Assembly (NCBI GenBank): GCA_009919005.1
Contig: RGCW01000001.1
Span: forward strand, 13,591 to 77,590
Length of the DNA: 64,000 bases
Direction of reading: 5' to 3'
DNA from: Candidatus Aquidulcis sp.
GTDB lineage: Bacteria > Chloroflexota > Limnocylindria > Limnocylindrales > Limnocylindraceae
The translations under genes were made by a program, and so were the position numbers. Below are positions 1 to 64,000 of this stretch, one piece after another (positions within the stretch are counted from its first letter, which is position 1; the number at the start of each line of letters is the position of its first letter). The notes beneath the pieces were generated by a model, which worked only from the letters and a program-made list of their open reading frames with translations, searched no databases and was not told the DNA's origin.

Positions 1-368
1 CATCCAGGATCGACGTAGCCCGCGGTTGAGTGAATGAGCAGTCCGAGACGACCGAGAGATGACTTCCCGTCCAGCCGTCCGAGCAGCGCGTTTCCAAGCG
101 TGATCTTTTCGCGGGTTTGGCCTAGAACAAACTCGCCGGGGTGCAGCATGAACTGTTCACCATCGGCGACGTGTTCAAGTTCCGTGAGTTCTGATTGCTC
201 AACGCGTGGATCAATGAAGCCGTAGCGATTGTTGCGAAACACACGAAATGTTCCATCAAGATGAAGATCAACTGAGGCAGGCTGCACATCTGCCTCACTG
301 AAGGGTGTAATAGCAATCTCACCCGCTGCAAGAGCGAGTCGGATATCCCGATCAGAGAGAACACTCAT
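1..368 (-). CDS. dcd: dCTP deaminase, N-terminal part (gene runs off the window start)
   Basis: Manual translation of the minus strand from ATG at 368..366 gives [87 protein letters not shown]..., a typical Dcd N-terminus. This frame is absent from the ORF track because it has no stop inside the window. Its start overlaps the nrdR stop as ATGA. Confidence 0.8.
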
Positions 369-892
369 GCCTCGGCCTCCACTGGTTTGATTCGTCGCTT
401 CCCCTTTCCGGAACTCTTCTCCGTGAGCAGCTCGTCGACCTCTCGCTTCAACGTTTCAAGATCCTCAAACGATTGATAAACGCTCGCGAAGCGAATGTAG
501 GCAATCTGGTCAATCTCGCGGAGGGCCGCCATTGTCAGTGCTCCGATCCGCGCGGAAGAGATCTCTGTGGCGCCACTTGCGCGAATCTGTGCTTCGATCG
601 CCTCCACGGCCCGCTCTGGCGCATCAACCGGAACTGGCCGTCGAGTGAGGGCACGACGAAGCCCCTCGAGAAGCTTCAACGAGTCGTACTCTTGACGCTC
701 TCCAGAGCGCTTAATGACGTACAACTTCGCCAATTCTGCGCGTTCATAGGTGGTCACGCGAGTTCCGCAAATTCGACACGCTCGGCGGCGCCGGATCACT
801 GCGCCATCATCCAAATCACGAGAATCAACGACGCGCGTGTCGGGCTCTTTGCAGGATGGGCAGCGCACCAGCGAACCTCCTCGTCTACCCAC
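365..892 (-). CDS. nrdR: Transcriptional repressor NrdR (zinc ribbon plus ATP-cone)
   Basis: 175 aa. N-terminal CPSC...CRIC zinc ribbon ([16 protein letters not shown]...[13 protein letters not shown]) followed by an ATP-cone-like region ([16 protein letters not shown]). Confidence 0.9.
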
Positions 893-936
893 CCTCAGGT
901 GGTCGCCACCGCAGATTGCGGTCTCAGAGAGAGTCT

Positions 937-952
937 ACACACGATCTTGTGT
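937..952. promoter_or_regulatory. Candidate NrdR box (ACACACGATCTTGTGT) about 45 nt upstream of nrdR
   Basis: 16-bp near-palindrome with ACAC...GTGT ends. It resembles the published NrdR-box consensus acaCwAtATaTwGtgt and sits in the mogA-nrdR gap. Confidence 0.3.
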
Positions 953-973
953 ACGAGATCGTCGGGAAGTCGC

Positions 974-1456
974 CTACGAGCGCTCGCGCTCTCCGATCGC
1001 GTCGCTGGCGTGCTCAAGCACAGGGAGCAGGATGGCAAGCCCATCGCGAACAGCGCCACTTCCGCCTGGAAGATTGACGACGAGCGTGCCCTTGGCAACA
1101 CCAGCCACCCCGCGCGAGAGGATGGCGGCGGGGGTCTGGGATCGGCCCAGCATGCGAATTGCGTCAGGTATGCCAGGGATGGTTCGTTCGAGGAGCGGCA
1201 GCGTGGCGTCGGGCGTCACATCTCGCGAACTCAAGCCAGTCCCTCCAGCCGTCAAGATGACATCAACGGAGCCTAGATGGCGCTCCAGCTCCTCCCGTAT
1301 CGCGCCGACCTCGTCGGGCACCGCTGCACGACGAACCTCCCACCCATGTGCGGCGAGTGCTGCAGCAGCAAGCGTCCCGGCCTTGTCTTCTCGTTCGCCA
1401 GAGTGAATTGAATCACTCACCGTTAAGACCAGAATTGATCGCGCGGAGTCGCTCAT
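974..1456 (-). CDS. mogA: Molybdenum cofactor biosynthesis protein MogA/MoaB family
   Basis: 160 aa with LTAGGTGLSSRDVTPDA, the GGTG motif region, and overall MoaB/MogA-like sequence. Confidence 0.75.
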   Translation of the reverse strand: MSDSARSILVLTVSDSIHSGEREDKAGTLAAAALAAHGWEVRRAAVPDEVGAIREELERHLGSVDVILTAGGTGLSSRDVTPDATLPLLERTIPGIPDAIRMLGRSQTPAAILSRGVAGVAKGTLVVNLPGGSGAVRDGLAILLPVLEHASDAIGERERS

Positions 1457-1465
1457 TGCAGCATC

Positions 1466-3025
1466 TTAATACCCGAACGATCCCGCGAGACTTTGAATGA
1501 TCAATATTGCGGCACCCGCACCCAAGAAGAGGTTCAGCAACATGAAACGCCGCCACGCTGCGCGTGCGGCCTGATGTGTCGCCGGTCCGAGCAGAAGCGG
1601 GAGGAGCGAGATCACGCTCGCGACGGGCAGCAGAGCACCGAGGCGCTGCAGCCACTCTCCTTGCACCAGCAGCAGGAGCCCGGCTACCCCATACAACGAC
1701 GCGGCGAACCAGCCGCCACCCCGAACACCGAAGAGGGTGCCGACCGTCGCGATCCCGCTGTGGCGATCGGCATCAACATCTTGGAGCGCCCCAACAACGT
1801 GACTGGCCATATTCCAGAGGAGAAACGCGGTAAGCGGTGCGACCCACGCCGCCTGGATCGATCCGCCGAGCATCAACCCGGCGAGCGCAGGGAGCACAAA
1901 GTGTGTTGCCGAAATCACCGAGTCAAGAATCGGAATGGCTCGGGCACGCACGAACCATGGTGCGCTGTAGATGGTGGCTGAACCAATTGCGAGGAGGCAG
2001 AAGAGCGGCACGATGATCTGTTCGGTGAGCAGGAAGATCAGCGCTGAGAGCGCGCTGAAGAGAAGGGTCGTCCGCAGCGCAGGGAGATCTCGTTGCTGAA
2101 GAAGCGCACCTTCGGCGCCACCCTTCCGAGGATTGTGTCGATCCGTCTCCAGATCGTAGAGATCGTTGATTCCATAGAGGAATGCGTTATACGCCACCCC
2201 CCACCAGAGGAGCAGCGGGAGGAACCATGTACCAACCGACTCGCCAGCTCCCGCAGCGAGCGCGCCACCTGCAAACGGGAGTGCTGTATTGATCCAGGAG
2301 ACCGGTCGAGAGGAGAGGAAGATGCGCCACCAGGTTCCACCACCGCGAGATATTGACGACGTGAGCTGGATGGCAACAAGCGCGAACGCAGCCGCGTAGA
2401 AGATGTCCTCGATCGGCGCAATGCCAACCGCTACCCCTGAGCGCGGCTCAGACGCGTAGTGAAAGAGGCCAACGGCGCACATGAGGTTGTCAAAGATGAC
2501 CGTCAGCACAAGGAAGATTGCAAGGCTCCGCCGTGCGGAACGCTGGTTGGCCAGCAGCGGCGCGGTAAGTACGAGGGCCCCGACTCCCATGCCCGCTGAC
2601 ACCGCCGTGTATTCACCGCCAACCTGGGCACCAGCGATGAGGGCCATCGTAACGCCCATGGCACCCACCGCACTTATGACCACCCGAGGCGAAAGGGGCG
2701 CGGACGAAGCACGATCTTGCTTCGATGCAAGACTCATCAGCACGCAGACAAGTGACGATAGCGCGGCCAAGAGCACGATCTCTTCAACTGGCAGCCCTGT
2801 GCCGAGCGCTCCGTGTCCCGGGAGCATGAGCACGGTTGAGGTAAGCGGAGTTCCAAACCAACCGCGCCAGATTCCAATCGCATCGACCGTGAGAAAGATC
2901 ACGGTGGTGCACGCTACGGTAGGAGCGAGAACCTCACGCCGTACCGGAAGGGAGAATCGATGTACAAGTCCTCGTATGCCGAACAACGAGACGGCGATGA
3001 CCGCGAGATAGATGAGTCCGGTCAT
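1466..3025 (-). CDS. Tri-domain carotenoid enzyme: two lycopene-cyclase domains (CrtYc/Yd or CrtYe/Yf-like) fused to a UbiA-family prenyltransferase (lycopene elongase CrtEb-like)
   Basis: Polytopic membrane protein. Two N-terminal repeats of about 110 aa each carry the P-x-E-(E/D) cyclase-domain motif: GIWRGWFG...GLPVEEIVLL and FDNLMCAVGLFHY...APIEDIFYAAAF. The C-terminal roughly 285 aa has the UbiA Asp-rich motif NAFLYGINDLYDLETDRHNPRKGG and a second motif QDVDADRHSG. The track starts at GTG 3043; ATG at 3025 (MTGLIYL) overlaps the upstream stop as ATGA. Confidence 0.6.
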   Translation of the reverse strand: MTGLIYLAVIAVSLFGIRGLVHRFSLPVRREVLAPTVACTTVIFLTVDAIGIWRGWFGTPLTSTVLMLPGHGALGTGLPVEEIVLLAALSSLVCVLMSLASKQDRASSAPLSPRVVISAVGAMGVTMALIAGAQVGGEYTAVSAGMGVGALVLTAPLLANQRSARRSLAIFLVLTVIFDNLMCAVGLFHYASEPRSGVAVGIAPIEDIFYAAAFALVAIQLTSSISRGGGTWWRIFLSSRPVSWINTALPFAGGALAAGAGESVGTWFLPLLLWWGVAYNAFLYGINDLYDLETDRHNPRKGGAEGALLQQRDLPALRTTLLFSALSALIFLLTEQIIVPLFCLLAIGSATIYSAPWFVRARAIPILDSVISATHFVLPALAGLMLGGSIQAAWVAPLTAFLLWNMASHVVGALQDVDADRHSGIATVGTLFGVRGGGWFAASLYGVAGLLLLVQGEWLQRLGALLPVASVISLLPLLLGPATHQAARAAWRRFMLLNLFLGAGAAILIIQSLAGSFGY

Positions 3026-3681
3026 CGATATCGTGCACTCCACCGGAAGGCCAGAAGTGAGATCAGGGCAAGCGACGCACAGAAGAGGATCGCAGCCAGA
3101 ATCCAGAATCGCTCGGGATAGAGTTGCACGAGGCGATCGGTTGCAGGATTAAATGTCCACGTGCCATCGGCGAAGAAGAGGCGATGAAAGAAAGTGAACG
3201 TGGCGTCAAACGCCAGCGCAAACGCCGCGGCCGCCGCGAGCGCACCCCCTGCGATAAGTCGCCCTCCATCTCGGGCGGCGACGCGTAACCACGAAGCCCG
3301 ACGCCACCCCGCCAAGCACAAGAGAACCAGCCCACACACGCCCGCGATGAGCACTGTTCGCAGCAGGGCACCAACATCGACAAGATGTGCTCGCTCGCTT
3401 GCAGAGAGGAGCGGCGCGCCGTTCATCGGCACCCCAAACGCACCCGCCGCGAGTAGGTCTCCTACCAACGCGTCTGAAAGCTGCTCAGCCACCTCTGGCG
3501 CAACGCCAAGTGCCACTGGGGCACCACTGAGCCTCAACAGCAGGTGCACAGCTGGAGGCGTCAGGAATAGCGCCGTCGCGGTCGCGATCATCAGTGCGGT
3601 GGCGGCGAGCGCCAGAACCACCCGCCGCAGGAGACGGCGGAGGGGCTTCACGTGTCGGCGAGCACCTGCCCCTGCTCCCAC
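3022..3681 (-). CDS. DUF1461/TIGR01906-family integral membrane protein (Lit-like)
   Basis: 219 aa, several TM segments. C-terminal FHRLFFADGTWTFNPATDRLVQLYPERFW block is typical of this family. Stop overlaps the start of the carotenoid fusion gene. Confidence 0.4.
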   Translation of the reverse strand: MGAGAGARRHVKPLRRLLRRVVLALAATALMIATATALFLTPPAVHLLLRLSGAPVALGVAPEVAEQLSDALVGDLLAAGAFGVPMNGAPLLSASERAHLVDVGALLRTVLIAGVCGLVLLCLAGWRRASWLRVAARDGGRLIAGGALAAAAAFALAFDATFTFFHRLFFADGTWTFNPATDRLVQLYPERFWILAAILFCASLALISLLAFRWSARYR

Positions 3682-4040
3682 CAGGAACGGAGGGAGAGCG
3701 GGTCAGGAAGGGGCAGCCCGAGCGTCTGAGCGGTGGCCATTACTGAACCCCGGAACTGCTCCCACGGAGCCGCGGCCAGCACCGCTACCCCACCGAATCC
3801 CGCCTGGGCCAGAAGTTCGTGTTCAGCGGGACCAAAGAAGGCCAGGTTCAAGAGCAGGGCCTCATCGCGCCACTCTGCGACGTCGGCGGTGGTCGCATCG
3901 GTCTGATCGGCGAGCGTTTGGCGACGAGTTGGCGTCTCGGTGCGCTCAAGGAGCAGGCCGGTTGTGAAGATGCCCTGAGCCTCGAGCCGTGCGAGATGCA
4001 CGGGCTCAATCCGAGTAAGTTGCGTGATCGCCGGCATAGA
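3648..4040 (-). CDS. Hypothetical protein, DUF4332-like (helix-hairpin-helix-like)
   Basis: Track ORF is 3648..4121. The internal Met MPAITQLTRIEPVHLARLEAQGIFTTGLLLERTE looks like the likely start, giving 131 aa. Divergent from the rhodopsin gene. Confidence 0.35.
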   Translation of the reverse strand, partial: SMPAITQLTRIEPVHLARLEAQGIFTTGLLLERTETPTRRQTLADQTDATTADVAEWRDEALLLNLAFFGPAEHELLAQAGFGGVAVLAAAPWEQFRGSVMATAQTLGLPLPDPLSLRSWWEQGQVLADT

Positions 4041-4099
4041 TGCCCCCTTTCCTCCCCCGCAGCCTAGCGCCTCCTGCAGCGAGGCGGAGCGGAGCAGTT

Positions 4100-4120
4100 T
4101 GTTACATATTGTCTGTAACA
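4100..4120. promoter_or_regulatory. Perfect palindrome TGTTACA-N7-TGTAACA in the divergent promoter region upstream of the rhodopsin gene
   Basis: tGTTACAtattgtcTGTAACa read directly from the sequence; the two 7-bp arms are reverse complements. It lies in an AT-rich intergenic stretch between the DUF4332 gene and the rhodopsin gene and overlaps sequences resembling a -35 (TTGTTACA) and a -10 (TAACAAT) element. Confidence 0.3.
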
Positions 4121-4220
4121 ATAGCGAAATGTTGCGAGACCTTATCTCTCCGCTGCGATTCTGGGATACTTATCGACAGCGATCCGAGGAGGTCGCAGAA
4201 GAACATAGGGAGGTCCATTG

Positions 4221-4967
4221 ATGAGTCCACAGGACGCATATCAATTGGTCTATAACTTCATGTCCCTCGCGATTGCCGCGATGGGATCGAGCTTCTTCTT
4301 CTTCGTCTCCGCTCGCGGAGCTCTGAAGGAGGGGAACCGGATGGCGGTCACGCTGTCGGCCACAGTTGTGCTGATTGCGTTGTACCACTACGTCCGAATC
4401 TTCGACTCGTGGGTAGCCTTTGGCACCTCGGGCGGAGCTGTTCCGTTTAACGAGGCCTACCGATACGTGGACTGGCTCCTGACGGTGCCACTCCTTGTTG
4501 CTGAGTTGGTGCTCGTACTCAAGCTTGACAAGAAGCTGGAGAGCACGCTGCTCAAGCGAAACGTGCTCTACGCGTTCTTGATGATCGCAACGGGCTATGT
4601 CGGCGAGATGACGAACATCACCTCGGTTGACCTTGCTTCCCCGCGAACCATCTGGGGCGCTATCAGCTCGGTCTTCTTTGTCCTAATCCTCCGCGACCTG
4701 TTCGGCGGCATTGATGCCTCGATCAAGAAGCAGAGCAAGGACATCCAGGGGATCTTCAAGATCCTTCGCGTCGTACTGATTGCGACGTGGGGCGTCTACC
4801 CGATCGCCTATCTGCTCCCAGCCGTTGCCGGCAACCTTGGCCTCACCGCCCAGGACGGCCTCGTGCTGAAGCAGGTCGGATACACGATCGCCGACATCCT
4901 GGCCAAGCCGGGCTACGGTCTCCTCATCTGGAAGATCGCAACCCTGAAGAACGGTTCTTCGAAGTAA
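4221..4967 (+). CDS. Microbial (type I) rhodopsin, proteorhodopsin/xanthorhodopsin/actinorhodopsin-clade light-driven proton pump
   Basis: 248 aa, 7 TM. Helix [19 protein letters not shown] is almost identical to proteorhodopsin [16 protein letters not shown] and gives a D/T/E motif. Helix B His is present (LYHYV). Helix [15 protein letters not shown] supplies the retinal Schiff-base Lys. Leu occupies the PR-105 tuning position. RBS GGGAGG lies 7 nt upstream of ATG 4221. The track starts at TTG 4218. Confidence 0.92.
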
Positions 4968-5009
4968 TCCCCTTCCGACGGGAGACCGTCGGGTTCGGAT
5001 AAAGGAGAA

Positions 5010-5040
5010 GGCCCGGGGGAAACCCCCGGGCCTTCTCTAT
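5010..5040. terminator. Bidirectional rho-independent terminator between the convergent rhodopsin gene and tRNA-Pro
   Basis: GGCCCGGGGG-aaa-CCCCCGGGCC is a perfect 10-bp stem. It is followed by TTCTCTATTGT on the plus strand and by TTCTCCTTTAT on the minus strand. Confidence 0.6.
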
Positions 5041-5052
5041 TGTCAGCAGGTT

Positions 5053-5129
5053 TGGTCGGGGCGACTGGATTCGAACCAGCGACCTCTTGCACCCCATGCA
5101 AGCGCGCTACCAAGCTGCGCTACGCCCCG
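5053..5129 (-). tRNA. tRNA-Pro (anticodon GGG)
   Basis: Reverse complement folds by hand: CGGGGCG-TA-GCGC-AGCTTGGTA-GCGC-G-CTTGC-ATGGGGT-GCAAG-AGGTC-GCTGG-TTCGAAT-CCAGT-CGCCCCG-A-CCA, 77 nt with CCA encoded. Confidence 0.85.
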
Positions 5130-5155
5130 ACGAACAAGCGAGAATCGGCAGTGTA

Positions 5156-6187
5156 TCAGGACGAGTGGCGCCACTCCTGAGCCGGAGACCGACCCAATAA
5201 GCCCCGCGCGATCGCCTCAATTGACGCTCCTCCATCAAGCGCCGCGACGACCGCCGCCGTGATCGGCAACTCTAGTTTTCGCGCTGCGGCGAGATGGAGC
5301 GCACCATGTGCGGTGCCGATCCCTTCGACCGTCGCACCAATCGTGTCAACGGCCGCCTGAACTGACAGCCCACTTGCAAGGAGCGCGCCGAGTTTCGCGT
5401 TACGCGATCCTGTATTTGATGCGGTCAGCACCAGGTCTCCCACACCCGCAAGGCCGCAGGTCGTTTCGGTTCGGCCACCGCAGGCCTCCGCAAGGCGGGC
5501 CATCTCTGCCACACCCCGTGAGAGGAGCGCTGCAGCAGCATTCTCGCCATATCCGAGGGCGCGCACTCCACTGACTGCAATGGCGATTACGTTTTTCAAC
5601 GCACCGCCGATCTCCACTCCGACCACATCATCCGTGAGGTAGAGGCGGAATGTGGGGCGAACCAGCAGGTTGCGTAGCTCCTCCCCAAGGGTCGCCTCGC
5701 CGGCGAGGACGGCGGCGGCTGGTTTCCCGACCGCGATCTCGCTTGCAAGGTTCGGACCTGAGAGCACCGCAACTCGAGAAAGATCAGCGCCGGCGGATTC
5801 GAGCACTTCCGTGGGGCGTGCGCCGTTCGACGAGAGCCCCTTTGAAGCGACGAGGATTGGCGCAGTCCCGGCGGCCTCGACGATGCGTCGTGCCGTCTCT
5901 ACGGTGAGATCAGCGGACGGGATCGTGACAACAAACACATCCCCTGGCGCCAGCGCTGTTGCCGCTTCGTCGGCGCTACCGATGCGAATACTGGTCGGCA
6001 GTTCGACCCCTGGTAATCGCCGTGCGTTGCGCTGCGTACGCCGTATGGTTGTCGCATCGTTCGCCGTTCTGGCCAGCAGCTCGATGCTTGCGTCATGCGG
6101 CGATGGACTCTGATCCCTGCTCCAGAGCAGGGCGAGCGCGGTTCCCCAAGCGCCAGCACCAAGGATTCGGATCGTCTTCGTGCTCAT
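5156..6187 (-). CDS. gpsA: NAD(P)H-dependent glycerol-3-phosphate dehydrogenase
   Basis: 343 aa. N-terminal [14 protein letters not shown] Rossmann motif and overall GpsA-like sequence. Confidence 0.9.
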
Positions 6188-7629
6188 CAGGAAGGTTTGG
6201 CCTTGGCCTGGGCACCCTTTGGCGCGCGTGGTTGGCGACCTCGCTCATGCCCCTCCTCCGCCTCTCGCTCCCGCACCACAATACGAATGGGCGTTCCCTT
6301 CAGCGGATATCGATCGCGGATCTGATTCTCCAAGTAGCGCTGCCAGGTGAAGTGCACCTGGGCGGCATTCCTGGCAAACACCACAAACGTCGGCGGCGGC
6401 GTGGCGGCCTGCGCGGCGTAAAGGATCTTGGGGCGCTTGCTGCCACTATGCGCGGGCTCTTGGCGAGCTACTGCCTCGGCAACCAGGCGATTGAGCACGC
6501 CTGTCGGAATGCGCAGCCTGCGAGCATCCGCGGCCGCGAGAGCAGCATCCAGCACCTTCGTCGCACGAAGCCCCGTAGCGGCGGAGATGGAGATCAGAGG
6601 CGCAAAATCGAGGAAGGGTGCCTGACGACGTAACTTCCCCTCAATCTCATCGAAGGTAAAGCCATCTTTCTCGATAAGGTCCCACTTATTCAAGACTAGG
6701 ACCAAACCCTTTCCTGCATCGATTACTGAGCCAGCAATATGTAGGTCTTGGGCCTGAAGTCCCGTCGATGCATCGATGAGCAGGAGTGCGACGTCAGCCC
6801 GGTCCAGGGCACGGACTGAGCGGACCGTTGCCCACTTTTCGGCAGATGGTCCCGATGCAACCTTTCCGCGCTTGCGAATCCCAGCCGTATCAACAAGGGT
6901 CACGTGCCGCCCCGCATGGTGCAACCGCTCGTCAATGGCGTCTCGTGTGGTGCCCGCAATCTCGCTGACGACAGTTCGCTCAGCCCCGATGAGCCGATTC
7001 AACAGGCTTGATTTGCCAACATTTGGTCGACCCACAATTGCGAGCGTCACCTCACCTTCAACGTATGGGTCTCCGGCGCTTTCTGGTAGTGCGCCCAGCC
7101 GCTCCACAATCACATCCAAGAGATCGCCCGAGCCGATCCCATGCTGTGCACTCACGGGGTGAAGGCGATCAAAGCCAAGTACTGAAAATTCCTGTGCGGC
7201 GCGGTCACGCTCAATGTTGTCAGCCTTATTGGCGACGAGAATGATTGGCTTGCCGCTGCGGCGAAGCAGCTGGGCTGCCTCGGCATCTCCAGGGATCGGA
7301 CCCACAGAGGCATCAACAACGAGCAGAATGATGTCAGCAGCTTTGACCGCGATATGCGCTTGGTCTTGCACTCCGATTTCAATCGGGTCACCGGCGGCAG
7401 GCTGCAAGCCGCCGGTGTCGACAACTCGAAACTTACAACCGTTCCATTCGACGATGCCGATCAGCCGATCCCGAGTGGTGCCAGCGCGATCCTCTACAAC
7501 GGCGCGACGCTCTCCAACAAAGCGATTGAAGAGGGTGCTTTTGCCCACATTCGGTCGGCCGACCAAAGCGACGAGGGGCAGACGATGAGGCGAGGCCTCG
7601 GTGTCGCCAGAGGCCGCTGACGTGGTCAC
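6187..7629 (-). CDS. der: Ribosome-associated GTPase Der (EngA), tandem GTPase domains
   Basis: 480 aa with two G1 motifs, GRPNVGKSTLFN and GRPNVGKSSLLN, and a C-terminal KH-like region. Confidence 0.9.
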   Translation of the reverse strand: MTTSAASGDTEASPHRLPLVALVGRPNVGKSTLFNRFVGERRAVVEDRAGTTRDRLIGIVEWNGCKFRVVDTGGLQPAAGDPIEIGVQDQAHIAVKAADIILLVVDASVGPIPGDAEAAQLLRRSGKPIILVANKADNIERDRAAQEFSVLGFDRLHPVSAQHGIGSGDLLDVIVERLGALPESAGDPYVEGEVTLAIVGRPNVGKSSLLNRLIGAERTVVSEIAGTTRDAIDERLHHAGRHVTLVDTAGIRKRGKVASGPSAEKWATVRSVRALDRADVALLLIDASTGLQAQDLHIAGSVIDAGKGLVLVLNKWDLIEKDGFTFDEIEGKLRRQAPFLDFAPLISISAATGLRATKVLDAALAAADARRLRIPTGVLNRLVAEAVARQEPAHSGSKRPKILYAAQAATPPPTFVVFARNAAQVHFTWQRYLENQIRDRYPLKGTPIRIVVREREAEEGHERGRQPRAPKGAQAKAKPS

Positions 7630-8600
7630 CTGTATGGCTCAGGTTCGATGGAGGTTGTTCGGTACTGGGTCGTGGCAGCAGCCGTCAGGGCGGCGCGGGC
7701 GATCCCAGCAGCATCGGCCTGAACCGCATCCGTCCCGGCAATCTCGGCGATCCGCCGCGCGACTAGCTCAAGGTCCTCAATCGGGGTACTCGTTCCCCCG
7801 GTGATTCCGACCGTTTTGACCTTAGCAAATAGTGCGGGATCAGAAATGCCATTCGCGGACTCGATTTGAACTGCGCGAGTGCCATTGATTTCGCAGAGGC
7901 GCGTCAACTCTTTTGTATTTGCACTTCGAGTACCGCCGACCACGATCATTAACTCTACCTCTCGCGCAATCGCAATCGTGTCCTCCTGCCGGCGAATCGT
8001 CACCGGGCATACCGTGTTGATGACTTTCAACTCATGGCAGCGGGAGACAAGAAACGCCGCCAGGCGTTCAAATTTCCAGGGTGGTTGCGTCGACTGCGTG
8101 ATCAGTGCCATGCGCTTCCGTCGCGGTATGGAGGCCCAGTCCTCCTCCTCATCCACCAGGATCGCGTTTGGTGCAAATCCGAGGAGCCCAACAACCTCGG
8201 GATGGTTCGGGGTGCCAAGGAGGACGATCTCATACCCCTGCTCCACAAGCTTCGCGAGCTCTCGATGCTCTTGGGTCACCCAGGTGCATGTGCCATCGAT
8301 GACCTCAAGCCCGCGAGCTTCGGCGCGGCTAAGTATCTCCGGGGTCACTCCGTGCGCTCGGATCACAACCGCCGTACCAGATGCAACCTCATCGAGGTGC
8401 TCGACATTGACGATGCCCCGCTTTCGCAGATCCGCAATCAACCCCTCGTTGTGCACGACGTGGCCCAGCGTATGAGTTGCTTTCCCTGCCGACCGAGCGA
8501 TCTTGGCTTTGTCAATCGCTTCGCGCACGCCGTAGCAGACACCCGTTCGCTTGGCGATCACGATGCTCTCGACGCTTCCCATGTGGGTATTATCGCCCAC
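7626..8600 (-). CDS. ispH: 4-hydroxy-3-methylbut-2-enyl diphosphate reductase
   Basis: 324 aa. VCYGVREAI N-terminal motif and IspH/LytB-like sequence throughout. Confidence 0.9.
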   Translation of the reverse strand: MGDNTHMGSVESIVIAKRTGVCYGVREAIDKAKIARSAGKATHTLGHVVHNEGLIADLRKRGIVNVEHLDEVASGTAVVIRAHGVTPEILSRAEARGLEVIDGTCTWVTQEHRELAKLVEQGYEIVLLGTPNHPEVVGLLGFAPNAILVDEEEDWASIPRRKRMALITQSTQPPWKFERLAAFLVSRCHELKVINTVCPVTIRRQEDTIAIAREVELMIVVGGTRSANTKELTRLCEINGTRAVQIESANGISDPALFAKVKTVGITGGTSTPIEDLELVARRIAEIAGTDAVQADAAGIARAALTAAATTQYRTTSIEPEPYR

Positions 8601-8607
8601 GCCGCTG

Positions 8608-9261
8608 CTAAGGCTGATTCTCTTCGGGGAGTAGGCCAGCTACAGCCGCGCGCATTGCCTCCGATACGCGGTCAAGTTCTGGACGCGCTCCGCCCACCCC
8701 CTGAGGGATGTCCACTGGTTCCCCAATGGTCAGCGTGACCCGAGCAACCCTTCGCGGGAGGATCGCACCCTTCGGCCACAGTCCGTTCGTGCCCGTAACG
8801 GCCACGGGAAAGACTGGCACCCCACTACGAATCGCAAGGAGCGCGGCCCCATCGCGAAAGCGACGGAGCACCCCATCTGGCGAGCGAGTTCCCTCTGGAT
8901 AGATGCCAAGGATCCGTCCCTCACGCAACACGCGTTCCGCCAAGCGAAAGGCCTCGAGATCAGCGGCGCCTCGACGGACTCCAAAGACACCGTTCACTCG
9001 AAGGAACCACCCGACGAGCGGCCACCGCATCGCTTCGGCTTTCCCCATCCACGACATCGGACGACCTGTCGCAGGTGTCAGCCAGCACGCGAGAAGCACC
9101 GGGTCAACCCATGAGATGTGGTTAGAGACCAACAGCGCGGCTCCGCTCGCGGGAATCCGATTGAGCCCCTGGACGTCAATCTGGTCAGCCAGCCGGCACA
9201 TCGCCCAACGTCCAAAGCGCTCTGAGAGTCGCATGCCGAACGGAACATGTTCGCTGGTCAT
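8608..9261 (-). CDS. plsC: 1-acyl-sn-glycerol-3-phosphate acyltransferase
   Basis: 217 aa with the NHISWVDP (HX4D) acyltransferase motif and YPEGTRS. Confidence 0.8.
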   Translation of the reverse strand: MTSEHVPFGMRLSERFGRWAMCRLADQIDVQGLNRIPASGAALLVSNHISWVDPVLLACWLTPATGRPMSWMGKAEAMRWPLVGWFLRVNGVFGVRRGAADLEAFRLAERVLREGRILGIYPEGTRSPDGVLRRFRDGAALLAIRSGVPVFPVAVTGTNGLWPKGAILPRRVARVTLTIGEPVDIPQGVGGARPELDRVSEAMRAAVAGLLPEENQP

Positions 9262-9962
9262 CTCCCCGCCCGACGTGCCGCCGCTACAACCTGATCAACC
9301 ACTTGCTCAAGGGTGAGGTGATCGGTATGGATGATCAGGGCGTCTTCGGCTGGGATAAGCGGCGCAACTGGTCGCGCTCGATCTTCCCGGTCACGCGCCA
9401 TCAAACTGTCAAGGATGCGCTGATGTTCGCTAGAACCGATCGCGAAACCGCGCTGCATGGCGCGACGCGCCGCACGCGCCTCTGCTGTTGCATCGAGAAA
9501 TATCTTGCACTCAGCCTCTGGGAGCACCACCGTACCGATATCGCGCCCAGCCAGGATCGTCCCGCCGCGGACCGCGACGTCACGCTGCACTTCCCGCAGT
9601 TCATCCCGTACAGATGCAATCGCAGCAACCGCGGGTACCTGCAGTTCCACCTCTGGTGACTCAAGATCTCGCTCAGTGATCAAGCTCCCTTCCACAGCAA
9701 CTGTGTAATCTCGCCCTCGCTCTGTAACCGTCGTCGCGCCGGCCATCTCTGTGAGTCGTTCACGTACGCCCGTGAACGGCATCAGCATGATCTCGGCGGC
9801 ACTCAATGTGCTCGTAAATATGCCGAGTTCGATCGCGCGATGGGTGACCGCTCGGTACAGCAAGCCCGTATCCAAGAATCCCAGGCCAAGTTCCGCCGCT
9901 GCTAATTGACCAACACTGCTCTTGCCACTTGAGGCGGGGCCGTCAAGAGCAATGCGCATCAT
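9258..9962 (-). CDS. cmk: Cytidylate kinase
   Basis: 234 aa. IALDGPASSGKSSVGQ P-loop and Cmk-like sequence. Confidence 0.9.
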   Translation of the reverse strand: MMRIALDGPASSGKSSVGQLAAAELGLGFLDTGLLYRAVTHRAIELGIFTSTLSAAEIMLMPFTGVRERLTEMAGATTVTERGRDYTVAVEGSLITERDLESPEVELQVPAVAAIASVRDELREVQRDVAVRGGTILAGRDIGTVVLPEAECKIFLDATAEARAARRAMQRGFAIGSSEHQRILDSLMARDREDRARPVAPLIPAEDALIIHTDHLTLEQVVDQVVAAARRAGR

Positions 9963-10849
9963 TTGTCCACGGGCACGCCTGGTCGTGCGCCGCTCGCGGG
10001 CATCGTGGCGAGAGATCGGTTGAGTGCTTCTCGCTCGGCTCCTGTTATCGAGCGCAGTTCCCCGGCAAGTAACGATCCGAGCCGAACCGGACCGTAGCCC
10101 ACGCGGATCAATCGTTGAACCGGGTGGCTAATTGCGCCATAAAGTCGACGCACCTCGTGGTGGCGCCCTTCACCTAGTGCGATGAAGCTCCACTGACCAG
10201 GATCCGTGTCTCCCTCGCGCACGTCGCGCGGGAGATCATCCTCGCGGCGCACACCACGAGCCTCGATCGCGCGCGCCCAACCGTCGGTGAGTCGGATTCC
10301 CGCTCGAAGCTTTTGAAACTCAAGCTCACCAACCATACCCTTCGTGGCAACAAGGTATGAGCGTTGCAATCCAGCCCGGGGGTGAGCAAGTGGCGACACC
10401 AACCGCCGCTCCTCTGTGAGCAGGAGAAGGCCCTCACTCTCACGGTCAAGCCTGCCGATGGAGAGCATTCGCCGGGCGCGCTCAGCACCCATGATGTCGG
10501 CCAGGGCGTCTGGGAGCGTAATGGTGGCATGCGGATCTGCATGTGTTGTGGTTACGCCAACTGGCTTGTACCACGCAAACAGCTCCGCGCTACCCAAAGC
10601 GCCTTCTGCAGTGTTTGAGGGCCGCAATCTCGCACTGAGGGGATGACCGTCGAGCTCCAACTCCGCACGTGCGTCCAGCCGTTCGCCAAGCCCCACCATG
10701 CGACCGCTTGACGTCACGCGATGATCGGCGATCGCGGCATCCGCTCCACGTCGGGAGAGCCCCGACCGCTCCGCAACGAGAACGTTCACACGAATGAGTT
10801 CAGTCAGTTGCGGCGTCCTCTTGTGCAGGGGTGCTCGGAGCATCGCCAT
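9959..10849 (-). CDS. rluB: Pseudouridine synthase, RsuA/RluB family (S4 domain plus catalytic domain)
   Basis: S4-like RVNVLVAERSGLSRRGADAAI and the catalytic motif GRLDRESEGLLLLT. The track ORF extends to 10957 and overlaps scpB; internal Mets near 10849/10843 are the more likely start. Confidence 0.8.
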   Translation of the reverse strand: MAMLRAPLHKRTPQLTELIRVNVLVAERSGLSRRGADAAIADHRVTSSGRMVGLGERLDARAELELDGHPLSARLRPSNTAEGALGSAELFAWYKPVGVTTTHADPHATITLPDALADIMGAERARRMLSIGRLDRESEGLLLLTEERRLVSPLAHPRAGLQRSYLVATKGMVGELEFQKLRAGIRLTDGWARAIEARGVRREDDLPRDVREGDTDPGQWSFIALGEGRHHEVRRLYGAISHPVQRLIRVGYGPVRLGSLLAGELRSITGAEREALNRSLATMPASGARPGVPVDK

Positions 10850-11459
10850 CCGACGCTCCGTCTCGTTCTTGTACTGCAGGTGGAGCAACAGATTCACTTC
10901 GCAGTTCAATATGGCGCAACGCTTCAGCATCTCCTTCGAGGGGCGGGAGGTCCGCAAGAGAGCCTAAACCGAATCGCCGCAAGAATTCGAGAGTTGTCGC
11001 GTAACGAATTGGGCGCCCGGCAGTCTCTAACCGGCCAGCCTCTTCAATGAGGCCACGTTCAAGCAAGACGCGGAGGGCATAGTCAGCATCAACGCCGCGG
11101 ATCTCCTCAATGCCGCCCTTGGTCACAGGCTGCCGATAGGCGATCACCGCCAGAGTTTCCAGGGGTGCGGCAGTTAAATCAGAGCCGCCAGTTCCGACCC
11201 AGGCAAGGACCGCTCGCGCCTGCTCAGATCCACTCGCCAACTGCAACTCGTCACCATGGGTAATGAGTGTGATCCCACGAGGTGCAAGGGCGCGAGTGAG
11301 TTCCGTCACCAAGCGATCTAGGTCGCCCTTTGAGGTCTCCAACAGCTTCGCCGCCTCACGTCGCGTGATCGGCCGGTCAACAACGAAAAGCAGTGCCTCC
11401 AGGTCCTCGACGGTGGCGACCCATGGCTCGCCCTCTTGGTTCCGTGATGCGTCAGTCAT
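10800..11459 (-). CDS. scpB: Segregation and condensation protein B
   Basis: 219 aa; LEALLFVVDRPITRREAAKLL...AYRQPVTKGGIEEIRGVD is ScpB-like. Confidence 0.9.
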   Translation of the reverse strand: MTDASRNQEGEPWVATVEDLEALLFVVDRPITRREAAKLLETSKGDLDRLVTELTRALAPRGITLITHGDELQLASGSEQARAVLAWVGTGGSDLTAAPLETLAVIAYRQPVTKGGIEEIRGVDADYALRVLLERGLIEEAGRLETAGRPIRYATTLEFLRRFGLGSLADLPPLEGDAEALRHIELRSESVAPPAVQERDGASDGDAPSTPAQEDAATD

Positions 11460-12322
11460 TCGGTACTCCCCTGCAGAATAGTGATCGGACCCCAGAGTGC
11501 ATCTTGACGCACTTCTACCTCTCGCCGCTTGGAGAGCTCCAGAAGGGCCAAGAATGTGACGGCGATGAATGAGCGATCTTGGCGGTCTCCCAGGAGGGTT
11601 TCAAGGTCAACACCCCCCACCCCGCTTCGCTGGACCGCGTCGCGGATTGCTGTGAGGCGATCGCTGATCGAGACCTTGATGCCAACTGGTGCCGACGACA
11701 GGGCCGCGAGCGGCTTCCGACGTAGTGCGATTCGTACCATCGCCCGCACGAGCCGCTTGGGGTCGGACTGTGTTGCCACCGGTGGCTGAGCCACACGCTC
11801 ACGCGGGCTAGGCAGAAGCCGCGTTGGAGGTTCGCGATACCAGAGAGGCTGAGTGAGGCGCTCTCCGAGGACACGTGCGGCGTCTCGGAAGACGCGGTAG
11901 CGCAGCAGCCGAATGCGCAACGTATCGGCATCGTCCCCAACATCAAGGTCGTTCTCGAATCCTGGCGCAGCCACAATTGGGCGTGGAAGGAGCGCTCGGC
12001 TTTTGAGGACGATCAACTGTGCGGCGACGGACACAAACGAGGAGAGTGTTTCGAGGCGGTCGTCAGGTATCTCTGCGAAATATCTCAAGAACTCGTCAGC
12101 GAATCCTGCCAGCGGAACACGACGTACGTCGAGCTCCTCTCGCTCGATAAGGGCAAGCAGCAGACCGTACGGTCCACTGAATTCTCCAAGTGCGACGTAC
12201 GATCGCGAACGTCCAAAGAGGCCGCCCTGTTCTCGTCGAAAGATCACGCCTTCAATATCAGGCACAGCGGGATCTGGAAGCTCAAACCCTTCAGCGATCC
12301 CACGGATGCTCATCGGGACCAT
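11456..12322 (-). CDS. scpA: Segregation and condensation protein A
   Basis: 288 aa; LLALIEREELDVRRVPLAGFADEFLRYF is ScpA-like, and it is adjacent to scpB. Confidence 0.85.
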   Translation of the reverse strand: MVPMSIRGIAEGFELPDPAVPDIEGVIFRREQGGLFGRSRSYVALGEFSGPYGLLLALIEREELDVRRVPLAGFADEFLRYFAEIPDDRLETLSSFVSVAAQLIVLKSRALLPRPIVAAPGFENDLDVGDDADTLRIRLLRYRVFRDAARVLGERLTQPLWYREPPTRLLPSPRERVAQPPVATQSDPKRLVRAMVRIALRRKPLAALSSAPVGIKVSISDRLTAIRDAVQRSGVGGVDLETLLGDRQDRSFIAVTFLALLELSKRREVEVRQDALWGPITILQGSTE

Positions 12323-12867
12323 CCACTGTCTAACTCAAGGATGCGTTGGGCTCGTGGGGTCAGTCTCCCAGCGGCCAGACGTGATGCGTGGCGCGACTCG
12401 TGTCGTGCAAGTTCCCGCAGGAGCGCCACAGCCCCTCTCGGCGCTCCGAGGCGAGCGGCATGGGCAGGTGCATCCGCGGCATGACGACGCAGGCGTTGAC
12501 GCGATGTCGCCCATGGACCCCGAGCCCTACCACTCACCGGCGAACCCTCAAGCACATGGATCACACGCGGCACCAGTCCGACGTGACCCTTTGGTAGATC
12601 ATGCAAGAACGCCGCGAGTTGATCATCCCGTCCTGATGCACGTTGAAGAAGGGAGGCGGCGATGCGAGTTGCCGATAATTGATCTGCAGGATGAGCCGCA
12701 GCGAAGGCTTGGCGGACTCGCTGGTTCGCTTTGAGTGCGCGAAGGTGCTCGTCTCCCGCAGCACCGACGGGTTCCGCCAGGCCGAGGCTCGACAACCACT
12801 GTTGCGTAACAGCATAAACGTGGGAGACGACCTGCTGGACCCGGTGGGCGCTAGTTCGTAGATTCAC
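12310..12867 (-). CDS. Hypothetical Arg/Ala-rich protein (no recognisable motif)
   Basis: 185-aa ORF filling the xerD-scpA gap. It occupies the position where actinobacteria usually carry a parA/soj-like ATPase, yet it has no Walker motif. Confidence 0.35.
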   Translation of the reverse strand: MNLRTSAHRVQQVVSHVYAVTQQWLSSLGLAEPVGAAGDEHLRALKANQRVRQAFAAAHPADQLSATRIAASLLQRASGRDDQLAAFLHDLPKGHVGLVPRVIHVLEGSPVSGRARGPWATSRQRLRRHAADAPAHAARLGAPRGAVALLRELARHESRHASRLAAGRLTPRAQRILELDSGWSR

Positions 12868-12895
12868 ACGAGAATCCTACCGCGTAGACGCCACC

Positions 12896-13834
12896 TTAGG
12901 CTCGGGGGTGCGACTTTCGATAGGCGTCTCGCACGTGGCTGCCGAGAAGATGTGTGTACAACTGCGTCGTGGCAATGTCCGCGTGTCCGAGCAGCTCCTG
13001 GACGACGCGAAGGTCGGCGCCCCCGTCGAGGAGGTGGGTCGCGAAGGAGTGACGCAGGGTGTGGGGATGGATTTCGCGTCCAAGCTGTGCCGCGCTGGCC
13101 GCGATCCGTATCGCCGCCCACGCTGATTCTCGTCGCAGGCGAACTCCACCCCGCGACAACAGTAGTGCGTTGGGCTCAGGGTCAGAACCACTAGAGCGAC
13201 CTACGGAGTTAAGGTGAATCGCTCGCCACCCAGACAGGTAAGACTTGATGGCATCAATCGCCGGTTCACCGATTGGAACAATCCGCTCACGCCGTCCCTT
13301 TCCGTATAGGCGAACCGAACCCTCAACGAGGTCAACAGAATCAAGGTCCAACGCCACGATCTCGCTCACTCTGCCGCCAGATCCGTATAGCAACTCGCCG
13401 AGCGCACGGTTGCGGAACGCGTTCGCTCGGGAGAGTTCTTGAGCGTCAGTTGGCGTTCCGAGAGCCGCTAGAAGTTGATCAACCTCGTTGATGCCCAGCA
13501 CACTTGGGAGAGTGCGACGCGCACGGGGTAGATCAATCTCGTCACTGATTGATCGCCCCACGATCCCTTCACCCTCGGCGAACCGGTAGAGAACGCGTAG
13601 CGCCGCGGCTCGCCGTCGCATCGTCGAGAGTGCGATTCCAGGTTTCGCGATCCACGCCTGCGCCGCCTTCGCGGAACTCTTCCAGGTTCCGTCTGTACCG
13701 AGAGATTCTGCAAACGAGGTGTAGTCCCCTCGATAGGCTGCGAGTGTTCTCGGTGAGAGATTGCGTTCGACGCCAAGGTAGAGAAGGCACGCGTCGATGA
13801 GGCGCTCTACCTCGCTGCGTGCGGCGTTCGCCAT
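12896..13834 (-). CDS. xerD: Tyrosine recombinase XerD
   Basis: 312 aa. C-terminal HTLRHSFATHLLDGGADLRVVQELLGHADIATTQLYTHL with the R..H..R..Y catalytic residues. Confidence 0.9.
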   Translation of the reverse strand: MANAARSEVERLIDACLLYLGVERNLSPRTLAAYRGDYTSFAESLGTDGTWKSSAKAAQAWIAKPGIALSTMRRRAAALRVLYRFAEGEGIVGRSISDEIDLPRARRTLPSVLGINEVDQLLAALGTPTDAQELSRANAFRNRALGELLYGSGGRVSEIVALDLDSVDLVEGSVRLYGKGRRERIVPIGEPAIDAIKSYLSGWRAIHLNSVGRSSGSDPEPNALLLSRGGVRLRRESAWAAIRIAASAAQLGREIHPHTLRHSFATHLLDGGADLRVVQELLGHADIATTQLYTHLLGSHVRDAYRKSHPRA

Positions 13835-15510
13835 CAGCGGCTGTGCTTCGCGTTCGCCAAAAGTTCTGCGGCGGCGGCAGCTGCGCCACTCCCCGCCCCA
13901 TCGCCAGCCAACATCGCCGCAAGCTCGGTCACTCTCTCGTCGTCCGACAGCCGACGTACCTGCGTGACCGTCCGTCCATCCACCTCGTGTTTAGAGACGC
14001 GGAGATGCGTGTCTGCATGAGCAGCAACTTGCGGTAGGTGCGTCACGCACAGAACTTGGTGGTGTGTCGCTATTCGACGTAGGCTTCGACCCAGAGTCTC
14101 CCCAGCTCGGCCACCGAGCCCAGCATCAATCTCATCGAACACCAAGGTGCGTGATTCGCTCGCGTCGCTGAGCGCCTCTTCAATAGCGAGTGAGACGCGA
14201 CTTAACTCGCCGCCTGAGGCGATTCTAGCTATCGGCCCAGCTGGCTCGCCAATGTTCGGCGCAAACACATAAGAAACCTCATCACCCCCCGCCTGATCAA
14301 CGGCGCAGAGGGTGCCATCCACGATCGGATCGCCATCGACTCCTACTCGTTGCTCAAGAGTGATGGCGAAACTTGGCGGCAGTTCAAGCGCAGTGAGGGC
14401 TGCGTTCACGGCGGTTGATAACGTAGTTGCTCCTTCAATCCGCAGCCGTCGTAGTTCGGCGGCGCTCTCGCCAATTCGTTCGGTCACCTCTGTAAGTTCT
14501 GCAGTGATCTCTGTGCGTCGCGCCTCTGCACCATCAAGCCTTTCAACTTCGGCACGCGCCTGTTCGAGGGCATTGAGGAGCCCGGCCTCATCGGTACGGA
14601 AACGACGCTGAAGGGCGAGCAAGAGAGTCATTCGCTCCTCAATCTCACTGAGGCTTCTGACGCTGGTACTGAAGGGCGTGAGCCCTGCGACCTCCCTCCC
14701 AAGGTCATCTACTTCAATAGCGAGGGCACTGAGACGCTCAGCGAGTTGTTCGTTGGTGGTATCAAGCTTTGCAAGCTCACGTGCGTTCCGTTCAATCGCC
14801 GACGCCCGTGCACGTAATCCGCTGCGCTCCTCGTTGAACGCCTCACGTAACTCGTCGTAGAGCGCTGAGATGCGCTCGATGTTTGAAGCGCGGCGCAGCT
14901 CCTCTTTTAGCTCGGCCTCCTCGCCGACGCGAATTGCAGCGGCCTCAAGATCGTCGCGTTCGCTGCGTGCCACCTCCGCAAGGGCTTGTCGACGTGAGTC
15001 GCTACCACCGAGCGATTGAAGCTCGCCCAACAAGGCGGTGCGCCGCTGAATCAAGTCGGATACGACCGCCCGCTGTTCCTCGGCAGAAGACCATCGATCA
15101 AGGAGGTCACGTTGCCTACCTGGATCGCCGAGTCGTTGCTGATCGTGTTGTCCGTGGATATCAATCAGTGGTCCCATCTCTGCCGCAAGGCGGCCAACCG
15201 TCACCAATTCGTCATCTAGTCGGGCGACGGACCGACCTTCGGCGTAGACCTCTCGAACGGCGATGTGCTCTTGTCCGAGTGACTTGATTTGTAGCTCTAC
15301 GCGCAAACGGTCAGATCCGGCGCGCACGGCGCTTGAATCTCCACGGCCCCCGCGGGCAAGTGCGAGCGCATCAACGAGAAGTGATTTTCCAGCCCCCGTC
15401 TCTCCCGTGAGGACCGTTAAGCCCTCTCCAAATTCAACGCGAACGGACTCAATGATTGCGAGCCCTGACACCCCGAGCTCGCGAAGATACGAACCCCGTT
15501 GTGCATTCAC
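13834..15510 (-). CDS. recN: DNA repair protein RecN
   Basis: 558 aa. N-terminal Walker A GLTVLTGETGAGKS, a long coiled-coil, and a C-terminal ABC signature region. Confidence 0.9.
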   Translation of the reverse strand: MNAQRGSYLRELGVSGLAIIESVRVEFGEGLTVLTGETGAGKSLLVDALALARGGRGDSSAVRAGSDRLRVELQIKSLGQEHIAVREVYAEGRSVARLDDELVTVGRLAAEMGPLIDIHGQHDQQRLGDPGRQRDLLDRWSSAEEQRAVVSDLIQRRTALLGELQSLGGSDSRRQALAEVARSERDDLEAAAIRVGEEAELKEELRRASNIERISALYDELREAFNEERSGLRARASAIERNARELAKLDTTNEQLAERLSALAIEVDDLGREVAGLTPFSTSVRSLSEIEERMTLLLALQRRFRTDEAGLLNALEQARAEVERLDGAEARRTEITAELTEVTERIGESAAELRRLRIEGATTLSTAVNAALTALELPPSFAITLEQRVGVDGDPIVDGTLCAVDQAGGDEVSYVFAPNIGEPAGPIARIASGGELSRVSLAIEEALSDASESRTLVFDEIDAGLGGRAGETLGRSLRRIATHHQVLCVTHLPQVAAHADTHLRVSKHEVDGRTVTQVRRLSDDERVTELAAMLAGDGAGSGAAAAAAELLANAKHSR

Positions 15511-16358
15511 CGCGGTAGCAGGTCAACCTTCTGGCGAACAAGGTCCCAGAAGGGAACTGCGCCATCAAGCTCCACAAAAATGATCGGTTGAGCAGCTTCC
15601 GTTACCGTGACTCGATCACCCACAGCGAGTGGCTGATCAATCCAGCCGTCGATGGAGATGACCGCTTCTTCACCCTGGACCACCGTACATGTCACGGTTT
15701 GAGATGACGAAACTGTCACCGAACGGAGGGTAGCGAGATAGGCCGCAATGGGTGTAACGATGAGATTTCGGGCGGTTGGCTCAAGAATTGGACCCCCTGC
15801 AGAGAAGGAGTAACCGGTTGAGCCGGTTGGTGACGAAATGATAACGCCATCCGCAATATATGTAGCTAGGTGACTCTCCCCCACCGCAACGTCAAGGCGC
15901 AGGACTCGAGGGAGTTGCCCACGGGCTATAACGACGTCGTTGAGTGCATCCAATTGCTCGCGTCGTCCGTCGCCATGATGGATCGTCGCGCTCAGCGCCA
16001 TTCGTTCCTGAGTTGCCCACCTTTTTGCGAGCAGCGCGTCGAGGGTCGACTCGATCTGAAACGCCTCGGCTCGTGCGAGAAACCCAACCTTGCCGAGGTT
16101 GACGCCAAGTAGCGGCGTTGAGGTGCCCGCGACGGCGGAGGCGGCGCGCAAAAACGTGCCGTCGCCCCCAAAGGCAATCAGCACCTCAGTGCCAGGGAGA
16201 GCACCTTTGACCGCTGCGACCTCTTCTGCCGCATGGCCCCAGCACTCCACGCCGTTCGCGGCGCACCAGCCGGCAGCCTCGTCCCAGGCCTCTTGCGCGA
16301 GATCATTGGTTGGGTTGTAGACGAAACCGAAGCGGCGCATGCGGTTATTGTCGCACAT
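15507..16358 (-). CDS. nadK: NAD kinase
   Basis: 283 aa with GGDGTFLRAA (GGDGT motif). Confidence 0.9.
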   Translation of the reverse strand: MCDNNRMRRFGFVYNPTNDLAQEAWDEAAGWCAANGVECWGHAAEEVAAVKGALPGTEVLIAFGGDGTFLRAASAVAGTSTPLLGVNLGKVGFLARAEAFQIESTLDALLAKRWATQERMALSATIHHGDGRREQLDALNDVVIARGQLPRVLRLDVAVGESHLATYIADGVIISSPTGSTGYSFSAGGPILEPTARNLIVTPIAAYLATLRSVTVSSSQTVTCTVVQGEEAVISIDGWIDQPLAVGDRVTVTEAAQPIIFVELDGAVPFWDLVRQKVDLLPR

Positions 16359-16415
16359 GGGAATCAGCGCTCACGTTCTCCTGGCTGGCACCCACCTGAG
16401 TGCTGAACGCGGCGA

Positions 16416-18392
16416 TTAGGCCCTGCGAGCGCTCCAGGCGGCTCGTATACGCCGCTCGATGCCTGCTTCGTCAAGGCCAATCAGCGCTCGAAGATCAGCA
16501 ACGCTCCCATGGTCGACGAAGCTACCGGCAGGGATGCCAATCGTGGTGACCGACGCCTTCATTCGCTGGCCCGTCGCCGATTCATGGGCGGCGAGTGACT
16601 CAACGACCGCACCCCCAAAACCTCCCGCCTCCACACTCTCTTCGACGGTCACGATCAGTTCGACCGTCTCGCCGTAGCGGCGAACCATGGCATGGTCCAG
16701 CGGGTTTGCCCAGATGGCGTTCACGAGCGCTACTGAGATCCCCTCGGCACGGAGACGATCGGCTACGGGCGCAACACGCTGGATGATGGGGCCAAACGCC
16801 AAGATTGCGATCTGGTCGCCCTCATGGAGCACCTCGGCGACACCAATCGGAAGGATTCGTGGTGTGACCTCGGCGACTCCCACCACGCTATCGCGGGGAT
16901 AGTGCAGCGCGAAAGGGTGATCTTGCGCCAGCGCGGTACGCACTAGTGATCGCAGCTCCTGCTCATCTTTTGGCGAGGCGATACACAGCCGTGGGATCTG
17001 CCGCTGAGCGGTAAGCATGAACATCCCCTGGTGGCTGGTGCCATCCTCGCCAACCAAGCCCGCTCGATCAACTCCAATCAGCACCGGCTGATCATTTTGG
17101 CAGACATCATGCACGATCTGGTCCCAGGCTCGTTGCAAGAAGGTTGAGTAGATTGCTACAACTGGTCGGCCACCCCCCATGGCAATACCCGTCGCCGCGG
17201 CAACGGCATGCTGCTCCGCGATTCCAACGTCGTAGAAGCGGTCAGGGTACGCCGTTGCGAACTTGTCTAAGCCGGTTCCCGTGGGCATCCCTGCAGTGAT
17301 CGCAACGATTCGCGGATCACTCTCAGCGGCCGCAACGACCTCGCGCGCGAAAAAGGCCGTATAGTTTGGGACCTTTGCAGGGGTGGCAATCGGATCTACG
17401 CCAGACTTGCCGTAACTGTCAGTCGGCCCCACCTCCATCTTGGGAAGTGCTGCGCCGTGGAATGTCACAGGATCAGCCTCGGCGGGCCGATAGCCACGCC
17501 CCTTTTGAGTTCGCACGTGGACGATCACGGGACCGTTCAGGGTGAATGCCTTTGTGAAGGCCTCCTCAAGCTGTTCACGATTGTGCCCATCCAGGACGCC
17601 CACGTACGTGATGCCAAGGTCTTCAAAGAGTCTCCCCGGCTCCTGCACCAAGGAGACGACTGAGCGGCGAAGGCTCTTGGACCACGCTCCGAGACTTGAA
17701 CCGATCAGCGGGACACGGGCAATGGTGCGGTCATACCATCCCTTGCTTTCACGCCAGCGGCCCGAAAGTTTCACTTTAGACAGATACGTGGAGATCGCAC
17801 CAACGGTTGGCGAGATGGACATCTCATTGTCATTCAGCACGATCAATAGCGGCGTACCACGATGACCAATGTCATTTAGTGCCTCAAGGCTGAGGCCGCT
17901 CATCAGGGCGGCGTCGCCGACCACAACTGCCACGCGTTCGGTGCCGCCGCGCACATCACGAGCCAACGCCAGCCCTTGGCCAATCGAGATGCCCGTGCCA
18001 GCATGACCGCCGTCAAAAACGTCGTGGGGGGATTCAGTTCGTCGCGGAAAACCGCCAATTCCTCCGAGCTGCCGCAGTGTGCCAAACCGAGCGAGTCGGC
18101 CCGTCAAGAGTTTGTGTGGATACGCCTGGTGTCCAGTGTCGAACACGATCCGATCAACCGGCGAGTTCATCACTCGGTGAAGCGCGATGGTTAGCTCTAC
18201 CACGCCGAGGCTTGGTCCAAGATGGCCGCCCGTGACAGCTGTCGTCGCGATGATCGCTGTGCGAATCTGTTCGGCAATCAGGTCAAGCTCAGCTGGCGCG
18301 AGCGATTTCAGATCCGCTGGGCTCTGCAGGCGACCAAGAAGTGAGTCAGCGCCGACGGCTCGCAGTGCAACCCCCTCGTCAGGCATCATCAT
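16416..18392 (-). CDS. dxs: 1-deoxy-D-xylulose-5-phosphate synthase
   Basis: 658 aa; GGHLGPSLGVVELTIALH, DTGHQAYPHKLLTGR and the TPP-binding domains. Confidence 0.95.
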   Translation of the reverse strand: MMMPDEGVALRAVGADSLLGRLQSPADLKSLAPAELDLIAEQIRTAIIATTAVTGGHLGPSLGVVELTIALHRVMNSPVDRIVFDTGHQAYPHKLLTGRLARFGTLRQLGGIGGFPRRTESPHDVFDGGHAGTGISIGQGLALARDVRGGTERVAVVVGDAALMSGLSLEALNDIGHRGTPLLIVLNDNEMSISPTVGAISTYLSKVKLSGRWRESKGWYDRTIARVPLIGSSLGAWSKSLRRSVVSLVQEPGRLFEDLGITYVGVLDGHNREQLEEAFTKAFTLNGPVIVHVRTQKGRGYRPAEADPVTFHGAALPKMEVGPTDSYGKSGVDPIATPAKVPNYTAFFAREVVAAAESDPRIVAITAGMPTGTGLDKFATAYPDRFYDVGIAEQHAVAAATGIAMGGGRPVVAIYSTFLQRAWDQIVHDVCQNDQPVLIGVDRAGLVGEDGTSHQGMFMLTAQRQIPRLCIASPKDEQELRSLVRTALAQDHPFALHYPRDSVVGVAEVTPRILPIGVAEVLHEGDQIAILAFGPIIQRVAPVADRLRAEGISVALVNAIWANPLDHAMVRRYGETVELIVTVEESVEAGGFGGAVVESLAAHESATGQRMKASVTTIGIPAGSFVDHGSVADLRALIGLDEAGIERRIRAAWSARRA

Positions 18393-18666
18393 CCTCCTCG
18401 TCGTCTTCTAACAGGGTGGTAGATCCATCGGGCAGGAGTTCCTCAACTCGCAGCCGTGCGGCCTCTAGTTGCTCCTCCGCATGTCGCTGTAGGGCCACGC
18501 CGCGTTCGTACTGCGCCACAGCGGTCGCCAGATCTCCCTCTTCGGCTTCGAGATCATCAACGATGGAGCGCAGTTCTGCAACGGTCGCCTCAAAAGATTC
18601 TGGGAGTTCCGCCGCCGTACCGCGGGAGGCTGAAGGTCGCGCCGACGCTCCTTTACGCTTCGCCAT
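18379..18666 (-). CDS. xseB: Exodeoxyribonuclease VII small subunit
   Basis: 95 aa; FEATVAELRSIVDDLEAEEGDL...YERGVALQRH is the XseB pattern. Confidence 0.85.
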   Translation of the reverse strand: MAKRKGASARPSASRGTAAELPESFEATVAELRSIVDDLEAEEGDLATAVAQYERGVALQRHAEEQLEAARLRVEELLPDGSTTLLEDDEEDDDA

Positions 18667-19879
18667 CAGCCACCTCCTTCGAACGTGCGGTTACGGTCGC
18701 CTGTAGCGAACCCCGCGCCAGCCGGATCTGAAGCGACGACCCAATCGGGGCGTCTCGCCAAGAGCGTACCGCCCTTCCCCCTTCGCCCGCCACAATCGCA
18801 TATCCGCGTGCCAGAACCCGCACAGGCGAGAGGGCATCGAGGAGGAGCCGAAGCTGCCGTAGGGTCGTCGCGGCCCCCTCTATGCGCGCGGCCGACGCTC
18901 GTACCAGCTCGTCGGAGAGTTGCGCAACTCGTTCGGCCGCCCGGTTGATGCGCTCGAGCGGACCAGCGTCGTGGAGCGCCACCGATGCCAGAGAGAGACG
19001 TCGCTGGGCGCGCTCGATCCTCCTGGCAAGCGCTCGGCTCCCGCGATCACCAAGTCGGTCAAGTTCAAAGCGTTCGCGTGGGAGGTCACTGGAGAGCGCT
19101 GCGGCACCCATGCTCGGTGTGCCGGCGCGAAGATCGGCAACCAGATCCGCAAAGGTCACATCGGACTCATGCCCAACGGCGGAGATGAGCGGTGTCTCGG
19201 TGGCCGCGATGGCACGAAGGACTCGTTCAGCATTAAAGGCGGCAAGATCATCGTTAGATCCGCCACCACGTGCCAGCAGCAGGACGCTGATCGCACCTGG
19301 CTGGCCGCGCCGGCGTTCGCTTGTCGCGTACGCATCGATGCGTTCAATCGCGGCGGCGATCTCTTCGGGCGCACCAGACCCTTGCACCGCACTATGGATC
19401 ACAACAAGTCGTGCAAGGGGCGCTTCACGCCGCAAGACGCGCAGAACGTCATGAAGGACCGCTCCGGAGGTGGAGGTAATCAATCCGATCCCTCGTGGCG
19501 CCTGGGGGATTGGCCGCTTGCGCGCTGCATCAAAGAGCCCCTCTGCCTGAAGTGCACGCTTGAGCGCCTCCATCTCTCGCGAGAGCAGCCCCATGCCGCC
19601 AGCGCGCTCAACCGTTGAAGCGACCAATTGATACCGGCTGCGCGGTCCATAAAGGTCAATGCGACCGCGTGCAACCACGATCTCGCCGACGAGCGGGGTT
19701 GACTCACCTGGCCGAATCGCGCCGCGGAATCGGACGACATCGAGTGTGGCGTCCTCATCTCGCAAGGTGAGGTATTCGTGTCCCGCCGAGCTTCGTGTGG
19801 CGCTCTGCACTTCGCCGACAACCGCACAGTCACTCAAGCTCGGGTCCGTACCGATCAACGCCTTAATCTGCGCAGCCAC
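18653..19879 (-). CDS. xseA: Exodeoxyribonuclease VII large subunit
   Basis: 408 aa with an OB-fold N-terminus and the ARGGGSNDDLAAFN motif. Confidence 0.9.
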   Translation of the reverse strand: MAAQIKALIGTDPSLSDCAVVGEVQSATRSSAGHEYLTLRDEDATLDVVRFRGAIRPGESTPLVGEIVVARGRIDLYGPRSRYQLVASTVERAGGMGLLSREMEALKRALQAEGLFDAARKRPIPQAPRGIGLITSTSGAVLHDVLRVLRREAPLARLVVIHSAVQGSGAPEEIAAAIERIDAYATSERRRGQPGAISVLLLARGGGSNDDLAAFNAERVLRAIAATETPLISAVGHESDVTFADLVADLRAGTPSMGAAALSSDLPRERFELDRLGDRGSRALARRIERAQRRLSLASVALHDAGPLERINRAAERVAQLSDELVRASAARIEGAATTLRQLRLLLDALSPVRVLARGYAIVAGEGGRAVRSWRDAPIGSSLQIRLARGSLQATVTARSKEVADGEA

Positions 19880-19920
19880 CTCAGAGACGCTCAGCGCCTC
19901 TACAGGAGCGTCAAACTGGT

Positions 19921-20478
19921 TCAGACCCGCGTCTGGTACTCGCCCGTTCGTGTGTCGACGCGAATAACATCGCCTACGTTCACGAAGAGCGGGACCTGAA
20001 CGACCAATCCAGTTTCTACTGTGGCTGGCTTGCGCGTTCCCGTAGCAGTATCTCCTGCAAACCCAGGATCGGTCTCCGTTACGGTGAGGTCAAGGTTGAT
20101 TGGCAACTCCACGCCTAGGGTCTCGCCCTCGTAACTTACGCGATCGAGCTGCAGGCCATCCTTGATGTAGTCCTTGGCATCGCCAAGCTGCTCGGCGGTG
20201 ATGACAAACTGGTCGTAGGTCTCCGTGTCCATAAACGTGTAGTCGCCACCCTCTGAGAAGAGGAACTGGGCCGTTCGGCGTTCCATAGTCGCACGAGGAA
20301 ATTTCTCACCCGCCTGGAATGTCTTTTCGACAATGGACTGCTTGCGCACGTTGCGGAACTTGATCCGTACCTGGGCAGAGCCGCGACCCATCTTGATGTG
20401 GTGATAGTCAAGGATCTGCCAAAGGTCACCCTCTAGCTCAATCACGACCCCCTTCTTCAGTTCCCCAGTTGAGATCAT
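19921..20478 (-). CDS. efp: Elongation factor P
   Basis: 185 aa; MISTGELKKGVVIELEGDLWQILDYHHIKMGRGSAQVRIKFRNV is EF-P-like. Confidence 0.95.
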   Translation of the reverse strand: MISTGELKKGVVIELEGDLWQILDYHHIKMGRGSAQVRIKFRNVRKQSIVEKTFQAGEKFPRATMERRTAQFLFSEGGDYTFMDTETYDQFVITAEQLGDAKDYIKDGLQLDRVSYEGETLGVELPINLDLTVTETDPGFAGDTATGTRKPATVETGLVVQVPLFVNVGDVIRVDTRTGEYQTRV

Positions 20479-20541
20479 TGCCTACTCTCCTCTACTCGGC
20501 CACGCGCGACCATGCTCATTGCATTCACGAGATTCTAACCG

Positions 20542-21771
20542 TCAGCCGACAATTATGGGATCTGAGGGGAACCTGGTGAGCACCTCAAGAACTCCCTGTG
20601 TGGCATCCACGTGAACGAGGTCCTCAATTCGAATGCCGATTCGCTCCTCCAGGTAGATGCCTGGCTCAACACTAAACACCGTCGGTGAGGGGAGTGGGTC
20701 CGTGCTTGCAGCGCGCGACAGGCTCGGCGCTTCGTGCGTCTGTAGGCCGATGCCGTGCCCAAGTCCATGGTCATAGATGCCTGCGCCCGCGCCCATGGCA
20801 CGCCGAGTCTCTTCGTCGCAGCGTCGCCCCGACGGCATCTCAGTGCCACGATCGGAGATGGTGCGTTTGAGGAGCTCTAGGGTTGCCGCCTGGCCACGAA
20901 ACACCTGCTCGTACAGCACCAGATCCGCGTCGCTTGCCGTTTGCACAAAGAGGGTTCTAGTCATGTCGCTGCGATAACCGCCCACCTGTGCACCGAAGTC
21001 AAACAAGATCACCTCCCCGGCCGTCAAGGCGCGATCGCCTGGACTCCCATGAGGTAACGCTGCGTTGCCACCAGCGAGCGCCGCAACATCAAATGCGAGT
21101 GCCTCTGCCCCATCCTCGCGCATGCCGCGCTCGAGGGACCAGGCGAGAGAGGCCTCACTGACGCCGGGCTGAATGTGCGGTCCGAGCCGAGCCAGTGCGC
21201 GATCGGCCACCGCGCACGCGGCCGCGATCCGTTCGATCTCCGCCGGCTCTTTTCGTGCACGTTGCGCAGCGCCAAAGCCCTTCACCGAGACCAACTCAGC
21301 GCCTGCAGCAGTTGCGGCGATGCGCTCCCAGACAGAGTGGCGCACCATCTGTGGGTCGAGTCCACAACGACGTACTCCTCGCGCGGCGAGCCAGCCTCCG
21401 ATCGTCTCGCCAACATCACTCCCGTAGTCGAGGGTTGCGAACCCTGGCGCCTCGCGACGTGCCTGCACCGTATACCGAGAGTCCACCAGAACGGCACATT
21501 CGTCTGCGGTAATCAGGAGCCATCCACTCGATCCAGCAACCGGCTCCTCATTCGGGCCAAACTCCATCCCAGCGAAATATCGAGCATCGGCATGTGCGGT
21601 CAGCAGCAGCGCGTCGAGACCCTCGGCCGCAGCTCGAACCCGAAGCTGAGCGAGTCTCTGAGGGCGCGCGGCGTGATCAGCAGCACGCCATCGCTCAAGG
21701 TCACGCCGCGATGGTGCCGCGGCGAACTCCTCGGCGCTTGGCAAGGTGGTTCGCGGCCGCATTACTTCCAT
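20542..21771 (-). CDS. pepP: Xaa-Pro aminopeptidase (M24 family)
   Basis: 409 aa with an M24 metal-binding region (HGLGHGIGLQTHE) and a creatinase-like N-terminal domain. Adjacent to efp as in actinobacteria. Confidence 0.85.
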   Translation of the reverse strand: MEVMRPRTTLPSAEEFAAAPSRRDLERWRAADHAARPQRLAQLRVRAAAEGLDALLLTAHADARYFAGMEFGPNEEPVAGSSGWLLITADECAVLVDSRYTVQARREAPGFATLDYGSDVGETIGGWLAARGVRRCGLDPQMVRHSVWERIAATAAGAELVSVKGFGAAQRARKEPAEIERIAAACAVADRALARLGPHIQPGVSEASLAWSLERGMREDGAEALAFDVAALAGGNAALPHGSPGDRALTAGEVILFDFGAQVGGYRSDMTRTLFVQTASDADLVLYEQVFRGQAATLELLKRTISDRGTEMPSGRRCDEETRRAMGAGAGIYDHGLGHGIGLQTHEAPSLSRAASTDPLPSPTVFSVEPGIYLEERIGIRIEDLVHVDATQGVLEVLTRFPSDPIIVG

Positions 21772-22949
21772 CCGTACTTGCGCGCCTTGGCTTCATGTTC
21801 GGCGAGCGTCTTGCTGAAGTCGTGCCGCCCGCCGCTATTCGGGATCAACACGAAGTAAAGCTCCTTGCGACTTGAGTCAGGTTCGCGCGCTGCGATGATT
21901 GAGGCCAGCGTTGGAGAGCAGAACGGTGCAGGAGGAATGCCACCCCGCACGAAGGTGTTCCACGGAACAAGGTCAGCTGGGACACGCGGCGGAACCAGCC
22001 CGGAGTACGGCTTGGCAGGGAATTTCCAGAATTCATACTCTGCCCATTTCGCGAGGGGTAGCTTGCGCAGTGCAGCAGAGTCAGCAACCCAGATGATTGA
22101 CGGATCCGCGAACAGTCCTTGGCCGAGCTCTAGGCGATAGGTATACACGCCAGCCATCCGTGGGCGTTCATCATCAAGCGCGGCCTCCTTCTCGACAATC
22201 GAAGCGAGCGTCAGAATCTCATTGAAGGAGTAGCCGCCCGAAGCACCGCGGTACGCCTCGGGCACCTGTTCAGCGAATCGGTCCAGCAAAATTCGAACAA
22301 ATGATTCGGCCGTAGCCGAAACTGGCACACTCAATGCGCCAGATCCCAAACGTCCCTCGAGGGTTCCCCCCTTCGGCAAATCTAGCCAGGGGTAGTCAGC
22401 AATGATCGCGGTACTCGGCGTGCGCAGTAGGTCTAAGACATCGGCCGCTTCAAATGGTAGGTCTAGTGTGGTGAGCTTGGCGACGATCTGTTCAATACGG
22501 AGCCCAGCGCGTATCTCTACTGCAATGGTTGGCTCACGGTATGGATCTGTGAGCGCGGTTGCGACTTCCGTGGGAGTCATAGACGCAGCAACCCTGAAGG
22601 TGCCCGCCTGCAGCTTCCCATCAAGTCCCGCCGCGCGCACGGCATAGAGGAAGCCGACTTCGTCGGCAATCAACCCAGCATCGTGAAGCTGGCGGGCGAT
22701 CATGCTGGTGCTGGCTCCAGAGGCGATCTCCACGGTTACAAGCGTGGGATCTGTCCCCGCCGGCGCGGAGGTGCGGGTCCCAAGGTGATCCTTGATGATG
22801 TCGCTGATTAATGGAAGCTGAGCGATCCCAGCGGAACGCACACCGACTGCCACCAGTGTGTCCCCAAAAATGGGTGGGGCAATAACGCGAATTAACGCGA
22901 TCGCCACCACGACACTTGCAGCGAAGCGAAGCAGACGCGTACGACTCAC
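21762..22949 (-). CDS. mltG: Endolytic murein transglycosylase MltG (YceG family)
   Basis: 395 aa with an N-terminal TM segment and a YceG-like domain. Confidence 0.85.
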   Translation of the reverse strand: MSRTRLLRFAASVVVAIALIRVIAPPIFGDTLVAVGVRSAGIAQLPLISDIIKDHLGTRTSAPAGTDPTLVTVEIASGASTSMIARQLHDAGLIADEVGFLYAVRAAGLDGKLQAGTFRVAASMTPTEVATALTDPYREPTIAVEIRAGLRIEQIVAKLTTLDLPFEAADVLDLLRTPSTAIIADYPWLDLPKGGTLEGRLGSGALSVPVSATAESFVRILLDRFAEQVPEAYRGASGGYSFNEILTLASIVEKEAALDDERPRMAGVYTYRLELGQGLFADPSIIWVADSAALRKLPLAKWAEYEFWKFPAKPYSGLVPPRVPADLVPWNTFVRGGIPPAPFCSPTLASIIAAREPDSSRKELYFVLIPNSGGRHDFSKTLAEHEAKARKYGWK

Positions 22950-23452
22950 CCGTGCGCCTCGGCTCGCTGCGCGACGAGCGTATCTGGGTGGATGACTAAG
23001 GTTGGATTCAAGGAATCGACAAGGATGAGACGGGCCGCTTCGCGATCAATCGCCGCCCGACGCGCCGCCCGACGAGCGGGGCCCGGTGCACCGCCACCCC
23101 CGCCGCGCGGCGCTCGACCGAGCGAAGCCTCGGCGCGTTGAGAGGAGTAACGCTCATCAACGAAGATAACGGGAAGGTTCAGCGCCGCAGAGACCTCGGC
23201 TGCCCAGCCCAACGTGCCGGCTGCCTGCTGACTCAACCGCCCGTCGCTGTGGAGCGGGAGCCCCACGACGAGGAGTGTGACCCGGCGCTCAACCGAGATC
23301 GTGCGTAATCGCTCAGCATCCGCGGTCGCAGAGTCACGACGCATCATCGTCGGCAATCCGTGTGGAGGCAGCGACCCCTCCTGGATCGCTAGGCCAATAC
23401 GGCGCTCCCCTAGGTCAACGCCAAGGGCGCGGCGTGGCACGTGGTCGGTCAC
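22946..23452 (-). CDS. ruvX: Holliday junction resolvase-like RuvX (YqgF)
   Basis: 168 aa; LGVDLGERRIGLAI is a YqgF-like N-terminus. Confidence 0.85.
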   Translation of the reverse strand: MTDHVPRRALGVDLGERRIGLAIQEGSLPPHGLPTMMRRDSATADAERLRTISVERRVTLLVVGLPLHSDGRLSQQAAGTLGWAAEVSAALNLPVIFVDERYSSQRAEASLGRAPRGGGGGAPGPARRAARRAAIDREAARLILVDSLNPTLVIHPDTLVAQRAEAHG

Positions 23453-26178
23453 GAACGGGCCACCGTCACTCCCAACGCTGATGCGAGTGCCGCAGTTGCC
23501 GTTTCCGCACTACTCCCAGCTGCGCCACGGCCCTGCCCCATTGCGGCTCGTCCGCCACCGCGTCCCCCGATCGCCGCCGCGGCAGTCCCAGCGAGCGCCC
23601 CAGCATCGTGTTCTGAGCTCCCTTCAACCGAGACGAAGATCTCAGGACACTCCGCCGAGCAAACGAGGGCCAGGACCCCCGCCCCCATCGCCTTGCGCAG
23701 TTGCTTTCCAACCTCTTTCAGCGCCTCCCCGTCATCGACCTCTATTGCAGCCACAAGGATGGAGATCCCCTCTCGCTTCGTCGCCTGTGCGACGAGGGCA
23801 CCAGGGTCGACTCGTGATGAGCCGCCCGCTTTGGCCCGGCGCTTCGCCTCCTTCAATTCACTCTGTAGAGTTGCAATGCGCTGCGGTAGTGCGGCGAACT
23901 CCTGCGCACCCACCGCCTCAACGCTCGCGTCCAGCGTCCGTGCCTGCTCGCGCAGGTACGCGTCGGCTGCCGTACCCGTCAACGCCTCAATGCGACGCAG
24001 GCCAGAACCAATGCTTCGCTCACTGATGATGATGAAGCTGCCGATCTGTCCGGTTGCATTACAGTGCGTACCGCCACACAGCTCGTGGGAGTAGTCTTCC
24101 ATTCGGACGGTTCGCACGATCTCGCCATACTTTTCATCAAAGAAGGCATCCGCACCGGCGCGCACGGCATCACTCATGCTCATATGAGACACCACAACGC
24201 CCATGTCCTCTCGAATCGCACGACGGACCTCTGCCTCCGTTTGATCTCGTTCATCACGCGACAGTGGACGATCCAACGGGTAGTCAAAACGCAGGTACTT
24301 CGGGTGCACGAGTGATCCTCGTTGCTTCGCCTCAGCGCCAGCCACAATACGGATCGCACGATGGAGGAGGTGCGTCGCTGTGTGATTGCGCATCGTGTCC
24401 GCCCGCCGAACGGCATTGACCGACATTGTGACCGAATCTCCCACGGCGATCGCACCGCTCGCTCGGACGGCATGGATGGTAAGCGCTCCAACCGGTCGCT
24501 GGGTGTCGCGCACCTCGGCAATCACCGAACCCTTTATGTTCAGAACGTGGCCTTCATCGCCGACTTGCCCACCACGTTCTGCGTAGAAGGGCGTCTGTGC
24601 AACGATCAGGAGCCCCTCATCTCCGGCCGCAAGCGATGAAACCTCCGCACCGTCGCGAATCAGCGCACGCACAGTGGTCACAATCGAAAGCTGCTCGTAC
24701 CCGACAAATTCCGTCTCTCCAACCCGGCGCAAGATCTCTTCGTACAGCGCCGTCGCAACCGCGATCTCTGCCAGCGCGGCCTTCTTTCCGCCACGGCTGC
24801 GCTCACGCTGCTCGGCAAGCAAGCGCTCAAAGGCGCCGCGATCTACAGCGACGCCGCGTTCGGCCGCAAGCTCCACCGTGAGGTCGATCGGGAACCCGTA
24901 GGTGTCATGGAGTTTGAAGGCGATCTCTCCACCCAGGAGAGGGCTGCTCTGTGGGAGGTCGTCGGCACGCCGACCGATGACGCTCTCACCCGCTCCGAGA
25001 CCTTCAAGTGCCTCACGAAGCAGGGCTGAACCTGCATCAAGAGTACGGGCAAATTGCATCTCTTCGCGCTCGATCGCTTCAAGGATTGCCGATTGGGCAT
25101 CCTTCAAATACGGGTATGCCACGCCCATCAGCGAAATGACCTCACCAGCAACCTGACCGAAGAACGGCTTCGTGATGCCGAGGAGGCGCGCATGGCGCAC
25201 TGCACGGCGAATGATGCGCCGCAACACATACCCGCGTCCCTCGTTTCCTGGTCGAACACCGTCTGCGATCAAGAAGGTGACTGCCCGTGCATGATCTGCG
25301 ATCACCTGATAACTAAAGCGCTGCGCGTCAAACTCGTTCATTGAGTGCTTCGTGATTGCGCGCATCGCCGCATGGATGGGCTGGAAGAGATCCGTGTCGT
25401 AGTTGGAGAGCACCTGCTGCGACACGCTCGCGAGTCGTTCGAGGCCCATCCCAGTGTCAACACTCTTGAACGGGAGTTCTGTACGGCGTCCGTCGGGATG
25501 TTGCTCGTACTGCATAAAGACGAGGTTCCACACCTCAAGCCAGCGTGGGCAGTGTTCGGAGTGGTCTGGCAAGCAATCGGGACCGCACGCAAGATCGGCG
25601 CCGCGATCAAAGTGGATCTCCGAGCATGGTCCGCATGGACCAGTCTCGGCCATTCGCCAGAAGTTGGCATCGTTCCCATTGTCGACATCACCCCAGCGAG
25701 CAAGTCGATCAGCCGGAACTCCGACCTCGTTCAGCCAGATATCGGCCGACTCTTGATCGTCGCTGTACACCGTAACCCCCAAACGATCAGCGGGAATCCC
25801 CGCCTCGACCGTGAGGAACTCCCACGCCCAGAGGATCGCATCGCGCTTGAAATAGTCGCCAAACGACCATGAGCCGAGCATCTCGAAGAGCGTGTGATGA
25901 CGTGGAGTTCGGCCTACCTCTTCAAAATCGTTGTGCTTGCCCGCCACCCGCAGGCACCGCTGGTAGTCAACGGCACGTCGGTACGAACGAGTCTCGGCTC
26001 CACTGAAGAGCTCTTTGAACTGCACCATCCCCGAATTGGTGAAGAGGAGCGTGGCATCCCCCGCGGGGACAAGTGAAGCGCTGGGTACCTCGGTGTGGCC
26101 ACGCGCAACGAAGAACGCAACAAACCGAGACCGGAGTTCGGCTGCGCTTTGCGTCGGAATTCGAGGGTCTCGTTCCAC
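23449..26178 (-). CDS. alaS: Alanine--tRNA ligase
   Basis: 909 aa with class II catalytic, editing (HTATHLLH) and C-terminal DHHA1-like regions. Confidence 0.95.
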   Translation of the reverse strand: MERDPRIPTQSAAELRSRFVAFFVARGHTEVPSASLVPAGDATLLFTNSGMVQFKELFSGAETRSYRRAVDYQRCLRVAGKHNDFEEVGRTPRHHTLFEMLGSWSFGDYFKRDAILWAWEFLTVEAGIPADRLGVTVYSDDQESADIWLNEVGVPADRLARWGDVDNGNDANFWRMAETGPCGPCSEIHFDRGADLACGPDCLPDHSEHCPRWLEVWNLVFMQYEQHPDGRRTELPFKSVDTGMGLERLASVSQQVLSNYDTDLFQPIHAAMRAITKHSMNEFDAQRFSYQVIADHARAVTFLIADGVRPGNEGRGYVLRRIIRRAVRHARLLGITKPFFGQVAGEVISLMGVAYPYLKDAQSAILEAIEREEMQFARTLDAGSALLREALEGLGAGESVIGRRADDLPQSSPLLGGEIAFKLHDTYGFPIDLTVELAAERGVAVDRGAFERLLAEQRERSRGGKKAALAEIAVATALYEEILRRVGETEFVGYEQLSIVTTVRALIRDGAEVSSLAAGDEGLLIVAQTPFYAERGGQVGDEGHVLNIKGSVIAEVRDTQRPVGALTIHAVRASGAIAVGDSVTMSVNAVRRADTMRNHTATHLLHRAIRIVAGAEAKQRGSLVHPKYLRFDYPLDRPLSRDERDQTEAEVRRAIREDMGVVVSHMSMSDAVRAGADAFFDEKYGEIVRTVRMEDYSHELCGGTHCNATGQIGSFIIISERSIGSGLRRIEALTGTAADAYLREQARTLDASVEAVGAQEFAALPQRIATLQSELKEAKRRAKAGGSSRVDPGALVAQATKREGISILVAAIEVDDGEALKEVGKQLRKAMGAGVLALVCSAECPEIFVSVEGSSEHDAGALAGTAAAAIGGRGGGRAAMGQGRGAAGSSAETATAALASALGVTVARS

Positions 26179-26208
26179 GCGTGGAGTGTACCCGAGGGGT
26201 GCCGAGAG

Positions 26209-26478
26209 TTACGGTCGCCGACCTCGCTCCCAATCGGTCGCGATCCGCGCCACTAGCCGTTCGCCGAAGAGAGCCCCCACGAGCGGAGCTGGCCACGCGG
26301 TGCCCCCCACCGGATACAGGCCACCCAACAGTCGCTCCGCCACCACTTGAGCAAGCAACGCGCCAACAACGGCGCCCACAAGTCCCACGGGGAGCGACGC
26401 GCGATTGGAGAGCAAGCGCCCAACCACGAGGGCAACTCCGATCGAGAGGGCGACGAGGAGTGGGGCCGGCTCAATCAT
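26209..26478 (-). CDS. Small membrane protein, GlsB/YeaQ/YmgE (transglycosylase-associated) family-like
   Basis: 89 aa, 2-3 TM, Gly-zipper VGLVGAVVGALLA. Confidence 0.4.
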   Translation of the reverse strand: MIEPAPLLVALSIGVALVVGRLLSNRASLPVGLVGAVVGALLAQVVAERLLGGLYPVGGTAWPAPLVGALFGERLVARIATDWERGRRP

Positions 26479-27632
26479 GCCGGTCGTGGACGGGCGATCC
26501 GCCCGCCCGCCACCAGGGTCTCCCCGTCATACATCACCACCGTCTGCCCGGGGGATGGGGCCCAAAGTGGGTCGCTTAATGCAAGTGACGCCTCGCCACC
26601 ACCACAGCCAGTGATCGTTCCTCGAACTAGCGTCCCCCGATGACGAATGCGCGCATGCCCCTCCAACGTCTGACCCAACGCAACGGGCCCGTCAGGGGTC
26701 GAAACTCCAACAAGCGCAATGTTGCGCACATCAAGTGCAGCGCGAGGGGCGATCGTGATGCGATTCGTAACCGGATCTACCGAGCTCACGTACCGCGCTG
26801 CAACGCCGCTCCCAGGTAGCCCTTTGCGCTGCCCGACAGTAAAACCTTCCGTACCCGCGTGTGTACCAACATGAGCACCCGATTCATCGATGATCTCCCC
26901 AACGCCGCGGCCGACACCACGCTCGCGCAACAAACTACGGTAGTCCCCATCGGGCACAAAACAAATCTCTTGGCTCTCCGGCTTTTCGGCGGTGACAAGG
27001 CCACGCTGACGCGCTGCTTCGCGGACCTCTGGTTTTGTCATGCCCCCAAGTGGAAACCGAGCCCGAGCAATCGCCGCACTATCAAGTCCGTGGAGGAAGT
27101 AGGTCTGGTCTTTGTCGGAATCAATCGCTGAGCGCAGCCGCCACGATCCTCCATCCACGGTAACGGCGCGTCGCGCATAGTGGCCAGTGGCAACTGCAGT
27201 GCAGCCAAACAGGGCGCTCCCCTTGCCGACTAGCGCGCCAAACTTTACCGCCGTGTTGCAACCAACACAGGGACTTGGCGTCTCGCCACTCGCGTACGCT
27301 GCAACAAAGGGGTCTAACACCGAATTGGCAAACTCTTCCTCAAGGTTTTGAATATGAAACGGAATGCCGAGATGGTCAGCGACTCGACGGGCATCATCGG
27401 CTGCATCAAGCGTGCAACAACTCTTTCGGTGACCGTCACCTTGATCTGCCGCGCTGTGGAGCCGCATCCAAACTCCAACCACCTCATGCCCCGCCTCAAC
27501 GAGGAGGGCGGCCGCTACTGAGGAGTCGACTCCGCCAGAGAGTGCGACGAGGACGCGCTCCGGGACGGACGACTCTGGTGCCTCACGCCACCCGTCTGGT
27601 AGTCCATTGAGCACGGCTGTAGTCGCCGTCAT
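26475..27632 (-). CDS. mnmA: tRNA-specific 2-thiouridylase
   Basis: 385 aa with the PP-loop ALSGGVDSSVAA. Confidence 0.9.
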   Translation of the reverse strand: MTATTAVLNGLPDGWREAPESSVPERVLVALSGGVDSSVAAALLVEAGHEVVGVWMRLHSAADQGDGHRKSCCTLDAADDARRVADHLGIPFHIQNLEEEFANSVLDPFVAAYASGETPSPCVGCNTAVKFGALVGKGSALFGCTAVATGHYARRAVTVDGGSWRLRSAIDSDKDQTYFLHGLDSAAIARARFPLGGMTKPEVREAARQRGLVTAEKPESQEICFVPDGDYRSLLRERGVGRGVGEIIDESGAHVGTHAGTEGFTVGQRKGLPGSGVAARYVSSVDPVTNRITIAPRAALDVRNIALVGVSTPDGPVALGQTLEGHARIRHRGTLVRGTITGCGGGEASLALSDPLWAPSPGQTVVMYDGETLVAGGRIARPRPA

Positions 27633-28783
27633 GCCGGAACCGCTCCGCGGACGCGCTCAAGAACTTCGCGCACGATCCTGGCCGCCGAACGAACCTCGTC
27701 CTCCGTTGTCGTTGTCCCAAAGCTGAATCGCAGTCCGCCGCGAGATTCGCTGTCGCTCAGCCCTAGTGCGAGCAGACCCTCAGAGGGCTCCCGTGAGCCG
27801 CTCACACATGCAGATCCCGTTGATGCGGCGATTCCCGCGTGGTCGAGCGCCGCGACGAGGTCATCGCCGAGCGCCCAACGTGCTGCATACGAGCGATGCC
27901 CAGCAAGGCGAGCCTCACTCGTGAACGGCGCGCCCGTAGCAATGAGACCGAGTGTCGACAGTGGGCCCAATGCTTCATCGAAGGACTGTGCACACGCCTG
28001 AAGCCTGTTCCGCGACTGGTCGATGTGCGCGCGATGTGCACGAAAGGCCGCAGCAAATCCTGCTGCAAGCGTCACGGCCTCGGTCCCTCCACGACGACCA
28101 CGCTCCTGACCACCACCAACAATCATCGGGCGCACCTTTGCCTCGGGGGCGCTGATGAGCGCTGCGACACCGAAGGGGCCTCCTACCTTTGCCGAGCCGA
28201 TCACAAAATGGTCAGCGCCAATAGTGGAAGCAGTGATGGATCCGTGATACGCCGCCTGGACCGCGTCAATCACGAGCGGTCCTCCCGCTGTCTCCCGCCA
28301 GCGCTGTAGTACCTCTGGCCATGGCTGAATCGTACCGACCTCACCAGATGCGAGCGAAAGAAGGCCAGCGGCCCCTTCGGTCGGGCGGCGATGATCCGAG
28401 AGTTGCATGACACCATCGGCGCCAAGCGGGATGAGCTCCACATCGCCGCCCATCGCCGCATGCTGGGATGCCAGGGCGCGCGCGCCTCGATGCTCACCGG
28501 CCGTTGTGTAGAGGCGAAGTGCAGGCGTCAGCACAGAGTGCAACCCAAGGGCGAGTGCTTCGGAGGCGGTAGCGGTGAACGTGACCTGACGGGGTTCAAC
28601 GCCGAGGTCCTGCGCAAGGCTTGATCGTGCTTCATCAAGGACGGCTCGCGCGCGCCGCGCTTCGGCATGACCGCCGCTAGGATTTCCGATCCCTGCACGC
28701 TGGAGGTCGGACATGAGTGCCACCACCTCGGGGCGTGTCGGCGAGCCAGATGCGTGGTCGAGGAAGATGCGAGGTCGACTCAT
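27629..28783 (-). CDS. Cysteine desulfurase (class V aminotransferase, IscS/NifS-like)
   Basis: 384 aa, PLP-dependent fold with a SGSACVSG catalytic Cys loop. Coupled to mnmA. Confidence 0.85.
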   Translation of the reverse strand: MSRPRIFLDHASGSPTRPEVVALMSDLQRAGIGNPSGGHAEARRARAVLDEARSSLAQDLGVEPRQVTFTATASEALALGLHSVLTPALRLYTTAGEHRGARALASQHAAMGGDVELIPLGADGVMQLSDHRRPTEGAAGLLSLASGEVGTIQPWPEVLQRWRETAGGPLVIDAVQAAYHGSITASTIGADHFVIGSAKVGGPFGVAALISAPEAKVRPMIVGGGQERGRRGGTEAVTLAAGFAAAFRAHRAHIDQSRNRLQACAQSFDEALGPLSTLGLIATGAPFTSEARLAGHRSYAARWALGDDLVAALDHAGIAASTGSACVSGSREPSEGLLALGLSDSESRGGLRFSFGTTTTEDEVRSAARIVREVLERVRGAVPA

Positions 28784-28793
28784 CGGGTGGAGG

Positions 28794-30716
28794 CTACTGC
28801 GACTCCCGCATCTCGGCGCGGCGACCCGCCTCGCGACGCCGGTCGTTCTCGTTCAAAAGCCTCTTGCGCAGGCGGAGTGCCGACGGTGTGACCTCAATCA
28901 GCTCGTCTGGACCGATGAACTCTAGTGCGTTCTCCAGCGCCATACGCCGCGGCGGAGTCAGACGGATCGCCTCGTCGTGAGAGTGCGTGCGCATATTCGT
29001 CAGCTTCTTCTCTCGAACTGCGTTGACATCCATATCACCTGGCTTCGCGCTCTCGCCGATGATCTGCCCCTCGTAGGTCTGCTCGCCCTCGCTAACAAAG
29101 AGTTCGCCACGCTCCTGGATTCCATAGAGGGCATATCCAGTCGTGACGCCAGTGCGATCTGAGATGAGGCAGCCATTCGTCCGATGCGGAATCTCGCCTA
29201 CCCAAGGCTTGTATCCCGCGGAGAGTTGGTGGATCAACGCGGTGCCTCGCGTCTCCGTCAGGATTCGTCCCCGCACCCCGATGAGGCCACGAGTTGGGAT
29301 GAGGAAGTCAACACGTGCACGACCATCCGCGCCATGCTGAATGTTCTCCATGCGAGCGCGCCTCTCGGCCATGATCCCCGTGATCACGCCAACAAAGTCA
29401 ACAGGAACGTCAATGGTTAGTTGCTCAAACGGCTCCTCAATCCCTGACTCCGTGCGATGAATGAGCACCTCGGGGCGCGAGACTTCAAGTTCAAATCCTT
29501 CGCGGCGCATCTGCTCAACAAGGATTGCGAGTTGCAACTCACCTCGGCCACGCACTTGGAACGCCTCTCCCGAATCGGTAGGGCTGACCTCAATCGCAGG
29601 ATTTCCAAGCACCTCTTTCTCAAGTCGAGCCTTTAGCTGGCGTGAGGTGAGGAATTTTCCATCTTTGCCGCCGATTGGACTTGTGTTCACTCCAAAGGTC
29701 ATCTGCAGGGTGGGTGGGTCTACGTGTAGTCGCTCGAGTGGACGAGGATCGGCAGGATCAGTGATCGTCTCACCGATCTCAACGTCGGCGAGGCCCGCAA
29801 TGCCGACGATCTCTCCCGGTCCTGCCTCCGCGACCTCAACTCGGTCAATACCTTGTGGGAGCGTGAGGCTTGTCACTGATCCCGTGACGGATCCTTCATC
29901 ACGAATGACGCTGATCTTCGCCCCCTTGCGGACGAATCCATTTCGAATCCGGCCAACGGCGATGCGCCCCACGAAATCGTTGGCTGCGAGATTGGTGATG
30001 AGCACCTGCAACGGATGACCAGGTTCATGGAGTGGCGCTGGCGCCGTCTCGAGGACGCAGTCCAGAAGTGGCACGAGATCGATGCCGGGAGCCTCGATAT
30101 CTCGCGTCGCAGTGCCGGCTCGGGCATTGGTGTACACGATTGGGAAATCAATCTGCTGCTCATTTGCCCCAAGATCGAGGAAGAGTTCATAAACCTCGTC
30201 GATGACCTCTTTGATGCGGGCGTCCGGTCGATCGATCTTGTTGATCACGAGAATGACTGGCAGAGAGCGTGCAAGCGCCTTGGAGAGGACATACCTCGTC
30301 TGTGGGAGCGGACCCTCAGAGGCGTCGACGAGCAGTAGAACCGCATCAACGGCGAGAAGGCTGCGCTCGACCTCGCCGCCAAAGTCAGCGTGGCCGGGAG
30401 TGTCAACGATGACAACGCGGACCCCTTTGAAGTTGATCGCAGTCTCCTTGGCAAGGATCGTGATCCCCTTCTCTCGCTCGAGGTCGCCGCTGTCCATTAC
30501 GCGCTCCACGAGCTCCTCATTTGCTCGGAAGGCACCGTTCTGGCGAAGGAGGCTGTCTACCAGGGTTGTTTTGCCATGGTCAACGTGCGCAACGATACCC
30601 ACCGTGCGGATGCCGGTTTGCGCGACGAGACCTGCGGGAGGATTTGCTGTGGTCATCGTCAGATTCTCGCACGCTTCGCCGACCCGTATACTTTGGCCAT
30701 GACGGTCGCTGCCCAC
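28794..30716 (-). CDS. typA: Translational GTPase TypA/BipA
   Basis: GIVAHVDHGKTTLVD G1 motif and EF-G-like domains. The true start is probably the internal MTTANPP near 30656. Confidence 0.9.
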   Translation of the reverse strand: MGSDRHGQSIRVGEACENLTMTTANPPAGLVAQTGIRTVGIVAHVDHGKTTLVDSLLRQNGAFRANEELVERVMDSGDLEREKGITILAKETAINFKGVRVVIVDTPGHADFGGEVERSLLAVDAVLLLVDASEGPLPQTRYVLSKALARSLPVILVINKIDRPDARIKEVIDEVYELFLDLGANEQQIDFPIVYTNARAGTATRDIEAPGIDLVPLLDCVLETAPAPLHEPGHPLQVLITNLAANDFVGRIAVGRIRNGFVRKGAKISVIRDEGSVTGSVTSLTLPQGIDRVEVAEAGPGEIVGIAGLADVEIGETITDPADPRPLERLHVDPPTLQMTFGVNTSPIGGKDGKFLTSRQLKARLEKEVLGNPAIEVSPTDSGEAFQVRGRGELQLAILVEQMRREGFELEVSRPEVLIHRTESGIEEPFEQLTIDVPVDFVGVITGIMAERRARMENIQHGADGRARVDFLIPTRGLIGVRGRILTETRGTALIHQLSAGYKPWVGEIPHRTNGCLISDRTGVTTGYALYGIQERGELFVSEGEQTYEGQIIGESAKPGDMDVNAVREKKLTNMRTHSHDEAIRLTPPRRMALENALEFIGPDELIEVTPSALRLRKRLLNENDRRREAGRRAEMRESQ

Positions 30717-31229
30717 ATCATCATTTCTGGCGCCCCGAGCGAGGCCGACGCGAACCGTCGTGACCTCTCACGGTTAGTTGAAGCGGCCTGGTCTGGCGGC
30801 GCGCACCCGATCCTGATCTCTGGGCTGGCACCGGGAGAACCTGCGCCAACCCTGAGCCGCGTAACCCCCTCCGCGGACTTCGCCGCGGTCGTTGCCGATG
30901 CGTTGAACGACGTTGCTGGAACCACGGCAATCATCACGCTCCCAATCAGCCACGCGGGGATTGACCCTGAAACCATCACCGCCCTCATTGCCGCACACGG
31001 GCGGCAAGCGCAGCAGATCCTCGTCGCCTCGCGAAATGGGATCGCTGGACCAGTGCGACTCACACCGATCAATGGAACGACGGAGGGCGAACGATCGTTA
31101 GAGTGCGGCGATGAGGGGGCTGTGAGCGCGTCGGACGGTCGCGCACAACTTGCCTACGAAGCGCCACCCGTGGACATGAGCGCCGTAGATCCGTGGGAGC
31201 AGCGCGGCGCCCAGGCCGAAGAGCGCTAA
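30699..31229 (+). CDS. Hypothetical protein (weak resemblance to MobA-like nucleotidyltransferase fold)
   Basis: 177 aa from an internal ATG of track ORF 30390..31229. It exactly fills the only minus-strand coding gap between typA and aspS. No firm motif. Confidence 0.35.
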   Translation: MTVAAHIIISGAPSEADANRRDLSRLVEAAWSGGAHPILISGLAPGEPAPTLSRVTPSADFAAVVADALNDVAGTTAIITLPISHAGIDPETITALIAAHGRQAQQILVASRNGIAGPVRLTPINGTTEGERSLECGDEGAVSASDGRAQLAYEAPPVDMSAVDPWEQRGAQAEER

Positions 31230-33082
31230 CCCCGTACTGGCCGCACCGCGAGGCCGAGCTCGGCCCACTGACTGGCATCGGGCTCTGAAGGCGCCTCCAA
31301 CATCAGATCGCTACCCGACTGAGTTTTCGGAAAGGCCATCACTTCGCGAATGTTGATCTGACCAGCAAGGAGGGCAGCCCATCGCTCCACACCGAGGGCG
31401 ATACCTCCATGCGGAGGCGCACCGTACTCAAAGGCATCAAGGAGTGCTCCGAACTTTCCTCGAGCCCCTTCCAAGGTATGCCCCATGAGTGCAAACGATC
31501 GCTCCAGCATCGCTCGATCATGAATTCGAATCGAGCCGCCACCAAGCTCCCAACCATTCAAGACGATGTCGTACTGCTGCGCGAGCGCTCCAGCTGCAGG
31601 GTCACTTTCGCTCCGCCTGTTCAGATCGCCCGAGGATGTTGCGAGCAGGCTTACGTGTTCTGGCACTGGCGCGGAGAACGGATTGTGGGTCGCGTCCCAT
31701 CGACTCGACTCGGGCTCCCACTGGTACATCGGGAACCGATGCACCCAGCAGAAGGCGAGCACATCGGGATCTGGGATACCCATCTCAATCGCCACCTCAA
31801 CTCGAAGACGGCCCAACACCTCAGCAGAGAGAATCGGCGGGCCCGCGACGATCAAGAGGAGATCGCCATTGCTGTGGGTGCTCTTGCCACCTGTGGCTGT
31901 CCAGAGGACTTCAATGGACTCAGGAGTAAGGAATTTCGCAATGGGCGAGCGGATCTCGCCATCCGGCTGCAGCGCAATCCAGACCAGCCCATCAGCGCCG
32001 TAGCGCTTTGCCTGCTCCGTTAGATCATCCACCTCTGAGCGCGTGACACCACCTCGACCGGCCACACGAATCGCACGGACACGTCCGCTTCGCGCGCGGG
32101 TCTCGTCAAACACCTTGAACCCTGTGGCTTCGGGAAGTGCGGCGCCAAGATCGATCAGCTCCATACCAAAGCGGATATCTGGCTTATCAGAGCCGTATCG
32201 CTCCATCGCCTCCTCATACGTGAACGTAGGAATCGGCAACTGCTGGATAGGGCGATCGGGGCGAATTCGCTTAGTAACCTCAATGACCATAGATTCAACA
32301 AACGCACGCACGCTTGCCTCATCAACAAAACTCATCTCAATGTCAAGTTGAGTGAACTCTGGCTGGCGGTCGCCGCGAAGATCTTCATCGCGGAAACAAC
32401 GCGCAATCTGGAAGTAGCGGTCAAATCCAGCGACCATGAGCAGCTGTTTCATCTGTTGGGGTGATTGTGGCAGGGCGTAGACACTCCCCTGCTGAAGTCG
32501 GGACGGAACGATGAAGTCACGCGCGCCTTCTGGCGTCGATTTGATCAGGATTGGGGTCTCGACCTCGACGAATCCATGTTCATGATGGACCTCGCGGATG
32601 GCCTGCACCATGGCACTGCGGAGCAGGATCCGGTCGCGAAGTGGTTCGCGACGAAGATCTAGATAGCGGTACTTCAATCGCAGACTCTCATCCACTGGAG
32701 CATCTGTGTCATTGATATAGAAGGGTGGCGTCTTCGCCTGGGAAAGCACCGTCACCACTTGGCCGGCGATCTCAATCCCACCCGTGGCGAGCTTCTCGTT
32801 CTCGGTCCCAGCCTGGCGTGGTGCAACGGTCCCCTCGACGGCAATGACCCACTCACTGCGCGCATCGGTGAGAGCCGCGTGTGCTTCAGGGGCGACCGCG
32901 GCATCCACCACCACCTGCACGATGCCGTAGCGGTCTCGAAGGTCGATGAAAACGAGGCTGCCGTGATCACGGCGGCGATGGATCCAGCCGGCGAGGCGTA
33001 CCGTGCGGCCAACATCCTGCAGCCGCAAGGCGCCGCAGACATCAGTACGAAGTCCCGTTGAAAGTTTAGCCGCGTCGCTCAT
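31226..33082 (-). CDS. aspS: Aspartate--tRNA ligase
   Basis: 618 aa; anticodon-binding OB-fold (FIDLRDRYGIVQVV), class II catalytic core and GAD insertion. Confidence 0.95.
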   Translation of the reverse strand: MSDAAKLSTGLRTDVCGALRLQDVGRTVRLAGWIHRRRDHGSLVFIDLRDRYGIVQVVVDAAVAPEAHAALTDARSEWVIAVEGTVAPRQAGTENEKLATGGIEIAGQVVTVLSQAKTPPFYINDTDAPVDESLRLKYRYLDLRREPLRDRILLRSAMVQAIREVHHEHGFVEVETPILIKSTPEGARDFIVPSRLQQGSVYALPQSPQQMKQLLMVAGFDRYFQIARCFRDEDLRGDRQPEFTQLDIEMSFVDEASVRAFVESMVIEVTKRIRPDRPIQQLPIPTFTYEEAMERYGSDKPDIRFGMELIDLGAALPEATGFKVFDETRARSGRVRAIRVAGRGGVTRSEVDDLTEQAKRYGADGLVWIALQPDGEIRSPIAKFLTPESIEVLWTATGGKSTHSNGDLLLIVAGPPILSAEVLGRLRVEVAIEMGIPDPDVLAFCWVHRFPMYQWEPESSRWDATHNPFSAPVPEHVSLLATSSGDLNRRSESDPAAGALAQQYDIVLNGWELGGGSIRIHDRAMLERSFALMGHTLEGARGKFGALLDAFEYGAPPHGGIALGVERWAALLAGQINIREVMAFPKTQSGSDLMLEAPSEPDASQWAELGLAVRPVRG

Positions 33083-33083
33083 C

Positions 33084-34358
33084 TCACCCCTTACCCTGCA
33101 CCAGTCGCCGCGCCGCAGCGATCACTGCGCCACGTTCCGCAGGCTCCCCTTGACTCGCCTCGGTGAGATCTCGCAAGGTGAGACGTCCATCTGGCTCCAC
33201 GATGATGACTGCTCGTGCGCCATCGCGCACGGCGCCCTCCAGCTGCTTGCCGATCTTGCGGGAACTGATGTCCGCACGGGCGCTGACCCCCGCCGCGCGA
33301 AGCTCAAGCGCGGTAGCGATGCGGAGTGCGATGGACTCCGGCTCAATACCAGCCACAACGATGGCTGGCCCCTTCGCGTGCTCTGGGAGGAGTCCGCGCT
33401 CCTCAAGGGCGAGCACGACACGATCGATACCGATCGCAAATCCAATTGCGGGCGTGGCGGTGCCACCAAGCAGCTCCACGAGGCCGTCGTAGCGGCCGCC
33501 GCCACCAAGAGCACCCTGCTGGCCCTGCTCCCCTGGAAGGAGGTACTCCCACGCGGTACGGGTGTAATAGTCCAACCCCCTTACGATGCTTGGCGCCGCT
33601 ACCACAGTGACGCCAATCGTTGCTAGACCTTTTGTGATCGCCGCATGATGGGATGCGCACGCTGCGCAGAGGTGGTCGGTAATTCTTGGCGCTGTTGCGG
33701 CATGGGCGACCGCGACCGGCTCTTTTGAGTCGAGTAGACGCAGTGGATTTGCGGCGAGTCGTGATCGATCCACCTCACTCAGTTGAGGTGCAATTGACGC
33801 GAAGTGTGCCTGTAGCAGCGCAACAAATGCGGGGCGGCACGTCGCACAACCTACAGAGTTGAGATGCACTTCAACGTCGGTGAGTCCCAAATCGCGGAGG
33901 TAGGCGGCGCCGAGAGCGATGACCTCAAGGTCTGACCCCGGTCCACTGTCGCCGATCGCCTCTACGTCGAATTGAGTGAACTGCCGATAGCGGCCCTTCT
34001 GCGGGCGGTCGTAGCGGAAGAGGTGCGCAACGGTGGCGAGTCGCACTGGTTGGGGCTGTGAGCGCATACCGTGTTGAAGATAGGCACGGACCATGCCAGC
34101 GGTCGCTTCAGGTCGAAGGGCGAGCGCCACTGCGTCGTCCCCGCGCGGCTCCAGACGGAAGAGCTCTTTCGACACAATGTCCGAGGTGCCGCCGACGGCG
34201 CGCTCAAAGAGGGCACTCTCCTCGGCGAATGGCAGCTCAATCCGAGCGTATCCAGCAGCATCGGCAGCGGCCCACGCGCGATCAACGGCCCAGCCGTGGG
34301 CTGAGGCGAGAGGCTCCAAGAGGTCACGAAGTCCGCGTGGGGATTGGAATCCGCTCAC
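33084..34358 (-). CDS. hisS: Histidine--tRNA ligase
   Basis: 424 aa with class II motifs and a HisRS-like anticodon-binding domain. Confidence 0.95.
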   Translation of the reverse strand: MSGFQSPRGLRDLLEPLASAHGWAVDRAWAAADAAGYARIELPFAEESALFERAVGGTSDIVSKELFRLEPRGDDAVALALRPEATAGMVRAYLQHGMRSQPQPVRLATVAHLFRYDRPQKGRYRQFTQFDVEAIGDSGPGSDLEVIALGAAYLRDLGLTDVEVHLNSVGCATCRPAFVALLQAHFASIAPQLSEVDRSRLAANPLRLLDSKEPVAVAHAATAPRITDHLCAACASHHAAITKGLATIGVTVVAAPSIVRGLDYYTRTAWEYLLPGEQGQQGALGGGGRYDGLVELLGGTATPAIGFAIGIDRVVLALEERGLLPEHAKGPAIVVAGIEPESIALRIATALELRAAGVSARADISSRKIGKQLEGAVRDGARAVIIVEPDGRLTLRDLTEASQGEPAERGAVIAAARRLVQGKG

Positions 34359-36610
34359 TGGTGTTGCTCCCGCGACACACTGCGCACGCCACGAACGCGT
34401 TCTAGGCGCGCCATCAAGCGGGCGAGTTCACTGATTGAGCCGACCGCCAGGGTCATCAACATCTCCGCATTCGTTTGGCCCGTGGTTTGCACGGTAGCCG
34501 ACATAATGTTGACCTTCTGTTCAGCCACCACCTGCGTGATCTCAGTCAAGAGTCCAGTGCGATCTGTCCCCTCCACTCGAATGGTGACTGGGTAACTCTC
34601 CGTCGTCGCGGGGGTCATCTCCCACTCCACGTCAATCAGGCGCGATGCCTCTCGGGCTGACGTGGAGGCATCGCACGCAGCGAGGTGGACCGTCACACCC
34701 TTCCCCCGCGTGATGAATCCAACAATCGGATCGCCCGGTAGGGGCCTGCAGCATCGTCCAAAGCGGGTCAACAGGTCTGGCACGCCCTTCACGCGGATGC
34801 CACCCGTCCGCTCTGCAGGGGCGACGGCACTTGCACTCGCACTTAACGGCAGGAGCGATTTCGAATCATCAGCGGCAACGCCCAATCGCGAGACTACCTG
34901 TTGAGAGCCCACGGCGCCATACCCAATTGCCGCATAGAGATCGTCCACACTACCTTGATTCAACTGCTTGGCCACCTCTTCGAGCCGTTCACGACCGATC
35001 GAATCGAGCGTAGTACGTGCGAGGCGCCGCAGCTCGCGCTCAAGAGAATCGCGTCCGTGTTGAATGTTCTCATCGCGTTCTTGATGCTTGAACCACTGTC
35101 GAATCTTGTTTCGAGCCTGACGCGTGGTCGCTACATTCAGCCAATCTCTACTTGGACCGTGTTTTCCGCGAGCGGTCACCACCTCGATGATGTCGCCCGA
35201 CTTTAGTCGATACTCCAATGGCACCAAGCGATTATTCACCTTTGCGCCAATGCACCGATGTCCAATATCTGTGTGCACCAGATAGGCAAAATCCAGCGGT
35301 GTAGCGCCCGCAGGCAGCTCCTTTACATCCCCCTTCGGGGTAAACACATACACCTGATCCTGAAAGACATCGAGCCGAACGCCCTCTAGGAACTCTGAGG
35401 CATCGGTGACGTCCCTCTGCCACTCGAGCAACTGTCGCAACCAGGCAAGCTTCGCGTCATATGCAGCGTCAGGCTGCGTGCCGTCTTTATAGCGCCAGTG
35501 AGCGGCGATGCCGACTTCGGCAACCTCGTGCATAGATCTCGTCCGGATCTGAACCTCGAGTGGCCGTCCATCAAGCGCCACCACGGCGGTATGGAGGCTC
35601 TGGTAGAGGTTGTTCTTTGGGACTGCAATGTAGTCGTCAAACTGATTAGGGATAGGACGCCAGACGCTGTGCACCGCGCCTAGCGCCGCGTAGCAGTCAC
35701 GAAGGTTCTCCACGATGACTCGGATTGCGTACACGTCATAGATCTCCGAGAAGTCACTGGATCGTCGTGCCATCTTCTTGTGGATGGAGTAGAGGTGTTT
35801 TGCGCGTCCTGAAAACTCTGCATGGATCCCCGCGCGTTCCAGTTCGGGCTTGAGCACCGCGATCGCACGCTCCACATAATCAGCGCGCATATCACGCCGC
35901 AGGTCAACCATGCTTGCCAGTTCGCGATATCGATCGGGCTCCAATGCCTTGAAGGCGAGATCCTCAAGCTCCCATTTCATCTGCCAGATGCCAAGTCGCT
36001 CGGCCAACGGCGCATAGATCTCTAGGGTCTGTCGGGCAATCCGTCGCTGCTTCTCGATTGGGAGTGCCGCCAAGGTTCGCATGTTATGAAGTCGGTCACC
36101 AAGTTTGATCAAGACAACCCGAATGTCTTGGGCCATGGCCAAGAACATCTTGCGAATGTTTTCGGCGTGCTGCTCCTCGGCGCTCATTGCCGAGAACTTG
36201 CTGAGCTTCGTCACCCCATCGACAAGGGTTCCCACCTCGTCACCAAAGCGCTCCGAAATTTCCGCTGTTGTCACCGACGTGTCTTCGGGGACGTCATGGA
36301 GGAGCGCCGCCGCAAGTGTCGCGGTATCGAGTCCTAGTTCAGCCAAGATCAGCGCTGCCTCGGCGGGGTGTGTAACATACGGCTCGCCCGAGGCACGCAC
36401 CTGTGCGCCGTGCGCCTCGACCGCAAAGAGGAAGGCGTCGTCAACGATCCGAGCCCCCTCCGCGGTGGCGCTCCCTGCGGCGACCTTTTGGAGCAACGCC
36501 GCGCGAAGATCCTCTACTGGACGAGCAAGGGCGCGTACTTTGGCGATTGGATCCGCAACTGGTCGAGGTGACCGAGTTGTTTTCGCCTGTGGCTGTGGCT
36601 CAAGGCTCAT
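34355..36610 (-). CDS. relA: Bifunctional (p)ppGpp synthetase/hydrolase
   Basis: 751 aa with HD hydrolase, RelA/SpoT synthetase, TGS and ACT regions. Confidence 0.95.
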   Translation of the reverse strand: MSLEPQPQAKTTRSPRPVADPIAKVRALARPVEDLRAALLQKVAAGSATAEGARIVDDAFLFAVEAHGAQVRASGEPYVTHPAEAALILAELGLDTATLAAALLHDVPEDTSVTTAEISERFGDEVGTLVDGVTKLSKFSAMSAEEQHAENIRKMFLAMAQDIRVVLIKLGDRLHNMRTLAALPIEKQRRIARQTLEIYAPLAERLGIWQMKWELEDLAFKALEPDRYRELASMVDLRRDMRADYVERAIAVLKPELERAGIHAEFSGRAKHLYSIHKKMARRSSDFSEIYDVYAIRVIVENLRDCYAALGAVHSVWRPIPNQFDDYIAVPKNNLYQSLHTAVVALDGRPLEVQIRTRSMHEVAEVGIAAHWRYKDGTQPDAAYDAKLAWLRQLLEWQRDVTDASEFLEGVRLDVFQDQVYVFTPKGDVKELPAGATPLDFAYLVHTDIGHRCIGAKVNNRLVPLEYRLKSGDIIEVVTARGKHGPSRDWLNVATTRQARNKIRQWFKHQERDENIQHGRDSLERELRRLARTTLDSIGRERLEEVAKQLNQGSVDDLYAAIGYGAVGSQQVVSRLGVAADDSKSLLPLSASASAVAPAERTGGIRVKGVPDLLTRFGRCCRPLPGDPIVGFITRGKGVTVHLAACDASTSAREASRLIDVEWEMTPATTESYPVTIRVEGTDRTGLLTEITQVVAEQKVNIMSATVQTTGQTNAEMLMTLAVGSISELARLMARLERVRGVRSVSREQHQ

Positions 36611-46788: not shown

Positions 46789-47400
46789 CTACAGACGATC
46801 AGCAATCTCAGTGATTGAGTGCACTAGCAATGCCGACCAGCCTTCAAGCTCTTGTCGGCGGCGGAGAACTTCACTAACGGGGACCAAGGAGCCTGCAAGC
46901 TTTTCGCGCTCGCGAATGACGATGTCGGTCGAGGAGAGAAGTGCGAGGAACACGATTCCAAGGTGGACCCGACCAACATCGCTGACATCGTCGTTAAGCA
47001 ACCCGATCGGAGTGAACTCAGGCAGATGAGGGGTCAAAACCTCTTCGTTCCACTCACGTGCCAGTGCCGACCGTATCCCGCCGTCAGTCGGCGAGACATG
47101 CCCGCCGACACCAAATGAGGCTCGCCCGTGTAGGCGCTTGTCACTTCCTCCTGCCAGCCGGTCCATCCAGAAGAGCTGTACCGATTCATGGTTGGCCTTC
47201 GCAGGTCGATACAGTGCCACGGCGTATGGGATGGGCTGTTTCCAGGTTGGATCGGATTCAAGCTCACGCCGGGGTCGTGGCCGCGCAAGAGTGTCGAGTC
47301 GTTCGATCTCCTGCTCTCCCTCCGCACGCGAGGCGAATTGACGGAGGCCAACCCAGGGGCCCGCAGGGAGGGCAAGCTCACGAGGGATCCCCACGATCAT
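46789..47400 (-). CDS. NUDIX hydrolase-like protein
   Basis: Nudix-box-like GGHVSPTDGGIRSALAREWNEEV. The start chosen is the internal Met (MIVGIP), which avoids overlap with tyrA. Confidence 0.5.
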   Translation of the reverse strand: MIVGIPRELALPAGPWVGLRQFASRAEGEQEIERLDTLARPRPRRELESDPTWKQPIPYAVALYRPAKANHESVQLFWMDRLAGGSDKRLHGRASFGVGGHVSPTDGGIRSALAREWNEEVLTPHLPEFTPIGLLNDDVSDVGRVHLGIVFLALLSSTDIVIREREKLAGSLVPVSEVLRRRQELEGWSALLVHSITEIADRL

Positions 47401-47432
47401 CTCGTCGGCGCCGTGTGCGAGAGGATCCGCGC

Positions 47433-48341
47433 TCACTCGCCCTCCGTTAACACGGCTCGCGCTGCCACCAGGCGACTTTCGAGATCGACTCGGCCGATCT
47501 CTGGATCGTTTTGAGCGGCCGCGAGACGCGCATCCCACTGCTCCAAGACGCGTCGAAGCGTTGTAAGGCGGCGTCGGACCTCACGCGCATTCGTCGCGAG
47601 GATGTCAGCCCCCATTGGGGCGGAGCCCCGGGCCAGGCGGGTCGCTGATTGCCACCCTGTACTAGCGAGCAGATGCGACATCTTCCAGCCGTCTGGGGCA
47701 TCTGCAGCCTCTCCGAGGGCGACGGTTTCAACCAGTGCCGCGGCAAGTAGGAGTGGCAAGTGACTGACGGCTGCAGTCGCCGCATCATGGAGCTCTGCCT
47801 CAAGGATCACCGGACGCGCGCCACACGAAGTAGCGAGCCGTTCAACCAGCGCGGCGGCTCCTCCGCCGTTGACGCCGGGAACGATGACCCATGGTCGCCC
47901 GAGGAAGAGCGTTGGTGTGGCGGCGCCAAAACCGGTCTCGTGACTCCCGGCCATTGGATGCCCGCCGCAAAAGCGGAGATTGCGTGCCGCAGCTTCACGA
48001 GCAATCCACACCTTTGTAGATGCGACATCGGTCACCACTGCGCCGTCGGCGAGTCGCCCAGATCGTCGACAAATGACCAATTCGTCAAGGATCTGCGTCA
48101 TCGCGATCGGCGGTGCGCAGAGGACCACAAGGCTTGCTCCGTCCACCGTTTCGGCAATCGAGCGCCCAACCGCATCAATGACTCCCGCTGCCAACGCCTC
48201 GCGTGGGCCAGCTTGGGTCGGTGTCCAAGCGACGATCTCAAGTCCGCCCTCGTCGAGGGATCCTACGCCTGCAGGATCGTCGCGTAGAGCGCGTGCGATT
48301 GAACCACCAATCAGGCCGAGGCCGAGCAGCGCGACCTTCAC
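47433..48341 (-). CDS. tyrA: Prephenate/arogenate dehydrogenase
   Basis: 302 aa; MKVALLGLGLIGGSIARAL Rossmann N-terminus and TyrA-like sequence. Confidence 0.85.
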   Translation of the reverse strand: MKVALLGLGLIGGSIARALRDDPAGVGSLDEGGLEIVAWTPTQAGPREALAAGVIDAVGRSIAETVDGASLVVLCAPPIAMTQILDELVICRRSGRLADGAVVTDVASTKVWIAREAAARNLRFCGGHPMAGSHETGFGAATPTLFLGRPWVIVPGVNGGGAAALVERLATSCGARPVILEAELHDAATAAVSHLPLLLAAALVETVALGEAADAPDGWKMSHLLASTGWQSATRLARGSAPMGADILATNAREVRRRLTTLRRVLEQWDARLAAAQNDPEIGRVDLESRLVAARAVLTEGE

Positions 48342-48347
48342 AAGGGG

Positions 48348-49754
48348 CTAGCCGACGCTGGCGATAGCGTCGAGTGCGCGAATCACCGCGCGAATGCCGC
48401 CTTCAAAGTTTCCAAGATCCATAGACTCGTTTGGCGCGTGCGCATTGTCGTCTGGAGGCGTGAATCCGAGGAGCACAACCGGGAGTCCAAGCTGTTTTTG
48501 GAACAGCGCAGCAATTGGGATTGAGCCGCCCTCGCGAATGTATAGAGGCGAGGTGCCGAAGGTGGCCTCCAGAGCCCCCGCTGCCGCGGTGAGATAGGGA
48601 TCGCCGAGCGGTGTCAGGAATGGATCGCCATTTCCCAGATTACGCACCTCGACCGAAAGCCCCGCTGGCGCCGCAGCGCGGAGCGCCGCCTCGAGTTGAC
48701 GAGCAATCTTTTCAGGATCTTGGGCCGTGACGAGCCGGCACGAGATCTTCGCATGAGCATGCGCTGGAATGATCGTCTTCGAACCGTCGCCGGTAAAGCC
48801 GCTCCAGATCCCATTCACGTCCAAGGTTGGTCGGCCCCCACGTCGCTCGACAGTTGAATAACCTCGCTCCCCTGCGGTGGCTGTTGCGCCAATTCCCTCC
48901 AGGTAGCCCGCCTCGTCGAACGGGAGGGCGGCAAATGCAGCTCGGTCAGTTGGAGAAAGCTCAACCACGTCATCATAGAAGCCTGGAACCGTGATGCGTC
49001 CCGACTCATCATGCAGCGATGCAATCATCGCCGCCAGCGCGTTCGCGGGGTTTACCACCGAACCGCCATAGCTCCCTGAATGCAGATCAACATCTGAAGC
49101 GCGCACGTCTACTTGGACGTAGGTGATCCCCCGCAGCCCCACAGTGAGTGCCGGTCGGTTGCCATCAAAGAATCCAGAGTCACTGATGATCACCGCATCA
49201 CCGCTGCAACGTTCTGGATGCGCGGCCATCCAGGCCTCAAGATTGACTGAGCTTGACTCCTCTTCTCCCTCAAATAGGTACTTCACATTGACGGGTAGCG
49301 TGCCGCGCGTTGCCATGAGGGCGTCGAGGGCGCTGAGATGAATGACGATCTGTCCCTTATCGTCGGCAGCGCCGCGACCAAGCATGCGACCGTCGCGAAC
49401 GATCGGCTCAAACGGACTCGTCTTCCAGAGTTCACGTGGATCGCCAGGCTGCACGTCATAGTGTCCGTAGATCACGATGGTGGGGAGCGATGGATTAACG
49501 ATCTTCTCTGCAACAACGATCGGATGACCACCAGTTTCGCTCACCTCGATCCGCTCAGCCCCAATGCGGCGGAGTTCCGTCGCAAGCCACTCGGCGGCGG
49601 CACGGCAATCGGCGGCGTGTTCCGGAAGCGCTGAGACGCTCGGGATCTTCAGGAACTCTTCGTATTTCGCCATGCGGGAGGCTGCATTTGCCACGAGGTG
49701 GGCCTCTTCTGGCCCCTCTAGCCCCCTCCAGGAGAGTGATGGGGCGTATGCCAT
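48348..49754 (-). CDS. M20-family dipeptidase
   Basis: 468 aa with YGHYDVQP and GRGAADDKG metal-binding motifs. Confidence 0.8.
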   Translation of the reverse strand: MAYAPSLSWRGLEGPEEAHLVANAASRMAKYEEFLKIPSVSALPEHAADCRAAAEWLATELRRIGAERIEVSETGGHPIVVAEKIVNPSLPTIVIYGHYDVQPGDPRELWKTSPFEPIVRDGRMLGRGAADDKGQIVIHLSALDALMATRGTLPVNVKYLFEGEEESSSVNLEAWMAAHPERCSGDAVIISDSGFFDGNRPALTVGLRGITYVQVDVRASDVDLHSGSYGGSVVNPANALAAMIASLHDESGRITVPGFYDDVVELSPTDRAAFAALPFDEAGYLEGIGATATAGERGYSTVERRGGRPTLDVNGIWSGFTGDGSKTIIPAHAHAKISCRLVTAQDPEKIARQLEAALRAAAPAGLSVEVRNLGNGDPFLTPLGDPYLTAAAGALEATFGTSPLYIREGGSIPIAALFQKQLGLPVVLLGFTPPDDNAHAPNESMDLGNFEGGIRAVIRALDAIASVG

Positions 49755-51725
<1,971 letters not shown>

Positions 51726-51761
51726 CAGTTACCTCCGTTCTCCGTACGCCTTGAAGGTGCA

Positions 51762-51836
51762 TGGTAGCGAGGGCAGGAATCGAACCTGCTACCAAGGGCT
51801 TATGAATCCCCTGCTCTACCGGTGAGCTACCCCGCC
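51762..51836 (-). tRNA. tRNA with CAU anticodon (elongator tRNA-Met or tRNA-Ile2)
   Basis: Reverse complement GGCGGGG-TA-GCTC-ACCGGTA-GAGC-A-GGGGA-TTCATAA-GCCCT-TGGTA-GCAGG-TTCGATT-CCTGC-CCTCGCT-A-CCA. T-loop and D-arm are canonical. The acceptor has two G-U pairs and the anticodon stem has an A31/G39 mismatch, so the exact identity is less certain. Confidence 0.7.
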
Positions 51837-51921
51837 ATGCCCCTGCATAGGATACCGAACGGGGCTCACCCACGCACCCTAGCCATAGGGCACGCTAGAG
51901 GCGATCCGCTAGGCTCCAAGG

Positions 51922-52395
51922 ATGTTGCGAATCCTTATCCTGTGCCATGGCAATATCTGCCGCTCCCCCCTCGCTGAGGTTCTCGTTGAGGCCGCTGTGA
52001 GCAACGACCCCCAGTTGGCTGGAAAGGTCACCATCGTGAGCGCAGGGACGTCAGACGAGCACCTCGGCGAGGCGATGCACGCAAACAGCGCCCGGATATT
52101 GCAGGCTCGTGGCCTGCGAACTACCCATTGCGCCCAGGTGTTTACCCCAGCGCTCGCCGCCACAGTTGACCTGGTTCTCGCTGCGGATCGCGCCAACCTT
52201 CGCAACGGTCGCGCCATCATTCGGTCCTCAGATCGGCAGCCCGAGATTCGACTCCTGCGAGATTTTGACCAGAACGCCAGAGGTCGAGATCTAGACGATC
52301 CGTGGGGCTCGCCGATGTCTGCATACGAGCGCACTGCAGCGGAGATCAGCGATGCGATCCCAGGATTACTCGCGGAGCTTCGAGATCGTCTGTAG
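51922..52395 (+). CDS. Low-molecular-weight protein-tyrosine phosphatase
   Basis: 157 aa; N-terminal CX5R P-loop LCHGNICRSPLAE. Confidence 0.85.
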   Translation: MLRILILCHGNICRSPLAEVLVEAAVSNDPQLAGKVTIVSAGTSDEHLGEAMHANSARILQARGLRTTHCAQVFTPALAATVDLVLAADRANLRNGRAIIRSSDRQPEIRLLRDFDQNARGRDLDDPWGSPMSAYERTAAEISDAIPGLLAELRDRL

Positions 52396-52397
52396 CG

Positions 52398-53423
52398 CTA
52401 TTTGAACGAGAGGATTGCGTCAACGAGAACGCGATCAAACGCCTCGGCATCAACCCCAACCGCGACGTCAACATCGGGAGTGCGACCTCGCGACGCGAGT
52501 CGTTCGCGATACCAGTCCGTGATGGTGCGCCCGCGTGCCAGATCGCCAAGTTCTACGTCGACGGCAGCATGTACGAGCGCAAGAAGGTTTGGCACGGCTA
52601 GGTGCGCCACCGCAACCGCATCATGGACCGCAGAGGCTGGCCAGTCATATCGCCGCTTGTGGAAAATTGCATAGAACCGCAAAAGGTCCGCGAAGATTTT
52701 TGCGGGGAGCGTACCTGCGGCGTCGAGGCGCTTCATCGCCGCCTCTCCAGTGAGCGCACGGTGCGTTGCATCGAGGCAGACCATCGTAATCGGGATTCCG
52801 GCCGCAAAGACGATCGCCGCAGCATCGGGATCAACATACGAATTGAACTCTGCCGAGGCGGTCACGTTCCCTTCGGCGATCGCGCCACCCATCCAGCAGA
52901 TGTGGGCGATCTTGGGTTTGAGCTCAGGATGGTCGCGAAGCAGGATCGCGATGTTCGTAAGCGGCCCCAGCGGTACGAGTGTCACCAGCTCACTTGATTC
53001 GCGCAGCAATGTCGCAATCAGGTCTACTGCACCAGCACCATGTTCAATGCCCGTGGGTGCCGGGAGCTCGGCGCCGTCGAGCCCCGAGTCACCGTGAACG
53101 TACGGCGCAACCCACAGCGGCCGGACAAGTGGAACCTCCGCACCTGCTGCAACTCGTACCTGGTGTTGCCCGAGGAGGGCGAGGGTCCGGCGAAGGTTCT
53201 CGTAGGTCTTGGGCAGCGACGCGTTCCCCGCAACGGCGGTAACGCCGAGCACCTTCAGTTCTGGTCGCGCAAACGCAACGGCGAGGGCCATCGCATCGTC
53301 GTGGCCAGGATCGCAGTCGATGATGATCGGTAGCGGCTTGGCAGGGGTACCGAGTGGCGCGCGGCGAGACGATGGTGGAAATGGCGTCGAAAGCGGTAGT
53401 GGATTCGGCTTCAGCTCGCTCAT
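52398..53423 (-). CDS. Nucleoside hydrolase (IU-NH family), copy 1
   Basis: 341 aa; N-terminal Ca-binding motif IIIDCDPGHDDAMA. Confidence 0.85.
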   Translation of the reverse strand: MSELKPNPLPLSTPFPPSSRRAPLGTPAKPLPIIIDCDPGHDDAMALAVAFARPELKVLGVTAVAGNASLPKTYENLRRTLALLGQHQVRVAAGAEVPLVRPLWVAPYVHGDSGLDGAELPAPTGIEHGAGAVDLIATLLRESSELVTLVPLGPLTNIAILLRDHPELKPKIAHICWMGGAIAEGNVTASAEFNSYVDPDAAAIVFAAGIPITMVCLDATHRALTGEAAMKRLDAAGTLPAKIFADLLRFYAIFHKRRYDWPASAVHDAVAVAHLAVPNLLALVHAAVDVELGDLARGRTITDWYRERLASRGRTPDVDVAVGVDAEAFDRVLVDAILSFK

Positions 53424-54439
53424 GGCAACTTGGCGAAGATAGCGACCATTTCGTCAGCGAATCGATCGCTGTCGATCGTCAGTCCTACATCACAGTTCGG
53501 CTCACGTTTGTCACGCTTAAGTCGGTAGGGATTCGCATCGCCAATCGTGCGACCGCGTGCGGGTCCGCTGGTTGCATCAACGACAACGTGGTAGCGCGAG
53601 ACGCCGACTAAATCTGGAATCGCTAGATGCAGGACGGCAACAGCATCGTGAATTGCCATCTTCTCTCCTTGGCCCCATGCGGCGGAGCGATCAAAAGAGA
53701 ACTTCAGGAGCTCGGCCGCAGCCTTCGCTGAACGACCTGGAAGCTGTGCGAATCGTTCAAGGATGGAGCGATCAAGTATGGCGTGATGGGTGACGTCTAG
53801 GCCGATCATGGTGATCGGCAGGCCGCTGCTAAACACGATCTCGGCCGCAGTTGGATCGGCGTAGATGTTGAACTCGGCCGATGCAGATGAATTCCCCTCC
53901 CCCACTGATCCGCCCATCAGGCAGATGTGCGAGATCTTGGGTGCTAGGTGCGGGAACGAGCGAATCAGAAGCGCGATATTGGTCAGCGGGCCGATCGGCG
54001 CAATTGCGACTGGCTCGGGCGATGACTCAAGGATGCGCGCCATCAGTGCCACAGCGCCCTCTGGCTCCGCTCGTCGACTGGCCTTCGGGAGTTGGGTACT
54101 TCCCATCCCGCTCTCGCCGTGGATCTCGGTGGCGCGCTCAAGTGGCCCAACGAGCGGACCAACAGCCCCCTCAGCAACCGGCACATCGTCGGCGCCATAA
54201 AGGTGCAGGAGGCGCAACGCGTTCTCTGTGCAATGGTGAACGTCTGCGTTGCCGCCGACGCTGGTGACAGCGAGAAGCTTGATCTCAGGTCGAACCACTG
54301 CGCAGGCAATCGCCAGCGCGTCATCCAGCCCTGGATCGCTGTCAATGATGAGTGGCAGCGGGTGTGCGACCGACCCTACAGGCGCCTGCCGCTGGGTCAA
54401 ACCGGCGGGCGGAAGTCGAAACAGTCCAACTGAGGCCAT
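53420..54439 (-). CDS. Nucleoside hydrolase (IU-NH family), copy 2
   Basis: 339 aa with LIIDSDPGLDDALA. Translationally coupled to copy 1. Confidence 0.85.
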   Translation of the reverse strand: MASVGLFRLPPAGLTQRQAPVGSVAHPLPLIIDSDPGLDDALAIACAVVRPEIKLLAVTSVGGNADVHHCTENALRLLHLYGADDVPVAEGAVGPLVGPLERATEIHGESGMGSTQLPKASRRAEPEGAVALMARILESSPEPVAIAPIGPLTNIALLIRSFPHLAPKISHICLMGGSVGEGNSSASAEFNIYADPTAAEIVFSSGLPITMIGLDVTHHAILDRSILERFAQLPGRSAKAAAELLKFSFDRSAAWGQGEKMAIHDAVAVLHLAIPDLVGVSRYHVVVDATSGPARGRTIGDANPYRLKRDKREPNCDVGLTIDSDRFADEMVAIFAKLP

Positions 54440-54452
54440 CCCTCCGTGCTCC

Positions 54453-55784
54453 TCAGCCTTGGTCGTACGGCTGACCGGCCGACGCCGGTCCGCGGACGCG
54501 ACCGATCAAGCCCGCGACAACGATGATAGTTACGACATACGGCACCGATCCAAGGATCTGTGGCGGGAACTTGACTCCGAGGCCCGCAAGGAGCGATGCG
54601 GCTGAAGAGGCCATGCCGAACGTCAGGGCCGCACCAAAGGCATAGATTGGATTCCACGCACCAAAGATCACCGCCGCTAGTGCGATGAACCCTTTGCCAG
54701 CGCTCGAATTCGGCGCGAATCCGCCCGTGCCGCCAAGTGAGATAAAGCTGCCAGCAAAGCCCGCAAGAAGGCCTGCAATGAGCATTGCGCGATAGCGAAG
54801 TCGCACAACATCAACTCCTACGGTGCCCGCAGCGCTTGGTAGCTCACCCGAAGAGCGCAACCGCAGGCCCCATCGTGTTTTGAAGATCATGTACGTGAAG
54901 AACAAGACGAGTCCCAACGCGATATAGAAATACGGACTCAATGCAAACAGGATTGGTCCAAACACTGGGATGTCTGACAGCACGGGAATGCTAATCGGAT
55001 CAATGTTCACCGGATTGTTGAATTCACGGTACGGCTGAAGGATGCGCTGGAAGATCACGCTCGTGATTCCGACAGCGCCAATGTTGATGACAGTTCCCGC
55101 AATGATCTGATCAACCTTGTATCGAATACCAAGTATTGCCAAAAAGAGGCTGATCAGCGCTCCAATGAGCGCTCCGCCGATCGGCCCCAAGAAGGCAATC
55201 CCCGTCACGCTCGAGACAACCGAACCAACCAAAGCACCCACCAGAAGCTTCCCCTCTACCGCGATATTGAGGAAGCCGCTGCGCTCCGCAACGATGCCGG
55301 CGATGGCACCGATTCCGACAGGAATTGCGAAGCTGAGCGTGTTCGTCAAGAAGACGGTGAGGTTCGCCGTCGTCCCATCAAGCAGCCGGGCCAGCAAGCC
55401 GAAGACCAGCAGCGGTGCGATCAGACCGATGGCCAGGCGCCACCGGAACGCTGCACCGCGCACGAACTGCAGAACTGCTGAGGCGGCGAAGGCAAGGGTA
55501 ATTCCGAGCCAGAGCGGCCCGACGCCGATCGTAAACGAAGTCTCGGTTCCTCCTACCTTGTCTACCCAGAATGAGAACTTCCCGTCCACGCCCCAGATGC
55601 CGGCTGCAACGGAGCCCGAGAGAAGCGCGAATGCACCGAACATGACGGCGCGGATGCGCGATCGGAATCGACCTTTCTGTGCCTCGACGCTCAGCTGGCC
55701 GCGTGCTCCGGTTTCAGCGTTGCGTGGTGCGTTCACGCGCTTGGGGCCCGATGTTCGAAGCTTGGAGCTTGGGCTCTTCTTCAC
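54453..55784 (-). CDS. ABC transporter permease (nucleoside/BMP-type)
   Basis: 443 aa polytopic permease in an operon with the BMP lipoprotein and tandem-ABC ATPase. Confidence 0.8.
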   Translation of the reverse strand: MKKSPSSKLRTSGPKRVNAPRNAETGARGQLSVEAQKGRFRSRIRAVMFGAFALLSGSVAAGIWGVDGKFSFWVDKVGGTETSFTIGVGPLWLGITLAFAASAVLQFVRGAAFRWRLAIGLIAPLLVFGLLARLLDGTTANLTVFLTNTLSFAIPVGIGAIAGIVAERSGFLNIAVEGKLLVGALVGSVVSSVTGIAFLGPIGGALIGALISLFLAILGIRYKVDQIIAGTVINIGAVGITSVIFQRILQPYREFNNPVNIDPISIPVLSDIPVFGPILFALSPYFYIALGLVLFFTYMIFKTRWGLRLRSSGELPSAAGTVGVDVVRLRYRAMLIAGLLAGFAGSFISLGGTGGFAPNSSAGKGFIALAAVIFGAWNPIYAFGAALTFGMASSAASLLAGLGVKFPPQILGSVPYVVTIIVVAGLIGRVRGPASAGQPYDQG

Positions 55785-56998
55785 GATCCCACCTTCGCTT
55801 TCGCCTGTCGCGGTCTCCCTCGAAGCCCGCTGAATGGATTCTTAAGGATCTGCATGGTGAGGCCCGGCGCGGCAATGAATGCAATGACCAGCGCCTGCAC
55901 AAAGAGCAACATTTCAATAGGGATAATCGTTTCAATTTGCATCAGTCGACCACCCTGCTGGAGGAAGCCAAAGACCAGCGCGGTCGCCACGACGCCAGAG
56001 GGTTTGGTGCGTCCGACCAGCGCGATCGCGATCGCCGTAAAGCCGACGCTCCCCTCAATTCCCGGCGCTAGTTGCTTCGCCATGCCCACCACAACAAGGG
56101 AGCCGCCCAGGCCAGAGATTCCACCCGAGATCAGCATGGCCGTGATAATCGAACTCGAGGCTCCGATCCCCGCATACTTCGCAGCCGCAAGGTTCAATCC
56201 TGCGGTGCGAAGCTCAAAGCCACGAGTCGAGCGGAAAAGGAACCAGCTCACCACGGCTGCGGTGATGAGCGCGATCGGGAAGGCGATGTCGAGTCGGAGC
56301 GCCTCAATTGGCAAAATGCCCGGAATATCTACGTACTTGCTCAACTCTTTTGAAACAGGCTGAAGGCGCTGCTCCTGTTGGATAAACTCCGAATTCATCA
56401 CGATGAAGAAGATGAGCTGGCTTGCGATCGAGTTCAACATGATCGTGGTGATCACCTCGCTCGCCCCAACCCTGGCCTTCAAGAAACCAGGGATGAAGGC
56501 CCACGCGGCGCCGCCGATGATGCCGAAGATCATGATCAACAGAATGGCAATCGGCACTGGCGTCACCCCGGCACCGAAGAGCAGCGCCGCAGTAGTGCCT
56601 CCGAGCGCACCGATGGCAAACTGGCCGGCGCCACCGATGTTGAAGATGCCCGTTCGGAATGCAACCGAAACGCCAAGGCCAACGAAGATGAGTGGAACTG
56701 AGGCCACAATGCTCTCAACTACTGGTCGAACGGCTCGAGTCCAAAGTTTGATGTCGCCACCAGAGGCAAACGCGTTCGCGTAGGTGGTTGGATCGCCAAA
56801 GGCCCCACGGAGGAGAGCCCCATATGCTGCAGCGACTCGACCGAGCCCAGCCCCAATGGCGCCGAGCGGATTAGAAACAAGGCCACGAATCATTTCGATG
56901 TCGGTGAGGAAGATGAACACGCCGCCTACGATGAATGCGACAAGCATCGAGAGGAGCGGGAGCTTCAAATCGTGGGCAATCCTGCGCAGCAGTGTCAC
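55781..56998 (-). CDS. ABC transporter permease (nucleoside/BMP-type)
   Basis: 405 aa polytopic permease; 4-nt overlaps with both neighbours. Confidence 0.8.
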   Translation of the reverse strand: MTLLRRIAHDLKLPLLSMLVAFIVGGVFIFLTDIEMIRGLVSNPLGAIGAGLGRVAAAYGALLRGAFGDPTTYANAFASGGDIKLWTRAVRPVVESIVASVPLIFVGLGVSVAFRTGIFNIGGAGQFAIGALGGTTAALLFGAGVTPVPIAILLIMIFGIIGGAAWAFIPGFLKARVGASEVITTIMLNSIASQLIFFIVMNSEFIQQEQRLQPVSKELSKYVDIPGILPIEALRLDIAFPIALITAAVVSWFLFRSTRGFELRTAGLNLAAAKYAGIGASSSIITAMLISGGISGLGGSLVVVGMAKQLAPGIEGSVGFTAIAIALVGRTKPSGVVATALVFGFLQQGGRLMQIETIIPIEMLLFVQALVIAFIAAPGLTMQILKNPFSGLRGRPRQAKAKVGS

Positions 56999-58503
56999 TT
57001 TTGAATTCCTCCCATCAAGAGCCCTACACGCTCACGAGTGGCGTCTTTAGCATCGAGGATTCCGACGACCTTCCCCTCATACATGACCGCTACTCGGTCA
57101 CCAAGGGCGAGCACCTCATCAAGCTCTGTGCTGACGATTAGTACGGCTGCTCCCGCATCTCGTTGTTCCACGATGCGCTTGTGAATGTATTCAATCGAGC
57201 CAACATCCAAGCCGCGAGTCGGCTGGGCGGCAATCACAAGTTTGACGTTTCGGCTGAACTCACGCGCGACGATCACCTTTTGCTGGTTGCCGCCCGACAG
57301 CGTCGCGATATCGGTATCAATCGACGGCGTTCTCACGTCAAAGTCGCGAACCGCCTGCTCTGCAGCCTGCGCGATTGCATTCCGATTCAGCACACCCTTC
57401 GAACTGTACGGTTCAAGGTGGTAGGTATTGAGGATGTAGTTTTCAGCTACGGTCATGCCCTTGACCATGCCGTCGCGATTGCGATCTTCGGGGATGTGAG
57501 CGACGCCGGCGGACGCGATAACTCGCGGGCTTGTGTTCGTCAGATCCTGGCCGCCGAGTTTGATCGTTCCCGAGTCGGATTGCCGTAAACCCGTGAGGGC
57601 TTCGACCAACTCCGTCTGGCCATTCCCTTGGACACCAGCGACGGCAAGGATCTCGCCACTGCGAACGTCGAACGAGACGTTATTCACGGTGAGCTTGCCA
57701 TCGTCATTCAGCACGCGAAGTCGATCTACTTGAAGAACTGGGGCAGCGGCTTTGGACTTGGAGCGCTTGACCGTGAGCTGCACCTCGCGCCCGACCATCA
57801 TCTCTGCCAACTTTGCGGAGGTTGCCTTCTTTGGGGTGGTCTCGCCGGCGACCGCGCCTCGTCGTAGCACAGTGATCTTGTCCGCCACGGCGATGACCTC
57901 ATTGAGTTTGTGCGTGATGAAGATGATGGAGGTCCCCCGCTTGGCGAGGCCACGAATGATCTCAAAGAGCTCGTCCGTCTCTTGGGGCGTGAGCACCGCG
58001 GAGGGCTCATCGAGAACAAGAATGTCGCTCTTGCGGTAGAGCGCCTTTAGGATCTCAACTCGTTGGCGGACGCCGACAGGGAGTGACTCAATCTTGGCAT
58101 CCGGGTCCACTTGAAGGCCGTGGCGCTCCGAGAGCTCGACCACCTGTTTGCGGGCGGTGGCTCGATCGAAACTGCCGAGGAGACCCCGAGTTGGCTCGTT
58201 GCCGAGGACGACGGACTCGGTGACGTCGAAAACGGGGACCAACATGAAGTGCTGGTGAACCATCCCGATCCCCGCCTCAATCGCCTGTGCAGGATCGCGA
58301 AAAACGCGCTCCTTCCCATCGATAAAGATCTTTCCCGAGTCTGGACGGTAGAGGCCAGAGAGAATGTTCATGAGGGTGGTTTTACCCGCCCCGTTTTCAC
58401 CAAGGAGACCGAGCACCTGGCCGCGGTCTACGGAAATGGAGATTCGATCGTTCGCAAGGACGCCTGGAAACTGCTTGGTGATCTTCTGCAGCTCAAGCCT
58501 CAT
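56995..58503 (-). CDS. ABC transporter ATP-binding protein with two tandem ABC domains
   Basis: 502 aa; Walker A GENGAGKTT plus a second ABC module, LSGGNQQKV signature. Confidence 0.9.
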   Translation of the reverse strand: MRLELQKITKQFPGVLANDRISISVDRGQVLGLLGENGAGKTTLMNILSGLYRPDSGKIFIDGKERVFRDPAQAIEAGIGMVHQHFMLVPVFDVTESVVLGNEPTRGLLGSFDRATARKQVVELSERHGLQVDPDAKIESLPVGVRQRVEILKALYRKSDILVLDEPSAVLTPQETDELFEIIRGLAKRGTSIIFITHKLNEVIAVADKITVLRRGAVAGETTPKKATSAKLAEMMVGREVQLTVKRSKSKAAAPVLQVDRLRVLNDDGKLTVNNVSFDVRSGEILAVAGVQGNGQTELVEALTGLRQSDSGTIKLGGQDLTNTSPRVIASAGVAHIPEDRNRDGMVKGMTVAENYILNTYHLEPYSSKGVLNRNAIAQAAEQAVRDFDVRTPSIDTDIATLSGGNQQKVIVAREFSRNVKLVIAAQPTRGLDVGSIEYIHKRIVEQRDAGAAVLIVSTELDEVLALGDRVAVMYEGKVVGILDAKDATRERVGLLMGGIQK

Positions 58504-58552
58504 CTACCTACGACCCTCCCCCGCTACCCGACTTGATGGTGATGTTCGAGTC

Positions 58553-58584
58553 CCTCGCCCGAGTGCCGAAGCACTCGGGCGAGG
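58553..58584. other. Intercistronic perfect hairpin (13-bp stem, 6-nt loop) between the BMP lipoprotein gene and the ABC ATPase gene
   Basis: CCTCGCCCGAGTG-ccgaag-CACTCGGGCGAGG, read directly from the sequence. Confidence 0.4.
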
Positions 58585-58607
58585 AGACTGCTCTGCACAG
58601 TGAACGA

Positions 58608-59717
58608 TTAGTTCGCCGTGAAGAAGTCCGAAACCTTCACTGAGCCGTCAATGATCTTGGCCTTCAGGGCCTCAACCTCTGCCTTGAGCTCAGCGGTCAC
58701 GAGCGAACCGAAGACCGACGTCCATGCCGACTCGGTGCGATCGAGGGTGGCGATCTGAACGCCACCATTTGCGAGCGTACCAACGTAGTTGGTGCCGCCC
58801 TTGTTCCCCTCGTAGTTGCCATTCACGGTGGCAATCACGGCCGCGCCGATGTTCTTCTGCGCGGAGGTTAGGAGCGTGCCGCAATACTCAGGAAGGCTGA
58901 TGCACTGGTCGAGGTCAACACCGACCGAGTACTTGCCAGCCGCGAGCATCGCCTCATAGGTTCCGTTGCTGGTCGTGCCCGCAACCGGGTGAACGACGTC
59001 TGCATTGGAGCCGAGGAACGACTCAGCCTGGGTCTTACCAAAGACGATGTCGCCGAACGGATTCGTCGACTCGTTGAACACGCCCGTCTTCGCAACTGGA
59101 TCCCAGCCGAGTACGGTCGTTGGAACACCCTTCTCCTTGGCGTAGTAGTTCGCGCCCGCGACCCACCCGTCCATGAACCGGGTTACACCCGGATATGGCT
59201 GACCGCCGTAGACGGCGATCGTGTGGGTGCTGCTGATGCCAGCTGCCAGGTAGGCCGCAAGCATCGACGCCTGGTCGATCTGGAAATCGATGCCGGTGAA
59301 GTTCGCAGGAACCGTGCCGTCATCGAGCGTCCACGTCGCGTCAACCCAACCGAATGCGATATCCGCATTCGCTGGATCCTGAACCACGGCCTTGAGGTCA
59401 TTGCCCTGGTTGTAGCCAACGGCAATCACCGTGTTGCAGCCCTGGTCAATCAGCGACTGAATGTTTGGCGCATAGGACTGTGGGTTCTCCGCGGTGGTGA
59501 ATGCAACCGCGAAGCCCTCCTCCTTCAACGCCATCAAGCCTTCATAGGCTGACTGGTTGAAGTTCTTGTCCGTAGGGCCGCCCGTGTCCAACGAGAGGCA
59601 TGCCTTGTACTCGGCCTTCCCGGCATCGGCTGAGGCTGACGGCGAAGCCGTCGAACCACCGCACGCTGCGGCAAGAAGAGCGAGAACGGTGAGGAGCGCG
59701 AACATTCGCGTCTTCAT
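58608..59717 (-). CDS. BMP-family ABC substrate-binding lipoprotein (nucleoside-binding, PnrA/TmpC/Med-like)
   Basis: 369 aa with a lipoprotein signal peptide and lipobox Cys (LLAAACGGS). RBS GGAGGG upstream. Confidence 0.85.
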   Translation of the reverse strand: MKTRMFALLTVLALLAAACGGSTASPSASADAGKAEYKACLSLDTGGPTDKNFNQSAYEGLMALKEEGFAVAFTTAENPQSYAPNIQSLIDQGCNTVIAVGYNQGNDLKAVVQDPANADIAFGWVDATWTLDDGTVPANFTGIDFQIDQASMLAAYLAAGISSTHTIAVYGGQPYPGVTRFMDGWVAGANYYAKEKGVPTTVLGWDPVAKTGVFNESTNPFGDIVFGKTQAESFLGSNADVVHPVAGTTSNGTYEAMLAAGKYSVGVDLDQCISLPEYCGTLLTSAQKNIGAAVIATVNGNYEGNKGGTNYVGTLANGGVQIATLDRTESAWTSVFGSLVTAELKAEVEALKAKIIDGSVKVSDFFTAN

Positions 59718-59867
59718 CTGTATGTAGCCCTCCGCTAATATCCTTTGCTCAGACGCCGACGGCGACGAGCGGGCCAGCCATTCGCTGACCGTGGGTGGAT
59801 TGTGCCTTATTGCGCGGGGATCTGCGGGCGGATTGCGAAACGGTAGCGTCCCTCGCGTGCCCTTCTG

Positions 59868-60914
59868 TTACATCCCGCGCTGCGCAAGCCAGGCATCCAG
59901 GGTGTTCCTGAGGCGGACTTTGGTTTCTTGATCGGCGAAGGCCGCGTCGTAGCCGGATCGGGCCAGCGCAATAAGGTCGGGCAATGTGAGGCCGAGACGA
60001 CGATGGACGTTGAGGTACTCCTCGGAGAGTGTCACGTCACTCACCGTGAGGTCGTCGGTGTTCAAGGTAACGGGCACGCCACGCCGGTGCAGTTCTGCGA
60101 GTGGAAAATCGCCATAGCCAGACACGATGGCTGCCTGCGTGTTGCTGGTTGGGCAGAGATCGAGCCAGACCCGTCGTGCCGCAAGATCGGCACACAGCGC
60201 GCGATCGTCAACCGCGACACCGCCATGCGCGATACGCGCAGGGCTCACGTCAAGCGCCCGACGGACCTGTGCGGCACCACCCCACTCGCCAGCGTGCAAC
60301 GTGATCGCCAGGCCGCCCGCACGAGCGATCTCAAACGCCTCGCGGAAGGTGCTTGGATCAGGAAACGCCGCCTCGCGGCCGGCCAGGTCAAATGCGACAA
60401 CCCCGACATCTTGGGCGGCGACCGCCGCCTCGGCGAGGGCTCGATTCTCATCGCGCGAATGGGAGCGAAGGGCCGTCACGATGAGACGAACCTCTATGCC
60501 AGTTGCGGTCGCACCCCGGCGGGCACCCGCGGCGACGGCACGGATCACCTGTGTCGGTGAGAGACCTTTGGCCGTATGGAGGTGTGGGCCCCATCGCATC
60601 TCCAGATACGCGACGTTGTCCCCAGCCTTGGCTCGAACCAGCGTTTCCGCGGCCATGTCGAGCGCCTCTGCATCTTGCAGCAAGGCAATCGGCAGATCGA
60701 AAGCGCGGAGTAGATCGGCCTGATCCAGACATCGCTCTGGTGCCACCAGGGCAGCGCGCATCCCCGCCCAGTCACGCGGCGCATCTACTCGACGAGTTGC
60801 AGCAAGCTCCAACGCCAAGGCGGCGTCCAGCGAGCCATCGAGATGGAGGTGGAGTTCGGGCTTTGGTAGCTCATGGAGGAGGCGGCGAGCATCCTCAGCG
60901 CGTTGATACTGCAT
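59868..60914 (-). CDS. add: Adenosine deaminase
   Basis: LPKPELHLHLDGSLD N-terminal metal-binding motif. Start taken at the internal Met MQYQRAEDARRLL; the track ORF extends to 61199. Confidence 0.85.
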   Translation of the reverse strand: MQYQRAEDARRLLHELPKPELHLHLDGSLDAALALELAATRRVDAPRDWAGMRAALVAPERCLDQADLLRAFDLPIALLQDAEALDMAAETLVRAKAGDNVAYLEMRWGPHLHTAKGLSPTQVIRAVAAGARRGATATGIEVRLIVTALRSHSRDENRALAEAAVAAQDVGVVAFDLAGREAAFPDPSTFREAFEIARAGGLAITLHAGEWGGAAQVRRALDVSPARIAHGGVAVDDRALCADLAARRVWLDLCPTSNTQAAIVSGYGDFPLAELHRRGVPVTLNTDDLTVSDVTLSEEYLNVHRRLGLTLPDLIALARSGYDAAFADQETKVRLRNTLDAWLAQRGM

Positions 60915-60990
60915 CCGCCCTCCCCTCGCATCGTTCCGCTGGCCGCGCACGGGCGTGCGCACTCCGACGAGAGAGAGGATACTCCCCACC

Positions 60991-61926
60991 ATGAACACCT
61001 CCGTACCAGTTGCGACCGATTCTCGGAGCCTCGCATCTTGGCTCCGCGACGCGACCCCCGTAGACCGTGTCGGGATCGAAGAGCGGGTTGCGACGCTGAA
61101 GACCCGGTCAATCAAAAAGTCGTCCAAGGTCTGGGCACTTCGACTTGCCCTGAGCATGTGCGACCTCACTACCCTGGAGGGAAAAGACACTCCAGGCAAA
61201 ATTCGTCAGCTTGCCGCCAAGGCGATGCGCCCGCTTCCAGGCGACCCCTCCATGCCTTCAGTCGCAGCTCTCTGCTGCTATCCGGATCTTGTCGGCGTGG
61301 CCAAGGAGGCCCTCAAGGGGAGTGGCGTCAAAGTGGCCTCCGTTGCGACGGCCTTCCCGAGTGGGCGTTCATGGCTTGATCTCAAGATCGCAGAGACGAC
61401 CCATGCCGTGGCGGCGGGGGCCGACGAAATTGACATGGTCATTGATCGCGGTGCTTTCTTAGCCGGTGATTTCGCAAAGGTATGGGACGAGATCGTCGCT
61501 GTGAAAGAGGCATGCGGCCCGGCGCACCTCAAGGTCATTCTTGAAACGGGCGAACTTGGTACCTACGACGATGTTCGTCGGGCATCGGCGCTCTCTATCG
61601 CGGCGGGCGCTGATTTCATCAAAACCTCCACAGGCAAGGTCACTCCCGCCGCGACCCTTCCGGTCACGCTCGTCATGTTGGAAACCATTCGCGAACACTG
61701 GAATCGCACGGGAAAGATCGTGGGAATGAAGCCCGCAGGGGGTATCCGCACGGCGAAGGAGGCGATTCAGTACCTCGTAGTCCTGCATGAGACACTTGGG
61801 CCAGACTGGCTCACCCCCGACCGCTTCCGCTTCGGTGCATCGAGCCTGGTGAATGATCTCCTGATGCAGTTAGAGAAAGAGGCTACCGGCGCATACGCTG
61901 ACCCTGACGATTTCACCCTCGACTAG
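60991..61926 (+). CDS. deoC: Deoxyribose-phosphate aldolase (long form)
   Basis: FIKTSTGK Schiff-base Lys motif and EIDMVIDRGAF. RBS GAGAGAGGA precedes ATG 60991; the track starts at 60955. Confidence 0.85.
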   Translation: MNTSVPVATDSRSLASWLRDATPVDRVGIEERVATLKTRSIKKSSKVWALRLALSMCDLTTLEGKDTPGKIRQLAAKAMRPLPGDPSMPSVAALCCYPDLVGVAKEALKGSGVKVASVATAFPSGRSWLDLKIAETTHAVAAGADEIDMVIDRGAFLAGDFAKVWDEIVAVKEACGPAHLKVILETGELGTYDDVRRASALSIAAGADFIKTSTGKVTPAATLPVTLVMLETIREHWNRTGKIVGMKPAGGIRTAKEAIQYLVVLHETLGPDWLTPDRFRFGASSLVNDLLMQLEKEATGAYADPDDFTLD

Positions 61927-61988
61927 TCCGTACGCTGGGGGCGGCGCCACACAGCGCGGTTGGTAGCAAGCAGCCGCGAGATCGGTAC

Positions 61989-62927
61989 CTAGGAGCCGAT
62001 CGGGTGCCATACCGTCTTCATCTCAAGGAAGGCGGTGATGCCGTCGATCCGTTCGCCCCGCTCACCATCAAAGGCATCGGCGCGATCTTTCACTCCATGC
62101 GGGCGACGCGCGACTCGGGCGACGTGCTCAGCAGCACCCTGCTCCGCCTCAACGAGAAGTTCATCGGGGCAGCCCCACAGGTCGAACCCATCAATGTCCG
62201 CATGGCGCACGAGATGCGGCAGTAGCTCGGCGCGGCGCGCCGTAATGATGTTCACGACTCCCGCTGGAACGTCACTGACCGCAAGCGTCTCGGCCAGAGT
62301 GACGGCGGGTAGTGGTGCCGATTCACTCGCAAGGACGATCGCGACATTGCCACCTGCCAGGATTCCGCCAAGGCGCGAGACGAGTCCCAGCAGTGGCGAG
62401 TGCTCTGGTGCCATACACGCAATCACGCCCGTCGGCTCTGGCAAGGTGAAGACAAAGTGCGACGAGGCAACCGGATTGGTGCCTCCCAATACGGCGGAGA
62501 GTTTGTCGGGCCAGCCCGCGAACCACACCATGCGGTCGATGGCCGCTGCAACCTCCGCCGTCGCGTCCGACTTTGAGCTCCCGTGGTTGATGAGGTCATC
62601 GCGGAACTGCGCAGCGCGGCCCTCCATTAGTTCCGCAACTCGATACAAGATCTGACCCCGGACCATTGCGGTTTTTGCGGCCCAAGGTTCGGCGGCACCA
62701 CGAGCGACTCGGACCGCCTCACGTAGGTCCTTACGCGATCCACCAGCGATATTGGCGACGCCACCCTTCGCAAGTTGAACTTCGCGACTACGCCCCGACT
62801 CGCTTCGGGGAAATCCCCCGCCGATGAAGAGCTTTGCCGTGCGGCGAACCTCGATTCGCGGAGCCCCCTCGTTATCGATGGACAGCGGAAGGTTGAGTTT
62901 CTCGGAGCGCTTGGACTTCTTCCCCAT
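61989..62927 (-). CDS. Truncated aldehyde-dehydrogenase-like protein (N-terminal and degenerate NAD-binding regions only)
   Basis: 312 aa. KLFIGGGF and an ALDH-like N-terminal region are present. The PWNFP motif is degenerate (PEHSPLLG), and ELGGK and the catalytic Cys loop are absent. 2-nt gap to the upstream full ALDH gene. Confidence 0.55.
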   Translation of the reverse strand: MGKKSKRSEKLNLPLSIDNEGAPRIEVRRTAKLFIGGGFPRSESGRSREVQLAKGGVANIAGGSRKDLREAVRVARGAAEPWAAKTAMVRGQILYRVAELMEGRAAQFRDDLINHGSSKSDATAEVAAAIDRMVWFAGWPDKLSAVLGGTNPVASSHFVFTLPEPTGVIACMAPEHSPLLGLVSRLGGILAGGNVAIVLASESAPLPAVTLAETLAVSDVPAGVVNIITARRAELLPHLVRHADIDGFDLWGCPDELLVEAEQGAAEHVARVARRPHGVKDRADAFDGERGERIDGITAFLEMKTVWHPIGS

Positions 62928-62929
62928 GC

Positions 62930-64000
62930 TTATGAACTCCGCAGGTATGCGTGAAGGCCTTGCATGCCACCCTCACGTCCATAACCCGACTCTTTATAGC
63001 CGCCGAACGGCGCGGTTGGATCAAAGCGATTGAAGGTGTTGGCCCACACAACACCAGCCTTAACGGCGTTTGCGACCTGCAGGATGCGGCTCCCCTTCTC
63101 CGTCCAAATGCCAGCGGAGAGGCCATAGGCCGTGTTGTTCGCCTTTTCGATCGCTTCGGCAACGGTGCGGAAGGTGATGGTGGCGAGGACGGGCCCAAAG
63201 ATCTCTTCGCGCGCGATGCGATGGCTCTGCGCCACGTTGGTAAAGAGCGTTGGTCGGAAGAACCAGCCGCGCGTCGGCAGGTCGCATGCGGGCTGCCAAA
63301 GCTGTGCCCCCTCGGCCACGCCGCTTGCTACGAGTTCGCCGATCGTCTCCATCTGTGCCTTTGAGTTGATCGCTCCGATGTCGGTGTTCTTATCCATCGG
63401 GTCGCCGATTCGTAGCATCGACATCCGATCACGCAATCGGGCCAAGAACTCCTCAGCGATCGACTCTTGAACGAGGAGGCGGCTCCCCGCACAGCAGACC
63501 TCGCCCTGGTTGAAGAAGATGCCATTGACGACGCCCTCAACAGCCTGGTCAAGCGCCGCATCATCAAAGACGATGTTTGCCGCCTTTCCACCGAGCTCCA
63601 GGGTGAGCCCTTTCCCGTGGCCTGCGATCCCCTTGGCAATAGTGACGCCGACCGAGGTGCTCCCTGTAAAGGCGACCTTCGCAACACGGGGGTCTGTGAC
63701 GATAGACATGCCGGTACTGCCAGGGCCAGTGACGATATTGACAACGCCATCTGGAAGTTCCGCTTGCCGACAAACATCGGCGAAGAGGAGGGCCGTGAGT
63801 GGCGTTGTGGAGGCTGGCTTAAGGACTACGGTGTTACCTGCCGCCAGCGCGGGAGCAATCTTCCACGCCAGCATGAGGAGGGGGAAGTTCCAAGGGATGA
63901 CCTGACCGACAACTCCATGCGCCTCGGGTCGGCGTCCCGGAACCGCATACTCCAACTTGTCGGCCCACCCTGCGTAGTACCAGAAGTGCGCCGCTGCAAG
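62930..64000 (-). CDS. Aldehyde dehydrogenase (N-terminus beyond the window end)
   Basis: VIPWNFP, ELGGK, EVCCAGSR (catalytic Cys) and GGYKESGYGRE motifs. The reading frame continues past 64000. Confidence 0.85.
   Translation of the reverse strand, partial: LAAAHFWYYAGWADKLEYAVPGRRPEAHGVVGQVIPWNFPLLMLAWKIAPALAAGNTVVLKPASTTPLTALLFADVCRQAELPDGVVNIVTGPGSTGMSIVTDPRVAKVAFTGSTSVGVTIAKGIAGHGKGLTLELGGKAANIVFDDAALDQAVEGVVNGIFFNQGEVCCAGSRLLVQESIAEEFLARLRDRMSMLRIGDPMDKNTDIGAINSKAQMETIGELVASGVAEGAQLWQPACDLPTRGWFFRPTLFTNVAQSHRIAREEIFGPVLATITFRTVAEAIEKANNTAYGLSAGIWTEKGSRILQVANAVKAGVVWANTFNRFDPTAPFGGYKESGYGREGGMQGLHAYLRSS

Follow-up and report, generated by a model that had tools for sequence, protein, structure and literature searches.

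Actinobacteria and haloarchaea are the main known sources of C50 carotenoids. In the actinobacterial systems, a lycopene elongase of the UbiA type acts together with a cyclase made of two small subunits, and CrtEb and CrtYe/CrtYf of Corynebacterium are taken here as the model for the mechanism (Krubasik et al. 2001, as far as it is cited in PMC7734400 and PMC12422013). The two monomers of C50 cyclases are reported to fall into separate groups (PMC6669644), and enzymes of the CrtYc-d type and their fungal counterparts are cited as fusion-type cyclases (PMC2889829). LbtBC of Dietzia sp. CQ4 combines the second C50 beta-cyclase subunit with the lycopene elongase and works with a separate LbtA. 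Separate crtYe/crtYf/crtEb genes and the two-part LbtBC are described in the literature searched, from which a three-part fusion is absent. The same literature held nothing relevant on C50 carotenoids in Chloroflexota or on retinal genes of Limnocylindria, and Mehrshad et al. (2018), in their supplementary table on metabolism, give carotenoid genes for Chloroflexales only, not for SL56/Limnocylindria.

The locus described here lies in a 64-kb stretch of DNA from a freshwater member of the class Limnocylindria (Chloroflexota), which is called the window below (Table 1). The ORF listing contains a 525-aa minus-strand frame at 1466..3043. The internal ATG at 3025-3023 was preferred as the start codon, because it overlaps the stop codon TGA of the upstream gene (3024-3022) in an ATGA arrangement and because the orthologs begin at the equivalent methionine. 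The single polypeptide that a sequence-only reading had proposed for positions 1466-3025 thus proved to be a real 519-aa gene with an ATGA-coupled start, and all motifs quoted in that reading (LPVEEIVLL, APIEDIFYAAAF, NDLYDLETD and DVDADR) are present in the translation. More than 50 full-length orthologs of 512-525 aa with the same architecture were found in independent metagenomes and MAGs, and the quoted motifs are invariant in them; motif invariance was scored on an alignment of 25 sequences sharing 43-68% identity with the window protein. One uninterrupted frame runs across the three modules in 32 of 32 tri-domain loci, and dN/dS values of 0.05-0.3 in each of the modules N1, N2 and UbiA indicate purifying selection. 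An assembly or frameshift artefact was rejected on the strength of these orthologs, frames and dN/dS values.

Table 1. Features of the fusion locus (positions in the window).
Feature	Position	Strand	Basis
Whole fusion gene (519 aa), encoding both cyclase halves with the linker helix between them, followed by the lycopene-elongase-type UbiA prenyltransferase	1466..3025	-	ORF, ATGA overlap, >50 same-length orthologs
Module N1 (aa 1-104): three TM helices; putative counterpart of the first C50-cyclase subunit (CrtYe/LbtA position)	2714..3025	-	Profile, gene order, motif
Linker (aa 105-137): one extra hydrophobic helix (model H113-132) between the three-helix halves	2615..2713	-	AF2 helices
Module N2 (aa 138-232), with three TM helices; corresponds to the second cyclase subunit (CrtYf/LbtB position)	2330..2614	-	Pfam, TIGR03462, BLASTP, profile
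UbiA prenyltransferase module (aa 233-519), most similar to lycopene elongases of the CrtEb type	1466..2329	-	Pfam, NF009608, identity, Foldseek
Lit/TIGR01906-family integral membrane protein gene, translationally coupled to the fusion	3022..3681	-	Pfam Lit 67.1 bits; ATGA overlap
DUF4332 gene, first of the putative operon DUF4332, Lit-like, fusion	3648..4037	-	Pfam DUF4332 44 bits
Inverted repeat TGTTACA-N7-TGTAACA in the divergent intergenic region	4100..4120	.	Unique in the 64-kb window, 0 expected by chance
Xanthorhodopsin-family proton-pump gene, divergent from the fusion	4218..4967	+	Pfam Bac_rhodopsin 134.9 bits

The identity of the C-terminal module was examined with family profiles. 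Pfam UbiA (PF01040) matched with 65.4 bits (cutoff 34.2) over aa 255-504 of the 525-aa ORF and profile positions 2-248 of 250. The best family was NCBIfam NF009608/PRK13105 with 215.4 bits, about a two-fold margin over the next models (111.5 and 109.9 bits), while models of heme, quinone and chlorophyll prenyltransferases reached at most 41 bits. The curated equivalog cutoff of NF009608 is 217 bits, so that the window protein falls just under it; the orthologs P0050 and P0093 scored 200.9 and 120.8 bits, and the elongases of canonical C50 clusters 438 and 404 bits. The nearest named relatives are actinobacterial prenyltransferases, and identity to those of C50 clusters is 40-45%. The CrtEb-type assignment made in the sequence-only reading was supported, and the module did not turn out to belong to a non-carotenoid UbiA subfamily such as that of protoheme IX farnesyltransferase. 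Both Asp-rich motifs, N287-D288-xx-D291-xxx-D295 and D416-xxx-D420, were located, and their six residues are invariant in the 25 aligned sequences. The full-length protein was modelled with AF2 (pLDDT 84.1, pTM 0.85). Foldseek matched the AF2 model to the UbiA homologs 4tq4, 6m31 and 4od5 with a probability of 1.00 (E 5e-6 to 4e-4), and the TM-score against these helical bundles of about nine TM helices was 0.6-0.66 when normalised to target length. A sequence search of the PDB returned chlorophyll synthase only (26.7 bits).

The AF2 model of the N-terminal part (pLDDT 84.5, pTM 0.85) shows helices in a 3+1+3 arrangement, with the three-helix topology in each cyclase half; a Foldseek search of the PDB with it found no significant match (best E 0.49, Insig). 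Columns conserved in at least 90% of sequences make up 36% of N1, 25% of N2, 41% of the UbiA module and 3% of the linker, and dN/dS in the linker lies above that of the modules (typically 0.1-0.4, up to 0.9). Four residues are invariant in each half in the 25-sequence alignment: D48, P79, E81 and E82 in N1 (motif P79-V-E81-E82), and D179, P204, E206 and D207 in N2 (motif P204-I-E206-D207). Two clear matches to lycopene cyclase HMMs had been expected, and the outcome was weaker. TIGR03462 (cutoff 39.4 bits) did match both repeats when each was scanned alone, but both scores were sub-threshold: 31-36 bits for N2 (36.1 scanned alone) and 19.4 bits for N1 (E 1.1e-3, full length), whereas actinobacterial first subunits clear the cutoff with 51.6 and 49.1 bits. 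With Pfam Lycopene_cyc (PF18916) the whole protein gave a single match, in N2 only, at 20.6 bits against a cutoff of 27, and N1, scanned alone in 10 diverse orthologs, had no match at E values up to 10. As all family-specific HMM scores are below cutoff, the modules appear to be divergent members of their families and their specificity may have shifted.

Profiles built from each half discriminate between the two subunits. The second subunit was matched by the N2 profile with 59 bits, against 3 bits for the first, and in BLASTP N2 is 46% identical (E 1e-13) to a 101-aa second subunit of Microbacterium. The N1 profile scored 32 bits, over its full length, on the 108-aa first subunit of Microbacterium and 3 bits on the second. 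The repeats did not fall to an unrelated family. When N1 was compared by BLASTP with the first subunit of Microbacterium, significance was not reached, an outcome probably explained by composition correction on TM segments, and profile methods were needed. N1 also matched a 117-aa ORF of locus L010 in tblastn (E 1e-6), and hhalign, which did pair the D..G and PxE(E/D) regions of N1 and N2, gave only weak similarity between the two (P = 0.09). The N1 profile search was exhaustive over 1.84 billion proteins; outside its own family it found about ten standalone proteins of roughly 100-160 aa and nothing else. In all of those whose context was examined (at least two), the order is first subunit, cyclase-domain gene, CrtEb-like UbiA gene. 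The homology of N1 to the first cyclase subunit is predicted from transitive profile evidence together with motif, topology and gene order.

The rhodopsin gene noticed in the sequence-only reading at 1.2 kb from the fusion was confirmed, its start being 1193 nt from that of the fusion. Its product has the D-T-E proton-pump motif, the Schiff-base lysine and a rhodopsin fold, and its best solved relatives are psXR (9wfa, 186 bits), xanthorhodopsin (3ddl, 180 bits), Gloeobacter rhodopsin and RlActR. The sequence IWG of the window rhodopsin aligns with LWG156 of xanthorhodopsin, placing a glycine at the G156 position, and a further stretch of the protein aligns with ADVLAKAGYG of 3ddl. The residue at G156 would be the glycine that permits a carotenoid antenna. 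Between loci, the rhodopsin is 96, 84 and 82% identical where the fusion is 67, 47 and 39% identical, respectively; so much stronger conservation of the rhodopsin is not obviously expected of a tight physical partnership.

Upstream of the fusion, the Lit-like gene is kept at the same position in 23 of 26 rhodopsin-linked loci and is missing in three. The DUF4332 gene likely starts at a methionine at about 4037 and not at the TTG at 4121, as the orthologs align from aa 25 on. The palindrome between the two transcription units recurs at the equivalent position in 18 related loci, where its arms are conserved and its spacer varies, which makes it a candidate operator common to the rhodopsin gene and the operon. 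It was not found upstream of the crtI-crtB pair of Limnocylindria, and thus there is no sign of an operator shared with that pair. None of the 43 larger ORFs of the window encodes CrtE, CrtB, CrtI, Blh, CrtD or CruF, nor was a further cyclase seen among the window ORFs; the remaining genes are housekeeping genes.

The tri-domain fusion is characteristic of the class Limnocylindria. A divergent rhodopsin gene was found in all 26 tri-domain loci with enough upstream sequence, and crtE, crtB or crtI was never near the fusion in these loci; in contrast, about 55 loci of unfused or two-part relatives all lack a rhodopsin gene. Since a single class contributes most of the 26 loci, shared ancestry accounts for part of this adjacency statistic. 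Among the non-rhodopsin loci, L008 and L009 are the contexts of the nearest named relatives of the UbiA module: L008 has the order MarR, then idi-crtE-crtB-crtI followed by genes for 108 aa, 101 aa (Lycopene_cyc) and UbiA proteins, L009 has crtE-crtB-crtI followed by a 112-aa gene and a 388-aa fusion, and in most of about 50 further loci crtI, crtB or crtE is directly upstream. Two-part fusions are common among the relatives. The order of the modules in the fusion matches that of the separate genes in L008, L013, L014 and L096. One tblastn candidate for a tri-domain locus beside crtI (L049) was rejected, since LbtA and LbtBC lie in different frames there. MAGs of Ca. Limnocylindrus carry a separate crtI-crtB pair with no adjoining cyclase gene; judged by accession series, two of the MAGs with crtI-crtB also carry the fusion, and named CrtI proteins of Ca. 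Limnocylindrus share the series.

Taken together, the profiles and gene order largely support the three-domain fusion that the sequence-only reading had described, with an N-to-C order matching that of the separate genes, and we are confident both of the identity of the three modules and of their origin by fusion of three genes. The best overall explanation, which we regard as probable, is a single-chain C50-carotenoid synthase derived from genes of the crtYe-crtYf-crtEb type and coupled to the rhodopsin. By analogy with the actinobacterial enzymes, the Asp-rich motifs of the UbiA module would bind Mg2+, and C5 units from dimethylallyl diphosphate would be added to C-2 and C-2' of lycopene, giving an acyclic hydroxylated C45 and then a C50 intermediate of the flavuxanthin type. 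The elongated ends would be protonated and cyclised by the pseudo-heterodimeric cyclase, which has a PxE(E/D) motif in each half, and a cyclic C50 xanthophyll would result. Fusion of three neighbouring genes into one would fix a 1:1:1 stoichiometry and could allow the intermediate to be handed between sites within the membrane, with the separate crtI-crtB pair presumably supplying the substrate. A cyclic C50 carotenoid is the likely product, although its ring type is not predictable from sequence and the choice of C50 over C40 cyclase specificity is drawn from association, not phylogeny.

The position of the fusion outside a crt cluster and back-to-back with a xanthorhodopsin of the G156 type suggests that its product is formed alongside the rhodopsin system and probably serves it. 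Some functional coupling between the two genes is to be expected on balance. Most likely it is a carotenoid for light harvesting or photoprotection, either bound or close by; that it acts as a ring-bearing precursor on a Blh-free way to retinal is less likely. We propose only tentatively that the fusion makes the pigment partner of the adjacent xanthorhodopsin, be it a novel C50 antenna or the ring-forming step of a Blh-independent retinal route. An antenna role specifically appears doubtful. C50 rings bear a bulky substituent at C-2, and to our knowledge no rhodopsin binds a carotenoid with such rings.

Other readings of the locus have to be weighed against rhodopsin-coupled C50 synthesis. 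One grants a true C50 synthase and takes its place beside the rhodopsin gene as inherited synteny or shared light regulation, the product being a general membrane photoprotectant or antioxidant. The window and locus L001 are syntenic (GpsA, Der and IspH on one side, MoaB and NrdR on the other) at 47% identity of the fusion, so that much of the adjacency is inherited; the fusion also evolves much faster than the rhodopsin, and in Actinobacteria photoprotection is the role commonly assigned to C50 carotenoids (PMC12422013). However, the pair persists in L011, L038 and L042 with a gap of 117-120 nt and without the DUF4332 or Lit genes, and in L011, the one of the three with annotated flanks, the flanking genes differ as well. 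Moreover, the fusion is separated from crtI-crtB, whereas its non-rhodopsin relatives stay in crt clusters, and the palindrome between the two transcription units is conserved. Inherited synteny or shared light regulation is a possible but rather unlikely full account. It is improbable that the N-terminal module is instead a C40 lycopene beta-cyclase making beta-carotene for retinal, with the elongase drawing lycopene to a competing C50 branch. Genes adjoining bacterial rhodopsin genes typically belong to the retinal pathway, and the 3+1+3 helices of the model presumably correspond to those of fused C40 cyclases; no other cyclase was seen in the window or beside the Limnocylindria crtI-crtB pair. 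On the other hand, homologs of N1 were found only before a cyclase-domain gene and a CrtEb-type gene, N2 and UbiA are collinear with C50 enzymes of the LbtBC type, the window has no blh-like gene, and the elongase motifs are as conserved as those of the cyclase. In favour of the C40 reading, rhodopsin-bearing Actinobacteria without blh carry crtYe/Yf and crtEb, and the action of C50 cyclases on lycopene is noted as unknown; a Blh-independent retinal route is hypothesised for the freshwater members of this group (PMC7734400).

The sub-threshold cyclase scores, and N-terminal modules less conserved than UbiA, would also fit an active elongase alone, making an acyclic C50 product of the bacterioruberin or flavuxanthin type, with the seven N-terminal helices reduced to a degenerate membrane anchor. 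This is very improbable, since D48, P79-x-E81-E82, D179 and P204-x-E206-D207 are invariant at 43-68% identity, and N1 and N2 share the low dN/dS of UbiA, in contrast to the relaxed linker. Hardly credible, finally, is a UbiA enzyme of quinone, heme O, chlorophyll or lipid metabolism on an unrelated membrane domain, or an artefactual ORF. Automated annotation names many orthologs '4-hydroxybenzoate polyprenyltransferase' or 'hypothetical protein', and the best solved sequence relative is chlorophyll synthase, though at only 26.7 bits. This reading is contradicted by the gap between 215 bits for the CrtEb-type model and the scores of the quinone, heme and chlorophyll models, by the collinearity with an LbtBC-like protein, and by the continuous frames in 32 independent loci with all modules under purifying selection.

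A conserved C50-type synthase in Limnocylindria, which are among the most abundant freshwater bacterioplankton lineages, would extend C50 carotenoids to Chloroflexota. If the preferred reading is true, rhodopsin and fusion on a crtI-crtB background would form a compact phototrophy cassette of these abundant bacteria. The pairing bears on which carotenoids serve freshwater xanthorhodopsins and on the source of the chromophore in rhodopsin-bearing bacteria without blh, and for a direct test of both questions two genes and a lycopene-producing host would suffice. A natural three-in-one enzyme would also be a ready part for the engineering of cyclic C50 and longer carotenoids, and a good target for a first structure of the lycopene-cyclase-domain fold, for which Foldseek found no solved relative in the PDB.

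Compared with known systems, the closest standalone relatives of N1 are found in the unfused or partly fused C50-type clusters of L096, L014 and L010, from other Chloroflexota and metagenomic lineages. These have the same order as the fusion (first subunit, Lycopene_cyc, UbiA), their UbiA carries a C-terminal GT2 glycosyltransferase fusion and no rhodopsin is nearby; crtI and crtB are directly downstream in L010 and L096, and the neighbourhood of L096 includes CruF, another glycosyltransferase and an acyltransferase. Like the C40 lycopene beta-cyclases (CrtYc-d of haloarchaea and Sulfolobus, the N-terminus of fungal CrtYB/CarRA), with which it was compared by description, the protein appears to have two cyclase domains in one chain, joined by an extra helix, but the C40 enzymes act on lycopene without a UbiA elongase, and the fungal ones are fused to phytoene synthase. 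The haloarchaeal elongase-hydratase LyeJ/Lye of bacterioruberin synthesis is, like the predicted elongase module, a lycopene-acting UbiA protein from rhodopsin-bearing hosts. Its clusters contain CruF and are not known to contain a cyclase, whereas in the fusion the cyclase is covalently attached to the elongase; NF009516 and NF010119, which we take to be the LyeJ-related NCBIfam models, gave about 110 bits on the UbiA module, half of the CrtEb-type score. With CrtYe, CrtYf and CrtEb of Corynebacterium glutamicum and related Actinobacteria (decaprenoxanthin), and likewise with CrtYg/Yh and CrtE2 of Micrococcus (sarcinaxanthin), the fusion would share its three functions, which occur in the same order. 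It has in common with CrtYe/CrtYf/CrtEb the PxE(E/D) motif of either cyclase half and both Asp-rich motifs of the elongase. It differs from the latter in being one polypeptide instead of three, in its added linker helix and in scores just or well below the family cutoffs. Its host is also a member of the Chloroflexota, where it is placed away from crtE/B/I and next to a rhodopsin gene. LbtBC shows an identical N2-UbiA junction, and an LbtBC-like 388-aa protein of Mycetocola is 40% identical to the window protein over 379 aa (E 1e-59), from N2 on into the UbiA module. In LbtBC-type clusters, however, the first subunit stays a separate gene of about 110-125 aa, while here it is joined as well, through a non-conserved TM linker, so that the Limnocylindria protein extends the LbtBC architecture rather than being a member of it.

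The fusion gene lies within an ORF of 525 aa (1466..3043, minus strand) in the ORF listing of the window. The position taken as its start in the sequence-only reading (3025) proved preferable to that of the ORF, since the ATG at 3025-3023 overlaps the TGA stop codon of the upstream gene (3024-3022) as ATGA, and the equivalent Met is the start of the fusion orthologs. The gene thus encodes 519 aa, comprising two lycopene-cyclase-type halves (repeat 1 and repeat 2) joined by a linker, and a C-terminal UbiA module. The peptides LPVEEIVLL, APIEDIFYAAAF, NDLYDLETD and DVDADR, quoted in the same reading, were all found in the translation. A search of 5.8 billion proteins identified 57 full-length relatives (512-525 aa, 46-98% identity), and genome and metagenome scans revealed the three modules in a single unbroken frame at 32 loci. 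The share of columns with at least 90% conservation was 36% in repeat 1, 25% in repeat 2, 41% in the UbiA part and only 3% between the repeats, while pairwise dN/dS values for close orthologs were 0.05-0.3 per module, and higher in the linker. These relatives, unbroken frames, conserved columns and dN/dS values demonstrate that the fusion is a conserved multi-domain protein under selection and not an artefact.

The assignment of the C-terminal part to the CrtEb elongase type was borne out by profile searches. The fusion matched Pfam UbiA above the cutoff (65.4 bits), and its best NCBIfam model was NF009608/PRK13105 (215.4 bits, 1.6 bits short of the cutoff), followed by two related "prenyltransferase" models (∼110 bits), while models for quinone, heme, chlorophyll and lipid prenyltransferases gave at most 41 bits. 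With the UbiA part alone as the query, the nearest named proteins (40-45% identity) were prenyltransferases of 282-300 aa from Microbacterium, Nesterenkonia, Cellulosimicrobium, Arthrobacter and others, as well as Mycetocola proteins of 388 aa. Since the UbiA proteins of two canonical C50 carotenoid clusters found among these relatives (L008 and L009) score 438 and 404 bits with NF009608, the UbiA module is, judged by its similarities, related to CrtEb-type lycopene elongases, though divergent. The Asp-rich motif residues N287, D288, D291, D295, D416 and D420 are invariant in the alignment, and the AlphaFold2 (AF2) model matches the solved UbiA homologs 4tq4 (E 4.7e-6), 6m31 and 4od5.

Repeat 2 gave sub-threshold matches to the Pfam lycopene-cyclase domain (20.6 bits; cutoff 27) and to TIGR03462 (31-36 bits; cutoff 39.4). 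It is 46% identical to the second cyclase subunit of Microbacterium (BLASTP, E 1e-13; 59 bits in the profile comparison). Together with the UbiA module it is collinear over 379 aa with an LbtBC-like fusion of Mycetocola (40% identity, E 1e-59), including the junction sequence SSRPVSWINTA. By these alignments repeat 2 is the predicted counterpart of the second cyclase subunit (CrtYf/LbtB position).

The weak point in the case made from the sequence alone is repeat 1. It has no Pfam match in 10 diverse orthologs, its hhalign comparison with repeat 2 gave P = 0.09 only, and BLASTP found no significant match between it and a first subunit. The first small gene of the actinobacterial clusters likewise has no precomputed Pfam match. 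Nevertheless, several comparisons point to its identity. A profile of repeat 1 gave a full-length match to the first subunit of Microbacterium (32 bits, E 6e-12 in a single comparison) and missed the second subunit, while the repeat 2 profile showed the reverse specificity. In tblastn, a 117-aa ORF preceding a Lycopene_cyc+UbiA+GT2 protein in locus L010 was 35% identical to repeat 1 (E 1e-6). When the repeat 1 profile was run exhaustively with HMMER against 1.84 billion representatives, only 25 proteins reached E <1e-3, namely its own family and ∼10 proteins of roughly 100-160 aa that stand alone and share with it the features D..G..GxF and PxEEP. In both of the small homologs whose contexts were inspected, the order is first subunit, Lycopene_cyc (90-97 aa) and UbiA (start ASRPVSWINTALPF...YGVNDLFDY), as it is in a Chloroflexota MAG (L096). 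When scanned alone, repeat 1 gave a weak full-length match to TIGR03462 (19.4 bits, E 1.1e-3), a model that actinobacterial first subunits pass (51.6 and 49.1 bits). Profile specificity, tblastn, the gene order of homologs and the TIGR03462 match thus identify repeat 1 as the putative counterpart of the first subunit (CrtYe/LbtA position), and the predicted domain order of the fusion is the gene order of the separate subunits. The two cyclase-domain hits expected earlier were seen in part: both family-model matches are below the cutoff, and repeat 1 lacks a Pfam match.

The topology prediction suggested earlier gave seven helices (3+1+3) for the N-terminal 238 aa (AF2, pLDDT 84.5, pTM 0.85), with the middle helix falling within the non-conserved linker. 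The packing of the two parts is also predicted confidently, as the full-length model reached pLDDT 84.1 and pTM 0.85. Foldseek found no solved structure resembling the N-terminal part (best E 0.49). It is likely that an LbtA-type gene joined an LbtBC-type gene, and that a new helix was recruited which kept the membrane topology. The exhaustive search also returned a high-GC metagenomic protein of 358 aa (P0221), in which one ORF reads first subunit, second subunit and the UbiA start (SRPISWVNTALPF), interspersed with Arg/Ala-rich stretches that look out-of-frame; either frameshifting of a cluster or a further, independent fusion would account for this.

One member of the 90% cluster of the window protein bears the name Candidatus Aquidulcis sp., and relatives with 64-67% identity occur in Candidatus Limnocylindrus MAGs, both of class Limnocylindria (Chloroflexota). 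This class corresponds to SL56, a freshwater group in which rhodopsins have been described (Mehrshad et al. 2018, PMC6169038). The rhodopsin gene noted ∼1.2 kb away was confirmed, with 1193 nt between the two starts. No crtE, crtB, crtI or blh gene was found within the 64-kb window, whose remaining genes are housekeeping.

Coordinates of features in the window and in loci of relatives
Locus	Feature	Coordinates	Strand	Remarks
Window	MoaB-like gene	974-1456		directly after fusion, 9-nt gap
Window	Fusion gene	1466-3025	-	519 aa
Window	Lit/TIGR01906-family membrane protein	3022-3681	-	between rhodopsin and fusion; ATGA overlap with fusion
Window	DUF4332 protein	3648-4037	-	between rhodopsin and fusion, co-directional with fusion
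Window	Inverted repeat TGTTACA-N7-TGTAACA	4100-4120		intergenic, DUF4332/rhodopsin
Window	Rhodopsin	4218-4967	+	Pfam 134.9 bits
Window	XerC/D-type recombinase	12896-13834		
Window	XerC/D-type recombinase	40786-41748		
Window	Aldehyde dehydrogenase ORF	61989-62927	-	
Window	Aldehyde dehydrogenase ORF	62930-63955	-	adjoins the preceding ORF
L001	MoeA and MoaC	11545-13903		between fusion and MoaB-like gene
L008	MarR / NUDIX-crtE-crtB-crtI-108 aa-101 aa (Lycopene_cyc)-UbiA			canonical C50 carotenoid cluster
L009	crtE-crtB-crtI-112 aa-388 aa			canonical C50 carotenoid cluster
L014	IclR-type gene	1188-1958		near unfused cyclase-elongase genes
L096	First subunit, Lycopene_cyc, UbiA-GT2 cluster	2783-13243		Chloroflexota MAG GCA_046352645.1
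L097	IclR-type gene and crtI-crtB	8927-12453		divergent
L098	IclR-type gene and crtI-crtB			divergent

To characterize this neighborhood, 95 fetched loci were sorted by frame continuity and neighbors. Of the tri-domain loci, 26 had 1.39 kb or more of upstream sequence; each of these carried an opposite-strand rhodopsin gene, and none had crt genes within 8 kb. The window order (rhodopsin, then DUF4332, Lit-like and fusion genes on the other strand) recurs in 23 of the 26. The DUF4332 and Lit-like genes are missing from the other three (L011, L038 and L042), where 117-120 nt without further genes separate rhodopsin from the fusion; these fusions are 39-43% identical to that of the window, and the flanking genes of L011 also differ. 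Rhodopsin was found in none of the ∼55 loci where the modules are unfused or form two-part proteins; nearly all of these, where enough sequence was available, have crtI and crtB (and crtE) directly upstream. The Lit-like and DUF4332 proteins are candidates for a role such as acyl transfer to a carotenoid glycoside.

The window rhodopsin belongs to the xanthorhodopsin family (relatives psXR, xanthorhodopsin 3ddl, Gloeobacter rhodopsin and RlActR). In the alignment it retains Gly at the xanthorhodopsin G156 position, the residue by which the carotenoid-ring site is opened. Conservation of salinixanthin-binding residues in SL56 rhodopsins has already been noted (Mehrshad et al., PMC6169038).

Several further observations concern the surroundings of these genes. 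The MoaB-like gene follows the fusion in the window and in closer relatives, while MoeA and MoaC separate the two genes at the Limnocylindrus loci that are more distant. Nearly all window genes are on the minus strand, rhodopsin being among the very few exceptions, and cumulative GC skew drops monotonically, which places the window within one replichore. Two recombinase genes are also present. The two adjoining aldehyde dehydrogenase ORFs cover profile positions 125-457 (upstream ORF) and 20-213 (downstream ORF), an order odd for a simple frameshift; they may be a truncated paralog beside a gene that runs past the end of the window.

The perfect inverted repeat is unique in the window. Identical arms occur at the same spot in 18 related loci with a variable 6-nt spacer, and more distant Limnocylindrus loci keep the half-site TGTAACAA alone. 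Conserved arms with a variable spacer are the pattern expected of an operator, for which the repeat is a candidate; it is absent upstream of crtI-crtB in L097 and L098. The search for crtE, crtB and crtI proposed earlier, which found none of them in the window, did locate a crtI-crtB pair in Limnocylindria contigs. The pair stands by itself, preceded by a gene for an IclR-type regulator, and no other cyclase was seen beside it. Named Ca. Limnocylindrus CrtI proteins have accession numbers from the same series as the fusion. Together, these proteins and the gene pair make lycopene supply for the fusion plausible. An IclR-type gene with the same Pfam signature is also located near unfused cyclase-elongase genes in L014 and L015. 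In Actinobacteria the carotenoid regulator is the MarR-type CrtR; the IclR-type protein is possibly a carotenoid regulator in its place.

For a protein whose modular identity, conservation, order and context were observed here, a function can be proposed by analogy. As in CrtEb, the UbiA module would prenylate lycopene at C-2 and C-2' using dimethylallyl diphosphate, yielding an acyclic hydroxylated C45 and then a C50 intermediate, and the pseudo-heterodimeric cyclase would close the elongated ends, as CrtYe/Yf do, so that the product would be a cyclic C50 xanthophyll. Its ring type is not predictable from sequence, a caveat expressed in PMC6669644 that applies equally to the fusion product. 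Fusion would fix the stoichiometry and may pass the intermediate across within the membrane.

The strict pairing of fusion and rhodopsin suggests that the product serves the rhodopsin system, with antenna, photoprotection or chromophore supply as candidate roles. It may be argued that the two are not tight partners. Most tri-domain loci come from one class, and binding of a C50 carotenoid is not known for any rhodopsin. Moreover, the fusion evolves much faster than rhodopsin: the window and L003, L001 and L011 share 96%, 84% and 82% identity in rhodopsin versus 67%, 47% and 39% in the fusion, with MoaB and DUF4332 intermediate. No other gene of the cluster evolves as fast as the fusion, yet the dN/dS of the fusion is at most 0.3. 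Rhodopsin-bearing Actinobacteria lacking blh carry crtYe/Yf and crtEb, and a C50 route to retinal has been hypothesised (Nakajima et al. 2020, PMC7734400). The pairing in Chloroflexota fits this question of retinal without blh, without resolving it.

No description of a three-part fusion, or of C50 carotenoids in Chloroflexota, was found in the searchable literature, and public annotations of the relatives read "UbiA family prenyltransferase", "lycopene cyclase domain-containing protein", "4-hydroxybenzoate polyprenyltransferase" or "hypothetical protein". The interpretation as cyclase halves plus elongase is supported by the module assignments and the relatives in C50 clusters. Beyond it, the analysis assigned repeat 1, placed the fusion in its lineage and showed that its pairing with xanthorhodopsin, away from crt genes, is invariant. 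Because it falls narrowly under the CrtEb-type cutoff, and its cyclase halves under theirs, the fusion is by its scores a divergent variant rather than a plain member of the CrtEb or cyclase families.

Among known systems, the fusion may be likened in its mode of action to CrtYe/Yf with CrtEb, and it extends the two-part LbtBC fusion (PMC6669644) to three parts. Other Chloroflexota and metagenomic lineages (L096, L014/L015 and L010) differ in that the first-subunit and Lycopene_cyc genes are unfused, while UbiA is fused C-terminally to a GT2 glycosyltransferase (701-742 aa). Downstream of the UbiA-GT2 gene in L010 and L096 come crtI and crtB, and L096 has in addition a crtD-like gene, a second GT2, a PlsY-like acyltransferase and CruF. 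From their gene content, these clusters appear to encode, by way of different fusions, the synthesis of C50 carotenoids that are glycosylated and possibly acylated.

Follow-up and report, generated by a model that had tools for sequence, protein, structure and literature searches.

A chromosomal xanthorhodopsin-type rhodopsin gene of freshwater Limnocylindraceae, its predicted proton-pump residues and its neighbourhood

Xanthorhodopsin (XR)-like rhodopsins of the SL56/Limnocylindraceae lineage were described in 2018. They were presented as XR-like, green-tuned and possibly equipped with an antenna, 10 of the 12 residues that contact salinixanthin being conserved (Mehrshad et al. 2018, PMC6169038). 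Rhodopsin has been reported as an acquired proton-pump trait of Limnocylindraceae, and phototrophy by rhodopsin is believed to be among a small number of traits that the family gained on entering fresh water (PMC13212565). Because Limnocylindraceae are abundant in lake plankton and phototrophy would be among these few gains, a rhodopsin locus of the family matters ecologically. A Gly at the position of XR residue 156 opens a fenestration in the protein (bioRxiv 10.1101/2022.08.24.505090, PMC12779958).

We analysed one such locus in a stretch of 64,000 nucleotides (64 kb), hereafter the window. Its rhodopsin is identical in protein sequence to NBO51836.1, deposited at NCBI as 'xanthorhodopsin [Candidatus Aquidulcis sp.]', and this exact sequence is found in 36 blocks of public assemblies. 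At 37 other genome loci, Limnocylindraceae (SL56) XR-like rhodopsins that are 78-98% identical occupy the same chromosomal position. Protein and clade are already known, the protein being deposited and named and the clade having been discussed since 2018, and they do not constitute a new kind of system. We conclude with high confidence that positions 4221-4967 encode a chromosomal, vertically maintained xanthorhodopsin-type rhodopsin of freshwater planktonic Limnocylindraceae, Candidatus Aquidulcis sp. At the level of its sequence, the protein supports the inferences published in PMC6169038: XR-like character, green tuning and a possible antenna.

The rhodopsin coding sequence (4221..4967, forward strand) encodes 248 aa followed by a TAA stop. 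Its open reading frame, Pfam match, PDB matches and residue map assign it to the xanthorhodopsin-like DTE proton-pump type. The frame can be opened at 4218 or 4221 and runs to 4967(+); ATG 4221 is the conserved start, and TTG 4218, considered as an alternative, is missing from Limnocylindrus-type relatives. An earlier reading of the letters alone (the sequence-only reading) had proposed a profile search, and this matched PF01036 (Bac_rhodopsin, Pfam) with 134.9 bits against a cut-off of 24.6 (E 3.8e-39); the match spans residues 14-241 of the protein and positions 7-222 of the 224 in the profile. The NCBIfam search returned no matching model for the protein. An AlphaFold2 model, built from a shallow alignment of 23 sequences, displayed seven helices with moderate confidence (pLDDT 67.7) and was used for topology and fold, not for pocket geometry. 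Its top Foldseek matches (TM-score 0.80-0.84) were Antarctic Pseudanabaenaceae psXR, XR, TR, Gloeobacter rhodopsin (GR), Kin4B8 and Rhodoluna lacicola actinorhodopsin (RlActR). Comparison with the five closest loci revealed purifying selection on the gene (dN 0.013-0.034 versus dS 0.28-0.39).

We mapped functional residues on a MAFFT alignment to reference rhodopsins that had been checked against the PDB: the BR reference is identical to 1o0a, and the green proteorhodopsin (GPR) reference is 8cqc bar one substitution in the signal-peptide region. The predicted counter-ion D84 aligns with BR D85, GPR D97, XR D96 and GR D121, T88 with BR T89, GPR T101, XR T100 and GR T125, and the predicted proton donor E95 with GPR E108, BR D96, XR E107 and GR E132. 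The D/T/E triad of the sequence-only reading thus falls at the correct aligned positions. So do its Leu at the PR-105 position (L92, GPR L105), its helix B His (H56, GPR H75 and XR H62) and its Schiff-base Lys (K229, BR K216, GPR K231 and XR K240). R81 corresponds to BR R82 and D225 to BR D212. None of the catalytic residues varied among the 38 full-length Limnocylindraceae sequences that we compared, the window's own included. Before the Schiff-base Lys the protein has Ala, like the XRs, where GPR has Asn. The conserved helix A start YxLVYN, aligned with XR residue 12, is preceded by only about seven residues, too few for a signal peptide, whose absence that reading had also claimed. It had further proposed inspecting the Gly/Trp antenna position in helix E, which proved to be a glycine: G146 aligns with XR G156, BR W138, GR G178, psXR G172 and Kin4B8 G153, and is conserved in 38/38 genome-derived clade sequences. 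One metagenomic clade variant, P0112, has Phe at this position. All the motifs that had been quoted are found in the translation, and in the alignment the agreement of the residues is far beyond chance. The clade also has features of its own: V/I/L127 where other rhodopsins have Pro, R158-D159 where other XR-type sequences have Tyr (Phe, Trp or Arg in a few) and then mostly Val, and a shortened B-C loop.

The mechanism that we propose is taken from the characterised homologues XR, GR, TR, ActR, Kin4B8 and psXR. All-trans retinal would be bound to K229 as a protonated Schiff base. On absorption of green light (L92), the retinal would isomerise and the Schiff-base proton would pass to the counter-ion D84, which would form a hydrogen bond with H56 and have R81, T88 and D225 beside it. 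E95 would then reprotonate the Schiff base from the cytoplasmic side, and each photocycle would export a net one proton, adding to the proton-motive force of a photoheterotroph. Because G146 would keep open the fenestration next to the ring of the retinal, this site may accommodate a carotenoid antenna; we judged the fenestration from the alignment and not from the model because the confidence of the latter is only moderate. For pumping and its direction, as for lambda-max and the binding of a carotenoid, we infer from homologues, none of which exceeds 51% identity outside the clade.

Pfam scans of the window bore out that the gene is chromosomal and lies among housekeeping genes, as had been claimed. 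A tRNA-Pro (GGG; 5053..5129, reverse strand; ARAGORN, and Rfam tRNA at 62.4 bits) adjoins the rhodopsin in convergent orientation. The more precise placement between mogA/nrdR and tRNA-Pro/gpsA had skipped three genes between mogA and the rhodopsin. One encodes a DUF4332 protein, the next a membrane protein resembling Lit/TIGR01906 and the third a fusion of lycopene cyclase and UbiA prenyltransferase, so that the context is not purely housekeeping. The DUF4332 protein (129 aa; 3648..4037, reverse strand; PF14229, E 3e-11) is the first gene of a divergent operon. Its start, MPAITQL, is conserved and agrees with public gene calls, and the gene is syntenic in every locus that retains the flank, in both Limnocylindraceae groups. 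The Lit/TIGR01906-like integral membrane protein (209 aa; 3022..3651, reverse strand; PF07314, E 2.6e-18) overlaps each neighbour by 4 bp and scored 66.9 bits with TIGR01906, under the cut-off of 74.8. We considered it as a Blh analogue and rejected this, since it matched Lit/TIGR01906 only and had no Blh/Brp similarity.

The third gene (1466..3025, reverse strand) encodes a 519-aa fusion of two putative lycopene-cyclase-type membrane domains with a CrtEb/LyeJ-like UbiA prenyltransferase, predicted to be of the C50-carotenoid elongase/cyclase type. Pfam detected PF01040 (UbiA, E 6e-18) and PF18916 (Lycopene_cyc, E 7e-4), and NCBIfam PRK13105 scored 215.4 bits, just under its cut-off of 217. 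P0179, a fusion that lies within crtE-crtB-crtI-(125-aa ORF)-fusion clusters, matches residues 157-510 at 39% identity (E 2e-62). The N-terminal 124 aa, the putative first cyclase repeat, gave a weak BLASTP match (E 0.10) to the 125-aa ORF of the P0179 cluster, a small cyclase subunit, and the two have an LP(V/L)EE motif in common; Pfam at E <= 10 found no match in the first 140 aa. Across the 64 kb window (about 55 ORFs), Pfam detected no blh, crtB, crtI or crtE.

The 183-bp intergenic region between the divergent operon and the rhodopsin contains a perfect palindrome, TTGTTACA-N7-TGTAACAA (4099..4121, unstranded), which is unique within the 64 kb window (none expected in shuffles) and a candidate operator for a dimeric regulator. 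Aquidulcis-type loci keep TTGTTACA-N6-TGTAACAG, and Limnocylindrus-type loci keep the left half-site only. Further downstream, a conserved column block comprises a -10-like GATACT after TGn (4165..4170, forward strand), a putative rhodopsin promoter element; relatives have GATACT or CATAAT at this position. A generic sigma-70 scan of 3600-5300 found no promoter and there was no convincing -35; TTGTTACA, considered in that role, lies about 59 nt upstream of GATACT, which is too far. A leader hairpin, GCGAUC-N6-GGUCGC (4179..4196, forward strand), appeared in both the MFE and centroid folds. In 28 distinct sequences, 94.4% of cells were paired versus at most 61% in slid controls, three pairs displayed compensatory changes (15 cells), and the observed score was reached in 0/500 shuffles. 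Because the hairpin lies directly downstream of the -10-like GATACT, it is probably at or near the mRNA 5' end. A Shine-Dalgarno-like GGGAGG(T) (4207..4213, forward strand), read from the sequence, precedes ATG 4221 by 7-8 nt and is kept as GGGAGG or GGAGG in Limnocylindraceae loci.

On the 3' side of the stop are two tandem G+C-rich hairpins (4974..5038, forward strand; 4974-4993 and 5004-5038). The pair folds with an MFE of -55.6 kcal/mol (z = -5.85), and 0/200 shuffles fold equally well. Both hairpins are conserved across loci, and in an alignment read by eye the first stem still pairs despite substitutions in loci L032, L034 and L016. A terminator scan matched the second hairpin on the minus strand. 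Placed between the rhodopsin and the tRNA-Pro that converges on it, the two may act as a bidirectional terminator or stabilise the 3' end of the mRNA. Apart from the tRNA, an Rfam scan of 3900-5300 at E <= 1 gave only noise below threshold on these hairpins, and no riboswitch or known leader.

We wondered whether the rhodopsin and the DUF4332/Lit-like/fusion operon form a co-regulated module with a shared operator, in which the fusion would serve a C45/C50 antenna or supply a retinal precursor. This is a speculative proposal to which we give a small chance. If it holds, the neighbouring operon would make a cyclic C45/C50 carotenoid that the fenestrated pump takes as its antenna; or else the genome, streamlined and without a recognisable blh, would rely on the fused cyclase for the precursor that brings the ionone ring of retinal. 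The literature that we consulted holds no description of a C50 antenna on a bacterial xanthorhodopsin.

Where does the protein belong, and in which host? The sequence-only reading had called it a proton-pump rhodopsin of the proteorhodopsin/xanthorhodopsin clade, and Pfam, PDB matches, alignment, tree and Foldseek all place it on the xanthorhodopsin-like side. Helix C is nearly identical to that of green proteorhodopsin EBAC31A08 (8cqc/2l6x), differing at only 4 of 16 positions, and equivalents of D97, T101, L105, E108, H75 and K231 are all present. These likenesses favour the proteorhodopsin family proper, yet we regard membership in it as extremely improbable. Identity is 29% to GPR (26% to BR) versus 45-48% to XR-type proteins (psXR, S. 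ruber XR, GR, Kin4B8), and the top PDB matches all belong to XR-type chains, from 1e-53 to 2e-45 (psXR 1e-53, XR 8e-52, GR 3e-51), versus ~1e-21 for GPR and 1e-15 for BR. GPR has a signal peptide and an Asn before the Lys, and the window protein has no signal peptide and an Ala. At the fenestration site GPR is reported to have a bulky non-Gly residue, Phe (bioRxiv 10.1101/2022.08.24.505090 / PMC12779958); our MAFFT alignment put GPR Pro150 there. The sequence-only reading had also suggested a phylogeny, and in a neighbour-joining (NJ) distance tree, which carries no support values, the clade groups with XR-like sequences, GPR branches outside and ActR falls in a different subclade. The nearest relative outside the clade is at most 51% identical; by sequence, the Limnocylindraceae rhodopsins form an isolated XR subfamily. 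The same reading had taken the host for a high-GC actinobacterium, and some observations lean that way: the window has 61% GC, the next-nearest species-representative rhodopsins (44-49% identity) include many from Actinomycetota (Ilumatobacteraceae, Mycobacteriales, Cellulomonas), and the freshwater XR-like DTE pump RlActR (9hfk), which also has the fenestration Gly, is among the top structural matches (TM-score ~0.81). Synteny refutes this host assignment. In the first 15 kb of the window, the part compared, 15 genes are collinear with Candidatus Limnocylindrus/Aquidulcis MAGs, a group that sits in Chloroflexota, at 63-98% amino-acid identity in Aquidulcis-type MAGs; all 15 match in the same order, and actinobacterial loci share none of the flanking genes. 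The deposited NBO51836.1 likewise places the host in Chloroflexota (Candidatus Aquidulcis, Limnocylindraceae). The protein is, moreover, no closer to actinorhodopsin (RlActR, from an actinobacterial host, 43%) than to the cyanobacterial and Salinibacter XRs (45-48%), with 48% for GR and psXR. That the gene is an actinorhodopsin, or some other rhodopsin carried on the chromosome of a high-GC actinobacterium, accordingly has a negligible probability, and the xanthorhodopsin-type gene of a Chloroflexota host is the reading that we retain.

Codon usage bears on two further alternatives. With an Nc of 39.5, the second lowest of 48 genes and next to an ABC substrate-binding protein, the rhodopsin is among only two strong codon-bias outliers; its GC3 is 0.79 versus about 0.65, and its dS of 0.28-0.39 is 5-10-fold lower than the 1.4-3 of the flanks. 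Because strong codon bias and low synonymous divergence come with secondary structure in the 5' leader and two strong hairpins on the 3' side, the gene is suggested to be very highly expressed. Such bias fits an abundant energy-transducing protein rather than the low-copy sensor that one would have if the rhodopsin were a photosensor; inward proton transport, or transport of another ion, would be further departures from outward proton pumping. Our literature search found no expression or measurement of any protein of the clade, and the isolation of the subfamily (at most 51% identity elsewhere) and its clade-specific substitutions leave some room for these functions. We nevertheless consider them very unlikely, since D/T/E, His, Arg, Asp and Lys are all conserved without exception, the PDB search puts the pumps for Na+ (NDQ) and Cl- (NTQ) farther away (~1e-22 to 1e-27) and no transducer-like gene is adjacent. 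The low dS could itself have another origin if Limnocylindraceae had recently exchanged a rhodopsin-tRNA-Pro cassette by homologous recombination; the high similarity of 4221-5130 between lineages would then reflect this exchange and not codon-usage selection. Nucleotide identity per 100-bp window is 82-97% from 4221 to ~5120 versus 52-90% (mostly 55-80%) in the flanks, a difference matched by that in dS, and the non-coding 3' spacer is conserved too. Loci L032 and L034 are equal in flank identity, their rhodopsins being 79% and 87% identical, and gene tree and flank tree disagree. On the other hand, strong codon bias by itself lowers dS, and dS is low (0.67) even versus another genus (L029), where the flanks are saturated. 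The 3' hairpins are kept even in the distant genus, the first pairing despite its substitutions, which points to functional constraint, and the tRNA is conserved for its own reasons. We lean towards codon bias over recombination as the cause of the low dS; exchange is unlikely, though a contender to be taken seriously.

Taken together, the analysis corrects the host assignment and confirms the protein residue by residue. It adds a nearby carotenoid fusion gene of predicted C50 type, a putative operator, hairpins in the leader and at the candidate terminator, and indications of very high expression, which could guide a first biochemical characterisation of this isolated XR subfamily. The passages of PMC6169038 that we consulted make no mention of the regulatory elements, the codon-bias signal or the nature of the carotenoid fusion gene.

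How does the protein compare with characterised XRs? S. ruber xanthorhodopsin (3ddl) is 45% identical, the R/D/T/L/E/H/D/K set and Gly156 align, and both proteins are without a signal peptide. M208, M211 and A212 reportedly line the salinixanthin ring pocket of XR; their counterparts in the window protein are L198, A201 and V202. In contrast to S. ruber, no ketocarotenoid pathway is evident within the 64 kb window. Kin4B8 (7ytb/8i2z), a freshwater XR that binds lutein and zeaxanthin, is likewise 45% identical and has the DTE motif, its G153 corresponding to G146. The polar floor of its pocket, S208 and Y209, which favours 3-hydroxy rings, is replaced by A201 and V202 (T201 and I202 in Limnocylindrus-type relatives), and its A205 by L198. 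The closest characterised proteins are GR (6nwd) and psXR (9wfa), at 48% identity and E 1e-51 to 1e-53. Compared with these two, the window protein comes from another host phylum, lacks an N-terminal extension, has a B-C loop about 5 residues shorter and a D-E loop 4-5 residues longer, and carries V127 where they keep the conserved Pro of GYPGE and R158-D159 where they have Tyr-Val/Ile. Like both, it has the DTE motif, the His, the Gly of the fenestration and a floor there that is mostly hydrophobic; its L198 is matched by psXR L224.

The sequence-only reading had assigned the gene at 4221-4967(+) to the microbial rhodopsins. A profile search bore this out: the 248-aa product matched Pfam Bac_rhodopsin over nearly its full length (134.9 bits, E 3.8e-39). 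The ORF is listed at 4218..4967(+), and alignment with related loci identified ATG 4221 as the conserved start. GGGAGG (4207-4212) lies ahead of this ATG, and the alternative TTG at 4218 is not kept in more distant relatives. The top solved chains in a PDB sequence search were all xanthorhodopsin-type proton pumps: an Antarctic Pseudanabaenaceae xanthorhodopsin (psXR; 9wfa, E 1e-53), Salinibacter ruber xanthorhodopsin (XR; 3ddl, E 8e-52), Gloeobacter rhodopsin (GR; 6nwd, E 3e-51), Rhodoluna actinorhodopsin (RlActR; 9hfk, identified from the Foldseek match list, E 2e-49), the freshwater xanthorhodopsin Kin4B8 (7ytb, E 3e-47) and Thermus rhodopsin (TR; 5azd, E 2e-44). Weaker matches were sodium and chloride pumps and green proteorhodopsin (GPR) at 1e-21 to 1e-27 and bacteriorhodopsin (BR) at ~1e-15. 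An AlphaFold2 model of moderate confidence (pLDDT 67.7) showed seven helices, and Foldseek matched it to psXR, XR, TR, GR, Kin4B8 and RlActR at TM 0.80-0.84.

We aligned the protein by MAFFT with BR (100% identical to 1o0a), GPR (8cqc apart from one substitution in the signal-peptide region) and segments of XR, GR, psXR, RlActR and Kin4B8 taken from HMMER alignments, whose numbering matches the published one (XR H62/D96/E107/G156/K240; GR D121/E132/G178/K257; Kin4B8 G153). R81, D84, T88, L92 and E95 fell on BR 82/85/89/93/96 and GPR 94/97/101/105/108, H56 on GPR H75 and XR H62, and D225 and K229 on BR D212 and K216; W85, W190 and Y193 are retinal-pocket residues. The DTE motif (D84/T88/E95), the Leu at the "green" position, the helix-B His and the Schiff-base Lys had thus all been placed correctly. 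Homology supports the predicted identity of the protein as a DTE proton pump of the XR/PR superclade, green-tuned and without a signal peptide.

We then asked where the protein stands among rhodopsins. A neighbor-joining distance tree, without support values, grouped the Limnocylindraceae rhodopsins as one long-branched monophyletic clade among the XR-like proteins, with GPR outside the XR-like group and Rhodoluna actinorhodopsin in another subclade. The clade is isolated: among 1.84 billion representatives of clusters built at 50% identity, one full-length cluster belonged to it (82% identity) and no other full-length match exceeded 51%, and among genome-derived rhodopsins identity to the query jumps from 78% to 49% across an empty gap. 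H56, R81, D84, T88, L92, E95, G146, D225 and K229 are invariant in 38/38 full-length clade sequences. Every Limnocylindraceae sequence compared also carried three distinctive features: V/I/L at residue 127, versus the Pro of GYPGE in other XR-type proteins; R158-D159 close to where helix E ends on the cytoplasmic side, a pair usually of Tyr-Val/Ile type in the other XR-type sequences (Tyr, in a few Phe, Trp or Arg, followed mostly by Val); and a B-C loop (residues 65-76) shortened by about 5 residues relative to XR, GR and Kin4B8. The D-E loop is slightly longer in the clade.

The gene had also been read as part of an actinobacterial chromosome. That interpretation was wrong. The closest named homologues of the rhodopsin are from Chloroflexota, and a scan of species-representative genomes recovered 37 loci at 78-98% amino acid identity, from MAGs labelled Candidatus Limnocylindrus, Candidatus Aquidulcis, Chloroflexi/Chloroflexota or "bacterium", plus one "Thermoflexus hugenholtzii JAD2"; the next matches (Ilumatobacteraceae and other Actinomycetota, Deinococcales, Proteobacteria) were at or below 49%. 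Positions 1-15 kb are collinear with Limnocylindrus/Aquidulcis MAGs at ~73% nucleotide identity, and 15/15 genes tested share order and orientation (nrdR, mogA, cyclase-UbiA fusion, Lit-like, DUF4332, rhodopsin, gpsA, der, ispH, plsC, cmk, rluB, scpA, xerC, recN), at 63-98% identity in Aquidulcis-type and 47-85% in Limnocylindrus-type MAGs. None of the tested flanking genes was found at actinobacterial rhodopsin loci. The identical protein is public as NBO51836.1, "xanthorhodopsin [Candidatus Aquidulcis sp.]" (contigs up to 82 kb; 36 blocks of assemblies), and NCBI taxonomy places the sister genus Candidatus Limnocylindrus in Chloroflexota, Limnocylindria, Limnocylindraceae.

Two loci deserve mention. 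The one titled 'Thermoflexus hugenholtzii JAD2 isolate MH-08apr19-222' (L009, CAMAXG010000001.1) is collinear with the Candidatus Aquidulcis MAGs and resembles the window to about the same degree as they do; its organism label looks wrong. A 'Candidatus Limnocylindrales bacterium' MAG (L043:4563-5306) encodes a different XR-like rhodopsin (46% identity) with Phe at the fenestration position, and its locus has no flanking gene in common with the window. It thus appears that Limnocylindrales acquired rhodopsins more than once.

Against the five closest loci, the rhodopsin showed dN of 0.013-0.034 and dS of 0.28-0.39, the latter 5-10 times lower than in the flanking genes (~1.4-3). Nucleotide identity per 100-bp window was 82-97% from 4221 to ~5120 and 52-90%, mostly 55-80%, outside. 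Among 48 genes, the only strong codon-bias outliers were the rhodopsin (Nc 39.5, GC3 0.79) and a Bmp/PnrA-type ABC substrate-binding protein (58608-59717; Nc 37.2), the other 46 having Nc of 46.5-56; in an oligotrophic plankter, the most abundant proteins would be expected to look like this. Codon bias probably accounts for a large part of the dS deficit, which speaks against homologous exchange at the rhodopsin locus among Limnocylindraceae. However, two related loci (L032:10001-10723 and L034:10001-10765) have flanks as similar to the window as other loci do (der 89%) and more divergent rhodopsins (79% and 87%). This suggests allele replacement or a diversifying history at the gene in these two genomes, and for that reason we keep some exchange in consideration, while judging it improbable.

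The intergenic region between the rhodopsin and the divergent DUF4332 gene spans 183 bp. It contains a perfect palindrome, TTGTTACA-N7-TGTAACAA (4099-4121), which occurs once in the 64-kb window. Aquidulcis-type loci keep this palindrome with N6 spacing, and Limnocylindrus-type loci keep a half-site. Downstream of a -10-like GATACT (4165-4170), the rhodopsin leader forms a 6-bp hairpin (4179-4196) that is 94% paired over 28 distinct Limnocylindraceae sequences, with compensatory changes at three pairs, and outscores 500/500 shuffles and all slid controls. This hairpin probably lies at the mRNA 5' end and could act as a stabiliser. Two tandem G+C-rich hairpins (4974-4993 and 5004-5038; MFE -55.6 kcal/mol, z -5.85), both conserved, separate the rhodopsin stop codon from the convergent tRNA-Pro: by eye, substitutions in L032, L034 and a third related locus, L016, leave the pairing of the first intact, and the second (AAGGCCCGGGGG-AAA-CCCCCGGGCCTT) is nearly invariant in both genera. 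An Rfam scan recognised the tRNA and nothing else.

In the window as in public gene calls, three divergent genes are joined by 4-bp overlaps as an operon: DUF4332 (3648-4037(-)), a gene for a Lit/TIGR01906-like membrane protein (3022-3651(-)) and one for a 519-aa cyclase-UbiA fusion (1466-3025(-)). The fusion combines two lycopene-cyclase-type membrane domains, the first by weak match, with a CrtEb-like UbiA prenyltransferase (NCBIfam PRK13105, 215.4 bits, under the cut-off of 217), and its full-length form is essentially limited to Limnocylindraceae. Residues 157-510 match a 394-aa protein (39% identity, E 2e-62) found in crtE-crtB-crtI-(125-aa ORF)-fusion clusters, and residues 1-124 weakly match that 125-aa ORF (E 0.10), LP(V/L)EE motif included. 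A 742-aa relative has an extra GT2 glycosyltransferase and adjoins crtI and crtB. We take this architecture to be that of C50-carotenoid elongase/cyclase systems (CrtEb with CrtYe/Yf; Dietzia LbtA/LbtBC), a putative assignment for 1466-3025.

No blh and, beyond the fusion, no crt gene (crtB, crtI or crtE) was found within the 64-kb window, the remainder of which encodes housekeeping and nucleoside-scavenging functions. The nucleoside-scavenging genes cluster at 52398-61199: a tandem pair of inosine-uridine nucleoside hydrolase paralogues and an adenosine deaminase, together with two permeases, an ABC ATPase and the Bmp/PnrA substrate-binding protein. Two neighbouring aldehyde-dehydrogenase ORFs lie at 61989-63955(-), one running past the window end; the other, of 312 aa, matches just profile positions 20-213 of 461 and may be truncated or divergent.

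Rhodopsins of this group have been described before. Mehrshad et al. 2018 (PMC6169038) reported rhodopsins in SL56 (= Limnocylindrus) MAGs as nearest to xanthorhodopsins and green-tuned, with up to 10/12 salinixanthin-contact residues conserved, and a 2026 Nature Communications paper (PMC13212565) treats proton-pumping rhodopsins, present in 65 of the Limnocylindraceae genomes, as a habitat-linked gain, absent in soil relatives. The sequence-only reading thus correctly found again a gene that was already known and annotated, with slight added interest from the adjacent C50-type carotenoid fusion and the isolation of the Limnocylindraceae XR subfamily. Our literature search found no expression or spectroscopy report for any protein of the clade.

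Carotenoid preference is not readable from the query sequence. At the helix-E position that distinguishes Gly from Trp, the protein has Gly: Gly146 aligned with XR Gly156 and BR W138. Gly at this position opens a fenestration for the carotenoid antenna, and the G153F substitution in Kin4B8 abolished carotenoid binding (bioRxiv 10.1101/2022.08.24.505090; PMC12779958). The pocket floor of Kin4B8 is polar (S208, Y209), whereas the query has A201 and V202, and Kin4B8 A205 is replaced by L198, as in psXR (L224). Judged by these residues, the carotenoid pocket looks closer to the GR/psXR/XR type.
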